Shown here piece by piece: positions 1 through 64,000 of a stretch of DNA of 64,000 nucleotides. How positions within the stretch are numbered: the first letter of the stretch is position 1; each line of letters begins with the position of its first letter. This DNA is from a virus: positions 1 through 64,000 of IMG/VR virus record IMGVR_UViG_3300040806_003461; one strand, 5' to 3'. A program made the translations under genes and the position numbers. The notes under the pieces were generated by a model. That model saw only the letters and a list, made by a program, of their open reading frames with translations. It searched no databases and had not been told where the DNA came from.

Positions 1-1
1 G

Positions 2-607
2 ACGAGTAACCGCATCTTGTGCATCAACAGGGTCAGTGACATTTACGATGCGAGAATTGTTTACATCGATTGCGTTGCCCGAAGGAGCAAGACGCAAATC
101 GCCATCTGCAACAATAGATCTTCCATTAAATGTTAATAACCCGACATTAAAATCGGTAAGACCAATAATCTCTGTAGTTGTATCGCCAAGTGTTACTGAC
201 GTATTCCCAAACGTAATGTATTGAGAAGAAATCGTATTATTTGCGTGGGAAAAATTGTCAGAATTAAAGATCTTATTTTCAAACGTTGTCGCGTGACCAA
301 AGTTATCAATATTGATGTTAGTTAAAAAACCAAATACATCGTTATTTGTACTTAGTAACTCGTTTGAGGTATTGGCATGGCGAAGTGCAATATCAAGTTG
401 TTCGCCAGAAGTAGTTGGATTAATTACAAGACCGTCGCCAACAGTGACAGATTGAATATAATCGCCGGTTGTGTTAAATCCTAACGCAACAGAATCGCTT
501 GTGATAAGAGGCTTTTTCTCGCTACTTAAAACAAGTGATCTATTTGTATCTTGCTTTGGGACCGAACGGATCTTATTTGAACCGCCTACTTTTACCTTAA
601 TTGACAT
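2..607 (-). CDS. Virion/tail-associated structural protein, N-terminal part (runs off the left edge of the window)
   Basis: Not in the ORF track. Read by hand: ATG at 607, MSIKVKVGGSNKIRSVPKQD...NNSRIVNVTDPVDAQDAVTR, open to the window edge; the NVTDPVDAQDAVT motif is typical of fibre proteins; lies 3 nt downstream of the 111-aa gene. Confidence 0.7.
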   Translation of the reverse strand, partial: MSIKVKVGGSNKIRSVPKQDTNRSLVLSSEKKPLITSDSVALGFNTTGDYIQSVTVGDGLVINPTTSGEQLDIALRHANTSNELLSTNNDVFGFLTNINIDNFGHATTFENKIFNSDNFSHANNTISSQYITFGNTSVTLGDTTTEIIGLTDFNVGLLTFNGRSIVADGDLRLAPSGNAIDVNNSRIVNVTDPVDAQDAVTR

Positions 608-610
608 CTA

Positions 611-946
611 TTAAGAAACCTCCGATATAGTAGGAACAACTATCGCTAGTCCTTCAACTACTTTCGAGATTTCTCCTGTAGGCTTTCGCATTAAAACATC
701 ATATTCATATTTGCCAGGCTTTAAATCCCCGGAAGTGTTTGCTGACATTACCAAAGTAACATCATTGTTTGCGGCTTCTATTGTAAAATTCGCGGCAACG
801 GTTGAAGAGTAAAACTTTCTCATACTTGCATAGAAGTTATACCCGCCGTTTCCAACAACGAGTTCGTCATCGTCACCGTCAAATAGTTCTAAAGTGATTC
901 GGAAATCAGCGCCTTTGTCTATATATATGTTTGATCTTGAGGCCAT
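611..946 (-). CDS. Small virion structural protein (T4-like tail/baseplate accessory, Ig-like)
   Basis: NIYIDKGADF...GKYEYDVLM...KVVEG pattern recurs in T4-like structural modules; late promoter upstream. Confidence 0.6.
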   Translation of the reverse strand: MASRSNIYIDKGADFRITLELFDGDDDELVVGNGGYNFYASMRKFYSSTVAANFTIEAANNDVTLVMSANTSGDLKPGKYEYDVLMRKPTGEISKVVEGLAIVVPTISEVS

Positions 947-974
947 TGTCCACTCTCTTAAATGCTCTTTCCAT

Positions 975-982
975 TATTTATA
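975..982 (-). promoter_or_regulatory. T4-type late promoter TATAAATA
   Basis: Exact consensus about 30 nt upstream of the ATG at 946. Confidence 0.75.
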
Positions 983-1010
983 ACAAATCACATAATAATA
1001 AACGAAAGGC

Positions 1011-1030
1011 GAGAGGCACTTATGCCTCTC
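1011..1030 (-). terminator. Rho-independent terminator after the collagen-like fibre gene
   Basis: Hairpin GAGAGGCA-4nt-TGCCTCTC followed on the minus strand by T-rich sequence. Confidence 0.6.
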
Positions 1031-1044
1031 TCGATGGTGGTATG

Positions 1045-4000
1045 TTACGACCTTTTCAGATCATCAACTTCTTCCTTGAGTTCTTTAACGGCTTCAATTA
1101 GTAATCCTGTAATATTACCGTAAGAAACTGATTTCATTCCAGTGGCATCGGTATTAACTAATTCAGGAACAACTGCCTCAACTTCCTGAGCAATCACGCC
1201 GACCTTCCTTGTTCCAGGAATAGCAATTCTTTCAAAATATACACCGCGCAATTGCGTAACTTTATCAAGAGCACCGCTAATTGTTTCAACATTCGTTTTA
1301 ACTCTTTCATCGGATTGTGCATCAATATCACCAGTTGCAGTGAAGTCTCCGCCGCTCAAATCAAACGTAAATTTGTTAACCGCGTTATTCTTGATGTACC
1401 AATTACCGATTGAAAGAACGGTATCCATAACAAGATCGGTTGAGTCAAATACGATATGGGCATCGCCACCTGTACCAAACTCGAGCTCTAAGTTATCATC
1501 AATTCTTAAGTTGCCTGCCGTTTTCTGAGCGAAAGCATCGGCTTCAAGATAATTACCTGTTGCACCGTTAATTGTTCCGCCAACTGTCATATTACCAGCA
1601 ACGTTGATATTTTCAACTGTTAATTGGTCGGTTGATGCCTGATAGAAGAAGTTGCTTTCTCCACCTGGGTTTGGCGATGCAGTTGCGTAAACTGGACGGC
1701 TACCTGTACCACCTTGTACCAACGGTACTGACATATTTGTTGACTGAAGGTTGGAGGCATAAAGGTCATTAATATTAACCTCTGAAGATTCAGCAGTTAA
1801 ACCTTGTAAACCTTGAATACCTTGGAAACCATCAGGACCAACATCGCCTTGAATACCCTGGGTACCTTGTGCGCCTTGAACACCCGATCCTTCGCCACCT
1901 TGGAAACCGTCATTACCCTGCATACCTTGGGCACCTTGGAAACCTTGGTTACCGCCAGATCCAACACCTAATGGACCTTGAACACCCTGATGACCTTGAG
2001 CACCTTGAATACCTTGAGTACCGCCGCCGCCATTTTCACCTTGGACACCGCCGCCGCCTTGAATACCTTGAATACCTTGGACACCACCACCGGTTCCACC
2101 TTCAGCACCTTGGAAGCCTTGCGTACCTTGAACGCCTTGAATACCTTGTAAACCTGATCCTCCAGTTGCCGACGTACCTTGTAGACCTTGCGGACCTTGG
2201 GTACCTTGAGCACCTTGGTTACCACCTGCAGCCAATTCACCTTGTAAACCTTGAACGCCTTGTACACCTTGAGTACCTTGGAAACCTGCCCCGCCTGTTC
2301 CGCCTGGACCTTGGAAACCTTGCGTACCTTGCGATCCTGAACCATCAGGACCTTGGAAACCTTGAAGACCTTGGACACCTTGCGAACCTTGTGCCGCAGC
2401 ACCACCTGTAATACCTTGAATACCTTGTGGTCCTGCAGGTCCTTCCTCACCTTCGGCGCCTGTAATACCTTGAACACCCTGTGATCCTGAACCAGATCCA
2501 CCTTGTAAACCTTGAGCGCCATCTTGGCCGTTGGTTCCTTGTGGACCTTGAAGACCTTGAATACCTTGTGCGCCAAATCCTGCTGGACCTAGATCACCTT
2601 GTAAACCTTGTGTTCCTTGAAGTCCTTGCAGACCTTGAGTACCCTGAGTACCACCTGCACCCAATCCGCCTTCACCTTGAATACCTTGTAAACCTTGAGT
2701 ACCTTGTGGACCTTGAACGCCTTGGTGTCCTTGGAAACCTTGTGTTCCATCAGATCCGTCGTTTCCTGCCGTACCTTGTGGGCCTTGGATACCTTGAATC
2801 TCTTCGCCTTGTAAACCTTGAACACCTTGTGTTCCGTCGGTGCCATCAACCCCACCGAGACCTTGGATACCTTGAACACCTTGCGAACCAGCACCATCAG
2901 CACCTTGGAAACCGAGGTCGCCTTGAATACCCGTGAAACCTTGAACACCTTGCGGTCCAGGATCACCTGCATCACCTGTTCTTGCAAAGGTAATGCGTAC
3001 GTCTTGGTTATCAGAATAAGAACTTACTGAACCGTTTAAGAATGTACAGTCAATTTCAAAATAACCAGATTGTTCTTGTAAAGCATCAATTGTATAGATT
3101 ACAAAGTTTGCTGCATTAGAACCGTCGGTTACTTTAAAGTGTCCTTTAATTGTAGAAGTAGAATCGTCAATTGTTCTTAAGTATGATTGTAGATCGTTGA
3201 AGTCATCGTCACGATCATCAATATACATTACCGTGGCTGAACCTAAGGCACCGTTGTTGAATTTTAATCTACCGATACCTGGGTCTGATGCGTTCGTATC
3301 AGATTCAAAAGTATAGTCAAAAGTAGCACCACCAAATCCACCGTCAGAACCTTGTATACCTAGATTACCTTGTAGACCTTGAAGTCCTTGGACACCTTGT
3401 GTACCTTGAACACCAGCACCAGTCTCACCTTGTAGTCCCTGTAGACCTTGTAGACCTTGCAATCCTTGTGTACCTTGAGCACCTTGCGTACCTTGGAAAC
3501 CAACGTCGCCTTGAATACCTGTAATACCCTGGAAGCCTTGAGTACCTTGCTGCGCTTCACCTTGAATACCTTGGAAACCTGTGAAACCTTGGATACCAGT
3601 TGTACCTTGGTAACCTTGAAGTCCTTGCAAACCTTGTAGACCCTGAAGACCTTGTAATCCTTGTACGCCTTGCGCCCCTTGTAAACCAGTATCTCCAGTA
3701 AATCCTTGTGTGCCTTGGACACCTTGTGTACCTTGAGCACCTTGTAGACCTGTAATACCTTGTAAACCGCGTGGGCCTGCAGGAATAAACGAAACAAGAG
3801 TATCAGGACCGTGATCGTTGTCTACGTTATCCCAATCATAACTTGCAACGGCACCCGAAGCAACATAAGTAACTGAGAATATACCGTATGCCTTTGAACC
3901 GCTGTCCCAATCAAATTCATTTATTTCGTAAACAACAAAATGGTGCCCAGCAGGACCATCATTGTCGGCTGTGCTTTCAATAAAGATATGGCCTTTTGGA

Positions 4001-5565
4001 CTTGCTAAGGTATCAATATAATCATAGAATTCATCTAACTGATTTGAATATTGATCGTCAGGAATATCATCAATGATAAGAGTATTTGCAGTACGAATAT
4101 CGTTACTGTTGATTTTCCAACTGCTTGCAGTAGGTGCTGAAATAGTACGGTCGCCGTCATAAAGGAATTGCCAAGTTAAACCGCCATGATCTCCATAGAA
4201 ACCTTGGACGCCTTGCGTACCTTGAGCTCCTTGAGAACCAGTTGTACCTTGCGGACCTGTGTTACCTTGAAGGCCAACATCGCCTTGAATGCCTTGCGTA
4301 CCTTGAGCTCCTTGAGCACCAATAAATCCTTGTGTACCTTGGAAACCTGTGAAACCTTGGATACCTGTGAAACCTTGTAAACCTTGCGTTCCCTGAATAC
4401 CTTGGAATCCGCGATCACCAGAAATATTAAATGCTACAATACAAGGAAGCGAAATATAAGTACCTGGATTGCCTGGCAGATCTTCAGCGACAAAATCTTC
4501 CTTTACAGCAGCACCCGATAGGTACGTTACATCCATATCCCAATAGTTACCATCGTCAGTAAGTTCTTGTATTGAAAAGATAACATATACAGATGGATTA
4601 TCACGTAATGTGATTTTCATGTATGCTTTATTAGCAGATGATGAAGAATCAATAGCTGTAAAATAACCTGTTAAATCAACATTAAATGAGTCGCTATCTG
4701 CAATCCAAATTTTAGTTGCGCCAGTGAGTGCTCCTGTATCAGCAGCCGGAGAATTGAAATACATAAACCCGCTAGTAGCAGGAGATGGTTCTGCAAAGTT
4801 GTGTGATACGTTGTATTGAACAACCATTCCAGAATCGTCGCCTGAATAACCTTGGAAACCGTCATTACCTTGGACACCTTGGAATGCCTGTGGGCCTTGT
4901 AAACCCTGAATACCTTGAAGACCTTGGACTCCTTGAGTACCTTGGATTCCTTGAACGCCTTGGATACCTTGAAGACCTTGCGTACCCTGATTACCTTGAA
5001 CGCCTTGGTTACCCTGAATACCAGTAATACCTTGGAAACCTTGAACACCTTGGTTACCACGGAAACCACGAGAACCTTGGATACCTTCTTCACCGATGGT
5101 ACCTTGCATTCCTTGAATACCAATAGGACCTTGGAAACCTTGAACACCACGGAACGAACCAATGTTTACCCAAGTGTTTGATCCAACGTAAATCCATAGT
5201 TCGTCATCAGCTTCATCAATAACACCTTCGCCAATGTTTGCTGATGGGAATGCGGCATTAAGAGTTGCTTGCGGGTCACCGCCTGAATCTACATCAGCTA
5301 CCGAACCGATAATTGTAAAACCAGGACCGTAATCGCCCTGTAAACCTTGTACCCCTTGTACCCCTTGAGTACCCTGTATTGTATTATTAGCAGCGCCGCC
5401 GTCAAGTAATTCCCACGCGGTACCATCAGAATATCTGATGTTTCCGTTGGTATCATAGATTAAAGATCCTTCAAATGGAACAGGATCTAGTTGCGTATAA
5501 TCTTGAGGAATACCTTGCCCAATTAGGGTGGTTCTTCCTCTTAAGCTCTTAAATCTACTCGACAT
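1045..5565 (-). CDS. Collagen-like tail fibre protein with C-terminal intramolecular chaperone (peptidase S74)
   Basis: Long Gly-X-Gln runs, three related globular inserts, C-terminal SDERVK...GVIAQEVE...SVSYG...LIEAVKEL chaperone motif. Confidence 0.85.
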   Translation of the reverse strand: MSSRFKSLRGRTTLIGQGIPQDYTQLDPVPFEGSLIYDTNGNIRYSDGTAWELLDGGAANNTIQGTQGVQGVQGLQGDYGPGFTIIGSVADVDSGGDPQATLNAAFPSANIGEGVIDEADDELWIYVGSNTWVNIGSFRGVQGFQGPIGIQGMQGTIGEEGIQGSRGFRGNQGVQGFQGITGIQGNQGVQGNQGTQGLQGIQGVQGIQGTQGVQGLQGIQGLQGPQAFQGVQGNDGFQGYSGDDSGMVVQYNVSHNFAEPSPATSGFMYFNSPAADTGALTGATKIWIADSDSFNVDLTGYFTAIDSSSSANKAYMKITLRDNPSVYVIFSIQELTDDGNYWDMDVTYLSGAAVKEDFVAEDLPGNPGTYISLPCIVAFNISGDRGFQGIQGTQGLQGFTGIQGFTGFQGTQGFIGAQGAQGTQGIQGDVGLQGNTGPQGTTGSQGAQGTQGVQGFYGDHGGLTWQFLYDGDRTISAPTASSWKINSNDIRTANTLIIDDIPDDQYSNQLDEFYDYIDTLASPKGHIFIESTADNDGPAGHHFVVYEINEFDWDSGSKAYGIFSVTYVASGAVASYDWDNVDNDHGPDTLVSFIPAGPRGLQGITGLQGAQGTQGVQGTQGFTGDTGLQGAQGVQGLQGLQGLQGLQGLQGYQGTTGIQGFTGFQGIQGEAQQGTQGFQGITGIQGDVGFQGTQGAQGTQGLQGLQGLQGLQGETGAGVQGTQGVQGLQGLQGNLGIQGSDGGFGGATFDYTFESDTNASDPGIGRLKFNNGALGSATVMYIDDRDDDFNDLQSYLRTIDDSTSTIKGHFKVTDGSNAANFVIYTIDALQEQSGYFEIDCTFLNGSVSSYSDNQDVRITFARTGDAGDPGPQGVQGFTGIQGDLGFQGADGAGSQGVQGIQGLGGVDGTDGTQGVQGLQGEEIQGIQGPQGTAGNDGSDGTQGFQGHQGVQGPQGTQGLQGIQGEGGLGAGGTQGTQGLQGLQGTQGLQGDLGPAGFGAQGIQGLQGPQGTNGQDGAQGLQGGSGSGSQGVQGITGAEGEEGPAGPQGIQGITGGAAAQGSQGVQGLQGFQGPDGSGSQGTQGFQGPGGTGGAGFQGTQGVQGVQGLQGELAAGGNQGAQGTQGPQGLQGTSATGGSGLQGIQGVQGTQGFQGAEGGTGGGVQGIQGIQGGGGVQGENGGGGTQGIQGAQGHQGVQGPLGVGSGGNQGFQGAQGMQGNDGFQGGEGSGVQGAQGTQGIQGDVGPDGFQGIQGLQGLTAESSEVNINDLYASNLQSTNMSVPLVQGGTGSRPVYATASPNPGGESNFFYQASTDQLTVENINVAGNMTVGGTINGATGNYLEADAFAQKTAGNLRIDDNLELEFGTGGDAHIVFDSTDLVMDTVLSIGNWYIKNNAVNKFTFDLSGGDFTATGDIDAQSDERVKTNVETISGALDKVTQLRGVYFERIAIPGTRKVGVIAQEVEAVVPELVNTDATGMKSVSYGNITGLLIEAVKELKEEVDDLKRS
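1800..5375 (-). repeat. Degenerate 9-bp coding repeats (CAAGGT-NNN) encoding Gly-X-Gln collagen triplets
   Basis: Very many accttg/ccttg units on the plus strand, in blocks separated by globular domains. Confidence 0.9.
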
Positions 5566-5989
5566 CGTCTTCCTCTGCCTGGCCTAGCGTGAACGAGATC
5601 ATAGCATCAACTGCTAAATTCGTATCAGCTTTAATTTCTAATAAATCACCGGACGCAAAGAATTGTCCGTTTAATGGCAAGGCAAAGGTATCGTAAGATG
5701 GAATCGGCATATTCCTAACTATCCAAAACTCATCATTTGATGCGTATCTGTGAGTTCTTACATCAACCTTTACCGTATTTGCGCTATGGTTTGAAATAAT
5801 GAGTGGACTGATAACCTCGCCAACGCCTGGTTCGGTTGTTGTTGACCCACCGAAAACCAATTCAGGAACTTCGTAGTTAGGAACCTCAATCAGCGTTTGC
5901 CAATTTGTTGTAACTGTAAAGTTACTAATAACCGGTTTGGCGTCAGGCGCCTGGGAGGTTTCAATTGTTGTGATCGTATTATTTGCCAT
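5555..5989 (-). CDS. Hypothetical virion structural protein
   Basis: 144-aa ORF overlapping both neighbours in the late operon. Confidence 0.6.
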   Translation of the reverse strand: MANNTITTIETSQAPDAKPVISNFTVTTNWQTLIEVPNYEVPELVFGGSTTTEPGVGEVISPLIISNHSANTVKVDVRTHRYASNDEFWIVRNMPIPSYDTFALPLNGQFFASGDLLEIKADTNLAVDAMISFTLGQAEEDDVE

Positions 5990-8900
5990 TAGATTGTTGC
6001 CCTACTGTTAGAAGCCCTTCTTGCAAGTTTACGAACTGAGGATGTAAATGGTCGGCCTTCAATTCGTCCTGTTCTACCGTTAATTCTTAGTCCTCTTGCG
6101 AAGTACTGGTTATTCAATTCGTCAGCGCCTGACCATCTGATTCTACCACCATTCTCTGACAATACAGAGGCAGTAGCAGAAATTGCAGAACCAACGTTTC
6201 TGAAGTTCAGCGGTAGTGCGTTTCTGTTAACACCTGCCGAAGCTCCGTTAAACTGGTGAGCAATGGATTCAACGAGTGAACCGAATGTTAAGAAGTTAGG
6301 TCTCAATACTGTATCAATTAAGACGTTATCAATTAACTCGGTTACCATGTTCCTATGCTCTAGGTCCGGTGCGATATTGTTATTTATATAGGTTTTCATC
6401 TGTGTCCAAGCGCCTTCGAAGGATTCTAGAAGATCCGTGTTATTTGCGCCTGCGTTTGCCCACGTTGTACCTGTCCAATACCAGATCTGTCCGATGTAAC
6501 GGTTTCCATTATTGTTTGTTGGAATAATGTATGCATCCCAGCGTTTCTTAGTTTCAATCGCATCACGAGTAGCCGTATCAATAACCGTTCCTTTGAATCT
6601 TAATCTGCGATAATCAGCAAATGTTCTTGGCGGATTAAATACCGGGAATACGTGTTGTGCATCAATGTTAAAGAATGCCGCTGCGTATGCTCTTGTTGAT
6701 TGATCTCCACCTGCGCCTTCAACGTTATATTCACCAGTCAAGTTAACTGATGGATCAACATATCTGAAGTCGTTTTGCATAACTTTCAGCAAGTTGTTTG
6801 CGTCACGATATGTCTTAGGTAGATCAATAAACTTGTATTCAGAAGTAATAAATCTTTGAACCTCGCGTTGTAATCTGCGCTTGTTGTTTGCCAAAATATC
6901 TTTAGAGAATCTGAATACTTTGTTTTTATCATCTTCCCATGTAAAGTCAGGTTCATTCAATGGACCTAAGTACTTCGGTGAGTTGAAGTAAAGTGCGTTG
7001 TAGAAGATCATACCGTTATCGTATGCCTGTTTTGCTCTTTCTTCATCACCCATTTCTGGGCGAAGTTTTTGTCCTGGGTAAGAACCTGTTACAACATCGC
7101 GAATGATTTCACCTAGGCGGCGATAAGATTGTGCTGTTGCAACTCTTGTGTTTTCTGGAATGCGTAATTGGTTATTCCAATAGTAGAAGTCCGCGTTCCA
7201 ACGAGATGCCGCGTTACCACCGTAGTTAAGATCCCAGCTGATAGCATCAATGATGTATCCTGAGTCACGGCGACATTTTGCTTTGCTATAGTCAATAATT
7301 GTAAAGTTATCTTTGATGTGTTGTACCACATCGTCAGCAAGGAATCCAAGATTATCGTCAATAGCATTTCCTGCCCATACCTTACTTGCATCAACCCAAG
7401 ATGTATTAGGTTCAACAAGTTCAGGTAGTGCATCCAATCCATCGCGGCGGATTGCTTCTTCGACGATACGAACCATATCAGCAGCCCATTCACCTTCAAC
7501 CGAAGATGCTGCATCATTTGTAGTATCCTGTCCTGCTTCCAATTCTTGAATAACTTTGCTAACAAGGTTTGCCATTTCGTCATAGAAATCTGCTGTCTGT
7601 TGACGTTGGTCAAACGGTAGAACACTTGTTGCATTATCAAAGTACATATTTGCCGCAAGTCTTGTTGCGTAGTTTGTTTCATATTGTACGTCGTGTGAAA
7701 TAGCATCAATCATAATGCCAACATCACGACGGCATTTCTCTTTAGGATAACTGATGCCGTTGTATTCGCTTGAGATGAAGTTAACCATGCTTGTTACTAA
7801 TGCTTCAAGCTTGTCATCAACTTTATCTTTTTCTGTATGGAATGTAGCAGGAATCCAATTTGTATATGGCTCAACTCTTGCTGGCAGATTTGTTGGATTG
7901 TTATCATCAGCAATATGAGCAATCATTTCGCCAAGTGCTTTAACTTCCGCTGCAATTTCTCTTCTTGCTGCAAGTGATGTCTTATCTTGTTTCTTGGTAT
8001 TTCCAACAACAGTTTGAACCGCCCATTCAGTTGCACTTACGAATGTATGAGCACCGGTATAACCTTGTGCAGTTCCTACATTTACTGTTACTGTTGTTGC
8101 AGTTACAGCTTCAACTTTCAGTGGAGTTTCAAATGCAGGATCTGTAACTCTTGGATGAGAAATTTGAACTGCAGGGCTACCACATTCAAATGTGAATGAT
8201 TCTTTAGCAAGTAAGATATGGCTTCCTACTTTCAAATCGTGATTGCCAAGAGTAATTACAAATTGACCGTTAAGAACATCGTAGGTTGCAGTAGATGGAG
8301 TATACTTTCTGCCAATTCTTAAAGGAACCGTTGTATTACGAGTAATATCATGCATTACTTTACCCATATGCATGAATGCTTTCTTCGTTGGTTCTCTTTG
8401 TTCAAGTGGTAACAAGTTAACCGCATTTACGAAGTAAATCTGAGCAGCATTCCACATTGCTGAATTACCGCCGTATTGAATATCGTGGGAAATTGCATCA
8501 ACCATGTATCCAACATCTCTGCGGCATTTTGCTGAATCATACTCGAGATAATCAAATTTCTCTTGTAGATGAGTATTAACGCCAGCGGCAAGTGGTGCAA
8601 GTCTTCCTGCAATAATTACTGCCTCTGCCTCGTAATTATATCCTGTACCTGTACCTGCTTGAGGTTCAATCGCGGCAGGCATATTAATTACTGAATCTTC
8701 GGTAATAATATTCGCAACAATATTCCACAGTCCTGGGATACGGTTTGCTTCCGCAGCTGAGGCTGTTGAGAATCCTGCTGTTACCTGTACTTCTGGGTTA
8801 CTTAAAGATTTTGAAACGGTTTGCTTCAATACAACTTGCTGAGAAACTGTACCTAAGTGTTCAAATACAGCAGCAGTTGGAGCTCTTTGATCTGCAGGTA

Positions 8901-11900
8901 ATCCTACATTAACTCCATTTTCAAAATAGAGTCTTGCAACATCTCTCATAGCAACATTTGATCCATGCAAGATATCGTGCTTAACAGCATCAAGCATATA
9001 ACCAACATCTCTACGGCATTTTGCTGTGTCGTATGAAAGCGATGAGTAATTTGTAGCAATCCAAGCAATACATTCTTCAACGATAAAGTCTCGGTTCAAA
9101 TCTAAACCATCTTCAACATTTTGTGCGCTTGTATTTTGATATGCTGTACCGTAATTATAGGCAGGTGCTGTTTCACCTTTCATAATTGCGATAATATTAT
9201 CAAACGATGCAGTTGCAGTTGTAAGAGCTGTACCTGACAATCTTGGCTCAATATCTCTTCTTAGATATTTGATTGCTTCAATTGTTTCTGCCAATTGCTC
9301 TTCAATTACTTTATCTGTACTTGCGTTACCAGCACGATATGCTCTGCCTGCATAAACACCGTTATAGTTGCCGCCTGTCTGTACATCGCGTTTAACCGCG
9401 TTGACAATATATCCAACATCTCTTGCGCATTTATCTTCATCATAAACAAAGTATTCGTCATTAATATATGCAACAACTTCATCTTGGATAAAGTCTTTGT
9501 TTTTCTGTAATGAATGGCGAGCGAACGTTCTGCTCGGTTCAATAAGAGGAGCAGTAGCAGTATTGGCAATAGGTAATGGTCTCAATGTCTGCTGACCTTT
9601 GGATATATCCAGTGATCCCGTATAATCTGGGATAACCAATCTATCATCAACAACTGCTGAAATAATATTTGCCAATCTCTTAGCTTCAGTGCCCGTTGCC
9701 GCTGTTGCCGCTGTTCCTGAAGTATCTTGAGTTTTTGTATTTCCTGTAGTTGGAGTTACCGCTGTTTCTGTAACGATATCATCAATTACATCAGCAAGAT
9801 GCTCGAACGCAAGCCTTGTAGGTTCACGTTGTTCGTATGGAAGAACATTAACCGCACCTTCGAAGTAGTATCTTGCGGCATTGATTGTTGCCTCTTCACC
9901 ACCATAAGAAAGGTCTTCGGCGATTGCATCAACAATATATCCAACATCACGTGGGCACTTATCAATTTGATATGCAAGACCATTATATTCTTGGCGAATA
10001 TGGTCAATGATTTCGTATTGGTACTTAGGAGTTGATCCCCACAGCTCTTCATATTGAGAAAGAACCGCGGCATCGTATCCTGTGCCTGTCAGTGGTGGCT
10101 CTTTAAACTCTGGGTTTGTTAATCCTGTATCTTTGCCGTCTGTACCATAACCTGGTCCGCCTGCAACATAACCTGCCGTATCTTCGTATCCTGTTGTACC
10201 AAATGTTTCTTTATAATTATCTTCTTCAATAATATCAGAAATTGTCTTGAACAATCTTACAACTTCATTTGCAGCTTCAGGATTTACAGATGGACGGAAT
10301 ACGCCATCGGCACGAACAAAGCTATGAACTCCCGTGTATCCTTTTGCATCTCCTACATCCAATGTGAATGTATTTGTTGTTGTGCTAATGATTTCACATG
10401 GAGTATTGAAGTATGGATCTGTTGCTCTTGGGTGGCTGATTTGAGTATTTGCCACTTCAGTGTTTGAGCAGGAGAAGGTAATTGCTCCTTCCTCCATTAC
10501 AATCCAATCCCCGGTTTCCATTCCGTGGCCATTGACTGTTACTGTCATAATACCTGTAACAGGATCATATGATGCATCAGTCGGAGTAAGCTCGTTGTTT
10601 GAAGCATTGAATGTTTGAGCAACTGGTGTTTGCAGAGTTGCAATTTCTTCTCTTACGATTTGGCCTGCAAGTTCTGCGATGTGTTGATATGCATGTGCAG
10701 TTTTAGGTTTTTCTTCATCATCCAATACGCTTACTGCATTGTCAAAGTATACTCTTGCGTTACCAAGCGTTGCAGCATTTGAACCATGCTGAACATCCCA
10801 AGATACTGCATCAATAAAGTATCCTAAATCTCTTTCGCAATCTGCTTCGTTATAAACAAATCCTGGATAAGTATTTGCCATCCAAGATGTAACTTCATCT
10901 TGAAGCATTGCTTTGTTTGCTTGCAACGCTTTTCTTGCAGCCAAAGTATCTTCTGAATGGTAACCATCACCGAAGGTAATAATATCAGCATTTGAAGTAC
11001 CGTTCTCCATGATTTGAACGATTTCATCAAACGCAGTATTTGCTCTTGCTTCTCCATCACCGCTTAAGATATCTGCTGAAACCTGATCTCTTAACCAACG
11101 GATTGCTCCTGCTGTTTCGGTAAGCTGCTCGGTAATTACTTTATCTGTACTTGCATTTCCTGAGCGATAAGCATAACCCGCAAAGATTGAGTTAATATTT
11201 GAATCTGTTGCCATGTCGCGGCGGACAGCATCAAGAATGTAACCCGTATCACGCATACAACGTTTATCGTCATATACGAAGTAGTTATCTTTCAACCAAG
11301 CATCAATTTCATCTTGTAAGAATGCTTTGTTCTTGAGAAGAGTATCAGCAGCATTAATCTTATCACGGGTAATTGTTGATCTTACCTTGATAACTGCGCC
11401 TTCTTCTGCACTTACAAATGTATGGTTGTTTGCATAACCATTTGGAACTGCGCCTGTATTAACTGTGATTGTAGTATTAGATACGGCAGTAACTGCAATT
11501 GGTTTTTGATAATTTGGTTCACCGATGCGTGGGTGAGAAATCTCAGTTACCGTCGCACCGTTTGCACAACTGAATACAACCGATTGAGGTTTAAATTCAA
11601 TATGGTCGTCAGTTGTAACGCCGTGTCCTTCGCCTAAGGTAATTTCCATCACACCAGTATCAGGAGCATATGTTGCTGTTGATGGAGTGAAGTATGAATC
11701 AACCTTAGCAGGATCATTAAAGTAGATTGCATTTGTATCAATACAATCCACATCTGCACTTACAAATGTATGGTCAGATTGATAACCGTTTGCATTACCT
11801 ACGTTAACTGTAATCGTTGTTCCTGTTGCACCTGTAATACGAACAGGCTGGCGGTAAGCAGGTTCACCAACTCTTGGATGGCTCAATTCTGTAATGATTG

Positions 11901-14900
11901 AGGCATTTGAAGTATTTGCGCAAGAGAATGTGATTGCTGAATCCGCAATATTAATCCATCTTCCTACTGGCAGATTATGTTGACCGATAGTTAATGTCAT
12001 ATCACCAGAGATTGGATCGTAAGAAGCGGTTGACGGTGTGAACTTGCCGTTATAAACATTGGTAACTTTAACCGCGTCGGGTTCCGCATATACAAAGAAT
12101 TGCGGAGATGTGTAAGTACCTGAATCGCCGGCATTTACCGTGATCGTTGTTGCTGTGACGGCTGTAATTACAAGATCCGTTTCAAACGCAGGATCTGTCG
12201 CTCTTGGGTGGCTGATTTCAAATGTACCTGAAGTGTTTGAGCATTCAAACGTCATAGAGCCTGCTTCAATTTGAATTGTATCACCAATTCTTAAATCGTG
12301 AGCGCCGACTGTCATTGTCATCAAACCAGTGTTGCCGGAATAGTCAGCAGCAGTAGGAGTAAAGCGACCGTTATTAATTCCGTATTCTTTAATTCCATTC
12401 AGTTTTGCTCTTACAAAAGTATGTGGTTCAGCATAACCGTTTGGAATAGAACCTGCATTCACAGTGATTGTTGTTGTGTTTGCCGCTGTAATTGAAACTG
12501 CAGTTCTAAATAAAGGATCGGTTGTTCTTGGATGAGAAATTTCAGTTACAATGCCAGTTGCTGTATTTGCACAAGAAAGCGTAATTGCTTCTTCATCAAA
12601 GATAATCTGATCTCCAACCTCAAACGTATGGTTGTTTAATGAGATTACCATAACACCTGTTGAAGGATTATAGTCAACATCTGTTGGAGTATATTGACGC
12701 CCGCCTGGTGCCATGATATTTAAAATATCGTTATAGGCTGTTTCAACTCTGTCTGAATAAATGCTGTCGGCAAGTAAGTCAACAGTTTCAAGTTTAAGGT
12801 GTTCAATTGCTCCTACTGTTTCAGGCAATTGGTCGTTAATTGTTACCGCTGCGGTTGCGCCGCGATATGCAACACCTGACTGAATTGAGTTGAAGTTTGT
12901 ACCTAGCTGCGCATCTCTTAATACCGCAGGTACAATGTACTCTTTCATATCACGTTGGCATTTTGCCGAATCATAGAAGAACCATTCGTCATCAGCCCAA
13001 TTCATCATGTAATCTTGAATGAATGCTTTGTTTGCTTGTAATTGCTTACGAGCATTACGCTTATTAGCAGGAATATTTGTATCATCACTGAATGAGATTT
13101 CTGAACCCAATTCAATAACTGCACCGTCAAGAACATCTTTTAATGTATGCGTTCCTTTGTATCCAGTTGCGCCAACATTAACCGTAATCGTTGTTCCTGT
13201 TGTTGCTGTAATCGGAAGAGCAGATTTGAAAGCAGGATCTGATTTTCTTGGGTGTACTAATTCTACAACGCCGCCATCAGTATCACAAGTAAATGTGAAT
13301 GATTCAGGCATCAGTAGAATATATCTTCCTACCTCAAGATTGTGTGATCCGATTGTAATTGTGAACGTTCCGTCAGTAGCATATGTTGCCGCAGTAGGAG
13401 TATAACGCGTTCCATCCTGTTTTAGGATTGAAAGAATTTCTTCAAACTTCTCATAAGCTTCGGCTGCAAATGGTGCAGAGTTTGCTTCAACAATTTTATC
13501 AGTTGAATAACGCAATCTTTCGTATGCTGAAATTGTTTCATCTCTTTGTGCACCGATTACGTTCTTAGCAGCTTTAAAGTAATAAGCATTACCTGCGGTT
13601 ACTGAGTTGTAGTTTGTATCAAGCATTGTGTCATATTTGACTGCAGGCAAGATAAACTCACGAACGTCGCGTTTACATTTTGCTGAATCGTATGCAAAGA
13701 AGTTTGGATTATTGTCTAACCAATCAACAAATTCTTCGATGATAAACTCGCGGTTGTCTTGAACAACTTCACGAGCTCCTGTACGAGGACCAACTCCTGT
13801 ATCAGCAAAGATAATGCTGTTAGCAACCGGTTCACCATTTTGTAATACGTTTAATGTTTCGTTAATTGATTTATCTACACGATCATTAACTGCGGTGTTT
13901 GCATTCTCAAAGATAAAGTTCATTTCATCTTTAAGGTGCTCAATTGAACCTACTGTTTCTGTAAGCTGTTCATTAACAACAACATATGAGATTGGCGAAC
14001 GATAAGTAATACCGTTTAAGCGACCCCAATAGTTTGAATTCGTTGCAACGTCCATGCCAACGTTATCAACAATGATTCCTGTATCACGGAAACATTTATC
14101 GGCATTGTAACCTTGGTAGCCAAGGCCAGGAGAGCCGTTAAATCCTGTTGTAGTATTTGCTGTTAAGTACTCAATCATGTCATCAATGATTGCTGGTGCG
14201 CTTTCAGCAAGATCGTCGGCAAATGCTGTGTTAGCGATTAAGTTATTAGAATCGTTAACTTTTGCTGGGTTAACAATAACAGTATTACCACGAGCACGCA
14301 TCGAGATGTCACCGAACTGCGAACCTGAGTTATTCAATGTCATCTGGCCGCCATCAAGGGCAAAGAATGCCTGACGAGTAAAGATTGACAATGAACCAAT
14401 ACCGTTAACACCAGCGCCGTTCTTAGCAACATAACCTGTACCGTTTTGAGTACGAGGCGTGAAACCAAAACAAAGTACGTAGGTGTAAAGCGAGTCGGTA
14501 TCAAGTACCGCTCTGTCCGCTAGAAGACAACCACCACCGCGACCGACCAACCTATTTGGGAAATCGTCAATGCCGATACGTTCAACTGTACCTGTACCGC
14601 CTCTTTGAGCGTAAAGAATATCTCCAACTTCTACGTTACCTTTTAAGTTACGGACATAAATTTGTCTGTCAGAATCAATATCATCAACGTATGAAATATA
14701 CCCAGTAGCACCACTTGAGAATGTAACCTCATCGTCAATCTCAAATTGAGCTTGCGGCGAGTGACCAACTTCTAAATAGAATTCCTGTCCTAAGTCAAGG
14801 ATTGTACCTTTTGAGTTGAATGGGTTAAGTGGTGGTTCAACATCCAAACGGTTGAAGTTTGACAACTGAGAGGAGTCACGAATATATGGAGATCTTCTTA

Positions 14901-16581
14901 ACAATGCACCTGGGCGATATGCAATTGCGAAACCGCCTTCAGGTTGGTCAAAGTTATCAACCTCAAAGTTCATATATGCAAAACCTTGAACATAACAACC
15001 AGATCCAACTAGGACACCGTTAGTTCTTTCCCAACCAGGTTTCTTCTGAATAACTGTAGCATACTGGCCTGCAGTTGAAGTCATTGCACAATCATCAGGA
15101 AGAACAATTGGTTCATCGACATAATAAGTACCTGGTCCACAAGAAATATGAACTGCGTTATTAATATCGTTTCGGTTTACATCACCACCTGCCTTTTCAA
15201 TTGCAAGCTGTGAAGCACGCTTAAGTGTTCTAACAGGTTTAAGCATTGAACCTGGATTATTATCATCACCATCTACAGCAACGTGAACCTTTAATGCTTT
15301 TTCTGCTGATCTGCCAAGCTCGTCAGTTAATTGAGCATAAGAAATCTGTTCGACTTTACCAGTCTTTTCGTTTTTCAATGCAAAGAATGAGTTTTCAGCA
15401 ATACCTGGATCAAAGACTGCACTCAATTGCATATCGTAATCAACAAGAGTAGAATCAACGATTACTGAATTAGCAAGATCAACTCTTTCAATCGTTCCGT
15501 CACGAATATCTGAATTAGTAATTACGCCACCATCAAACGAAGACCTTGTCATGTTTGTGTTAGCAGAAGTCATATCCTCAGTAGAAGAACTTGTAATTGT
15601 CATGTTCTGAGCAATTACGTTATTCATATTACCTTGGAATGACGAATCAGTGATTACAGTATTTGCGACTGTACCTTCGTCAATTGTCGTATTCGTAAAT
15701 ACGTTATTGTTACCAGTTCCGTTTGAGAAATCTGAGTTATCAATATTAGTATCAGTAATTGTGCCTTCGTCAAATACTGACTGCGTGATTACAATATTGT
15801 TCGCAGTTGAATTACTAATTGCACCAGCATTAAATGTTGATGTTGAAATTGCAGAACCGGTGATTGTATTATTAGCAAGTCTCGTGTCCCAAATTTCGCC
15901 ATTTGAAAAACGTGAATTTGTAATATCAACATCGTCAAGATCAGTGTCGAAAATGTTACTGTTGGAAATATCAACCGTGTCAATTGTTCCACGGGAAATC
16001 TCAACATCAGTCATTACAACATCATCTAGGACGAGGTTTGTAAGAATTAGGTTATTAGCAGTACCGCCTTCAATTTCAATGTTCTCAATACGAGTATTCG
16101 TAAAGACGTTATTGTTGCCTGTGCCATTTGAGAAATCTGAATTATCAATCGTAGAATTAATGAACACCATGTTGTTGCCGGTGCCACGTTCTAACGTGCC
16201 ATCATTAAATTCAGAATTAGTAATGATTGAGTTATTTACAGTACCGTCATTAAATGAAGATTCATTAATAACAGACTCTGTCATTGTTGAATCGTCTATC
16301 TCTGCCCGATTGATAGTCGTATCATTTATAGTACCACGATTATAAATTGAATCGTTAATCGTGACTCCACTTAGTGTGGAGTTAAACATATTGACGCCTG
16401 AAATTGAACCACCGGTGATTGTTATTCTATTGAACTCTTCATACTGAATAGCTTGTACTAATTCACGCCTTGTGATGTTTTTAGTACCATCGTCACCTTG
16501 GATCAAATTAACAATGACAAAGAGGTCTTCTGGGCGCGTATTAACGCCAAGTATCGGGCCTAATTCTGAAATCTTTGACAT
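5989..16581 (-). CDS. Giant (3530 aa) repeat-containing virion structural protein
   Basis: N-terminal beta-solenoid-like repeats, a beta-helix-like region, about 11 helical C-x-R-D repeats and 7 beta-rich HPR repeats; late promoter upstream. Confidence 0.8.
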   Translation of the reverse strand: MSKISELGPILGVNTRPEDLFVIVNLIQGDDGTKNITRRELVQAIQYEEFNRITITGGSISGVNMFNSTLSGVTINDSIYNRGTINDTTINRAEIDDSTMTESVINESSFNDGTVNNSIITNSEFNDGTLERGTGNNMVFINSTIDNSDFSNGTGNNNVFTNTRIENIEIEGGTANNLILTNLVLDDVVMTDVEISRGTIDTVDISNSNIFDTDLDDVDITNSRFSNGEIWDTRLANNTITGSAISTSTFNAGAISNSTANNIVITQSVFDEGTITDTNIDNSDFSNGTGNNNVFTNTTIDEGTVANTVITDSSFQGNMNNVIAQNMTITSSSTEDMTSANTNMTRSSFDGGVITNSDIRDGTIERVDLANSVIVDSTLVDYDMQLSAVFDPGIAENSFFALKNEKTGKVEQISYAQLTDELGRSAEKALKVHVAVDGDDNNPGSMLKPVRTLKRASQLAIEKAGGDVNRNDINNAVHISCGPGTYYVDEPIVLPDDCAMTSTAGQYATVIQKKPGWERTNGVLVGSGCYVQGFAYMNFEVDNFDQPEGGFAIAYRPGALLRRSPYIRDSSQLSNFNRLDVEPPLNPFNSKGTILDLGQEFYLEVGHSPQAQFEIDDEVTFSSGATGYISYVDDIDSDRQIYVRNLKGNVEVGDILYAQRGGTGTVERIGIDDFPNRLVGRGGGCLLADRAVLDTDSLYTYVLCFGFTPRTQNGTGYVAKNGAGVNGIGSLSIFTRQAFFALDGGQMTLNNSGSQFGDISMRARGNTVIVNPAKVNDSNNLIANTAFADDLAESAPAIIDDMIEYLTANTTTGFNGSPGLGYQGYNADKCFRDTGIIVDNVGMDVATNSNYWGRLNGITYRSPISYVVVNEQLTETVGSIEHLKDEMNFIFENANTAVNDRVDKSINETLNVLQNGEPVANSIIFADTGVGPRTGAREVVQDNREFIIEEFVDWLDNNPNFFAYDSAKCKRDVREFILPAVKYDTMLDTNYNSVTAGNAYYFKAAKNVIGAQRDETISAYERLRYSTDKIVEANSAPFAAEAYEKFEEILSILKQDGTRYTPTAATYATDGTFTITIGSHNLEVGRYILLMPESFTFTCDTDGGVVELVHPRKSDPAFKSALPITATTGTTITVNVGATGYKGTHTLKDVLDGAVIELGSEISFSDDTNIPANKRNARKQLQANKAFIQDYMMNWADDEWFFYDSAKCQRDMKEYIVPAVLRDAQLGTNFNSIQSGVAYRGATAAVTINDQLPETVGAIEHLKLETVDLLADSIYSDRVETAYNDILNIMAPGGRQYTPTDVDYNPSTGVMVISLNNHTFEVGDQIIFDEEAITLSCANTATGIVTEISHPRTTDPLFRTAVSITAANTTTITVNAGSIPNGYAEPHTFVRAKLNGIKEYGINNGRFTPTAADYSGNTGLMTMTVGAHDLRIGDTIQIEAGSMTFECSNTSGTFEISHPRATDPAFETDLVITAVTATTITVNAGDSGTYTSPQFFVYAEPDAVKVTNVYNGKFTPSTASYDPISGDMTLTIGQHNLPVGRWINIADSAITFSCANTSNASIITELSHPRVGEPAYRQPVRITGATGTTITVNVGNANGYQSDHTFVSADVDCIDTNAIYFNDPAKVDSYFTPSTATYAPDTGVMEITLGEGHGVTTDDHIEFKPQSVVFSCANGATVTEISHPRIGEPNYQKPIAVTAVSNTTITVNTGAVPNGYANNHTFVSAEEGAVIKVRSTITRDKINAADTLLKNKAFLQDEIDAWLKDNYFVYDDKRCMRDTGYILDAVRRDMATDSNINSIFAGYAYRSGNASTDKVITEQLTETAGAIRWLRDQVSADILSGDGEARANTAFDEIVQIMENGTSNADIITFGDGYHSEDTLAARKALQANKAMLQDEVTSWMANTYPGFVYNEADCERDLGYFIDAVSWDVQHGSNAATLGNARVYFDNAVSVLDDEEKPKTAHAYQHIAELAGQIVREEIATLQTPVAQTFNASNNELTPTDASYDPVTGIMTVTVNGHGMETGDWIVMEEGAITFSCSNTEVANTQISHPRATDPYFNTPCEIISTTTNTFTLDVGDAKGYTGVHSFVRADGVFRPSVNPEAANEVVRLFKTISDIIEEDNYKETFGTTGYEDTAGYVAGGPGYGTDGKDTGLTNPEFKEPPLTGTGYDAAVLSQYEELWGSTPKYQYEIIDHIRQEYNGLAYQIDKCPRDVGYIVDAIAEDLSYGGEEATINAARYYFEGAVNVLPYEQREPTRLAFEHLADVIDDIVTETAVTPTTGNTKTQDTSGTAATAATGTEAKRLANIISAVVDDRLVIPDYTGSLDISKGQQTLRPLPIANTATAPLIEPSRTFARHSLQKNKDFIQDEVVAYINDEYFVYDEDKCARDVGYIVNAVKRDVQTGGNYNGVYAGRAYRAGNASTDKVIEEQLAETIEAIKYLRRDIEPRLSGTALTTATASFDNIIAIMKGETAPAYNYGTAYQNTSAQNVEDGLDLNRDFIVEECIAWIATNYSSLSYDTAKCRRDVGYMLDAVKHDILHGSNVAMRDVARLYFENGVNVGLPADQRAPTAAVFEHLGTVSQQVVLKQTVSKSLSNPEVQVTAGFSTASAAEANRIPGLWNIVANIITEDSVINMPAAIEPQAGTGTGYNYEAEAVIIAGRLAPLAAGVNTHLQEKFDYLEYDSAKCRRDVGYMVDAISHDIQYGGNSAMWNAAQIYFVNAVNLLPLEQREPTKKAFMHMGKVMHDITRNTTVPLRIGRKYTPSTATYDVLNGQFVITLGNHDLKVGSHILLAKESFTFECGSPAVQISHPRVTDPAFETPLKVEAVTATTVTVNVGTAQGYTGAHTFVSATEWAVQTVVGNTKKQDKTSLAARREIAAEVKALGEMIAHIADDNNPTNLPARVEPYTNWIPATFHTEKDKVDDKLEALVTSMVNFISSEYNGISYPKEKCRRDVGIMIDAISHDVQYETNYATRLAANMYFDNATSVLPFDQRQQTADFYDEMANLVSKVIQELEAGQDTTNDAASSVEGEWAADMVRIVEEAIRRDGLDALPELVEPNTSWVDASKVWAGNAIDDNLGFLADDVVQHIKDNFTIIDYSKAKCRRDSGYIIDAISWDLNYGGNAASRWNADFYYWNNQLRIPENTRVATAQSYRRLGEIIRDVVTGSYPGQKLRPEMGDEERAKQAYDNGMIFYNALYFNSPKYLGPLNEPDFTWEDDKNKVFRFSKDILANNKRRLQREVQRFITSEYKFIDLPKTYRDANNLLKVMQNDFRYVDPSVNLTGEYNVEGAGGDQSTRAYAAAFFNIDAQHVFPVFNPPRTFADYRRLRFKGTVIDTATRDAIETKKRWDAYIIPTNNNGNRYIGQIWYWTGTTWANAGANNTDLLESFEGAWTQMKTYINNNIAPDLEHRNMVTELIDNVLIDTVLRPNFLTFGSLVESIAHQFNGASAGVNRNALPLNFRNVGSAISATASVLSENGGRIRWSGADELNNQYFARGLRINGRTGRIEGRPFTSSVRKLARRASNSRATI

Positions 16582-16606
16582 TCAGGTATCCTTTAAATTT
16601 TATCTC

Positions 16607-17521
16607 TTACTCGATAAACGAGTCATATGGCTTTAGTCTATATCTATTATTTATAACGGTATTAGCTGACGGAGTTGGCAATTCGGCGCCTGTTCTTTCA
16701 AATTTAGTTAATGCAAACATAAAACCTCCACGATCTGCAGTGGTCGGTATTGTGTTTGCGTTGCCAATCTTTTCGGCAAATTTCATTGTTACGAATGATT
16801 TAATTTCAGTATTTCCTTCAGCGACCCAGCTAGGTTGATGGTATCTATTTTTTATTTCAAACATAGCATCCATTTCTGTTTCAAACCTACCTTCATATTC
16901 ATCGGCCGAAGCAGGAACATCTGGTTCATAACATAATTGAACAGAAACCAAAGATAAACTTTTATCATCATTAACAGCATACGTTCTATTACCTAATGTA
17001 TCCCAAGCTTTATTCTTGGTTCGCGTGTATGCTTTTATCGTTGTAAATCTTTCTTTATCTAAATCATAATAAACTTTAACACCACCGCCTATACCTTCAA
17101 TTGCTTGCGACGTGTTTGCGTATTGTCCAGGCAAATCATATTCATCAAAAAACCACCAGCAATCATAAGGCATTTGCCCACCAAAACATATTGTATTTGC
17201 GCCGTATACAGGATGCGGTTGCCCCATTGATCTAGTCATATTTATACCAAGGCGAGGGTTTCTTATCGCGTCAATTTGCCGCCAAGTATTAATAAAATCT
17301 CGCATTTCTTGGTTAATGCCAAGAGGATGATTAGTCTGAATCCAATCAACCATTACATTAGCAAACGTTTGGGAATCTTTACCATAAAAACCAATGTCAA
17401 GATCACCGTTAACCGTTTCACCTTTGCCAACGGCAATATGACTAATCTTTTCTTCAAACTCATCTGATATCACAATATCAGAATTACATACCTCTGTTAA
17501 AAACTCTTTCCAAATACCCAT
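16607..17521 (-). CDS. Hypothetical protein
   Basis: 304-aa ORF co-oriented in the fibre cluster; no motif recognised. Confidence 0.6.
   Translation of the reverse strand: MGIWKEFLTEVCNSDIVISDEFEEKISHIAVGKGETVNGDLDIGFYGKDSQTFANVMVDWIQTNHPLGINQEMRDFINTWRQIDAIRNPRLGINMTRSMGQPHPVYGANTICFGGQMPYDCWWFFDEYDLPGQYANTSQAIEGIGGGVKVYYDLDKERFTTIKAYTRTKNKAWDTLGNRTYAVNDDKSLSLVSVQLCYEPDVPASADEYEGRFETEMDAMFEIKNRYHQPSWVAEGNTEIKSFVTMKFAEKIGNANTIPTTADRGGFMFALTKFERTGAELPTPSANTVINNRYRLKPYDSFIE
16648..16655 (-). promoter_or_regulatory. T4-type late promoter TATAAATA for the giant virion gene
   Basis: Exact consensus about 67 nt upstream of the ATG at 16581. Confidence 0.65.
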
Positions 17522-17523
17522 AA

Positions 17524-18297
17524 TTAAAACACCCTATATCCGTCGTTCCAATTACCTTCGCCGCGTGTATTCACAACATAAGTTCTATCGCCCGATGCTC
17601 CACCTCTAATACGTACATAACCAGGAGATCCGCTTCCACCGTTTTGAGGAAGACTATTGTAACCACCACCGCCTGCGCCAGTTCTTATATCAACATAAGA
17701 GTTAACGGCAATGTATGTTCCTGATGCCGAACCGCCGCGCGAACCGCCTGCGCCCGCGTTTCCAGCAGAATCGTTTTTACCGCCACCATCACCACCGCCT
17801 CCACCACCGCTTGCGCCCCAAGCTGTGCGTGTTGAAGCTCCGCCGCTGTTATTAGCACTACCGCCGCCACCGCGCCCATTACCATTAATAGGAGAGTTTT
17901 GACCGTTACCGCCTGATGTACTTCCAACGTTACCAGATCCGCCGCCTCCCCCACCGGATACTCTAACCACATCGTTTCCGCTGTTGTTTCTTACCCACGA
18001 ATCACCGCCAGCTCCACCGCCACCGTACACGGCATTATTAGGTCCGCCATCGTTAAATCCACCACCACCGCCTCCCCCACCGGCAGAAATTACAACATTA
18101 AGTGGGTAACCATCTGTCGCCCCATAAAAATTACTTAATGCAATTTGGCCTGATGTTGGAACGTTGTTGTTTTGTGGAATATTAGGAACATAGCCGCCAC
18201 CGCGATAATATTCGCGCAACTCATCCTGGCCTGGTGTATTGCCAAACTCATTTCTTAAGTCATTAATTGATATTGTACCGCTAGTCTGGAGTGGCAT
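17524..18297 (-). CDS. Glycine-rich tail fibre tip/adhesin-like protein
   Basis: N-terminal SGTISINDLRNEFG...SGQIALSNFYG motif followed by poly-Gly tracts. Confidence 0.65.
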   Translation of the reverse strand: MPLQTSGTISINDLRNEFGNTPGQDELREYYRGGGYVPNIPQNNNVPTSGQIALSNFYGATDGYPLNVVISAGGGGGGGGFNDGGPNNAVYGGGGAGGDSWVRNNSGNDVVRVSGGGGGGSGNVGSTSGGNGQNSPINGNGRGGGGSANNSGGASTRTAWGASGGGGGGDGGGKNDSAGNAGAGGSRGGSASGTYIAVNSYVDIRTGAGGGGYNSLPQNGGSGSPGYVRIRGGASGDRTYVVNTRGEGNWNDGYRVF

Positions 18298-19189
18298 TCT
18301 TGAGCCTCTGTACTTCGTCTTGCAATTCTTTGACTGCTTCGATGAGGAGGGCTACTATTTGACCGTATCTTACTGCTTTATGTTCACCACGTGTTGGATG
18401 GTCGGCTGTATAAACGAGGCCGGGTAGTACCATCTCAACTTCTTGAGCAATAACACCTGTCGCTCTCTCACCTGGTTTGTCTTTATATTCAAAGGTGTAT
18501 CCACCTAATGCTCTAACCTTTTCAAGTGGGTTTTCAATTCTTTCAATATCTTGCTTTAATGCAATATCCGACGTGCTATAATCTGTTACAACTTCTCCTA
18601 ATGCATAAACATTATTTGCAGTAATATCAGCGTTTAACATTGAAAGGTTACCATTAAAGTTTACGGTTCCTTGGAAACGAGCATCACCATTTACATCAAG
18701 GTCTGTTGTAATTTCAACAGCTTCAGTTGTAATAAGATTAGGTACAGTTAACGTTCCGCCTGTAGTAAGTTCAAATTTAGTAGTACCGGTTCCGGTGTCA
18801 ATAATAAACTTTCGGTTTGTTGAATCTTGAATACCAACATCCCAACCTACGGTACCATCAGTGTATCTTGTTTGACCACCGCCTGAGGAATATAAGAATG
18901 TTGCGCATCGCTGATCTGTTGCTGCTGTAATTGTAATAGGTACATCAAAATCAACGTCTGCCGATGCTGTTCTCGAACTTATAAGATCAGATTGAACACT
19001 GGTTGTTGCGATTAAATTAGTTGCAGTAAAGTTCCCAACAAGGGTAGCATTACCATTTGTTGTATCACCAGAACCAGTAGAGGCGGTGACAGTTTCATTC
19101 TTAAACAAATCCACTAATTCGTTTGTTTTATCAAACCAATTCTGAAAAGTTTGAGATGTTGCGATATTCGTAATGCCTGACTTTGCCAT
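18281..19189 (-). CDS. Short tail fibre protein with C-terminal S74 intramolecular chaperone
   Basis: N-terminal QTFQNWFDKTNEL attachment motif; C-terminal SDIALK...GVIAQEVE...AVRYG...LIEAVKEL. Confidence 0.8.
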   Translation of the reverse strand: MAKSGITNIATSQTFQNWFDKTNELVDLFKNETVTASTGSGDTTNGNATLVGNFTATNLIATTSVQSDLISSRTASADVDFDVPITITAATDQRCATFLYSSGGGQTRYTDGTVGWDVGIQDSTNRKFIIDTGTGTTKFELTTGGTLTVPNLITTEAVEITTDLDVNGDARFQGTVNFNGNLSMLNADITANNVYALGEVVTDYSTSDIALKQDIERIENPLEKVRALGGYTFEYKDKPGERATGVIAQEVEMVLPGLVYTADHPTRGEHKAVRYGQIVALLIEAVKELQDEVQRLKNATPD

Positions 19190-19369
19190 TTAACAGTTCT
19201 CTACTTTTTCTAATTTTTCTTCAACTCGCGCAAGGCAAGCTTTAATTTCAACCACCTCTTTAGATAGTCGCTCAACCTTGCGATATAATTGCTTTTCCAT
19301 TTTATATTTATTAAGAGCCGCAGCATCCGTATTCAGAACGGCGTTTGATATTTCATGTCTCTGTATCAT
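19190..19369 (-). CDS. Small coiled-coil protein (59 aa)
   Basis: Not in the ORF track. Read by hand: MIQRHEISNAVLNTDAAALNKYK...LEKVENC; ATGA overlap with the upstream stop, abuts the next ATG. Confidence 0.7.
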   Translation of the reverse strand: MIQRHEISNAVLNTDAAALNKYKMEKQLYRKVERLSKEVVEIKACLARVEEKLEKVENC

Positions 19370-22300
19370 GTTAATGCAATCGCTCTGAAGTCGGCCACGT
19401 TTGGCGCTCGGTGAATATTTGGCGAAAGCAAATCAATACGGATTGCGAATTTGCGATATCCAACAAAATCTCCGCCTGCGCCTGATGTATAGAATAATGC
19501 ACCATCACCATTTTTGTTTGCCTCAGGTACCTCATAAACGAATTCTCTGTAATCCATAGGATTTGAGGTAGAAGAATATGCTCTTTCTCCTTCAGTCTTT
19601 TCAAGTTCGATCCAATCAATCGTATCAAATGCTTCACTATCGTATGCGTGTTGTGGGCGAATATAAACTTTAATATCTGAACCTTCAGGTCTATAACCAG
19701 TTAAGTATAAGCGCATATCTTCGGCATCAAGATCTTCCGCAAGTTCAACAACTTTTGAAATATATCTTGCAGTACCAGAGTTATCAACACGATATTGGTT
19801 TGCCATAAGTAAGCTTGTTTCAATATCAATTAAAGGAGAAGAAGTTGTATTTGTACCAGTCATATCAATTGTAATCTCAAACGGTTTAACACTGCTAAGA
19901 TCATTTGATTTACTGTAAAGTACAACACCATTTTTAGCAAAGAAGTTTGCATCACCGAACTTCATCTTTTGTTCGTAGTAATTATTCGTATTCTGAGTAT
20001 CAACAAATCTGCCTTTTATTGTAGTTCTTGATGCAGAATCGTTTGTTCTTTGAATAATTGGTTGAACATAACTTAAATTAATATCATCAATGGATGAAAT
20101 ATCAGCTTCTGTTCCGCTATCTAATCCGTAAACAGTATTTGCTACTTCGAATGGGAATGTTGATGTTGCAGAACTTTCTTCAATATATAAAGTTTCAGGT
20201 CTACGGAAATTATGGTATGTTGCTTTACCAAGAACAACTGGTCGGCCCGTTGCACCAGCAAAAGAAGCCTTTTTAACAGTTGTCATTTCTGATGCAGAAA
20301 CGATTTCAGCAATTTTGAAAACATCTTTTCTTGTTTGACCTGAGTCTTCAATTAAGATATAATCGCCGGCTGCATAAGTATCGTCAAGGTCAGTACCTGT
20401 AATTGTTTTAGAACCAACTGAAATACTTATAGTATCATTACCGCCAACATTATCTTTTAATTGATAAACGTATTCACCCTGAGTAAATTGACCGTTCCAA
20501 TCTAAAAGTGTAAAGAATTCGTGGTCATTATTAGTTAATGTAATTGATCCTTGCGTTGAATTGAAATCATGACGGTATAAAGTAAACTTAAGATCTTCAT
20601 CTTGATATGATTTCCAAGCTTTGTTGTTTGTTGATGTAAACAGAATACCATCACCCCAGTCAGCAACAACTGATTGGCCGTTGGTATCCCCCGGTGTTAA
20701 ATCGGTACCGCCAACCTTTGAAGTATATACCAAATAATTCGGGTCGTTTGCGTCAGGACGAATAACAATACAGTATTCAGTTTCTGTCTCAAGTCTAACA
20801 GGCGCTTCAAAATCAACTGTCGTTACAACACTTGCATCAGCAGAAACATTTACCTGTGAAGGTTTCAGGTGTGTTTGTGAGAATGGGATAATTCTGTTTC
20901 CAGGATATCCATTAACAACTTCTCTTATTTCAACTGTCGTACCGTTAATATTGCTCTTACGGTTAAAGTATAAATCAACCTTTGAAATCATTACTGTATT
21001 AGAACCTTGACCCATACCTTCTTTAATGAAGAATGTTTGAGCAAGAGGATCACCTCGGTTAATTGGTCTTAACGCGACGTTACGAGTTGTTACAGTTTGA
21101 CTGAAATCAATTTCAGGAACGCGTGTTTGTAGAGTTGTTTTTTCCTGTTCAACATTATATGCATGGAAAGAGATTGAACCTCCAGATGTTCCTGCAGACT
21201 CAACGCTGTCGTATTGATTAATGTCATGTATTTCTAATTTTCTTTCACCGACATAGAAAGTTTCGGCAGGAATATCAAAGACTGCTCTTAATACACCATT
21301 ATCATCGGTTTCAACTGCATTTCCTGCCTGTCCAAATTTTTCAACCAATCTTGGTAGATCTTCATCAGTACCAGGAGTTACATTAGCGTCAATGTTTTGA
21401 CCGTCAAAGAAGAAGTAATGACGAGTATTTGGACGCAAGCCTGCCATATAAATTTTAACAGATTGCGGTCTAATAAACGGATTAAACGCAACGTTAGAAA
21501 CAAAATCACCAACCGGGTTTGTTGTACTACCGCTAAGATCAAGTGACGATGTTGTCACCTGTTGCGTTTGCATTAACCAGTTTCTTGTTTGAAAATTTCC
21601 TAAGCTTTGTACTCGAGTTGTTCCTGTGAGTGGAACGAACTCTTGAATTGCATCGGCAAAATCTTGGAAAGGAGTTGCAAGATCAATTGTTGCAGGAACT
21701 GGGTTTGCAACCGTATCAACACCAAAGTCGTGCGACGGAGAAAGTCCGCCTGTGCCGCGATAATCATAAAAGTTACTTACACAGTTTCTAATATTTGTTG
21801 CATACGGCTGTTTTAATAATTGAACGTGTGCATTACGACTCAATGTACCGGTATCAGCAATTGCTGTTGTTGGGAACAATGTTGATGCCGTTGAAGATTT
21901 ATATTTTAAATCTAATGGGAATGTAATTACTGGCGGTGTCATTGTCTTTGTATCAAATGGCACTGCGGCGTTATATTCCGGATCATTCGTATCGGCAAAA
22001 TTCATATTGTTAAATGTTTCAGCAAGATACCCATTTTTAAATCTTGTTAATCCGTTTTCATCAAGAACATTTAAATTCTCGACAGATTGCTCAAGGCTGT
22101 TAAGTGTGATATAATATTCCATGCGTTCTACACGATTATCAATCGCCGCAATATCATTCATTGTGAAACGTTTCACACCTTTACTTCTTGTACGAACAGC
22201 ATATGCAGGTTTCTTTTGACGATCTGCTTCAAACGCTGACAGCGCAGGATATCCTGGAATAAAGATTTCAGAAATAACCATTTTGGTTTTATCAATCTTT

Positions 22301-24678
22301 GGAGGACCCGGATCTTGTGCTTCGCTACCTTGGACAACTTCCATTGAACCGAAAGAATCAATTGTAACTAAATCAATTCTTGCGTTATAAGATTCAATAT
22401 CCATTACCATCGCTTCTTTAACCGCTGGTACAATATAATCTGAACGGCTAAACGTTGGAGCCGTGCCATCCGCAGCTGCACTAATCGTAGGAGCTGTTCC
22501 AGGAGAGTTGGCATTATAATTTGCGTTTGTATCCTTATCAGCATAAGGACGGAAGTCAACGCATTCTCTTAAATTATAATCACGCCCTTGGCCTGTTGAA
22601 TAGACAACTAAATCTTGTGAGCGAACTTTATCGTTAGGTAAAGTTTCTGTATCGTCGTCAATCGGATAACTGTTAATCGTAAAGAAATAACTTCCTGTAC
22701 TTGCGTTTAATTCAAATACCCAAAGCTTAATTGTAATCGTACCGCTTGGTTGTGGGCGACCTGCAATATATTCCATATAAGACAGATCATAATAACCGTC
22801 TTTTTGGTTTGTTCTTAAACGGAAGCTATCAGTATAATCTGTACCTTGAGAATCTACAATGCTTTCAATACGAATAACATCTGGGAAACCTAAACTATAT
22901 TTTGTTGTCCCACCTGAATATGCAACCTTAATATACGGTTTCTTTAAGGTCTTTGCATAAGGAGTTGTTAATTGAATATTTCTATTTGCATAAACTGTTG
23001 CTGTGCCTGTTGCTCCACCGCCTACTGTAATTAATAATTCAGAATCATTTGCTTGAGCAACTGCACTTGTAACAGAACGACTTACGTTTAAAGAATCAAC
23101 AACCACAACATCATCGTTTTGAACGTCGTAGTTATAAACACCGCCACCATTTGTTAATGTAATCTGATTACCTGTAATAGATGCGCCTGTAATTGCAGAG
23201 CGAATAGGCACAGTAATATCAGAAGTACTCTTAACACTGAATACTCCTGTTGGGAAAATCATTGGAGCTTTTTCTTGCTCTTTAATTTTTGAATCTGCGG
23301 CAATTGAAATAGTACCAGCAACGCTATCAATTTGATCCACGTCAGCAAAAGATTTACCTGCCGTTGTAATACGAGATCCGAATAAGTAAATACGATCTTG
23401 CGTTAAGTTACGAATAAATGTTTTACCAATTACAGTACCGCCTTCTTCAAGATCGGCTTCAGTAAATTGTAAATCTATCGTTCCGTTAATTCCTGTTACA
23501 TCAACGTAAGAGCCGTATTCAATTGAGACTGGTTGGTTTTGTAGAATTTCAGTATTTGAAACTTGGTCAATCGTAAAAGATTGTTCACCACCGCTTTCTA
23601 CGCGATAACCTTTAACATACGCAACACCAGGAGATACAACTGCTTTAAGAACATCGCTTCTTTTCTCTGATCTTGTATTGAATCTTTCAACAATATAGTT
23701 TCCTGACTCTTCGTATGTGCGACGAGCCATTTCATCGCCAAGTGCGTTATATTGCGACACATCTCTTAATTGAACCGCGTTGCCGTCAACGTAACGAATC
23801 AGCGTAAAGAAGTCGGCATCGGTATCAGCCAATGTGGTTGTTTTTACAACAAGAACAGGAGTTAATTTTAATCGGTCAGCACCTGGTGCGTTTTCGTTTG
23901 TAGAACCGTTTGCGTTATCAAACAAAGAACTGTCTTGTAATGAACTAACAACTGTTTCTTTTACTTCATAACCAACTGATTTTCCGTCAGGCTGATTGCT
24001 ATATTTTTCAACAATCAAAGTTTGTGGTTCGGTATAAATGAAGTTACCTTTTTGGAAAACAACACCAGCTGAAGATTGAATACCAAATGCTTTACCTGTT
24101 GGGTTCGGATCATCTGGCGAAACGTTAATTGTTTGAATCGCAGGAGTACTGCCAACAAGTGCATCATCAATATAACGATACTGATTAATTTTTAAGTTTT
24201 CACCAGATTGGAAAACTTTGTAGTTGCTTGTTTCGTTTGTTTTCAAATAATTAATGAAGAACGTGTTCAAATCTGGGGGACGAGTTTCAAAACCACGTTC
24301 TGATTCAATAATTTTTGCCTTAAGACCTGTAACTTCACCTTCTAATTCATAAACAATATCTACGTCTGTTTCAACTCCGCCAATTACTTCTTTAACGGTT
24401 TTACTTACGTATGATTTAACGTCAAAGCTAGCCTTATCTCTAACCTTAACATATTCCAATTTGTCTAGGTTTGTAAATGTGCACCCTTTTACAATTGAAC
24501 CTTCTTGGAAAATATTATCACCAAACGTTTCAACCTGATTCTGCAAAATAGATTGAAGTTGAGTAAGCTCTCGTGCCTGCACGGCATATCCTGGTTTATA
24601 CAGAATACGATAAAACTGTTTCTCTGTATCAAAATCATCAAAATATGGTGCAATATTTAGATCTGTATTAATAGGCAT
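19366..24678 (-). CDS. Large virion structural protein, VrlC/DUF4815 type
   Basis: N-terminus TDLNIAPYFDDFD...ILYKPGYAVQARELTQLQSILQNQ, internal ARRTYEESGNY and DPLAQTF motifs. Confidence 0.85.
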   Translation of the reverse strand: MPINTDLNIAPYFDDFDTEKQFYRILYKPGYAVQARELTQLQSILQNQVETFGDNIFQEGSIVKGCTFTNLDKLEYVKVRDKASFDVKSYVSKTVKEVIGGVETDVDIVYELEGEVTGLKAKIIESERGFETRPPDLNTFFINYLKTNETSNYKVFQSGENLKINQYRYIDDALVGSTPAIQTINVSPDDPNPTGKAFGIQSSAGVVFQKGNFIYTEPQTLIVEKYSNQPDGKSVGYEVKETVVSSLQDSSLFDNANGSTNENAPGADRLKLTPVLVVKTTTLADTDADFFTLIRYVDGNAVQLRDVSQYNALGDEMARRTYEESGNYIVERFNTRSEKRSDVLKAVVSPGVAYVKGYRVESGGEQSFTIDQVSNTEILQNQPVSIEYGSYVDVTGINGTIDLQFTEADLEEGGTVIGKTFIRNLTQDRIYLFGSRITTAGKSFADVDQIDSVAGTISIAADSKIKEQEKAPMIFPTGVFSVKSTSDITVPIRSAITGASITGNQITLTNGGGVYNYDVQNDDVVVVDSLNVSRSVTSAVAQANDSELLITVGGGATGTATVYANRNIQLTTPYAKTLKKPYIKVAYSGGTTKYSLGFPDVIRIESIVDSQGTDYTDSFRLRTNQKDGYYDLSYMEYIAGRPQPSGTITIKLWVFELNASTGSYFFTINSYPIDDDTETLPNDKVRSQDLVVYSTGQGRDYNLRECVDFRPYADKDTNANYNANSPGTAPTISAAADGTAPTFSRSDYIVPAVKEAMVMDIESYNARIDLVTIDSFGSMEVVQGSEAQDPGPPKIDKTKMVISEIFIPGYPALSAFEADRQKKPAYAVRTRSKGVKRFTMNDIAAIDNRVERMEYYITLNSLEQSVENLNVLDENGLTRFKNGYLAETFNNMNFADTNDPEYNAAVPFDTKTMTPPVITFPLDLKYKSSTASTLFPTTAIADTGTLSRNAHVQLLKQPYATNIRNCVSNFYDYRGTGGLSPSHDFGVDTVANPVPATIDLATPFQDFADAIQEFVPLTGTTRVQSLGNFQTRNWLMQTQQVTTSSLDLSGSTTNPVGDFVSNVAFNPFIRPQSVKIYMAGLRPNTRHYFFFDGQNIDANVTPGTDEDLPRLVEKFGQAGNAVETDDNGVLRAVFDIPAETFYVGERKLEIHDINQYDSVESAGTSGGSISFHAYNVEQEKTTLQTRVPEIDFSQTVTTRNVALRPINRGDPLAQTFFIKEGMGQGSNTVMISKVDLYFNRKSNINGTTVEIREVVNGYPGNRIIPFSQTHLKPSQVNVSADASVVTTVDFEAPVRLETETEYCIVIRPDANDPNYLVYTSKVGGTDLTPGDTNGQSVVADWGDGILFTSTNNKAWKSYQDEDLKFTLYRHDFNSTQGSITLTNNDHEFFTLLDWNGQFTQGEYVYQLKDNVGGNDTISISVGSKTITGTDLDDTYAAGDYILIEDSGQTRKDVFKIAEIVSASEMTTVKKASFAGATGRPVVLGKATYHNFRRPETLYIEESSATSTFPFEVANTVYGLDSGTEADISSIDDINLSYVQPIIQRTNDSASRTTIKGRFVDTQNTNNYYEQKMKFGDANFFAKNGVVLYSKSNDLSSVKPFEITIDMTGTNTTSSPLIDIETSLLMANQYRVDNSGTARYISKVVELAEDLDAEDMRLYLTGYRPEGSDIKVYIRPQHAYDSEAFDTIDWIELEKTEGERAYSSTSNPMDYREFVYEVPEANKNGDGALFYTSGAGGDFVGYRKFAIRIDLLSPNIHRAPNVADFRAIALT

Positions 24679-24692
24679 TTAATTTAACTTCC

Positions 24693-26375
24693 TTAAAATT
24701 CCAGCAACAGTTTATATTCTTCTCTTGACTGATTGGTTCTATCCAACGGAGTAAAGTCTTCCATAAAGTAAACCAAGCCAGAACGTTGGGTATACGGTGA
24801 TTCGGTTACATTGTTGGCTACAGGAGTATTTATCTCGATTGTCACGCCTGACTCATTCTGAAAATCAATCGTCGGATCAAATGCGATATCATTTCCAACC
24901 TGAGGCGCATGGATGCGATTGTAGTTATAAAGATAAATTGTATTTGCCGATGCGTCAATCTCGTGAACACGTCCTGCAAAGCATGTTTCATTTTCGTCGT
25001 TAACCTGTGAAAGAACTTCATTAACAACGACCGATCCATAATCGTTTGTTACAATCTTTATTCTGTTATCAAAAACATTTGGATTGTGCAAGTCTGTATT
25101 TGCGCTTTCCCATTGAGGTTCTTTCACGATACCCAAATGCGAATAACTATTCGTTGCGCCAATTGAGTTATTATCATCTTCAGTAATGTATCCGTATAAT
25201 AAAATATGACGGCATTTCATTTCTTCAAGACGGTCAGTATTGTGTCCACCTTTTGGCGACAAGATCGGCCTGATTCCAGCACGAATATCAACCGTGTTAG
25301 GATCATCAGGATTAAAGTCATATAAAGGATCTACAATGTTTGCTTGTACTGTATGATATCCTTCGCCTTTATTTGTTACAAGAACGGACGTAATTTTTCC
25401 ACCTTCAACAATAGGATACGCTTCTGCGCCAGATCCATTACCTTGAATTTGTATTCTTGGTACAATTTGGAATTTCGCACCTTTTGTTACTCCGTCTCCA
25501 TAAGGATCGTCGTTTGCTGAAACTTGTATTGTTGCTTCTGCGTCTGGGTTATCTTCATCAATTCCGTAGGTATACGTTGAGATTGTATAAATTTTAGTTA
25601 CACCACCCGTTGTGATTACAATTGACATCCCAGAATAATAATTCGTAATTTCGTTTAATGGTAAAGCAAGATCGCCTGAAACTTTTAATTCGCCATCGAG
25701 TGCGGCGTTTGCTTCAAGCTTACCTGTTGCTCTAGGATACCCAGAGTTTGCATCAACGTTCTCAACAAAGATTTGGTCAATTGGAGAACCGGTTGTTGTT
25801 GGCTGAGTATTCGCAGGCGCATTGTTTGCATCAGAATCAAACGGTGCATATATGAAATCATCAACGACAGGAATATAACCTACCGCATTATATGCTTCAA
25901 ATTCTGTTTGCGTCAACTTGTACATATATTTCCAAATGTACCCATCAGCAGTACGATAAATTTGGTCAGTTGTTGTCGCATTAAAGTTTGGTGCGTTTGA
26001 AACAGTTCCGCCATTATTATTATAAAGGCATTTATAAACGCGGTAATCGCCAGTATCGTTAATGTTCGGACCAACTACGCAATAAAATCTTTCGCCTTCA
26101 AGAGTAACCGAATCGTCATACTGAACAAAAGATTGCCCTTCTTGCCATGGATAATATTTAACCATAAATTTACAATCAGAATTAAGAATCTTTTTGCCAA
26201 AAATAACATTGTCTAAAAATTCATTCTTACTGCTAATTGAATTTACAACTTCTCGGCGGTCTTCGCCTAACCTAGTTACTGAAGACACAAACACGTAAAA
26301 ATCGTTTGCCTGTAAATCATCATAGAACAGGCGAACGGTATCGGTTTTCAAAAGTGATGTAAGTGTTTCAGCCAT
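24693..26375 (-). CDS. gp8: Baseplate wedge subunit gp8-like
   Basis: YRVYKCLYNN, TADGYIWKYMY and ILSPKGGH motifs; C-terminus DRTNQSREEYKLLLEF. Confidence 0.8.
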   Translation of the reverse strand: MAETLTSLLKTDTVRLFYDDLQANDFYVFVSSVTRLGEDRREVVNSISSKNEFLDNVIFGKKILNSDCKFMVKYYPWQEGQSFVQYDDSVTLEGERFYCVVGPNINDTGDYRVYKCLYNNNGGTVSNAPNFNATTTDQIYRTADGYIWKYMYKLTQTEFEAYNAVGYIPVVDDFIYAPFDSDANNAPANTQPTTTGSPIDQIFVENVDANSGYPRATGKLEANAALDGELKVSGDLALPLNEITNYYSGMSIVITTGGVTKIYTISTYTYGIDEDNPDAEATIQVSANDDPYGDGVTKGAKFQIVPRIQIQGNGSGAEAYPIVEGGKITSVLVTNKGEGYHTVQANIVDPLYDFNPDDPNTVDIRAGIRPILSPKGGHNTDRLEEMKCRHILLYGYITEDDNNSIGATNSYSHLGIVKEPQWESANTDLHNPNVFDNRIKIVTNDYGSVVVNEVLSQVNDENETCFAGRVHEIDASANTIYLYNYNRIHAPQVGNDIAFDPTIDFQNESGVTIEINTPVANNVTESPYTQRSGLVYFMEDFTPLDRTNQSREEYKLLLEF

Positions 26376-26397
26376 TCGTTTTACCTTTGTTTTCCAT

Positions 26398-26405
26398 TAT
26401 TTATA
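26398..26405 (-). promoter_or_regulatory. T4-type late promoter TATAAATA upstream of gp8
   Basis: Exact consensus in the short intergenic gap. Confidence 0.75.
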
Positions 26406-29348
26406 TTAACTCACCGTGATTGTATTTGACATGGAGCCGTGGAATTGGCAGTTATAATAATAAGTACCTGCACTTCCGACAGTCCAATCAACTGGGCCTT
26501 CTTGCATTCCTTGACCGTCAACGCCGCTTGCCTGATTTCCAGTGCCTGTTCCTTGTACTGTCTTAATGTAAAAAGGATGGCCTGACGCACTTAAATTAAA
26601 TCTTACTTTATCTCCTGCATTAAACGCAAGAGTAGGATTATCTGAGCCGCCGCTTACAGTTCCATTTCTATCTGTTCCTGACATTACATATCCTGCCGAG
26701 CCATTATTATTCACGGTGATTGTAAAGTCAGGTGCAAATGAACCTTGTGAACTTTGTGGATCCATGTATTTTGTTTGTTGAATTTTAGTACGAGGAAATA
26801 GCATTCCACTTATTGGACGATATGACAAAGTTTTTAATGGATAGCTTTGTCCTTCGGTTTTTCTTTGATTAATCCAACGTAAATATTTATTAGGAGCACC
26901 CTGCAGACTATTTGTATCCATTGCATCATCTGCTTCGGTGTCTTGCATTTGATCTACTGAGGCATAGGTTGATAACCAAGTTTCAGCTTGAGCTTGATCC
27001 ATGTTTGGCCACGATTCTGCAAGGATTGCAAGTACTCCTGCAACCTGTGGTCCTGACATACTTGTACCTTGATACTTCCCAAGATCATAAGAACTGTTTC
27101 TTGCGTCGGTTACTCCGCCTGTATGTAAAGAACTTTGAATTGCTTCCCCTGCGGCAAAAATATCAACCTGACTGCCTACATTTGAAAATGGTGCTTTGTC
27201 TTCTTGCGTATCATTTGACGTGGCGCCTACGTTAATTACCGGTGCATAACCAGCGCCTGATCCTGTACCACGATTTAGCCACCATGTAAATGGAGTACCG
27301 TTATAAGACATAAGAAAATCGTTATTATAATCTTGGTCTGAGCTGTTTACTGTTTTCCAAGATGCGTTACCAGCTGATGCTACAATAATGATTCCATCAT
27401 CAATTGCATCTTGCATGTCGGCTTGTCTTGATGTAAAATAATATGGGATACTCATAACACGACTTGCAAGAGGACAATAAAAACCGCGTGCTTGTAATTC
27501 AGCTTGTGTTAATTCGCGCCCAGGATTAAAATCTGTTCCACGATAATTTACACGTGTTGGTATACCTGTATCATAACCGTCTTGTGCTGCAGTTGCGCCT
27601 GCCTTAATTGTAGATCCATAACTGTTGTTTGTAATCGTTGGGTTGCGACGCCCAGTTGCTACATTGATTGGTTTACTATTGTGCCACGCACGAATATAGT
27701 CCCACATAAGGCTGCTAGAAAGGCTATTTGGGTTTGTACTATATGGACTTATGTTGTAAATATTGGCGTCTCTAGCCCAGCCTTGAGTGTTTCCAGCAAC
27801 GGTACCAGCACAATGGCAACCATGATTATTATCATCTTCATCAATTGAGTTTGTATATGATCCACTGCGGTCATAAACGTAAGTTCCAGTTCCAGCGCCA
27901 ACGTTGTTTTGAAACCAATTTATCTGCTTTATTCTTGAAGCACCGTTTGATGCTGGTGTATAATATGAAGGACCGAGATCATTATCCCTAAAAATATCTC
28001 TTAAAACAGCAAAGTCTGGTTTACTTAACACTGGTTCAAAATATGATTTAAATAGGGCGTACCCTTTCGGATTATTAGTTAACATTCCAGATGGAGTTTT
28101 TACTGAGTCAGACCATTCCGGTGACAGTGATCCGCCATCCCAAAAAGTACTCATATCCCACATTGACCAGTTAATCAAATACATATATTCTTTATAAGCT
28201 ACCTCAGCTGCCTCATCCACTGTTGCCCAATCGGATGCATAACCAGACGGATCAAAAAATCCGCCATCAATAGCTTCTTTCATAGCAAGGTGCAATTCTG
28301 TTGTTTGCCAATTAACATTATTAGTTGCTAACCAATTCACAGCTGTTTCAGATCCCGGCACCGCACCCATAATACCAAACAAATGTATTGTGTGCATAAG
28401 ATGTTCTACAAGTTCTTCAATATCTCTATCACCAACCGATGGGCTTGGCCCGCTAATATTAGCATACCAAACCATATCGTTATGTACGTGGTTATCTAAA
28501 AAATCTACGTATCCTGCATACTGTGCAGCGCCTACATCTGTTAAAAAGTTTGGACTATATTCAGAACCACCACCGTATGCAATTCTTTGAACGGCAGGAA
28601 GTCCTGCGTGTATAGTTCCTGTAGCGCCTTGTAATGTTTTAATTAAATTGATTTGATGGTCTACATTAATAAGAGGATATGTTGGATCAATTAACAATGT
28701 TACCATTTTGGCAGTTTTTTCTGCCCACATATCAGGTACTGCGGTTTGACCTCCAACTGCGCCCGCAACAACCATCTTTAAACCACGAGCTGTTATTTGT
28801 CTATCAAATACTGCACCATTTGAACTATTATTTGCTAAAGACGTGTCAACATAATCTGAAACAGTATTTGTCTGAGCAAACTCTGGGTGCGCAGGATCAA
28901 TATGACCGTCTATTATTACAACGTCAACGTTTTTACCAGATGCTGTAATGGTTAAATCTGTTTGAACTAATGAGGTACCATTGCCACCCCAATTACTGCG
29001 ATTTGTTTCTTCACTGTGGCGGAGCAAACCCCAGTTTAAATCATCAGGATCACTAGTCCAACTTTTATCAAACTCACCGTTTGTAATTGTATAACCCATT
29101 GGGACAGTTGTCAAATCAACGAGTTCAGCAAGCTCAACATCCCATACTCTAGGATCAGATTTAACTAACATTGCTTCTTCTATCGTAAGCATATAATGTG
29201 TGTTACGAGAAATTGGGCGGCGATGAGCTACTTCCATGCGTCTATGAGGAATGGTGATTGCACCACCTTCATTTTCCATATCATGGTAAAAATCGTCAAG
29301 GTCTTCTTTGTTATGAAGAGTGACAATCCATTCCTTAAGATCCGACAT
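26406..29348 (-). CDS. Subtilisin-like (S8) serine protease with an inserted domain and a C-terminal cupredoxin-like domain
   Basis: Catalytic triad motifs VDVVIIDG (Asp), HGCHCAGTVAG (His), GTSMSGPQVAG (Ser); C-terminal GHPF...YYYNCQFHGSM. Confidence 0.85.
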   Translation of the reverse strand: MSDLKEWIVTLHNKEDLDDFYHDMENEGGAITIPHRRMEVAHRRPISRNTHYMLTIEEAMLVKSDPRVWDVELAELVDLTTVPMGYTITNGEFDKSWTSDPDDLNWGLLRHSEETNRSNWGGNGTSLVQTDLTITASGKNVDVVIIDGHIDPAHPEFAQTNTVSDYVDTSLANNSSNGAVFDRQITARGLKMVVAGAVGGQTAVPDMWAEKTAKMVTLLIDPTYPLINVDHQINLIKTLQGATGTIHAGLPAVQRIAYGGGSEYSPNFLTDVGAAQYAGYVDFLDNHVHNDMVWYANISGPSPSVGDRDIEELVEHLMHTIHLFGIMGAVPGSETAVNWLATNNVNWQTTELHLAMKEAIDGGFFDPSGYASDWATVDEAAEVAYKEYMYLINWSMWDMSTFWDGGSLSPEWSDSVKTPSGMLTNNPKGYALFKSYFEPVLSKPDFAVLRDIFRDNDLGPSYYTPASNGASRIKQINWFQNNVGAGTGTYVYDRSGSYTNSIDEDDNNHGCHCAGTVAGNTQGWARDANIYNISPYSTNPNSLSSSLMWDYIRAWHNSKPINVATGRRNPTITNNSYGSTIKAGATAAQDGYDTGIPTRVNYRGTDFNPGRELTQAELQARGFYCPLASRVMSIPYYFTSRQADMQDAIDDGIIIVASAGNASWKTVNSSDQDYNNDFLMSYNGTPFTWWLNRGTGSGAGYAPVINVGATSNDTQEDKAPFSNVGSQVDIFAAGEAIQSSLHTGGVTDARNSSYDLGKYQGTSMSGPQVAGVLAILAESWPNMDQAQAETWLSTYASVDQMQDTEADDAMDTNSLQGAPNKYLRWINQRKTEGQSYPLKTLSYRPISGMLFPRTKIQQTKYMDPQSSQGSFAPDFTITVNNNGSAGYVMSGTDRNGTVSGGSDNPTLAFNAGDKVRFNLSASGHPFYIKTVQGTGTGNQASGVDGQGMQEGPVDWTVGSAGTYYYNCQFHGSMSNTITVS

Positions 29349-30077
29349 TTATGCCTCCAATTGGATAACAGTAAGTGTTACTTCAACGGTTGCAGTTGAG
29401 CCTGATAAGTTAGTTACTCGACAAGGGATTGTAGTACCAGGCGTTCCTTCAAAGCTATAACCGATTGTCCCTGGAGATATTTGAACGATACCTGCACCTG
29501 TTGTAATTACTTCAGCAATAACACCTGAACCTGGATCTGGGTCAGTTGCTTGAGTTCTTGATGCGTCGGCAGATCTTGCAGATGCGTGTGTATAAACTCT
29601 AATCCAAGCCGCACGGTCAGTTTCAATTGCAAGAAGTGCATAACCTTTAAATGCGTTTGTGATATTAAGATCAGCCGAAGCATCATCCGCAAGAGATGAA
29701 GTTGTGCCTACCTTTGTAGTACGAGAACTTAAACCGATACCACCACCGTCTTGAAAGGTAATCCCACCACTTCCGTTCGTTGTAAGTACTTGACCAGTAG
29801 TTCCATCACTAATACCTAAATCTAAAATTGTGGACGGAACATCAGCAGGTGTAAATACAAATGCGCCAGTGCTATCATTATAAGTAAGGTTGCCATTACC
29901 GCTTGCCGATCCAACAGTTAAACTTAAGTCTGTTGTAGAAATGCCGGTTAAAGAGTTGTTTGCCCAGTTCGAGTATAATTCATCGAAGTTGGAATTTGTC
30001 TTGACGAAAGCATTACGAAGTGTATCGCCTGTGCCGTCGTCAGGAACAGTACCCGTATTGATTACTTGCTTTGCCAT
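29349..30077 (-). CDS. Baseplate/fibre connector protein with gp9/gp10-like N-terminus
   Basis: MAKQVINTGTVPDDGTGDTLRNAFVKTNSNFDELY. Confidence 0.75.
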   Translation of the reverse strand: MAKQVINTGTVPDDGTGDTLRNAFVKTNSNFDELYSNWANNSLTGISTTDLSLTVGSASGNGNLTYNDSTGAFVFTPADVPSTILDLGISDGTTGQVLTTNGSGGITFQDGGGIGLSSRTTKVGTTSSLADDASADLNITNAFKGYALLAIETDRAAWIRVYTHASARSADASRTQATDPDPGSGVIAEVITTGAGIVQISPGTIGYSFEGTPGTTIPCRVTNLSGSTATVEVTLTVIQLEA

Positions 30078-30099
30078 TTTTGCTCCTGTCTTTTTCTAT

Positions 30100-30107
30100 T
30101 ATTTATC
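30100..30107 (-). promoter_or_regulatory. Probable late promoter variant GATAAATA
   Basis: One mismatch from consensus, intergenic, upstream of an AGGAG RBS. Confidence 0.45.
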
Positions 30108-32449
30108 TACGGCTCTGTAGTCATATCTACCGTCAATACCGTTACGTCCGCGGTGTAATCTTGACGGTCCGCTGTTAATCCACCGCCATCTCCGGGAACA
30201 ACTTGATTTGGACCAACAATTGGTGCACCACCAACTTCTGTATCCAATTTAATAATCTGATTAAACTTGTGAGAGATGCCTGCATCAACTGGTCCAAATG
30301 ACATCTTTCTTTTGAATAAACTGTCGCCAAATAATTTTGTACCTGCAAGGTGAACAGTTCTTTTAAGAGGTTCTTCGTAAACAGCTTTAGAAATTGTACC
30401 TTTAATTTCGTATGAATATTCTTGATAATAATCGCTATCTTGAATCTTCATATTAGAATCAAAGTATTCAAAATTACCGCTTTCTTCTTCTGTCCAATAT
30501 CCGTTTAGGTGTGAACTGTAACTTGCCCAGTAACCTGATGTGATACCTTGTGTATCAGCTTTTAAAGTAGCTCTTGCAACAATTAGACCATTATCATCGG
30601 TAAGATTTACAATCTCGCCATCCTGATACCCAAACCCTGACTCGTATACGTTTGCCGCTTTTATTCGGCCTGACGCAAAGATTGTTCTTGATTCTATTTC
30701 AGCAGATGTACCTAGTGTATCAGCGTCATAGTCTCGAGCAACATATTCAATTGCGTAGTCGCTTCCTTTATGATTAACTGGATTACCACGCTCAAACCCA
30801 TAATAATTATAAGGTCTTACTTTAATAAATGATTCGGAGGCACTAATATCAGTAATAATACCAGTTACAGTTGTGTTTGAATTAATGCCAGTATTCGCTT
30901 GAGATATTTCGTCGCCTCTTGACATTGCTGCTGAAACATCTTCAAGAACAATAACCTGTTCATATCTATCAAACGCTGACATCTGATCGTCACGGGCAAT
31001 TGTCCAAACATCGGTAACGTAATTTTCACCTGGGTTAACATTAACTAATGTTTCAATTGAACCAATATCAAAAGGAGATAAGTTAAATGCTTCATCGAGT
31101 GGAGTTGCTAGCGTAATTGGATTGGTATTACCCGAGTTAGACATTGGCTTTAATGCAGGCGGAACGTCATTATAATTTGAAGAGTCAATATCCACCGCAA
31201 GAAAATCACTGATCTTATCAGTAATCAAAGATACCGCTTGAATGTTAGTAATTGTTACCTTAACATCATTATTTGCGCCTGTGTCTGGATACAAAGGACC
31301 AGGTGACGAATCATTCTTTTCTGTGATTGACGTAATAGGACCAGTGTTTCCTACCGCACCTGCTAATCCAACTCTTGGTCTTCCTGGTCGGTCAAGAGCA
31401 TATAATTGTGGCAAAGGATCAGTAGTAAATTCGTGAGATGTATTAGCAAAGTGAATACCGACCGCGAATGCAGACTGACCTGTTACAATACCAATATTAG
31501 TATTTCCTGTATCGGCGATGCGTTCTTCTAAAACAAAATCGAGGTCAGGGTTTGAAAGCAAAAGGTTTTGACTTGAAGCTTTTAGACGAGTTTCTTCAAC
31601 GGTATAACCGAAGCCAGGATCCTTGATCGTATAAACAACTTGACCTGTAAACTCATCTTCAAGATCGGTAACAATTGCCTTACCGCCTTCGCCTTTACCA
31701 ACAATGTTTAAAATTTCGCCAATTTTTCTTTCGGTCTCACCGCCATATCCTAAGTCAATTGTAAGTGCAGCTGCAGAACCATCAACGCGACCAAACGCAA
31801 CTTCATTTCCTCGAATAGTTGTTTGTAAATCGTCATACTTAATAAAGTCACCTTTAACGTTTGAAATATAAACGATAGGTGTTAATGTACCATTTAATAA
31901 AACGAAATTGATTTTATCAACAGCGGCACGAGCTTCAGAAATACTACCACGGATGTTTTTACCAATTAGGTCCGCATACGTAAACTTATTATCGTCAATA
32001 TCATAAAATACATTATCATTTGGAAATAGTTGTAAATAAACGCCTTTACGCCAATCGGAATCGGAAGGCTTAAACATTTGTGATGCAGGATATCTAATTT
32101 CAACATCTTCTTTATAGAACATACGGAAGAATAAAAGAATACCACCAGGTGTACCTTTACGGCGGTATAGATCCATAATGTTTTTAACAACAAAACGAAC
32201 ATCAGATTCTTCCAATAAAGGCAGTTCAGCCATAAACATTTTATGGAATTGTAAGATAAGCTCAGAAAGAGTTGTAGATACGTCTCGATACTCGAATAAT
32301 CTTCGAGAATTATAATGCGACATATTTGTTTCTTCTTCAAGGAATCTATAATATTCCTCTACAAAATCAACGAGTTCCTGCCCATACTCTCGATAGAGTC
32401 CAGGAAATTGGTCTCGGATTTTGAATGCTATGAGCTTTTCTACTTGCAT
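30107..32449 (-). CDS. gp7: Baseplate wedge initiator gp7-like
   Basis: N-terminal FVEEYYRFLE and DLYRRKGT motifs; C-terminal IQDSDYYQEYSYEI...VHLAGTKLFG; follows gp6. Confidence 0.7.
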   Translation of the reverse strand: MQVEKLIAFKIRDQFPGLYREYGQELVDFVEEYYRFLEEETNMSHYNSRRLFEYRDVSTTLSELILQFHKMFMAELPLLEESDVRFVVKNIMDLYRRKGTPGGILLFFRMFYKEDVEIRYPASQMFKPSDSDWRKGVYLQLFPNDNVFYDIDDNKFTYADLIGKNIRGSISEARAAVDKINFVLLNGTLTPIVYISNVKGDFIKYDDLQTTIRGNEVAFGRVDGSAAALTIDLGYGGETERKIGEILNIVGKGEGGKAIVTDLEDEFTGQVVYTIKDPGFGYTVEETRLKASSQNLLLSNPDLDFVLEERIADTGNTNIGIVTGQSAFAVGIHFANTSHEFTTDPLPQLYALDRPGRPRVGLAGAVGNTGPITSITEKNDSSPGPLYPDTGANNDVKVTITNIQAVSLITDKISDFLAVDIDSSNYNDVPPALKPMSNSGNTNPITLATPLDEAFNLSPFDIGSIETLVNVNPGENYVTDVWTIARDDQMSAFDRYEQVIVLEDVSAAMSRGDEISQANTGINSNTTVTGIITDISASESFIKVRPYNYYGFERGNPVNHKGSDYAIEYVARDYDADTLGTSAEIESRTIFASGRIKAANVYESGFGYQDGEIVNLTDDNGLIVARATLKADTQGITSGYWASYSSHLNGYWTEEESGNFEYFDSNMKIQDSDYYQEYSYEIKGTISKAVYEEPLKRTVHLAGTKLFGDSLFKRKMSFGPVDAGISHKFNQIIKLDTEVGGAPIVGPNQVVPGDGGGLTADRQDYTADVTVLTVDMTTEP

Positions 32450-34245
32450 TACTTGATCTCAATCATTTTAACAGTTACATCGTCGTCGCGGACATAAAAG
32501 ATACGGCCTTTAGGCGCTCTAATATCGTCAGCACTTGTTCTTGCAATAATTTTAATTTCAGAACCTTCATAAGAATCTACAATAAAGTCAGTTAATTTAA
32601 CTTCGCCTGTTTCGTAATTTACTGTACCAACTTTTGGTTTAACAATCTGTGGGTTTGCCTGGTTACTTGTAACTGACATAAGATTGCCTAAGCCGTCATC
32701 TTGTAAAAAGATTTCTTGTGCGTTACTTGTAAATGTACCAGATTTAATTGCTGGTTTATATCCTTCAAAACCATTTGCAGATCTAAATGGATATGGCTTA
32801 GCAAGTTTTGCTCCAAACTTAAATGTTGGGTTTAGTTTAATACCCGATGCTGGCGAGTATGGAATATATGGGAATGCACAAACACTGTTTGAAAGAATCG
32901 CAACATCCTTTATATCAATTGCCGACGCAATGTTTGAAACTCGAAGTGTTTTATTAAAATCATCAAGATTATCAACCGAATATTTCTGAATAACTTGTCT
33001 AATAATTGATTCTAATTGAGCAGGGCTTTTTGTAGATTGTGCTGCACTATAATAAGCATCAACTTCAATATTTGCATATAAGAACTCAGATTCAATAAAG
33101 ATCGGTTCAACAGCAAGTGGAGATTTCTCTCTTAAATAATCAATGTATGATGCTGCAAGCGACGCCGATAAAATTTCTGTTTCTTGTCCAAGATAAACCG
33201 AAATCGCAACCTTACCAAATTGTGGCGGATCTAATTCATCACCACCGTATGCTGACACTGAAAGAATTTCAGGAAACTTTTGTTTTAAAAGATTTTCATA
33301 ATCTGTTTCTGTAACTGCACGTTCTTGAATTTGTAATGCTCTTGGCGCGTTGAAGCGAATGCTTTCAACCGATTCCTCGTCAGCACCACCTGTTGCTCGT
33401 GCGATTGTTGTAACCGTTGTCGTCCCTGTTGTTGTAAGAGAAATACTAAACTTATTAATGCCGTTTGCTTCTGCGCCTGATGTAATGCGATACTTAACTC
33501 GAACGTCTTCAATCTCGGTTGGCTGCAATCCAAAAATGTTTTTACCAAAATAAACAGTATAACGACCATCGTAATATGGTTCAACATAAAATACTTTATC
33601 GGTTGGACCAACACCAAAGATTGTGTCTTTACGAACAAATACGTTTCTATCTTCGGTCGCTTCTGCATCAACAAAACATTCAATAGAATCAGTATCAGCA
33701 TTTTCGTTTGTTAAAATAACACGAAGAATACCGTCATCGTCAACAAAGAATCCTTCACGTTCAAAACTTGTTAGCATTTGGCCTTCATATAACGTAATGT
33801 TTTCGGATTCAAATGTACCTACGCCTGTCTTACGAAGAACGTGAGCTTTATTTGTAACAAAGGTAAAGTTCTGACCTTGAAAAGATGCGGCAAACTCTGC
33901 GTACTGAGGAATTGTAATTGTTTGACCACTAGTGATTGACGTATCTACAACTTTTACTTTAACAATTGCACGGGCAGAACGACGAGAACGAGGGAGATAA
34001 TTTAATTCTTTTGCGTGCGAAATAACACTATTACGTAAGAGTGCAGAATCAATAAACATTTCGTTTATTGCCATATTTGTATAGAAGTTATTTTGGAACG
34101 TGTTATAAGATAGCACATCTAACAGCACATTCATGTTTGAACCTTCAAAGTCGTAGTCTTTGAATTTTGTTTGGGTTTTCATATAGTTTTTGAGCTGATT
34201 CTTTATCGTCTCAAAATCTAATTCAGTAATAGCCAGCTTAGCCAT
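32449..34245 (-). CDS. gp6: Baseplate wedge subunit gp6
   Basis: LDFETIKNQLK...FKDYDFEGSNMNVLLDVLSYNT, QERAVTETDY, GTVNYETG. Confidence 0.92.
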   Translation of the reverse strand: MAKLAITELDFETIKNQLKNYMKTQTKFKDYDFEGSNMNVLLDVLSYNTFQNNFYTNMAINEMFIDSALLRNSVISHAKELNYLPRSRRSARAIVKVKVVDTSITSGQTITIPQYAEFAASFQGQNFTFVTNKAHVLRKTGVGTFESENITLYEGQMLTSFEREGFFVDDDGILRVILTNENADTDSIECFVDAEATEDRNVFVRKDTIFGVGPTDKVFYVEPYYDGRYTVYFGKNIFGLQPTEIEDVRVKYRITSGAEANGINKFSISLTTTGTTTVTTIARATGGADEESVESIRFNAPRALQIQERAVTETDYENLLKQKFPEILSVSAYGGDELDPPQFGKVAISVYLGQETEILSASLAASYIDYLREKSPLAVEPIFIESEFLYANIEVDAYYSAAQSTKSPAQLESIIRQVIQKYSVDNLDDFNKTLRVSNIASAIDIKDVAILSNSVCAFPYIPYSPASGIKLNPTFKFGAKLAKPYPFRSANGFEGYKPAIKSGTFTSNAQEIFLQDDGLGNLMSVTSNQANPQIVKPKVGTVNYETGEVKLTDFIVDSYEGSEIKIIARTSADDIRAPKGRIFYVRDDDVTVKMIEIK

Positions 34246-34662
34246 TTATCTCGTCCTCTCTAAGAATACGTCTAATTCTACCGGTTGCTCTTGGTTCTTA
34301 ACAAAAAACTTTACAGTAACTTTGATCGCGTTATCATTTAAGTTACCATTTACAATTACGTCTATAATTTCAGCACGCGGCTCGTATATTTCTATTGTTG
34401 TTCTTATTTGCTCTTCAATTAATTTTAAACCGGCAGGAGTCATATTTTCAAATAATGCTGCGCGAATATTACCGCCAAGGTTTGGTTGCATTAATCTTTC
34501 GCCACGATCGGTTAAGACAAGATTCTTTAATGATTCTTTAACGGCATCTTCATTTTTAAATAACGCCAAATCATTTGATAAAGGACTTACGCTTAAATCC
34601 TTTTTAAAATCTGAATAGATTTCAATCTTTTTAGTTTTGGCTGTGACTAATGAAACTGTCAT
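34246..34662 (-). CDS. gp25: Baseplate wedge subunit gp25
   Basis: AVKESLKNLVLTDRGERLMQPNLG...YEPR. Confidence 0.9.
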   Translation of the reverse strand: MTVSLVTAKTKKIEIYSDFKKDLSVSPLSNDLALFKNEDAVKESLKNLVLTDRGERLMQPNLGGNIRAALFENMTPAGLKLIEEQIRTTIEIYEPRAEIIDVIVNGNLNDNAIKVTVKFFVKNQEQPVELDVFLERTR

Positions 34663-36374
34663 CTATTACGTCTCCAACTTTCGTATGTGCTGCGAGTTGA
34701 TCGTGGCCAAGTTACAAACACGCCTTTTGGTCTTTTGCTTTCATATCCTGCAATAATGCCACCTATGTCAACGTGAACAAATCCTTTATTAGGATAAAAT
34801 CCTGCGGCGTGCCAACCTGCTTCTCTCGCCATTTCCACAAATTCAAATTGTCGCTGTAAACTACCAGAACCGCTAAATGTTACGTCAAACGCAACACCTT
34901 TCATATGTAATGATTTTGATTTGCCCCCAACGCTTTTGTTATATTTTGGGCTACGATAGGCACTAATGATTGTTAACGTGGATCCCCACGATTCTGCCAA
35001 TCTCATTAATTTAACTTTTGCCTGCATAGGTACGTACCGATCTGACCAAGCATCTCTGCCCATTTTTGTTGCAATGTTTGAACCAGGATTGATATAAAGG
35101 TTATTTACTGGCCCAGCTAATAATTGTTCCCACGTAGGTATACCATCAATTTCTTGATTTGTCAATGGCTCAGTTTCAATAACTGTTGGCGGACCACCGT
35201 TATTATCTGATTCAGTTGACGAATCGCGCGAAGCTTGCCTACAACGCTCCGCCATATTATTTATCCCTTCTTTACGGGCTTCATCCGAAACACGATTTGC
35301 ACCAGCTTTAACAGCTTCTGCCGTTGCTTGTGCCGATGCCTTTTTTGTTTGTTCCGCAGAATCTTTAAAGTTATCCATGATTTGCTGAAGGCGTTCTTTA
35401 ACTCCGTCAATTAGACCTTCAACACTAACTGCAAATCCACACATACGATATACTAAAAGTTCAACAGCTTTAAGCGATGGGTTGGCAAAACGCTCAACCG
35501 CATAGTCAATTAATCCTTCTACCTTTTTCAAAAAAGTATCTCGATTTTCATCGTTAAGAATTTCTTTAACTCTATCAATTTCAGCTCTGATCTTTTGTCT
35601 AACCGAATCACTAATTTCTTTTACTCGGGTTTCAAGATCGGAAATCAAAGTATCAAGTGAAAAGTTTTCAACCGCGTCAACAACCGTGCGCCATTTTTCT
35701 TTAATAGCGTCAACAATCTTTTTCTTAATTGCTTCAATCAATGCCTTAACTTTAATCTTTTCAAATGCCGCCTTTGCGAGATCTTTTAGATTTTTTAATT
35801 TATTAATTGCCGCTAACGCCGAACTAATCAGATCGCCGATTTTACCTATCATATCAAACAACGCCATAGCAACGCCATAAATGCTTCCTATTGCGCCACA
35901 AAAGCCACCCATAATACTATCAATCCAACTACCGTTGTAAAAATCATTTAGGTTTCGTAATAATTTTTGACGGTCAGAATTTTGTGCTTGTCCAATTGAT
36001 GTTGGATTATACAAATAATCTTCCATGAATTGCGCGCACTCAATACCTGTAATTGGTTTACCTAATAATAAACGGTCATTTAATTTTGGATAAGATTCCG
36101 TAAATTGACCACGAAGAAAGGTATTTAAATTATTAGTCAAATCGTTTACAACTGTATTCCCATATCTTCTTATAAGAACTTCATACGAATTAGTGTCTAA
36201 ATTTTCAACAAGACTTGCTGCGTATTGTTCCTCCAAAAATGGAATAGAATCAATTGTAAAACTACCGTTCTGATCTGTGAGGACCAATTGCGATGCCGCA
36301 GAAACAGTAGTAATATTTCTTTCAATATTTGAACTGTTATCAATATCGCATGGATTGCATTCGTTCTTACTCAA
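34659..36374 (-). CDS. Virion-associated protein with C-terminal peptidase M15A (Zn peptidoglycan peptidase) domain
   Basis: ISAYRSPKYN..VGG..KSLHMKGVAFDV...GFVHVD zinc-ligand pattern; helical N-terminal region. Confidence 0.8.
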   Translation of the reverse strand: MSKNECNPCDIDNSSNIERNITTVSAASQLVLTDQNGSFTIDSIPFLEEQYAASLVENLDTNSYEVLIRRYGNTVVNDLTNNLNTFLRGQFTESYPKLNDRLLLGKPITGIECAQFMEDYLYNPTSIGQAQNSDRQKLLRNLNDFYNGSWIDSIMGGFCGAIGSIYGVAMALFDMIGKIGDLISSALAAINKLKNLKDLAKAAFEKIKVKALIEAIKKKIVDAIKEKWRTVVDAVENFSLDTLISDLETRVKEISDSVRQKIRAEIDRVKEILNDENRDTFLKKVEGLIDYAVERFANPSLKAVELLVYRMCGFAVSVEGLIDGVKERLQQIMDNFKDSAEQTKKASAQATAEAVKAGANRVSDEARKEGINNMAERCRQASRDSSTESDNNGGPPTVIETEPLTNQEIDGIPTWEQLLAGPVNNLYINPGSNIATKMGRDAWSDRYVPMQAKVKLMRLAESWGSTLTIISAYRSPKYNKSVGGKSKSLHMKGVAFDVTFSGSGSLQRQFEFVEMAREAGWHAAGFYPNKGFVHVDIGGIIAGYESKRPKGVFVTWPRSTRSTYESWRRNR

Positions 36375-38041
36375 AATCCAGTACCTCCTTCATTTAAGCG
36401 TTGTGCAACTTTTTCCGCGCCTTCTTCATCACGATATAAAGTATTAACACCAGATTCAGGCTGAGCCCTTATTCCTGTATTTCTATCAATAATCATCCAA
36501 TATTTTTCGCCTGTTGAAAATGCTCCTTCACTCACATAATATTGAAGTTCTGTTTCAGGCGGTGCATCATCACTATGGTCAATTGCTCCTATACCATCTT
36601 CATATAATGGAGGGCGATCCGGGAAATTAGGAGGCGTTGAATATGCGACAGGTTCTGGTAATTGAGGTATACCTCTTTCCTGATCTACGCCAGGTTGGAA
36701 TAAAGCCGTTGGAATATAAATGGCAGGCGCCGCACTGAATGCTCCTGAAGGTGAGATTGCTAATCCATTTGCCATGCTTACAAAATCATCAATATTTACA
36801 GCATTACCTCTGATGTTTGTTTGAACACCACCGCCAACTCTTGTAATTGCGCCTTTAATGTTTACATCCGCGGTTCCTTCAACACGTGTTGTTGCGCCAC
36901 TAACGTCCATTGTAGCAGTACCTGAAATTCGAGTTGATGGACTACTTAAATCAAGTGTTACACCAGAATCAATATTAGTAAATCCTGCGGATTTCATATG
37001 TAAGCCTAAGAGTGTTTTGATATAACCTGTACCGCCATCAACAGCCCAGTTAATAGCAGCCTTATCCCAAATCATATCAGATTTTCTCGACATGGTATCT
37101 TTTGATTCCATAATCATATTTTCTTCGGCCATCATACTTAAGTCGTTTGCGTTTGCATGAATCTTTACTGATGCCGCTCTAATATTTGCAGTCGTTGCTG
37201 CATTAATACTTGATTCTCCACCAACCGACATGATGTGATCGCCGTGGACCAAATGAGTTAGGTTACCCATAATCTCTTCGGTTTTATTTCCTTCAACCTT
37301 TACGTAAGCATTTCCTTTGATAACAACATTAGATGTTCCGCCAACATATACATATTGATTCTCATCGTTTATTTCAAACTTATCGTGAATTGATTTATGT
37401 TTCGTTGTTCCGCGCTCACCCATTTCAACATAAGACCCTGAACGGTGGTGAATAGTAATACGTTCAGCCCCATCAGAATCGTCAATCTCAATACGATGCT
37501 TTGCCGTTTCAATTGTTCGGTTAAATGGATACTGTGGGCGTGCATACGGTCCTGGCTCGCTCCAAGTATCTGTACCTGCAGCACCTTGAACATCTCGAAC
37601 TCTTAATTGATCCATTTCGCCAACAAACGTTTCATCTAAATATTCACCGCGGTGTGTTTTACTGTTACGCGGTTGTCCAAACTCATTAGGACCCATTTGA
37701 TTTTCGCAACTGCTTGTTGGATATGCGCCATAACCGTCTTTTTCAGGTTCAGGAACTTTTGTTGTGTTTGTAGGAATTAATCCAAGTACCATTGGAGTTT
37801 GTGCTTCACGCCCATCAAGAAATACTCCAAATACCCAATCGTTTAAATGTAAATGGAAATTTGGATCATAATTACCCCAACACACAATAGCCCAAGGAAG
37901 ACTTTCTGTTGGAATCTGATCTATCGTACCATGAATATTAAACGCACGTACTTTTACTCGTCCTTCTTTGCGAGGATCTACAATTTCTTCAATCACACCA
38001 ATAAAGAATAATGGGTTAACTAATCCTGACCCTGTCATCAT
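36371..38041 (-). CDS. gp5: Baseplate hub/central spike gp5-like (no lysozyme domain seen)
   Basis: FIGVIEEIVDP..EGRVKVR OB-fold, YPFNRTIET, EIDDSDGAERITIHHRSGS, beta-helix repeats. Confidence 0.85.
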   Translation of the reverse strand: MMTGSGLVNPLFFIGVIEEIVDPRKEGRVKVRAFNIHGTIDQIPTESLPWAIVCWGNYDPNFHLHLNDWVFGVFLDGREAQTPMVLGLIPTNTTKVPEPEKDGYGAYPTSSCENQMGPNEFGQPRNSKTHRGEYLDETFVGEMDQLRVRDVQGAAGTDTWSEPGPYARPQYPFNRTIETAKHRIEIDDSDGAERITIHHRSGSYVEMGERGTTKHKSIHDKFEINDENQYVYVGGTSNVVIKGNAYVKVEGNKTEEIMGNLTHLVHGDHIMSVGGESSINAATTANIRAASVKIHANANDLSMMAEENMIMESKDTMSRKSDMIWDKAAINWAVDGGTGYIKTLLGLHMKSAGFTNIDSGVTLDLSSPSTRISGTATMDVSGATTRVEGTADVNIKGAITRVGGGVQTNIRGNAVNIDDFVSMANGLAISPSGAFSAAPAIYIPTALFQPGVDQERGIPQLPEPVAYSTPPNFPDRPPLYEDGIGAIDHSDDAPPETELQYYVSEGAFSTGEKYWMIIDRNTGIRAQPESGVNTLYRDEEGAEKVAQRLNEGGTGF

Positions 38042-39444
38042 TGTTGAACATCCTCTATATCTTGCTCTAAATCAGTACCACTCCAATTCAGTTTCTTAAT
38101 CTTTGCCGCCGTTGTTAATTGCCCATCAACAAACGCGTGAGTTGTATCAGTAACAACATAACGACCGTTTAATTGTGGATTTAATTCTCCACCTGATTGA
38201 GTGCTGCCCATTTGAATATTTAAGTCAATAATTTTTCCTGGTAAAATATCAGCACGTCCTTTTGTTTCAATACTTAGGATAACATCATTCAAATGGCGGT
38301 GATATGCAATGCGGTTTTGTGCAATTGTTGAAAAGAATGTTTCGCCTTTAATACTTCCTGGAATATCTCCAATACTTGCATAGTCTTTAAATAAAATCAT
38401 ATCTAAAGAATTTTCCGGTGTAAACGTATCTTTAATAAATTGTTCGCTATGCGGTGAGTTTTCAGGCTTAACAATTTCGCCATCTGAATCTATAAACTTA
38501 GTATCATTTAAATAATCGTAAGTTGAGGTTGTCATAACACCTTTTACCAAATCAAGCTCAACCACGCGATTGTAATATGCACCTGAATATAAATGGTCGG
38601 CGGTATTACTACCACGGCTAACAATAACCATTTTATCAATTCTTTTCAAAGCAAGCTCAGGATCGGTTCCTTGCTCGGTTTCAAGCGCATAGAATAAATT
38701 TAATTTATCGTCTTTGCTTTGTTTGAAAAAATATTCGTCAGTGACAAAAAAGAATCCATCTAAACGTTCAAAGAATCTAAAAGTTTGCGAAGGAGTATTT
38801 GAATTATAAGAGCGTGCTGCCATAAAATTCATTGCGGCAGTTGGTTCATAATTTGGTATGATGAAATCAACAACACCTTCAGTATCCTGAACAATAAATG
38901 ATTTGCCAGGATCATTAATTAAATCGTATTTTTTCGCATTATATGGAAGGCCTTCTGAATCGCCTTTGTTTGCCTTTCCAAAATAATCATTAAAGAAAAA
39001 CGCTGCACCTTCGGAGATCTTTCCTTGCCAAGGCGCGGTTATACGTCTTTTGCTTGCTTCCCACGAAGTATAAGATACGCAATGGAGAGTAAATGAGGTG
39101 CCTGTCATTTGACCTGTAAAAGCTACGTTTCCGATATTATAAACAAAAAGCTTTAGACTTATTGCTTCATCCGTATCTTTTATTTTTATATTAAGTTCAA
39201 GTGTTTCTTCTGCGCGAATAGGTAATGTTTCTAAAAGATTTGAGGTATCTGTAACTTTAATTTTAACCATATAACTAAAGTCAGTGACACTCTGAACAAT
39301 ATGAATAGCTGTAACTAAAGGCCCAATGTCAGTCTGTGGCGAATTTGAAGGAGTGTTACCTACATCACCATTTGGAGGCAGATACGGTTTAAGTATTGCA
39401 CTCTCAATAGTATATGATGGATTGGATTGATCTTCTTCGCTCAT
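38038..39444 (-). CDS. Baseplate hub protein (gp27-like position)
   Basis: Lies between gp53 and gp5; FRFFERLDGFFF and LNGRYVVTDTTHAF motifs. Confidence 0.55.
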   Translation of the reverse strand: MSEEDQSNPSYTIESAILKPYLPPNGDVGNTPSNSPQTDIGPLVTAIHIVQSVTDFSYMVKIKVTDTSNLLETLPIRAEETLELNIKIKDTDEAISLKLFVYNIGNVAFTGQMTGTSFTLHCVSYTSWEASKRRITAPWQGKISEGAAFFFNDYFGKANKGDSEGLPYNAKKYDLINDPGKSFIVQDTEGVVDFIIPNYEPTAAMNFMAARSYNSNTPSQTFRFFERLDGFFFVTDEYFFKQSKDDKLNLFYALETEQGTDPELALKRIDKMVIVSRGSNTADHLYSGAYYNRVVELDLVKGVMTTSTYDYLNDTKFIDSDGEIVKPENSPHSEQFIKDTFTPENSLDMILFKDYASIGDIPGSIKGETFFSTIAQNRIAYHRHLNDVILSIETKGRADILPGKIIDLNIQMGSTQSGGELNPQLNGRYVVTDTTHAFVDGQLTTAAKIKKLNWSGTDLEQDIEDVQQ

Positions 39445-39695
39445 CTACTTATCTTGCTTTTAAATTCTTTTACAACAAGTGGTAAGAACCTTTTATCAAT
39501 TAAAAAGATTTCTTTTTTGTTATCATTTTTTGCTTCTTCGTCTTCGTAAATACGCCAAGCTTTCCATTCATCAGGAATAATTCGTTTGATGATAATCTTT
39601 CGACCGGTTTCAGTACGCAAAATAACTCTATCTTCTGCACGAAGATAAATGGTACGGAATGATTCCGGTGCAAGTCTGATAATTTCAACAGCCAT
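39441..39695 (-). CDS. Small protein resembling the C-terminal part of gp53
   Basis: YEDEEAKNDNKKEIFLID..L...EF resembles gp53 C-termini; TAATG coupling to the upstream ORF. Confidence 0.55.
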   Translation of the reverse strand: MAVEIIRLAPESFRTIYLRAEDRVILRTETGRKIIIKRIIPDEWKAWRIYEDEEAKNDNKKEIFLIDKRFLPLVVKEFKSKISR

Positions 39696-40207
39696 TAGTA
39701 AATAATACCTCCGCCGGTTCCATCCTCACCTGCGTCGCTTGCAGTTTCTGTAACTTCTTTACTTAAATCAACTTCAACGTCTGAGTTTTCAGAATCGTCA
39801 ACAGAAATTACATTGTCTTCAAATACAGGGTCAATTTCTCTATAATAATAAATGATATTCTCATCAGATTCTTCACGAGTCCATTCAAGAATATCGTTTC
39901 CTTCTTTACCGCTTTCTTCACGGTACTTATCAATAAGATAGTTATTAAAATCTTCTGTCGCTTTTGGCCATTCGTGATAAGGATCCACGATGTTATTACT
40001 CAAATAAACAACCCAAGTATAATCAGTACTGCCATAATAGAAATTAGCAATATCCTCAGGACGTTCTCCTTCGTGGATTGTGTATGGCTGAAAGGCAAAT
40101 GGGTTTGTTGTTACGCTCTTAATAAAACTATTTCTTCGAGTAATATCTCGAACTTTATATCCGTCGTAGTCAACAATTGGAAAATTTTCAAAATATTTTG
40201 TAGCCAT
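39695..40207 (-). CDS. gp53: Baseplate wedge gp53 (N-terminal LysM-like part)
   Basis: YFENFP...YTIHEGERPEDIANFYYGSTDYTWVVYLSNNIVDPYHEWP. Confidence 0.85.
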   Translation of the reverse strand: MATKYFENFPIVDYDGYKVRDITRRNSFIKSVTTNPFAFQPYTIHEGERPEDIANFYYGSTDYTWVVYLSNNIVDPYHEWPKATEDFNNYLIDKYREESGKEGNDILEWTREESDENIIYYYREIDPVFEDNVISVDDSENSDVEVDLSKEVTETASDAGEDGTGGGIIY

Positions 40208-48839: not shown

Positions 48840-49786
48840 TTGAAGCTTGCCTCCATCATAATTTCGGTTAGACACGCAACCATATTTATTTCAAGGTCAG
48901 CAACAAAGTTAGCCTTATACATATAATCAGCAAGTGTTACGATAAAACCAGGTTGTGAACGAAGTTCAACCTTGTCATTTGCCATATCATAGATACGACG
49001 AAACATTTCATTCATATCTTGATCTGAATTCTTTGCAACCCATTTACGCATTTCTGAAAAGTTCTTTGCCTTTAACAAACGGAACAGTTCATCAACTGAT
49101 TCTTGTTTCAGGTTAACAAAGATACCTTCGTCAATACGACCTGATGCTGCATAGGATTGGAGTTCAGTCAATACACGACGGAAATCAGGAAAGTGCTTTT
49201 CAATAACTTTGGCAACTACCTTGTTATCGTATTCAACGTTTTCGTTATCAAGAATTTGTAGAACACGTTTATAGAATTGAGCTGCCATCTTCGGACGCTC
49301 GGATTGCTCGATTGTGAAATCAACTTCAGACAGTCGAGAGCGAAGAGGAGCAATTATACGATTCTTAAAGTTACAAGTAAAGATAAACCCACAGTTGCTT
49401 GAATATTCTTCAATAAAATTTCGGAGTGCGGGCTGAACATTTGCTGCGTTGAGATAGTCCGCCTCGTCAAAGATGACGTATTTTCTGCCACCTGATAAGG
49501 ATACCGCTGAGGCATACGTGGAGATGTCATATCGGAGAGTGTCGATATTGACGTTAAGTGAACCGTTTTTAACAATATAATCGCAGCCAAGTTCATCGAG
49601 CATAGCTTTTGCGATAGTAGTTTTGCCAACACCTGGGCCGCCAGTTAGTAATAAGTTTGGAACATTGTCATCAGCAACGAACTTTTGAAACATTGCTTTT
49701 GTAGTATCAGGCAGAATTGTATCATTAATCTTTTGCGGACGATATTTTTCTACCCAAAGTACTTCGTTTGATTTTGCATCAACCAT
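48836..49786 (-). CDS. gp44: Clamp loader large subunit gp44 (RFC-like AAA+)
   Basis: LWVEKYRP, GGPGVGKTT, DEAD, FPDFRR. Confidence 0.95.
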   Translation of the reverse strand: MVDAKSNEVLWVEKYRPQKINDTILPDTTKAMFQKFVADDNVPNLLLTGGPGVGKTTIAKAMLDELGCDYIVKNGSLNVNIDTLRYDISTYASAVSLSGGRKYVIFDEADYLNAANVQPALRNFIEEYSSNCGFIFTCNFKNRIIAPLRSRLSEVDFTIEQSERPKMAAQFYKRVLQILDNENVEYDNKVVAKVIEKHFPDFRRVLTELQSYAASGRIDEGIFVNLKQESVDELFRLLKAKNFSEMRKWVAKNSDQDMNEMFRRIYDMANDKVELRSQPGFIVTLADYMYKANFVADLEINMVACLTEIMMEASFK

Positions 49787-49817
49787 TTATTCACCATTTT
49801 CATAATATAAAAAGAAA

Positions 49818-49940
49818 TCATTTTTGTACGCATTTTAGCGAGCAATGTACAACACTCGGGTGATCTAACACCAATCGAAATACCTTACCGCAGGTAACGC
49901 ATTTACGAGTTTTAATAAGTGGGGCCGAAGCCCCACCCAT
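49818..49940 (-). CDS. Candidate 40-aa zinc-finger microprotein
   Basis: Not in the ORF track. Read by hand: MGGASAPLIKTRKCVTCGKVFRLVLDHPSVVHCSLKCVQK. Confidence 0.45.
   Translation of the reverse strand: MGGASAPLIKTRKCVTCGKVFRLVLDHPSVVHCSLKCVQK
49919..49936 (-). terminator. Terminator-like hairpin with UUCG tetraloop
   Basis: GTGGGGC-TTCG-GCCCCAC-TTATT on the minus strand. Confidence 0.7.
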
Positions 49941-49944
49941 TTCT

Positions 49945-50229
49945 TTAGTTGACTTTTTCAACTACTTTATCCGCCATTGGCGCGTCCATCGGAACATCAG
50001 CTGGTGCCATTTGGCCTTGAGCCTGTTGACCCTGCATTTGAGCCTGCTGGTTGAGGAAGACCTCTACTTTGTTGCGTAGAGTACCTACACCTTGAAGTTC
50101 ACGGCCTTCAAAAGCACCGCGGCGAGATGCAATATCCACGATCTGTACGAACGTGGCAATATCATTTAAAGACAACTGAACAGGTTCTTGCTGTTCTTGA
50201 GCTTGTCCGTTTTCAACTTGATCATTCAT
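49945..50229 (-). CDS. Hypothetical protein of T4-like phages
   Basis: LSLNDI...IVDIASRRGAF..EL..VG.LRNK motif. Confidence 0.7.
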   Translation of the reverse strand: MNDQVENGQAQEQQEPVQLSLNDIATFVQIVDIASRRGAFEGRELQGVGTLRNKVEVFLNQQAQMQGQQAQGQMAPADVPMDAPMADKVVEKVN

Positions 50230-50235
50230 GAATAA

Positions 50236-50898
50236 TCATCCTTTCTTGTAAGTCGACTTTGTATCAATAGCAACGAAATATGTCGCGCTATCACCCTTAA
50301 ACTCAGAGATACCCTTTGCGCAAAGAGTAACCTGATAGTCCTGCGGAAGAAGTTTCAGGTTATCAGTTTTGATAACGATTGAAAACTCATCAGCAGTTTC
50401 ACCAATCTCAATTCCGTAATCATCAGCATTTGCCGAAGAAGTATCTACAGCCTTGAGAAAGACTTTGCCTTCCTGACCAACGAATGCAACCTCCGTAAAT
50501 TGAAGTACACCTGCTGCTTTCACAACGGACTGCAAATCATCCCATGTCACATTCACCTGCACATCCGCAGAAGGAATCGTAATCTCCTTATCCGGCGGTG
50601 TGTGAATCATGGAAACATCTGCAAAGGCATACTTCGTACGACGCTTACCTTCGGTAATCACAAAATATTTATCTCCGAATTCCACGTCCGGCGCCTTGTG
50701 GAGAGATAAAATTGACAAAAATCTTGATAAATCGTAAACGCAAGCAGTACCAGGAATTTGATCCGGGATAGTTGCTTTTGCAACAAGCGTTTTCTCAGGG
50801 GTAATGGTTTTGAGTTCATTACCAGGTTGCATTAGAATTGACTTATTGATAGCACTAAAGCTTTTCAAAATAGTCAGAGTTTGTTCAGATAATTGCAT
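50236..50898 (-). CDS. gp45: Sliding clamp gp45
   Basis: MQLSEQTLTILKSFSAINKSI...VYDLSRFLSILS...NLKLLP. Confidence 0.93.
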   Translation of the reverse strand: MQLSEQTLTILKSFSAINKSILMQPGNELKTITPEKTLVAKATIPDQIPGTACVYDLSRFLSILSLHKAPDVEFGDKYFVITEGKRRTKYAFADVSMIHTPPDKEITIPSADVQVNVTWDDLQSVVKAAGVLQFTEVAFVGQEGKVFLKAVDTSSANADDYGIEIGETADEFSIVIKTDNLKLLPQDYQVTLCAKGISEFKGDSATYFVAIDTKSTYKKG

Positions 50899-50923
50899 AA
50901 TATAAAGTAACTCCTTTGTTAGA

Positions 50924-51865
50924 TTATCGGTTTATTTTATTACGGTTTTTCTTTTTTGTCAATGGTTTTTTATCACCTGCGACAGATTTATTTTGATAAG
51001 CCTTCTTATTGCTTTGCTTATTTGCAGTTGCAGTCATTCCTAAGGAACCGATAGCACCTAAGGATCCTTTGAAGATATACGTACCAATATGCTGCAACTG
51101 CATCCATGGGCACATCCAAACTCGAATACCGATCTCTCGAGCCTTCTTACAGAAGAAGTAGTCCTCGGACAGATAGCGTTTTGTTACCGGGTCAATAATA
51201 CAATCAAAGAATGCTGTAATCTCTCGAGACCCATCAAACGCATCAGTACGAACGTGGTCAGGTTTATAGCGATACTCAGGATATGCTTCAGCAAACTTCT
51301 CAAGGACGTCTCGAGGAATCAGCATGAACCCCGTGCCTGCTTCTGCAACCTCAATTGGTTGGCCAAGGTTAAACTTGGTTTGACCACTTGCGATTGGATT
51401 GAATACGTAATCAGCAGAGAATTGTTCAAGTTGGAACGGATTCTCATCGCCAGCACCTGCCTTGGCTGCTTGATGAACCTTTTCCCACGCAATTGTTTTC
51501 TTAGGATAAGGTCCTGTCATAATCTGATAATTGTCAGGATCCGTAATGTTCATAGCAAGAAGCGATAGAATATCTCGAGCATTAAATCCAATATCAGAAT
51601 CAATAAACATTAAGTGAGTACAACCTGAGCGCAGGAATTCGTCAACCACATAGTTACGAGCACGTTGAACCAAACTTTCATTAAATAGGAAATAGAATTT
51701 TAGATTGATTCCATTTGCAGCGCATAGCATACTCAAATCAGTACAAGATTTTGTAAATGTACCTGCGCAATTGCCGCCATACATCGGCGTTCCTAAGAAG
51801 ATAGAATACTTGCGGATTTCATCAATTGAAACCTCGGTTGTTTTAGGTTTTTGCTGTTCTTCCAT
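50924..51865 (-). CDS. GT-A (GT2-like) glycosyltransferase
   Basis: TPMYGG, ESLVQRARN, HLMFIDSDIGF (DxD), GTGFMLI, LSEDYFFC. Confidence 0.75.
   Translation of the reverse strand: MEEQQKPKTTEVSIDEIRKYSIFLGTPMYGGNCAGTFTKSCTDLSMLCAANGINLKFYFLFNESLVQRARNYVVDEFLRSGCTHLMFIDSDIGFNARDILSLLAMNITDPDNYQIMTGPYPKKTIAWEKVHQAAKAGAGDENPFQLEQFSADYVFNPIASGQTKFNLGQPIEVAEAGTGFMLIPRDVLEKFAEAYPEYRYKPDHVRTDAFDGSREITAFFDCIIDPVTKRYLSEDYFFCKKAREIGIRVWMCPWMQLQHIGTYIFKGSLGAIGSLGMTATANKQSNKKAYQNKSVAGDKKPLTKKKNRNKINR
50934..50962 (-). promoter_or_regulatory. Sigma70-type promoter for gp45 (TTGACA-N17-TAAAAT)
   Basis: Near consensus with 17-nt spacing, inside the 3' end of the upstream gene. Confidence 0.65.
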
Positions 51866-52494
51866 TAAACTTGCTCCATATCATTTTCTGCTCGGGTGAT
51901 TGCTTGAATGCGTAATACATCAGCAAGAATATCCCACGAACTATCGTGTGCTTTAAAACTTGATTCCCACAATGCTTCATCAGCCAATGGATTGAACCCA
52001 TTCTTTTTTGGGAAATTCAATTTTGCGTCAATAAAGGTACGTGTATCTCTCACTCTCCAATACTTAAGGTATTCTTCCATATGCAATAGCTTATCTTGAG
52101 ATTGGAATAGCCGCCCAAGGATAATTGGATCAAACGTATTAGAACGAGACCACCAAAAATCAATCTTAGGACTATTGATTAAAAAGTTTTGAAAATCCTT
52201 ACAGAATTCTTCAACAGTCAAATCACCATCCTTTGGACTAATATGCCTACGTACTTCAGGAGATTGCTCTTCCCAAAAGGATACCGTGTCTTTATCAATC
52301 TCGTATCCGTAGTTTTTGACTTGATCCATTACTGACAGCTTAAAGCGCCGTGTAAGATTAATATCTCGAGTTGTATATGGATCGTTGGACAACATCTTGT
52401 CCCAATTGAATACCATAACTGAACAATCAATTACAGCACATTTTTGAGCATCCTTACCGAAGGTCTCAAAGTCAATAATGAAATCGTTTCTCAA
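51865..52494 (-). CDS. dexA: DEDD 3'-5' exonuclease, DexA-like
   Basis: FIIDFETFG, WSRSNTFDPII, RDTRT, HDSSWDILAD. Confidence 0.75.
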   Translation of the reverse strand: MRNDFIIDFETFGKDAQKCAVIDCSVMVFNWDKMLSNDPYTTRDINLTRRFKLSVMDQVKNYGYEIDKDTVSFWEEQSPEVRRHISPKDGDLTVEEFCKDFQNFLINSPKIDFWWSRSNTFDPIILGRLFQSQDKLLHMEEYLKYWRVRDTRTFIDAKLNFPKKNGFNPLADEALWESSFKAHDSSWDILADVLRIQAITRAENDMEQV

Positions 52495-53705
52495 ACCAAA
52501 AACTCCTCAAGTGTTGATATATTAATATTACCACAAGAATCGTATTCTGTCAACTCTTTATGATTGTTTTGACGCAAATAATTTCCTTCCGACATCTGCA
52601 ATTCACCACGGATGAATTTGCCAATCTCAGTATGGATATCTCGGCTCGTAGGAACAGGTACGTTTTGAGCAATATGGTTTGCTTTTGGCAATCCACCAAC
52701 AAGTTCAAAGTCGTGTGGGAATCCCATCATATGCAATGCTTCACGAATAGTCAAAGAACGCATCTCCTTAGGATGGATCGTGTCATTCATATTCCGTCCG
52801 ATAACCGCATTCATAACTTCATCAAATACGTGGACCGAACCATCCCAAATACCTTTGTTCATGGCAAACTTGTTCTTTGCATGAGTCGCAAGCTTAATAC
52901 CTTTTTCGTTATTTGTTTTCTCAAACCAATGAAGGGCATCGTCAAGCAAACCGTTTTTCATAATGTAATTGAAAGCTGTAATCCTGCCGGCGTCAATCAT
53001 AACCTGTCGAGCATCTTGGTTTGTCGTACTTTGAATATATTGGAAATACGGTTCCTCGGCAAGATTCTTGTGAATAACTAAATCTTGTTGAAGAGCATCA
53101 GAAGGTACCTCATTCAAATGCTCAAGGAAGGTTTTACGATCTCGCTTATACCAATTCATAATAGGTGCGGTTTCAGATTTCCAACCAACCGCAAAGGTGC
53201 GGTCTCGAGCCTGCGGGATTCCATGATATTTGGTAGACGTTTTATAAAGAGATAAACTGTATCCGCGTTCTTTACAAATTTGATACAGTGCATCAGCTAC
53301 AGGTTTGCCTTTGTTTGTAAATAATGCAGGAGCGTTTTCAACCACAACAGCCTTTGCGTTAAAGTCATCAATTCCTCGAGTAAATACCTCATACATCCAT
53401 TCGTTCTTAGCACAACCTGCACCTTTTGATTCCGCTGATGTTCCTGTATTCAATTGAGATAATGCAGCACAAGGAGGAGTACCTGAGATAACGTCAATCT
53501 GGCGACCGGGCTTTGCTTCAGTCAAATCAATGTACTTAATATCACGTCCTTTGACATTTTGCTGATAGTTAACGTAATGACTATCGTTAGCTTCAAAACC
53601 TTGGAATGAGTAAATTGCTTCAGGTGGTTTTCCAAACGCTTTTTCTGCCCCTAGCATTTGTCCACCAATCAATGGGATAAGAGGTGCCCAAGTAATATCT
53701 GTCAT
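52491..53705 (-). CDS. C5-cytosine DNA methyltransferase homologue with atypical motif I
   Basis: GTPPC (IV), VENAP (VI), PQARDR (VIII), LTIREA..MGFP (IX); motif I reads PLIPLIGG. Confidence 0.8.
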   Translation of the reverse strand: MTDITWAPLIPLIGGQMLGAEKAFGKPPEAIYSFQGFEANDSHYVNYQQNVKGRDIKYIDLTEAKPGRQIDVISGTPPCAALSQLNTGTSAESKGAGCAKNEWMYEVFTRGIDDFNAKAVVVENAPALFTNKGKPVADALYQICKERGYSLSLYKTSTKYHGIPQARDRTFAVGWKSETAPIMNWYKRDRKTFLEHLNEVPSDALQQDLVIHKNLAEEPYFQYIQSTTNQDARQVMIDAGRITAFNYIMKNGLLDDALHWFEKTNNEKGIKLATHAKNKFAMNKGIWDGSVHVFDEVMNAVIGRNMNDTIHPKEMRSLTIREALHMMGFPHDFELVGGLPKANHIAQNVPVPTSRDIHTEIGKFIRGELQMSEGNYLRQNNHKELTEYDSCGNINISTLEEFLV

Positions 53706-53706
53706 T

Positions 53707-54840
53707 TTATAATCCTATATTCAATTTTCGTTCATACGATAAACAAGTATCTTTAAAGTATTGAATGAGTTGCAACCGCACCTCTTCAGTCAATTCTTTG
53801 ATCTTATCACCTATAGATGAGTATTCAACTGTGATTTTATTTATGATTTCTGGACTGATCCCAAAACTCTTGACAAAGTCATCAGTATGAACATCCGACG
53901 TAATTAATGGCAAACAGTCATTATAAATTGATTCCACAAAGCGATATATTGAAAAGTGTTTCAAATCGTATGGAGGAATCATTAGAGTATATCTTGAAGC
54001 ACGAATGTTATCAAGATATTCATCGCGATTTACAAACGTGTCAATTCCAAGTTTCTTATGACGAATAAACAGCTTTGCATCAACCTCGTTTGTGTGAATG
54101 CTTGACATTACATCATCGTATTGCTTTTCACGATGTTCAGTCAATGCTGTAAACCCAAAGCATAGATCCTTAGTCTTCTCAACTTCATCGTCAAAGAATG
54201 TCATAAGACCTTTAGGTTCCTGACTCAAATATGCTTGTAAAGAATCAAGTCTTTTTAAGTTGTAATCATGCCAATCGTATCCATGGTAACAGTGCAATTC
54301 GTGTGGCTGATAATCAGTCAATTGATGCAATGTATTTTCGCAAGGATCAAAACAAATTTCGTGTAAAGGAATCTTACGTTCTCTCGACATTTTAACAAGC
54401 TGTAACAAACCGACAAGAAATGAACCATTCGCAATAAAGTTCATTTGATTTCTTGTCTTTAGCATAGCATTGAACTTGTTCTTTTCTCGTGTCAAACCTG
54501 ACGCATCAGAAAGCATTCCACCAAAAACAACAATTTGAGCAACATCTTCAAATTGAGAAATCCAATCTTCACGTTCAAGGAATTCGTACCAAGAATCGTA
54601 AATTGGTTTAGGATTTGTCATACACCGTTTATAATCATCAATATAGCAAATCATTTCATCAATGCGAATACCTGCAACCCTTTCAATGTATTCAGCATTT
54701 TGTGTATTCTTCTTAGGAGTCCATAAAATAATCCTATGGCCTTTATCTTGATATTCTTTTAAAATACACATCTGCTCAATCAAAGATTTGGTATACTTTG
54801 ACGTAATAGGTCGTGTTGTGAAAAGAATAATATTAGCCAA
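53707..54840 (-). CDS. Putative GT-B glycosyltransferase
   Basis: C-terminal YLDNIRASRYTLMIPPYD..HFSIYRFVESI..CLP resembles a GT-B donor-binding domain. Confidence 0.55.
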   Translation of the reverse strand: MANIILFTTRPITSKYTKSLIEQMCILKEYQDKGHRIILWTPKKNTQNAEYIERVAGIRIDEMICYIDDYKRCMTNPKPIYDSWYEFLEREDWISQFEDVAQIVVFGGMLSDASGLTREKNKFNAMLKTRNQMNFIANGSFLVGLLQLVKMSRERKIPLHEICFDPCENTLHQLTDYQPHELHCYHGYDWHDYNLKRLDSLQAYLSQEPKGLMTFFDDEVEKTKDLCFGFTALTEHREKQYDDVMSSIHTNEVDAKLFIRHKKLGIDTFVNRDEYLDNIRASRYTLMIPPYDLKHFSIYRFVESIYNDCLPLITSDVHTDDFVKSFGISPEIINKITVEYSSIGDKIKELTEEVRLQLIQYFKDTCLSYERKLNIGL

Positions 54841-56089
54841 AGAAACTCTCCAAACCTAACATAGGTTCTTCTTTAACAGCAAATTGTGTCAAATCTGGTG
54901 CAACATAGTCTGAGTCAATTGCTGACATAATCTGATTATTTAAAAATGAGCCGTCGTAATATTCAGGTTTAAGAATTGCAGCCCGGATGCCATTCAATAC
55001 TGTTTTGTACTTTTCAGGATTTTCAGACAGCATCTTAACTCGCTCTGCCAACTCTTGAGGAGTTTTTGGTCTAAGGAATCCTGGAATATTCAAATGGTTT
55101 TGCTCATCGTAAGTTGGATGTAAGAAAGGAATAACTCCGGCATGGATCATTTCAATATACTTTGAAGTAACCCAACCTTTTTTGATTGGAATGATAAACG
55201 TAAACTTAACATCTTGCAGTTTGCTTTGCAGTTCTTCAATGTGTAAAGAACCTTTGAAACGATTATCTCCTTCAACCACTTCGGACCATTTTCCATAAAT
55301 CTCAACATTATCGTTATGGTCAAGAACCCATTCTTTAAGCATTTTATAACGAGACGGCTTGCCTTCATTCAATACAACCATGAAATCGGTTTTGCGATCT
55401 GTATTGACTTCAGTGGGATACTCGTAATCAAGACAGAAGGCTGTTTCCATACCTGCATATACCGACGGTACTTCACGAATAATCCTTGTCTGATCCTCAT
55501 ACGAGACGATAGTGTTTGATTTATACGTATAGTCGTATTGGCCCAAAGAGATTGAAGGCATATGAAACATATCACGAGATTGATTCATAACGTAACGTGG
55601 ATCGTTAACGATTTCAACATAATGCGGTTTCTGTTCATTCAACCAAACAGCAAGAGGAGTAGCATAGCCTTTTGTCATATCAATAACAGAAGCAGGTTTG
55701 CCGTCGTCATCATTTACTTTTTTGATTTTGTTTGGAATTGTAACAGTACCAACTTGACCTATCATCATAACGGTTGTGTCAAGCTTGACGTCATTCTCTT
55801 TAAGGTAATTGATAATCCAACGATAATAGCTATCATCATACTTGCCTGGGCGTAGCTTTTCTCCACCCCAAATATCAATAACGTTATCATACGGAAAGAT
55901 TTCGTATTTTTCTTTTTCGTTCAATTGAGCATAATCTGATCTGCCAAGCAAGTAAAAGGTTTTATCGGGATTACGGTTTGCAAGTGCACGAATAGTACAG
56001 CTTGCTTCATTATCACCACCGATAGGAGAATACTTGTTCTTACGAAACTTTACAGATTTACCCAATTTTGCAAAGCCAATATTTTTCAT
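54833..56089 (-). CDS. Putative GT-B DNA glycosyltransferase (beta-glucosyltransferase-like)
   Basis: GGDNE, NDPRY, EIYGKW, FTFIIPI..GWVTSKYIEMIHAGVIPF..YD; start at MKNIG from ATGA overlap. Confidence 0.65.
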   Translation of the reverse strand: MKNIGFAKLGKSVKFRKNKYSPIGGDNEASCTIRALANRNPDKTFYLLGRSDYAQLNEKEKYEIFPYDNVIDIWGGEKLRPGKYDDSYYRWIINYLKENDVKLDTTVMMIGQVGTVTIPNKIKKVNDDDGKPASVIDMTKGYATPLAVWLNEQKPHYVEIVNDPRYVMNQSRDMFHMPSISLGQYDYTYKSNTIVSYEDQTRIIREVPSVYAGMETAFCLDYEYPTEVNTDRKTDFMVVLNEGKPSRYKMLKEWVLDHNDNVEIYGKWSEVVEGDNRFKGSLHIEELQSKLQDVKFTFIIPIKKGWVTSKYIEMIHAGVIPFLHPTYDEQNHLNIPGFLRPKTPQELAERVKMLSENPEKYKTVLNGIRAAILKPEYYDGSFLNNQIMSAIDSDYVAPDLTQFAVKEEPMLGLESFFG

Positions 56090-56442
56090 TTGTCCATCCA
56101 TTCTATAAACTCATCTGGGCGCATTGCCTTGTCATCAATGTAGTAAACACCGTATGGTTTACCCCACACGATTTCGTCGTAGGGAACGTTATGGCGGTCA
56201 AGCCAATTCTTTGTACATTCTCCGACATCTTCAATGATTTTATTTATGTCCCCATTATGTGTAAGCATTCTGCGAGCGGTATGAAGAACAATTTTATAAC
56301 CGCGTTCTTTTGCTACCTGCAGGCTTTTAATCATTGGCTCGTTAGGTACTGCAAGACCGTATTTTAATGATGTCTTGGTTTGAGTATGATTAGGAAAACA
56401 TATGGTATCGTCAATATCAACTATGAGCGTTTGCGTAGTCAT
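56086..56442 (-). CDS. Minimal HAD phosphatase (capsule-biosynthesis BcbF/EcbF-like)
   Basis: VDIDDTIC, HTARRM, VPYDEIVWGKP, YIDDKA. Confidence 0.8.
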   Translation of the reverse strand: MTTQTLIVDIDDTICFPNHTQTKTSLKYGLAVPNEPMIKSLQVAKERGYKIVLHTARRMLTHNGDINKIIEDVGECTKNWLDRHNVPYDEIVWGKPYGVYYIDDKAMRPDEFIEWMDK

Positions 56443-57892
56443 TGATGTAATTTCTCATCTTGTTCTGTCTATCAGGTGAATCGTAATGCAATTTAATACA
56501 GGTAGCAATAAGCAATGCACCACCGTCAATGATTTCTTCGTAATCGTCTGGATAATATTTAAAAATCATTTTGCCGAAGCTTTCTGCTACATACGGAGGA
56601 TATTTATGTCCTGATACCATTTCACCATACCCGTGGTACAGGTCGTGAGATAGCTTACAGAGGTCATACATATGATCGCCACCACAACCAATATGATCGC
56701 CATAAGATCCTCGTGGATCAAGTAAAGTAATGCTATCGTTGTATGGGTTATAAAGAATATTTCCAAAATGCAAATCACCGTGCATTGCCGATACAGGTTT
56801 GACCTTTTTCAAGCAACGTTCAGCAACATCACGATAAAAGAAATCGTCATCTTCAAGACGTTTTTCTGTTTTATCAATCCACATCTTTTGAGCATTCTCA
56901 TAGAAATCAGCAGTAAACTCAAGCGTTGCTTTTGTATGGAAATACTTTTGCATAGTCACGATTACCTTTTCAATCAAATAGTCAATCGTACTATTAGAAA
57001 GGTCTTCGTGCATAAGAAGATCGGACAAAAGAGTGCCTGACTCGTAAGACATTGATAAGGCATAATCGTCTTTGAGAATTTTAGGAACAAGCATACCTTG
57101 AAGAGGGTTCAAAGATTCGTACCAATTCTTTTCGTTCATAATCGTTTTGACGGCAAACGGATCATTCTCTTTAGGATTCTTTGTGATCGCATTTAGATCA
57201 GGATAATACTCAAAAGAATTGAACTCACGAGCTTTGAATGTTAGAAACTGTGCGCATGTTTTATGGTATGTGGCAATATCACCAATGTCATACCATTGCA
57301 CTGTATTGACACGCATATAGTCATTAGAGTATAATTCTAATGCGTCAGAAATATCGTATCCATCTGTTCCTTCAAAGGCATCACAGGCTTTGAATCCGTT
57401 GGCAAAACTGTATAGACCAACGAGTGCGGATGCGTTAGGAATTGTTTCATTGGGCTTATTATAAAAAGAACGACCATCCCACATACACCATGCAAAATGG
57501 TCGTGAACATCCTTGGTCAGTAAGAAATCCTTACCTAAAGGTAGATCTTCATCAAGGATAATAGCATCGCCAAGCCAAACGACTAAAGGAGCATTGATAT
57601 TGCTAAGTTCAGAGATACCTACACGAATAGCATCACGAGGACCATTCAAAGATCCTTGCTTAACGCACTTGATGTTATTCCACTTACTTTTCTTTGCCCA
57701 TTCGCGTATATCATTATGCTTGCCGTCTACAATGACGATTTCGCCTACGTCAGGTGTATTCTTGTAGATGGATTCAATAATATACTCAATGGTTGGCTTG
57801 CCATGTACACGAACCATTGCCTTTGAGCAATTTGAAGTTAACGGTTTGAGTCTTGTTGCCTCACCCGCTGCAGGGATCACGACATTAATCAT
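56417..57892 (-). CDS. Sugar-phosphate nucleotidyltransferase fused to an APH/choline-kinase-like domain (BcbE-like)
   Basis: VIPAAGEATRLKP..SK, LGD, WYDIG; C-terminal HGDLHFGNI, LDPRG, YDLCKL; start set at MINVV after AGGAG. Confidence 0.8.
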   Translation of the reverse strand: MINVVIPAAGEATRLKPLTSNCSKAMVRVHGKPTIEYIIESIYKNTPDVGEIVIVDGKHNDIREWAKKSKWNNIKCVKQGSLNGPRDAIRVGISELSNINAPLVVWLGDAIILDEDLPLGKDFLLTKDVHDHFAWCMWDGRSFYNKPNETIPNASALVGLYSFANGFKACDAFEGTDGYDISDALELYSNDYMRVNTVQWYDIGDIATYHKTCAQFLTFKAREFNSFEYYPDLNAITKNPKENDPFAVKTIMNEKNWYESLNPLQGMLVPKILKDDYALSMSYESGTLLSDLLMHEDLSNSTIDYLIEKVIVTMQKYFHTKATLEFTADFYENAQKMWIDKTEKRLEDDDFFYRDVAERCLKKVKPVSAMHGDLHFGNILYNPYNDSITLLDPRGSYGDHIGCGGDHMYDLCKLSHDLYHGYGEMVSGHKYPPYVAESFGKMIFKYYPDDYEEIIDGGALLIATCIKLHYDSPDRQNKMRNYINDYANAHS

Positions 57893-57916
57893 ATTCACTC
57901 CTATCATTACAAATAC

Positions 57917-57945
57917 ATTATATAACTATATATGATTTTTGTCAA
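57917..57945 (-). promoter_or_regulatory. Perfect sigma70 promoter TTGACA-N17-TATAAT heading the sugar/DNA-modification operon
   Basis: Exact consensus in the intergenic gap. Confidence 0.85.
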
Positions 57946-58446
57946 CTAAAAAATGGTGACCTCAACGCCCGCTTCTTGAAACATAGGAAACGATTGAGCA
58001 TTAAATACTTCTTCCCAGCAACCTTTATTGGTTTTGTCGTTAGTGACAACACGTTTAATGCCTGCCTGAATTATACATTTTGCGCAAGCAGGGCAAACAG
58101 GTAAACCGTGAACATATAACGTTGCATCCTTAACAGACACACCGTTATATAAAGCGTTCATCAAAGCATTCATTTCGGCATGAATAATACGTGGGTACTT
58201 TTCATCACGATCGTTCAATCGTTTTTCTGTATCGTTAATGCCACGAGGAAACCCGTTATAACCGGTAGCAAGGATCCGCCTTTCAGAATTGACAATCACT
58301 GCGCCAATCTTACTCGACGGATCCTTACTCCAGCTTGAAATGACCTCAGCCATTTCCATAAAGCGTTTATCCCACTTATTGCTATTTACCGCGTCATAGC
58401 TAGGATAGCCTTTTTCAAACACCGGTTCAATCAAGACGCACTCCAA
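57946..58446 (-). CDS. cd: dCMP deaminase
   Basis: SKDPS.KIGAVI, GYNGFPRG, HAEMNAL, CPACAKCIIQAGI; start position uncertain. Confidence 0.9.
   Translation of the reverse strand: MECVLIEPVFEKGYPSYDAVNSNKWDKRFMEMAEVISSWSKDPSSKIGAVIVNSERRILATGYNGFPRGINDTEKRLNDRDEKYPRIIHAEMNALMNALYNGVSVKDATLYVHGLPVCPACAKCIIQAGIKRVVTNDKTNKGCWEEVFNAQSFPMFQEAGVEVTIF

Positions 58447-64000: not shown

Follow-up and report, generated by a model that had tools for sequence, protein, structure and literature searches.

The middle part of P0001, a giant protein predicted to belong to the virion of a T4-like phage, contains eleven copies, plus one degenerate copy, of a helical domain roughly 120 aa long, and these modules are probably remote homologues of phycobiliproteins, closest to phycocyanin alpha, as judged from both sequence profiles and a fold model. 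Because the modules keep the pigment-attachment motif of phycobiliproteins, bilin may be present as a pigment on the virion itself. Taken as a whole, a fibre protein made of phycobiliprotein-derived domains that would take up pigment and have a light-related role is the best explanation that we can offer, with about even chances of being right. No paper describing these phage domains was found in our literature search.

Giant structural gene and its modules

P0001 (3530 aa) is encoded by a single ORF at positions 5989-16581, minus strand, of the window, the whole stretch of 64,000 nucleotides analysed here. The protein matches PHROG 701 and PHROG 5342, and the PHROGs annotations obtained were 'virion structural protein' (E 6.5e-137) and 'tail fiber protein' (E 5.5e-119). 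Among the neighbouring genes are those for wedge proteins of the gp6 and gp8 type and for a collagen-like fibre, and relatives in P-HM2 and S-PM2 are annotated as gp7, tail fiber or virion structural proteins. Given this gene position among baseplate and tail-fibre genes and the likeness to known virion proteins, P0001 is predicted to be a giant baseplate-attached fibre protein, in line with the virion protein of the initial annotation and narrowing it to the baseplate or tail-fibre type.

The layout of P0001 comprises a conserved N-terminus, a pentapeptide-repeat beta-helix (approximately aa 60-390, positions 15400-16400, minus strand; Pfam PF13599, E 5.9e-13, above the cut-off), a conserved region of about 350 aa, the twelve modules and a conserved C-terminus. 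In the middle part, the twelve globin-like modules are interleaved with seven beta modules of about 95 aa each, with the pattern YTPT...ISHPR...TITVNVG. All modules are encoded on the minus strand. The first three are module 1 (aa 792-930, positions 13792-14208; KCFRD, Cys830), module 2 (aa 931-1069, 13375-13791; KCKRD, Cys969) and module 3 (aa 1170-1308, 12658-13074; KCQRD, Cys1208). They are followed by module 4 (aa 1737-1875, 10957-11373; RCMRD, Cys1775), module 5 (aa 1877-2015, 10537-10953; DCERD, Cys1915), module 6 (aa 2171-2309, 9655-10071; KCPRD, Cys2209) and module 7 (aa 2347-2485, 9127-9543; KCARD, Cys2385), the last being nearest to phycocyanin alpha and the copy whose fold was modelled. 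The KCRRD motif is present in module 8 (aa 2484-2622, 8716-9132; Cys2522), module 9 (aa 2648-2786, 8224-8640; Cys2686), module 10 (aa 2912-3050, 7432-7848; Cys2950) and module 11 (aa 3065-3203, 6973-7389; Cys3103), and module 12 (aa 3219-3357, 6511-6927) is a Cys-less copy with KTYRD and Thr3257.

Eleven helical modules bearing [K/R/D]-C-x-R-D, together with a twelfth that reads K-T-Y-R-D, were thus recovered where the initial annotation had located them, all in one protein; its description of them as tandem holds only in part, since beta modules and linkers intervene between some copies. The range 6700-14250 that it had assigned to the array fits, as the Cys codons of modules 1 to 11 run from positions 14092-14094 down to 7273-7275 and the Thr codon of module 12 lies at 6811-6813. 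The copy near 9430 does read DKCARDVGY, with its Cys codon at 9427-9429.

Relationship of the modules to phycobiliproteins

Alignment of 227 non-redundant repeats with 31 true phycobiliproteins by hhalign extended over 100 columns (92.3%, E 5.5e-7) and placed the Cys of the repeat on Cys84, and a separate run left the register unchanged (76%, E 2.2e-5). The real score was 43.8, in comparison with 15.1 for the reversed target and 7-19 for 30 column shuffles. The N- and C-terminal parts of the repeat, aligned separately, gave the same register (P 0.009 and 0.002, respectively). Without the nine motif columns, which contribute more than half of the profile-profile score, the alignment scored 19 (E 0.012), at the top of the shuffle range. 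In HMMER searches PF00502 was the top Pfam family, yet its 11-16 bits lie below the cut-off of 22.2; in single-repeat searches it was matched by 9 out of 106 repeats (best E 8e-4), the next family being matched by 3. Module 7 matched PF00502 with an E of 0.015 (residues 36-120 on profile positions 73-154) and Nostoc CpcA in BLASTP with an E of 3e-5, and precomputed PF00502 matches are present on many orthologues. In a decoy test with the repeat HMM on 3279 cyanobacterial ORFs, phycobiliproteins occupied all of the 134 highest ranks; a repeat profile search of five whole cyanobacterial genomes returned no phycobiliprotein at E <= 10. Furthermore, the G-helix pattern is in register (ETIEAIKYL in the repeat vs VEALKYI in phycobiliproteins, with EA[IL]KY[LI] common to CpcA), which is in line with the echo of the allophycocyanin C-terminal pattern previously noticed in the downstream helices, and Gly57 of the repeat matches the conserved Gly102.

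The AlphaFold model of module 7 (pLDDT 88) is consistent with this relationship. Helices 34-122 of the model superpose on phycobiliproteins at 2.0-2.5 A, and the best 21 Foldseek matches, smURFP being among the Foldseek matches, were all phycobiliproteins (probability 0.98-0.75, E-values 0.2-1). In an unbiased scan of 48,161 chains, the top chain was far-red allophycocyanin 8or7_A (86 residues at 2.2 A, Z 8.5), and the phycobiliprotein family supplied 8 of the 14 best chains, structural Z values of 8-9 being within reach of unrelated helical bundles. For phycocyanin alpha chains, the alignment covered 83 residues, at 2.2-2.3 A and with a sequence identity of 26-32%. The superposition covers helices E to H only; the chains fitted by them, which ranked first, were allophycocyanin, phycocyanin, phycoerythrin and ApcE (81-87 residues, Z 7-9). 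The N-terminal helix pair, A-B, is confidently modelled and placed differently from that of phycobiliproteins (full-length Foldseek rmsd 13-17 A), and therefore the pocket may differ.

A generic four-helix bundle with no common ancestry and a chance C-x-R-D, its matches driven by the short motif and helical composition, would be in keeping with the weight of the nine columns, with the subthreshold HMMER matches and with the scores of a de novo four-helix design and of the stressosome protein RsbR, level with those of phycobiliproteins in the structure scan. We consider this explanation improbable, because the two parts of the repeat separately give one collinear register, the G-helix pattern and the glycine are common to both families, structure-based identity reaches the values given above, and phycobiliproteins lead the Foldseek search, the unbiased scan and the decoy test alike; RsbR, too, is a relative with a globin fold and has served as an outgroup to bilin-binding globins (PMC10151467). 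The phycobiliprotein-like character claimed in the initial annotation is upheld by the agreement of sequence profiles and fold model, with statistics at the remote level and HMMER below threshold.

The modules would thus descend from the bilin-binding globin family that includes phycobiliproteins, having lost the N-terminal X-Y helices by which phycobiliproteins pair as alpha and beta subunits. They share with CpcA the superposition of helices E, F, G and H in the model and K-C-x-R-D-x-G-Y at the start of helix E (K83-C84-A85-R86-D87 in CpcA), in addition to the glycine and G-helix pattern. On the contrary, phycobiliproteins are free 160-aa phycobilisome subunits, whereas the phage domain is found as 11-12 fused copies in a virion protein, in a genome where photosynthesis genes were not found. 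A phycobilisome-type alpha/beta subunit was ruled out, since the repeat has about 120 aa, aligns only to phycobiliprotein positions ~38-148, lacks the X-Y helices and the interface residue Asp13, and has other residues at the positions of Arg93 and Tyr97.

Conservation of the chromophore motif and association with bilin genes

In an alignment of the twelve modules (about 130 columns), four residues are invariant among the copies of the window, namely R, D, a second D and T. All eleven Cys, every Arg and every Asp are invariant across 12 diverse orthologues, and the pattern is hence beyond chance. A set of 857 repeat copies was taken from the window together with 80 IMG/VR loci; Cys is present in 800 of them (otherwise 56 Thr and 1 Ala), Arg in 856 and Asp in 857, these being the most informative columns of the repeat. 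The position that separates C from R is free to vary, as in phycobiliproteins, and the Thr of the terminal Cys-less copy is conserved at the same copy in orthologues, with R-D kept. The C-x-R-D motif lies at the start of helix E in 11 of the 12 copies and falls on Cys84, Arg86 and Asp87 in every alignment. Helix E would thereby retain the chromophore site, with its Lys, a Cys for the thioether to bilin ring A, an Arg for the propionate and an Asp for the pyrrole NH; these CXRD residue roles, as well as lyase-independent bilin binding by related globins, have been described (PMC10151467).

The same conservation bears on the possibility that a phycobiliprotein-derived domain without pigment provides rigid helical building blocks for a long fibre, K-C-x-R-D being kept, for example, because it caps a helix, forms salt bridges to the invariant second Asp, makes contacts between domains or chains, or takes part in metal or disulfide chemistry. 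The distinct packing of the N-terminal helix pair in the model, the loss of the X-Y helices and of the Arg93/Tyr97 interface, and an invariant Asp (D53) 11 residues past the motif Asp, on the same helix and with no phycobiliprotein counterpart, would all fit such a building block. A ligand-free account is nevertheless hard, because a solvent-facing Cys, the Arg and the Asp are kept while remaining positions drift to 17-30% identity, and R-D persists even in the copy that lost its Cys. We regard a pigment-free domain as possible, although rather unlikely. A different ligand (such as heme, a tetrapyrrole other than bilin, or a metal ion), or a Cys cross-link formed during fibre maturation, appears very improbable: the globin fold is versatile, there are invariant Asp and Tyr residues without phycobiliprotein counterpart, and photoglobins and BBAG-2 exemplify how ligands vary across the broader family (PMC10151467), but K-C-x-R-D-x-G-Y specifically matches the bilin site of phycocyanin alpha and the genomic association is with bilin genes.

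Regarding that association, the phage of the window is an estuarine, atypical T4-like virus and not a typical cyanophage, in contrast to the cyanophage-like setting assumed in the initial annotation, which had correctly noted that photosynthesis genes are absent from the window; our searches of the window and the clade of this phage found none either. Heme oxygenase and bilin reductase (FDBR) genes were not found in the record of the window itself (38% complete). The complete 221-kb genome of a relative (G006) carries an orthologous giant gene with 12 repeats and, ~105 kb away from it, adjacent hemO and FDBR genes, which strengthens the pigment idea; psbA, hli, cpeT or any other recognisable lyase were not found in this genome, and the lack of a lyase is a point in favour of the pigment-free building block. 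Of 17 cultured phages, 13 carry the domain together with cpeT, a bilin lyase gene, and 4 carry neither (raw counts that ignore phylogeny); cpeT lies 1.3-1.5 kb upstream of a CxRD giant gene in S-PM2 and Syn1. As G006 lacks CpeT, this co-occurrence in isolates is not universal. On the other hand, every complete domain-bearing genome tested contained bilin lyase or bilin synthesis genes, which argues against a domain devoid of pigment. No such domain was found in P-SSM2, S-SSM7 and Pelagibacter phage Mosig despite their bilin synthesis genes (PMC3037559). Altogether, the motif as the most conserved part of the domain, the co-occurrence with cpeT and the hemO and bilin reductase genes of G006 support a putative pigment binding.

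Several giant proteins of T4-like cyanomyoviruses, namely S-PM2 p091 ('tail fiber', T4-GC 830), S-PM2 T4-GC 734 and P-HM2 gp7-like PHM2_086 and PHM2_096, have the same K-C-x-R-D helical modules and baseplate/tail-fibre gene neighbourhood. They differ in having 2-9 recognisable copies and 22-27% identity to P0001, and their phages carry psbA and cpeT, absent from the clade of the window phage.

Possible assembly and role of a pigment array

In the proposed mechanism, each domain would take up a linear tetrapyrrole during assembly in the infected cell, the source of the pigment being either the host or a heme oxygenase and a bilin reductase encoded by the phage. Attachment could be spontaneous, as in BBAGs and ApcE, or aided by a lyase such as phage CpeT. 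BBAGs (bilin biosynthesis-associated globins) occur in cyanobacteria as well as in non-photosynthetic bacteria (Rockwell et al. 2023, PMC10151467). As would be the case for the phage domain, they are phycobiliprotein paralogues outside the phycobilisome, some of them with CXRD; their genes accompany those for heme oxygenase and FDBR, they need no lyase to bind bilins, and light harvesting is not among their roles (PMC10151467). They differ in being small cellular proteins from gene clusters with pre-PcyA, and no match to three BBAG-like paralogues from cyanobacteria was obtained with the repeat profile (hhalign 14.9, at noise level, vs 43.8 for light-harvesting phycobiliproteins). The ApcE (LCM) domain and smURFP show the phycobiliprotein fold inside a larger multidomain protein or without partner, with autocatalytic bilin attachment; 4xxi_A (Z 8.2) was recovered in the structure scan, and ApcE chains 7eyd, 9wg7 and 7sc7 were among its top 14. 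ApcE has a single such domain with another Cys position, and it is a phycobilisome core-membrane linker rather than a virion protein.

What pebS, pcyA, ho1 and cpeT do in cyanophages "remains a mystery", notably for the phages of Prochlorococcus, a host without phycobilisomes (PMC3037559, PMC2984593), and hemO-pcyX cassettes occur in uncultured phages, a SAR11 phage included, where the pigment acceptor is not known (PMC11480375). The array is a candidate answer to such puzzles, including what phages gain from making bilins and why light is required for adsorption by some of them, and both questions become testable through these domains. The domains would also add a new evolutionary branch of bilin-binding globins and supply small, repeat-forming and possibly self-attaching biliprotein tags.

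A released particle would bear its pigment array on the host-recognition apparatus. The most attractive role would be light sensing that controls when the phage adsorbs or its baseplate is triggered, with photoprotection or a purely structural use of holo-domains as alternatives. A virion photoreceptor, in which light alters the conformation or redox state of the bilin-loaded array and thereby controls adsorption or baseplate triggering, is a speculative and unlikely proposal; if true, it would explain why adsorption of cyanomyoviruses depends on light but not on host photosynthesis, and phage bilins (from PebS, PcyA, or PcyX with HemO) and phage CpeT would gain a viral substrate, even with phycobilisome-free hosts. 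Among the five phages with measured dark adsorption, the domain is present in the light-requiring S-PM2, P-HM1 and P-HM2 and absent from the dark-adsorbing P-SSM2 and P-SSP7, an anecdotal but suggestive indication that the domain tracks the need of light for adsorption.

Architecture of the giant virion gene

The repeats reported in the initial annotation are real and are located inside a single ORF of 3530 codons on the minus strand (5989-16581). A motif scan of this ORF revealed [K/R/D]-C-x-R-D at residues 830, 969, 1208, 1775, 1915, 2209, 2385, 2522, 2686, 2950, and 3103, and K-T-Y-R-D at residue 3257; the motif variants originally listed matched the scan exactly, with the Cys codon of DKCARDVGY at 9427-9429. 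The proposed tandem array of about 11 modules was confirmed with regard to the 11 C-x-R-D copies and amended with regard to their continuity, the copies being partly separated by linkers and by seven interleaved beta modules of ~95 aa each (YTPT...ISHPR...TITVNVG). The latter form another repeat family of this protein (aa ~1050-1150, 1290-1740, 1990-2090, and 2750-2850), match PHROG 1276 and other PHROGs, and share a signature composed of YTPT..Y....G, a conserved Cys (TF.C), ISHPR..DP, and TITVNVG...GY...HTF. The N-terminus of the protein is a pentapeptide-repeat region (PF13599, E 5.9e-13). The segment most conserved across orthologues, with long invariant runs, corresponds to aa ~430-790 (14200-15300, minus strand); it starts with KVHVAVDGDDNNPGS..KPVRTLKRA and had no match in a Pfam search. 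This opening resembles the start of right-handed beta-helix (pectate-lyase-like) domains of tailspikes.

Several observations connect this protein with the virion. Its PHROG matches are to families with the annotations virion structural protein and tail fibre, and its gene is flanked by genes for gp6-like and gp8-like wedge proteins of the baseplate and by a collagen-like fibre gene. The latter, the next gene downstream (1045-5565, minus strand), encodes a tail fibre of 1506 aa whose C-terminus resembles long-tail-fibre distal subunits, and a C-terminus of the same kind was found in a 302-aa ORF at 18281-19189. In P-HM2 and S-PM2, the modules were found within genes annotated as gp7, tail fiber, and short tail fiber.

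For alignment, module units were cut from 38 residues upstream of the Cys to 100 residues downstream. These units were 17-47% identical to each other, and the residues invariant among the window modules were the Arg, the Asp, a second Asp 11 residues on, and one Thr. All motif Cys, Arg, and Asp residues were invariant across 12 diverse orthologues. Across a larger set of 857 repeats (845 from 80 IMG/VR loci, 12 from the window), the Cys position was C in 800, T in 56 (the terminal copy), and A in one; Asp was kept in all 857 copies, Arg in 856, and the Lys preceding the Cys in 702. The position between C and R was freely variable in this set, where the motif columns were the most informative of the domain.

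Probable relationship of the helical modules to phycobiliproteins

Searches with the phycobiliprotein family PF00502 gave matches that fell short of the Pfam cut-off: E was 0.36 with the whole giant protein, 0.015 with module 7 alone (the KCARD copy, aa 2347-2485; profile positions 73-154), and 0.006 when the phage record was searched in all six frames. Nine of 106 single repeats matched this family (best E 8e-4), any other family being matched by at most three repeats, and precomputed PF00502 matches are present in many orthologues. Module 7 matched a Nostoc CpcA by BLASTP with an E of 3e-5, calculated for this single comparison, and a 12-repeat profile run against the PDB gave six weak matches, phycocyanin alpha chains among them, with the motif aligned as KAKCvRDVGY. 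Profile-profile comparison of the repeats with 31 genuine phycobiliproteins taken from five cyanobacterial genomes gave a probability of 92.3% (E 5.5e-7, 100 columns) in a local run and 76% (E 2.2e-5) in the tool's own run. The register was the same in both, placing the motif Cys on Cys84, Gly57 of the module on Gly102, and ETIEAIKYL on VEALKYI of helix G. The real score of 43.8 compares with 15.1 when the target was reversed and with 7-19 in 30 column shuffles; it dropped to 19 (E 0.012) on removal of the nine motif columns. Aligned on their own, the N- and C-terminal parts kept the register (P 0.009 and 0.002, respectively). When the repeat HMM was run against a decoy set of 3279 cyanobacterial ORFs, phycobiliproteins filled the first 134 ranks, a result that was favoured because many phycobiliproteins in the set had been fetched through the KCARDIGYY motif.

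Other searches were negative. The repeat profile found no phycobiliproteins at E ≤ 10 in five whole cyanobacterial genomes, the giant gene had no megablast match in phage records, the ESM Atlas gave no usable match, and a search for stand-alone short forms of the domain (76-279 aa) yielded one fragment. The proposal that the domain is nearer to cyanobacterial paralogues of the BBAG (bilin biosynthesis-associated globin) type than to light-harvesting phycobiliproteins was unsupported in a comparison of three sequences.

The fold of module 7 was modeled with a pLDDT of 78 from a 12-row alignment and of 88, with seven helices, from a 106-row alignment. The best 21 Foldseek matches in the PDB were all phycobiliproteins, with probabilities of 0.98-0.75, yet with E values of 0.2-1 and a TM of ~0.5. 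In an unbiased structural alignment to 48,161 representative chains, the first match was the far-red allophycocyanin 8or7_A (Z 8.5, 2.2 Å, 86 residues), the phycobilisome linker ApcE ranked fourth, and the phycobiliprotein family accounted for eight of the top 14; other globin-fold sensors (RsbR, pXO2-61, and DosC) were also listed. For helical bundles, a Z of 8-9 is by itself no proof of common ancestry. Superposition on phycocyanin alpha chains covered 83 residues at 2.2-2.3 Å with 26-32% identity. The phycobiliprotein-like fold anticipated in the initial annotation was recovered in part: helices E to H (model residues 34-122) superpose, whereas the N-terminal helix pair is placed differently. 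Unlike phycobilisome-type subunits, the module lacks the X-Y helices, and the interface residues Asp13, Arg93, and Tyr97, invariant among the 31 phycobiliproteins, are also missing, so the module is not a subunit of that type. Altogether, sequence profiles and the fold model suggest that the modules are, with good probability, remote homologues of bilin-binding globins.

Phages carrying the module

By tblastn, modules were detected in 150 of 50,697 phage records, all named Synechococcus, Prochlorococcus, or cyanophage with the exception of one listed under 'Marine'. The module was absent from the genomes of phages Mosig, Melnitz, phiN3, and DLP6. A complete relative of the window's phage (G006; CheckV 100%, 221 kb) carries an orthologue of the giant gene with 12 repeats, and searches of this genome for psbA, hli, and cpeT found none. 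The window's gp6 (32449-34245, minus strand) was nearest to that of Sinorhizobium phage phiN3 (38%), and its clamp loader (48836-49786, minus strand) to those of Stenotrophomonas phage DLP6 and Methylophilales phage Melnitz (55-56%), as compared with 52-53% for cyanophages. By sequence similarity of these core genes, the phage is not a typical cyanomyovirus; its identification as an ordinary marine cyanomyovirus was rejected on this basis and on the lack of psbA and hli in the complete relative. At least two thirds of the words sampled from the window DNA were present in each of 15 metagenome runs from estuaries, as against no more than half in marine and seawater runs.

Bilin genes and light

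Each complete domain-bearing genome tested encodes either a lyase for bilins or a pair of bilin synthesis enzymes. The converse fails, as P-SSM2, S-SSM7, and Mosig carry bilin synthesis genes yet lack the domain. In a raw count that ignores relatedness, 13 of 17 cultured phages had both CpeT (PF06206) and the domain, and four (P-SSM2, S-SM2, S-SSM7, and P-SSP7) had neither. Syn1, listed without cpeT in a 2010 table (Sullivan et al. 2010, PMC3037559), is among the 13, its cpeT being found by PF06206 with an E of 1.5e-35. Full-length cpeT genes are located 1.3-1.5 kb upstream of a giant gene with K-C-x-R-D modules in S-PM2 (NC_006820, 163952-164479) and Syn1 (GU071105, 19950-20462); in S-PM2, a 2OG-Fe(II) oxygenase gene lies between the two. 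G006 departs from this co-occurrence, with the domain present and CpeT absent. A search of 86 related loci up to 10 kb from the giant gene likewise found no CpeT, nor did searches of the window, its record, and four related records. G006 encodes an adjacent pair of heme oxygenase and ferredoxin-dependent bilin reductase (2998-3537 and 3772-4455 of its stretch L268, equivalent to G006:C1:143997-145455), the reductase being nearest to the pcyX-like gene of Pelagibacter phage Mosig (33%). A gp59 helicase loader gene lies directly downstream of the pair. Phage hemO-pcyX cassettes were documented in 2024, with their purpose left open (PMC11480375).

The roles of CXRD have been described by Rockwell et al. 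2023 (PMC10151467), who also showed that BBAGs, phycobiliprotein paralogues whose genes accompany those of heme oxygenase and reductases, bind bilins with no need for a lyase. Pigment binding by the modules is plausible, at about even chances. If 11 sites were loaded on each of tens of chains per particle, a suspension of 1e12 particles per ml would have an estimated absorbance of just 0.01-0.02 or so, low enough for pigment to have been overlooked in earlier preparations. Regarding light, dark adsorption occurs in P-SSM2 and P-SSP7 but not in P-HM1 and P-HM2, and adsorption of S-PM2 requires light and does not require host photosynthesis (PMC6628666). The domain is present in P-HM1, P-HM2, and S-PM2 and absent in P-SSM2 and P-SSP7, a match that, with five phages, is an anecdote. 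A light-sensing role of the modules is speculative and rather unlikely; if true, it would represent a novel type of virion function. A literature search, outside which most subscription journals fell, found no report of phycobiliprotein-like domains in phage structural proteins. In the RefSeq record of S-PM2 (NC_006820, 165928-177267), a run of tRNA features stands within the 'short tail fiber' CDS and carries the locus tag of that CDS, apparently through a mistake in the coordinates or the annotation.
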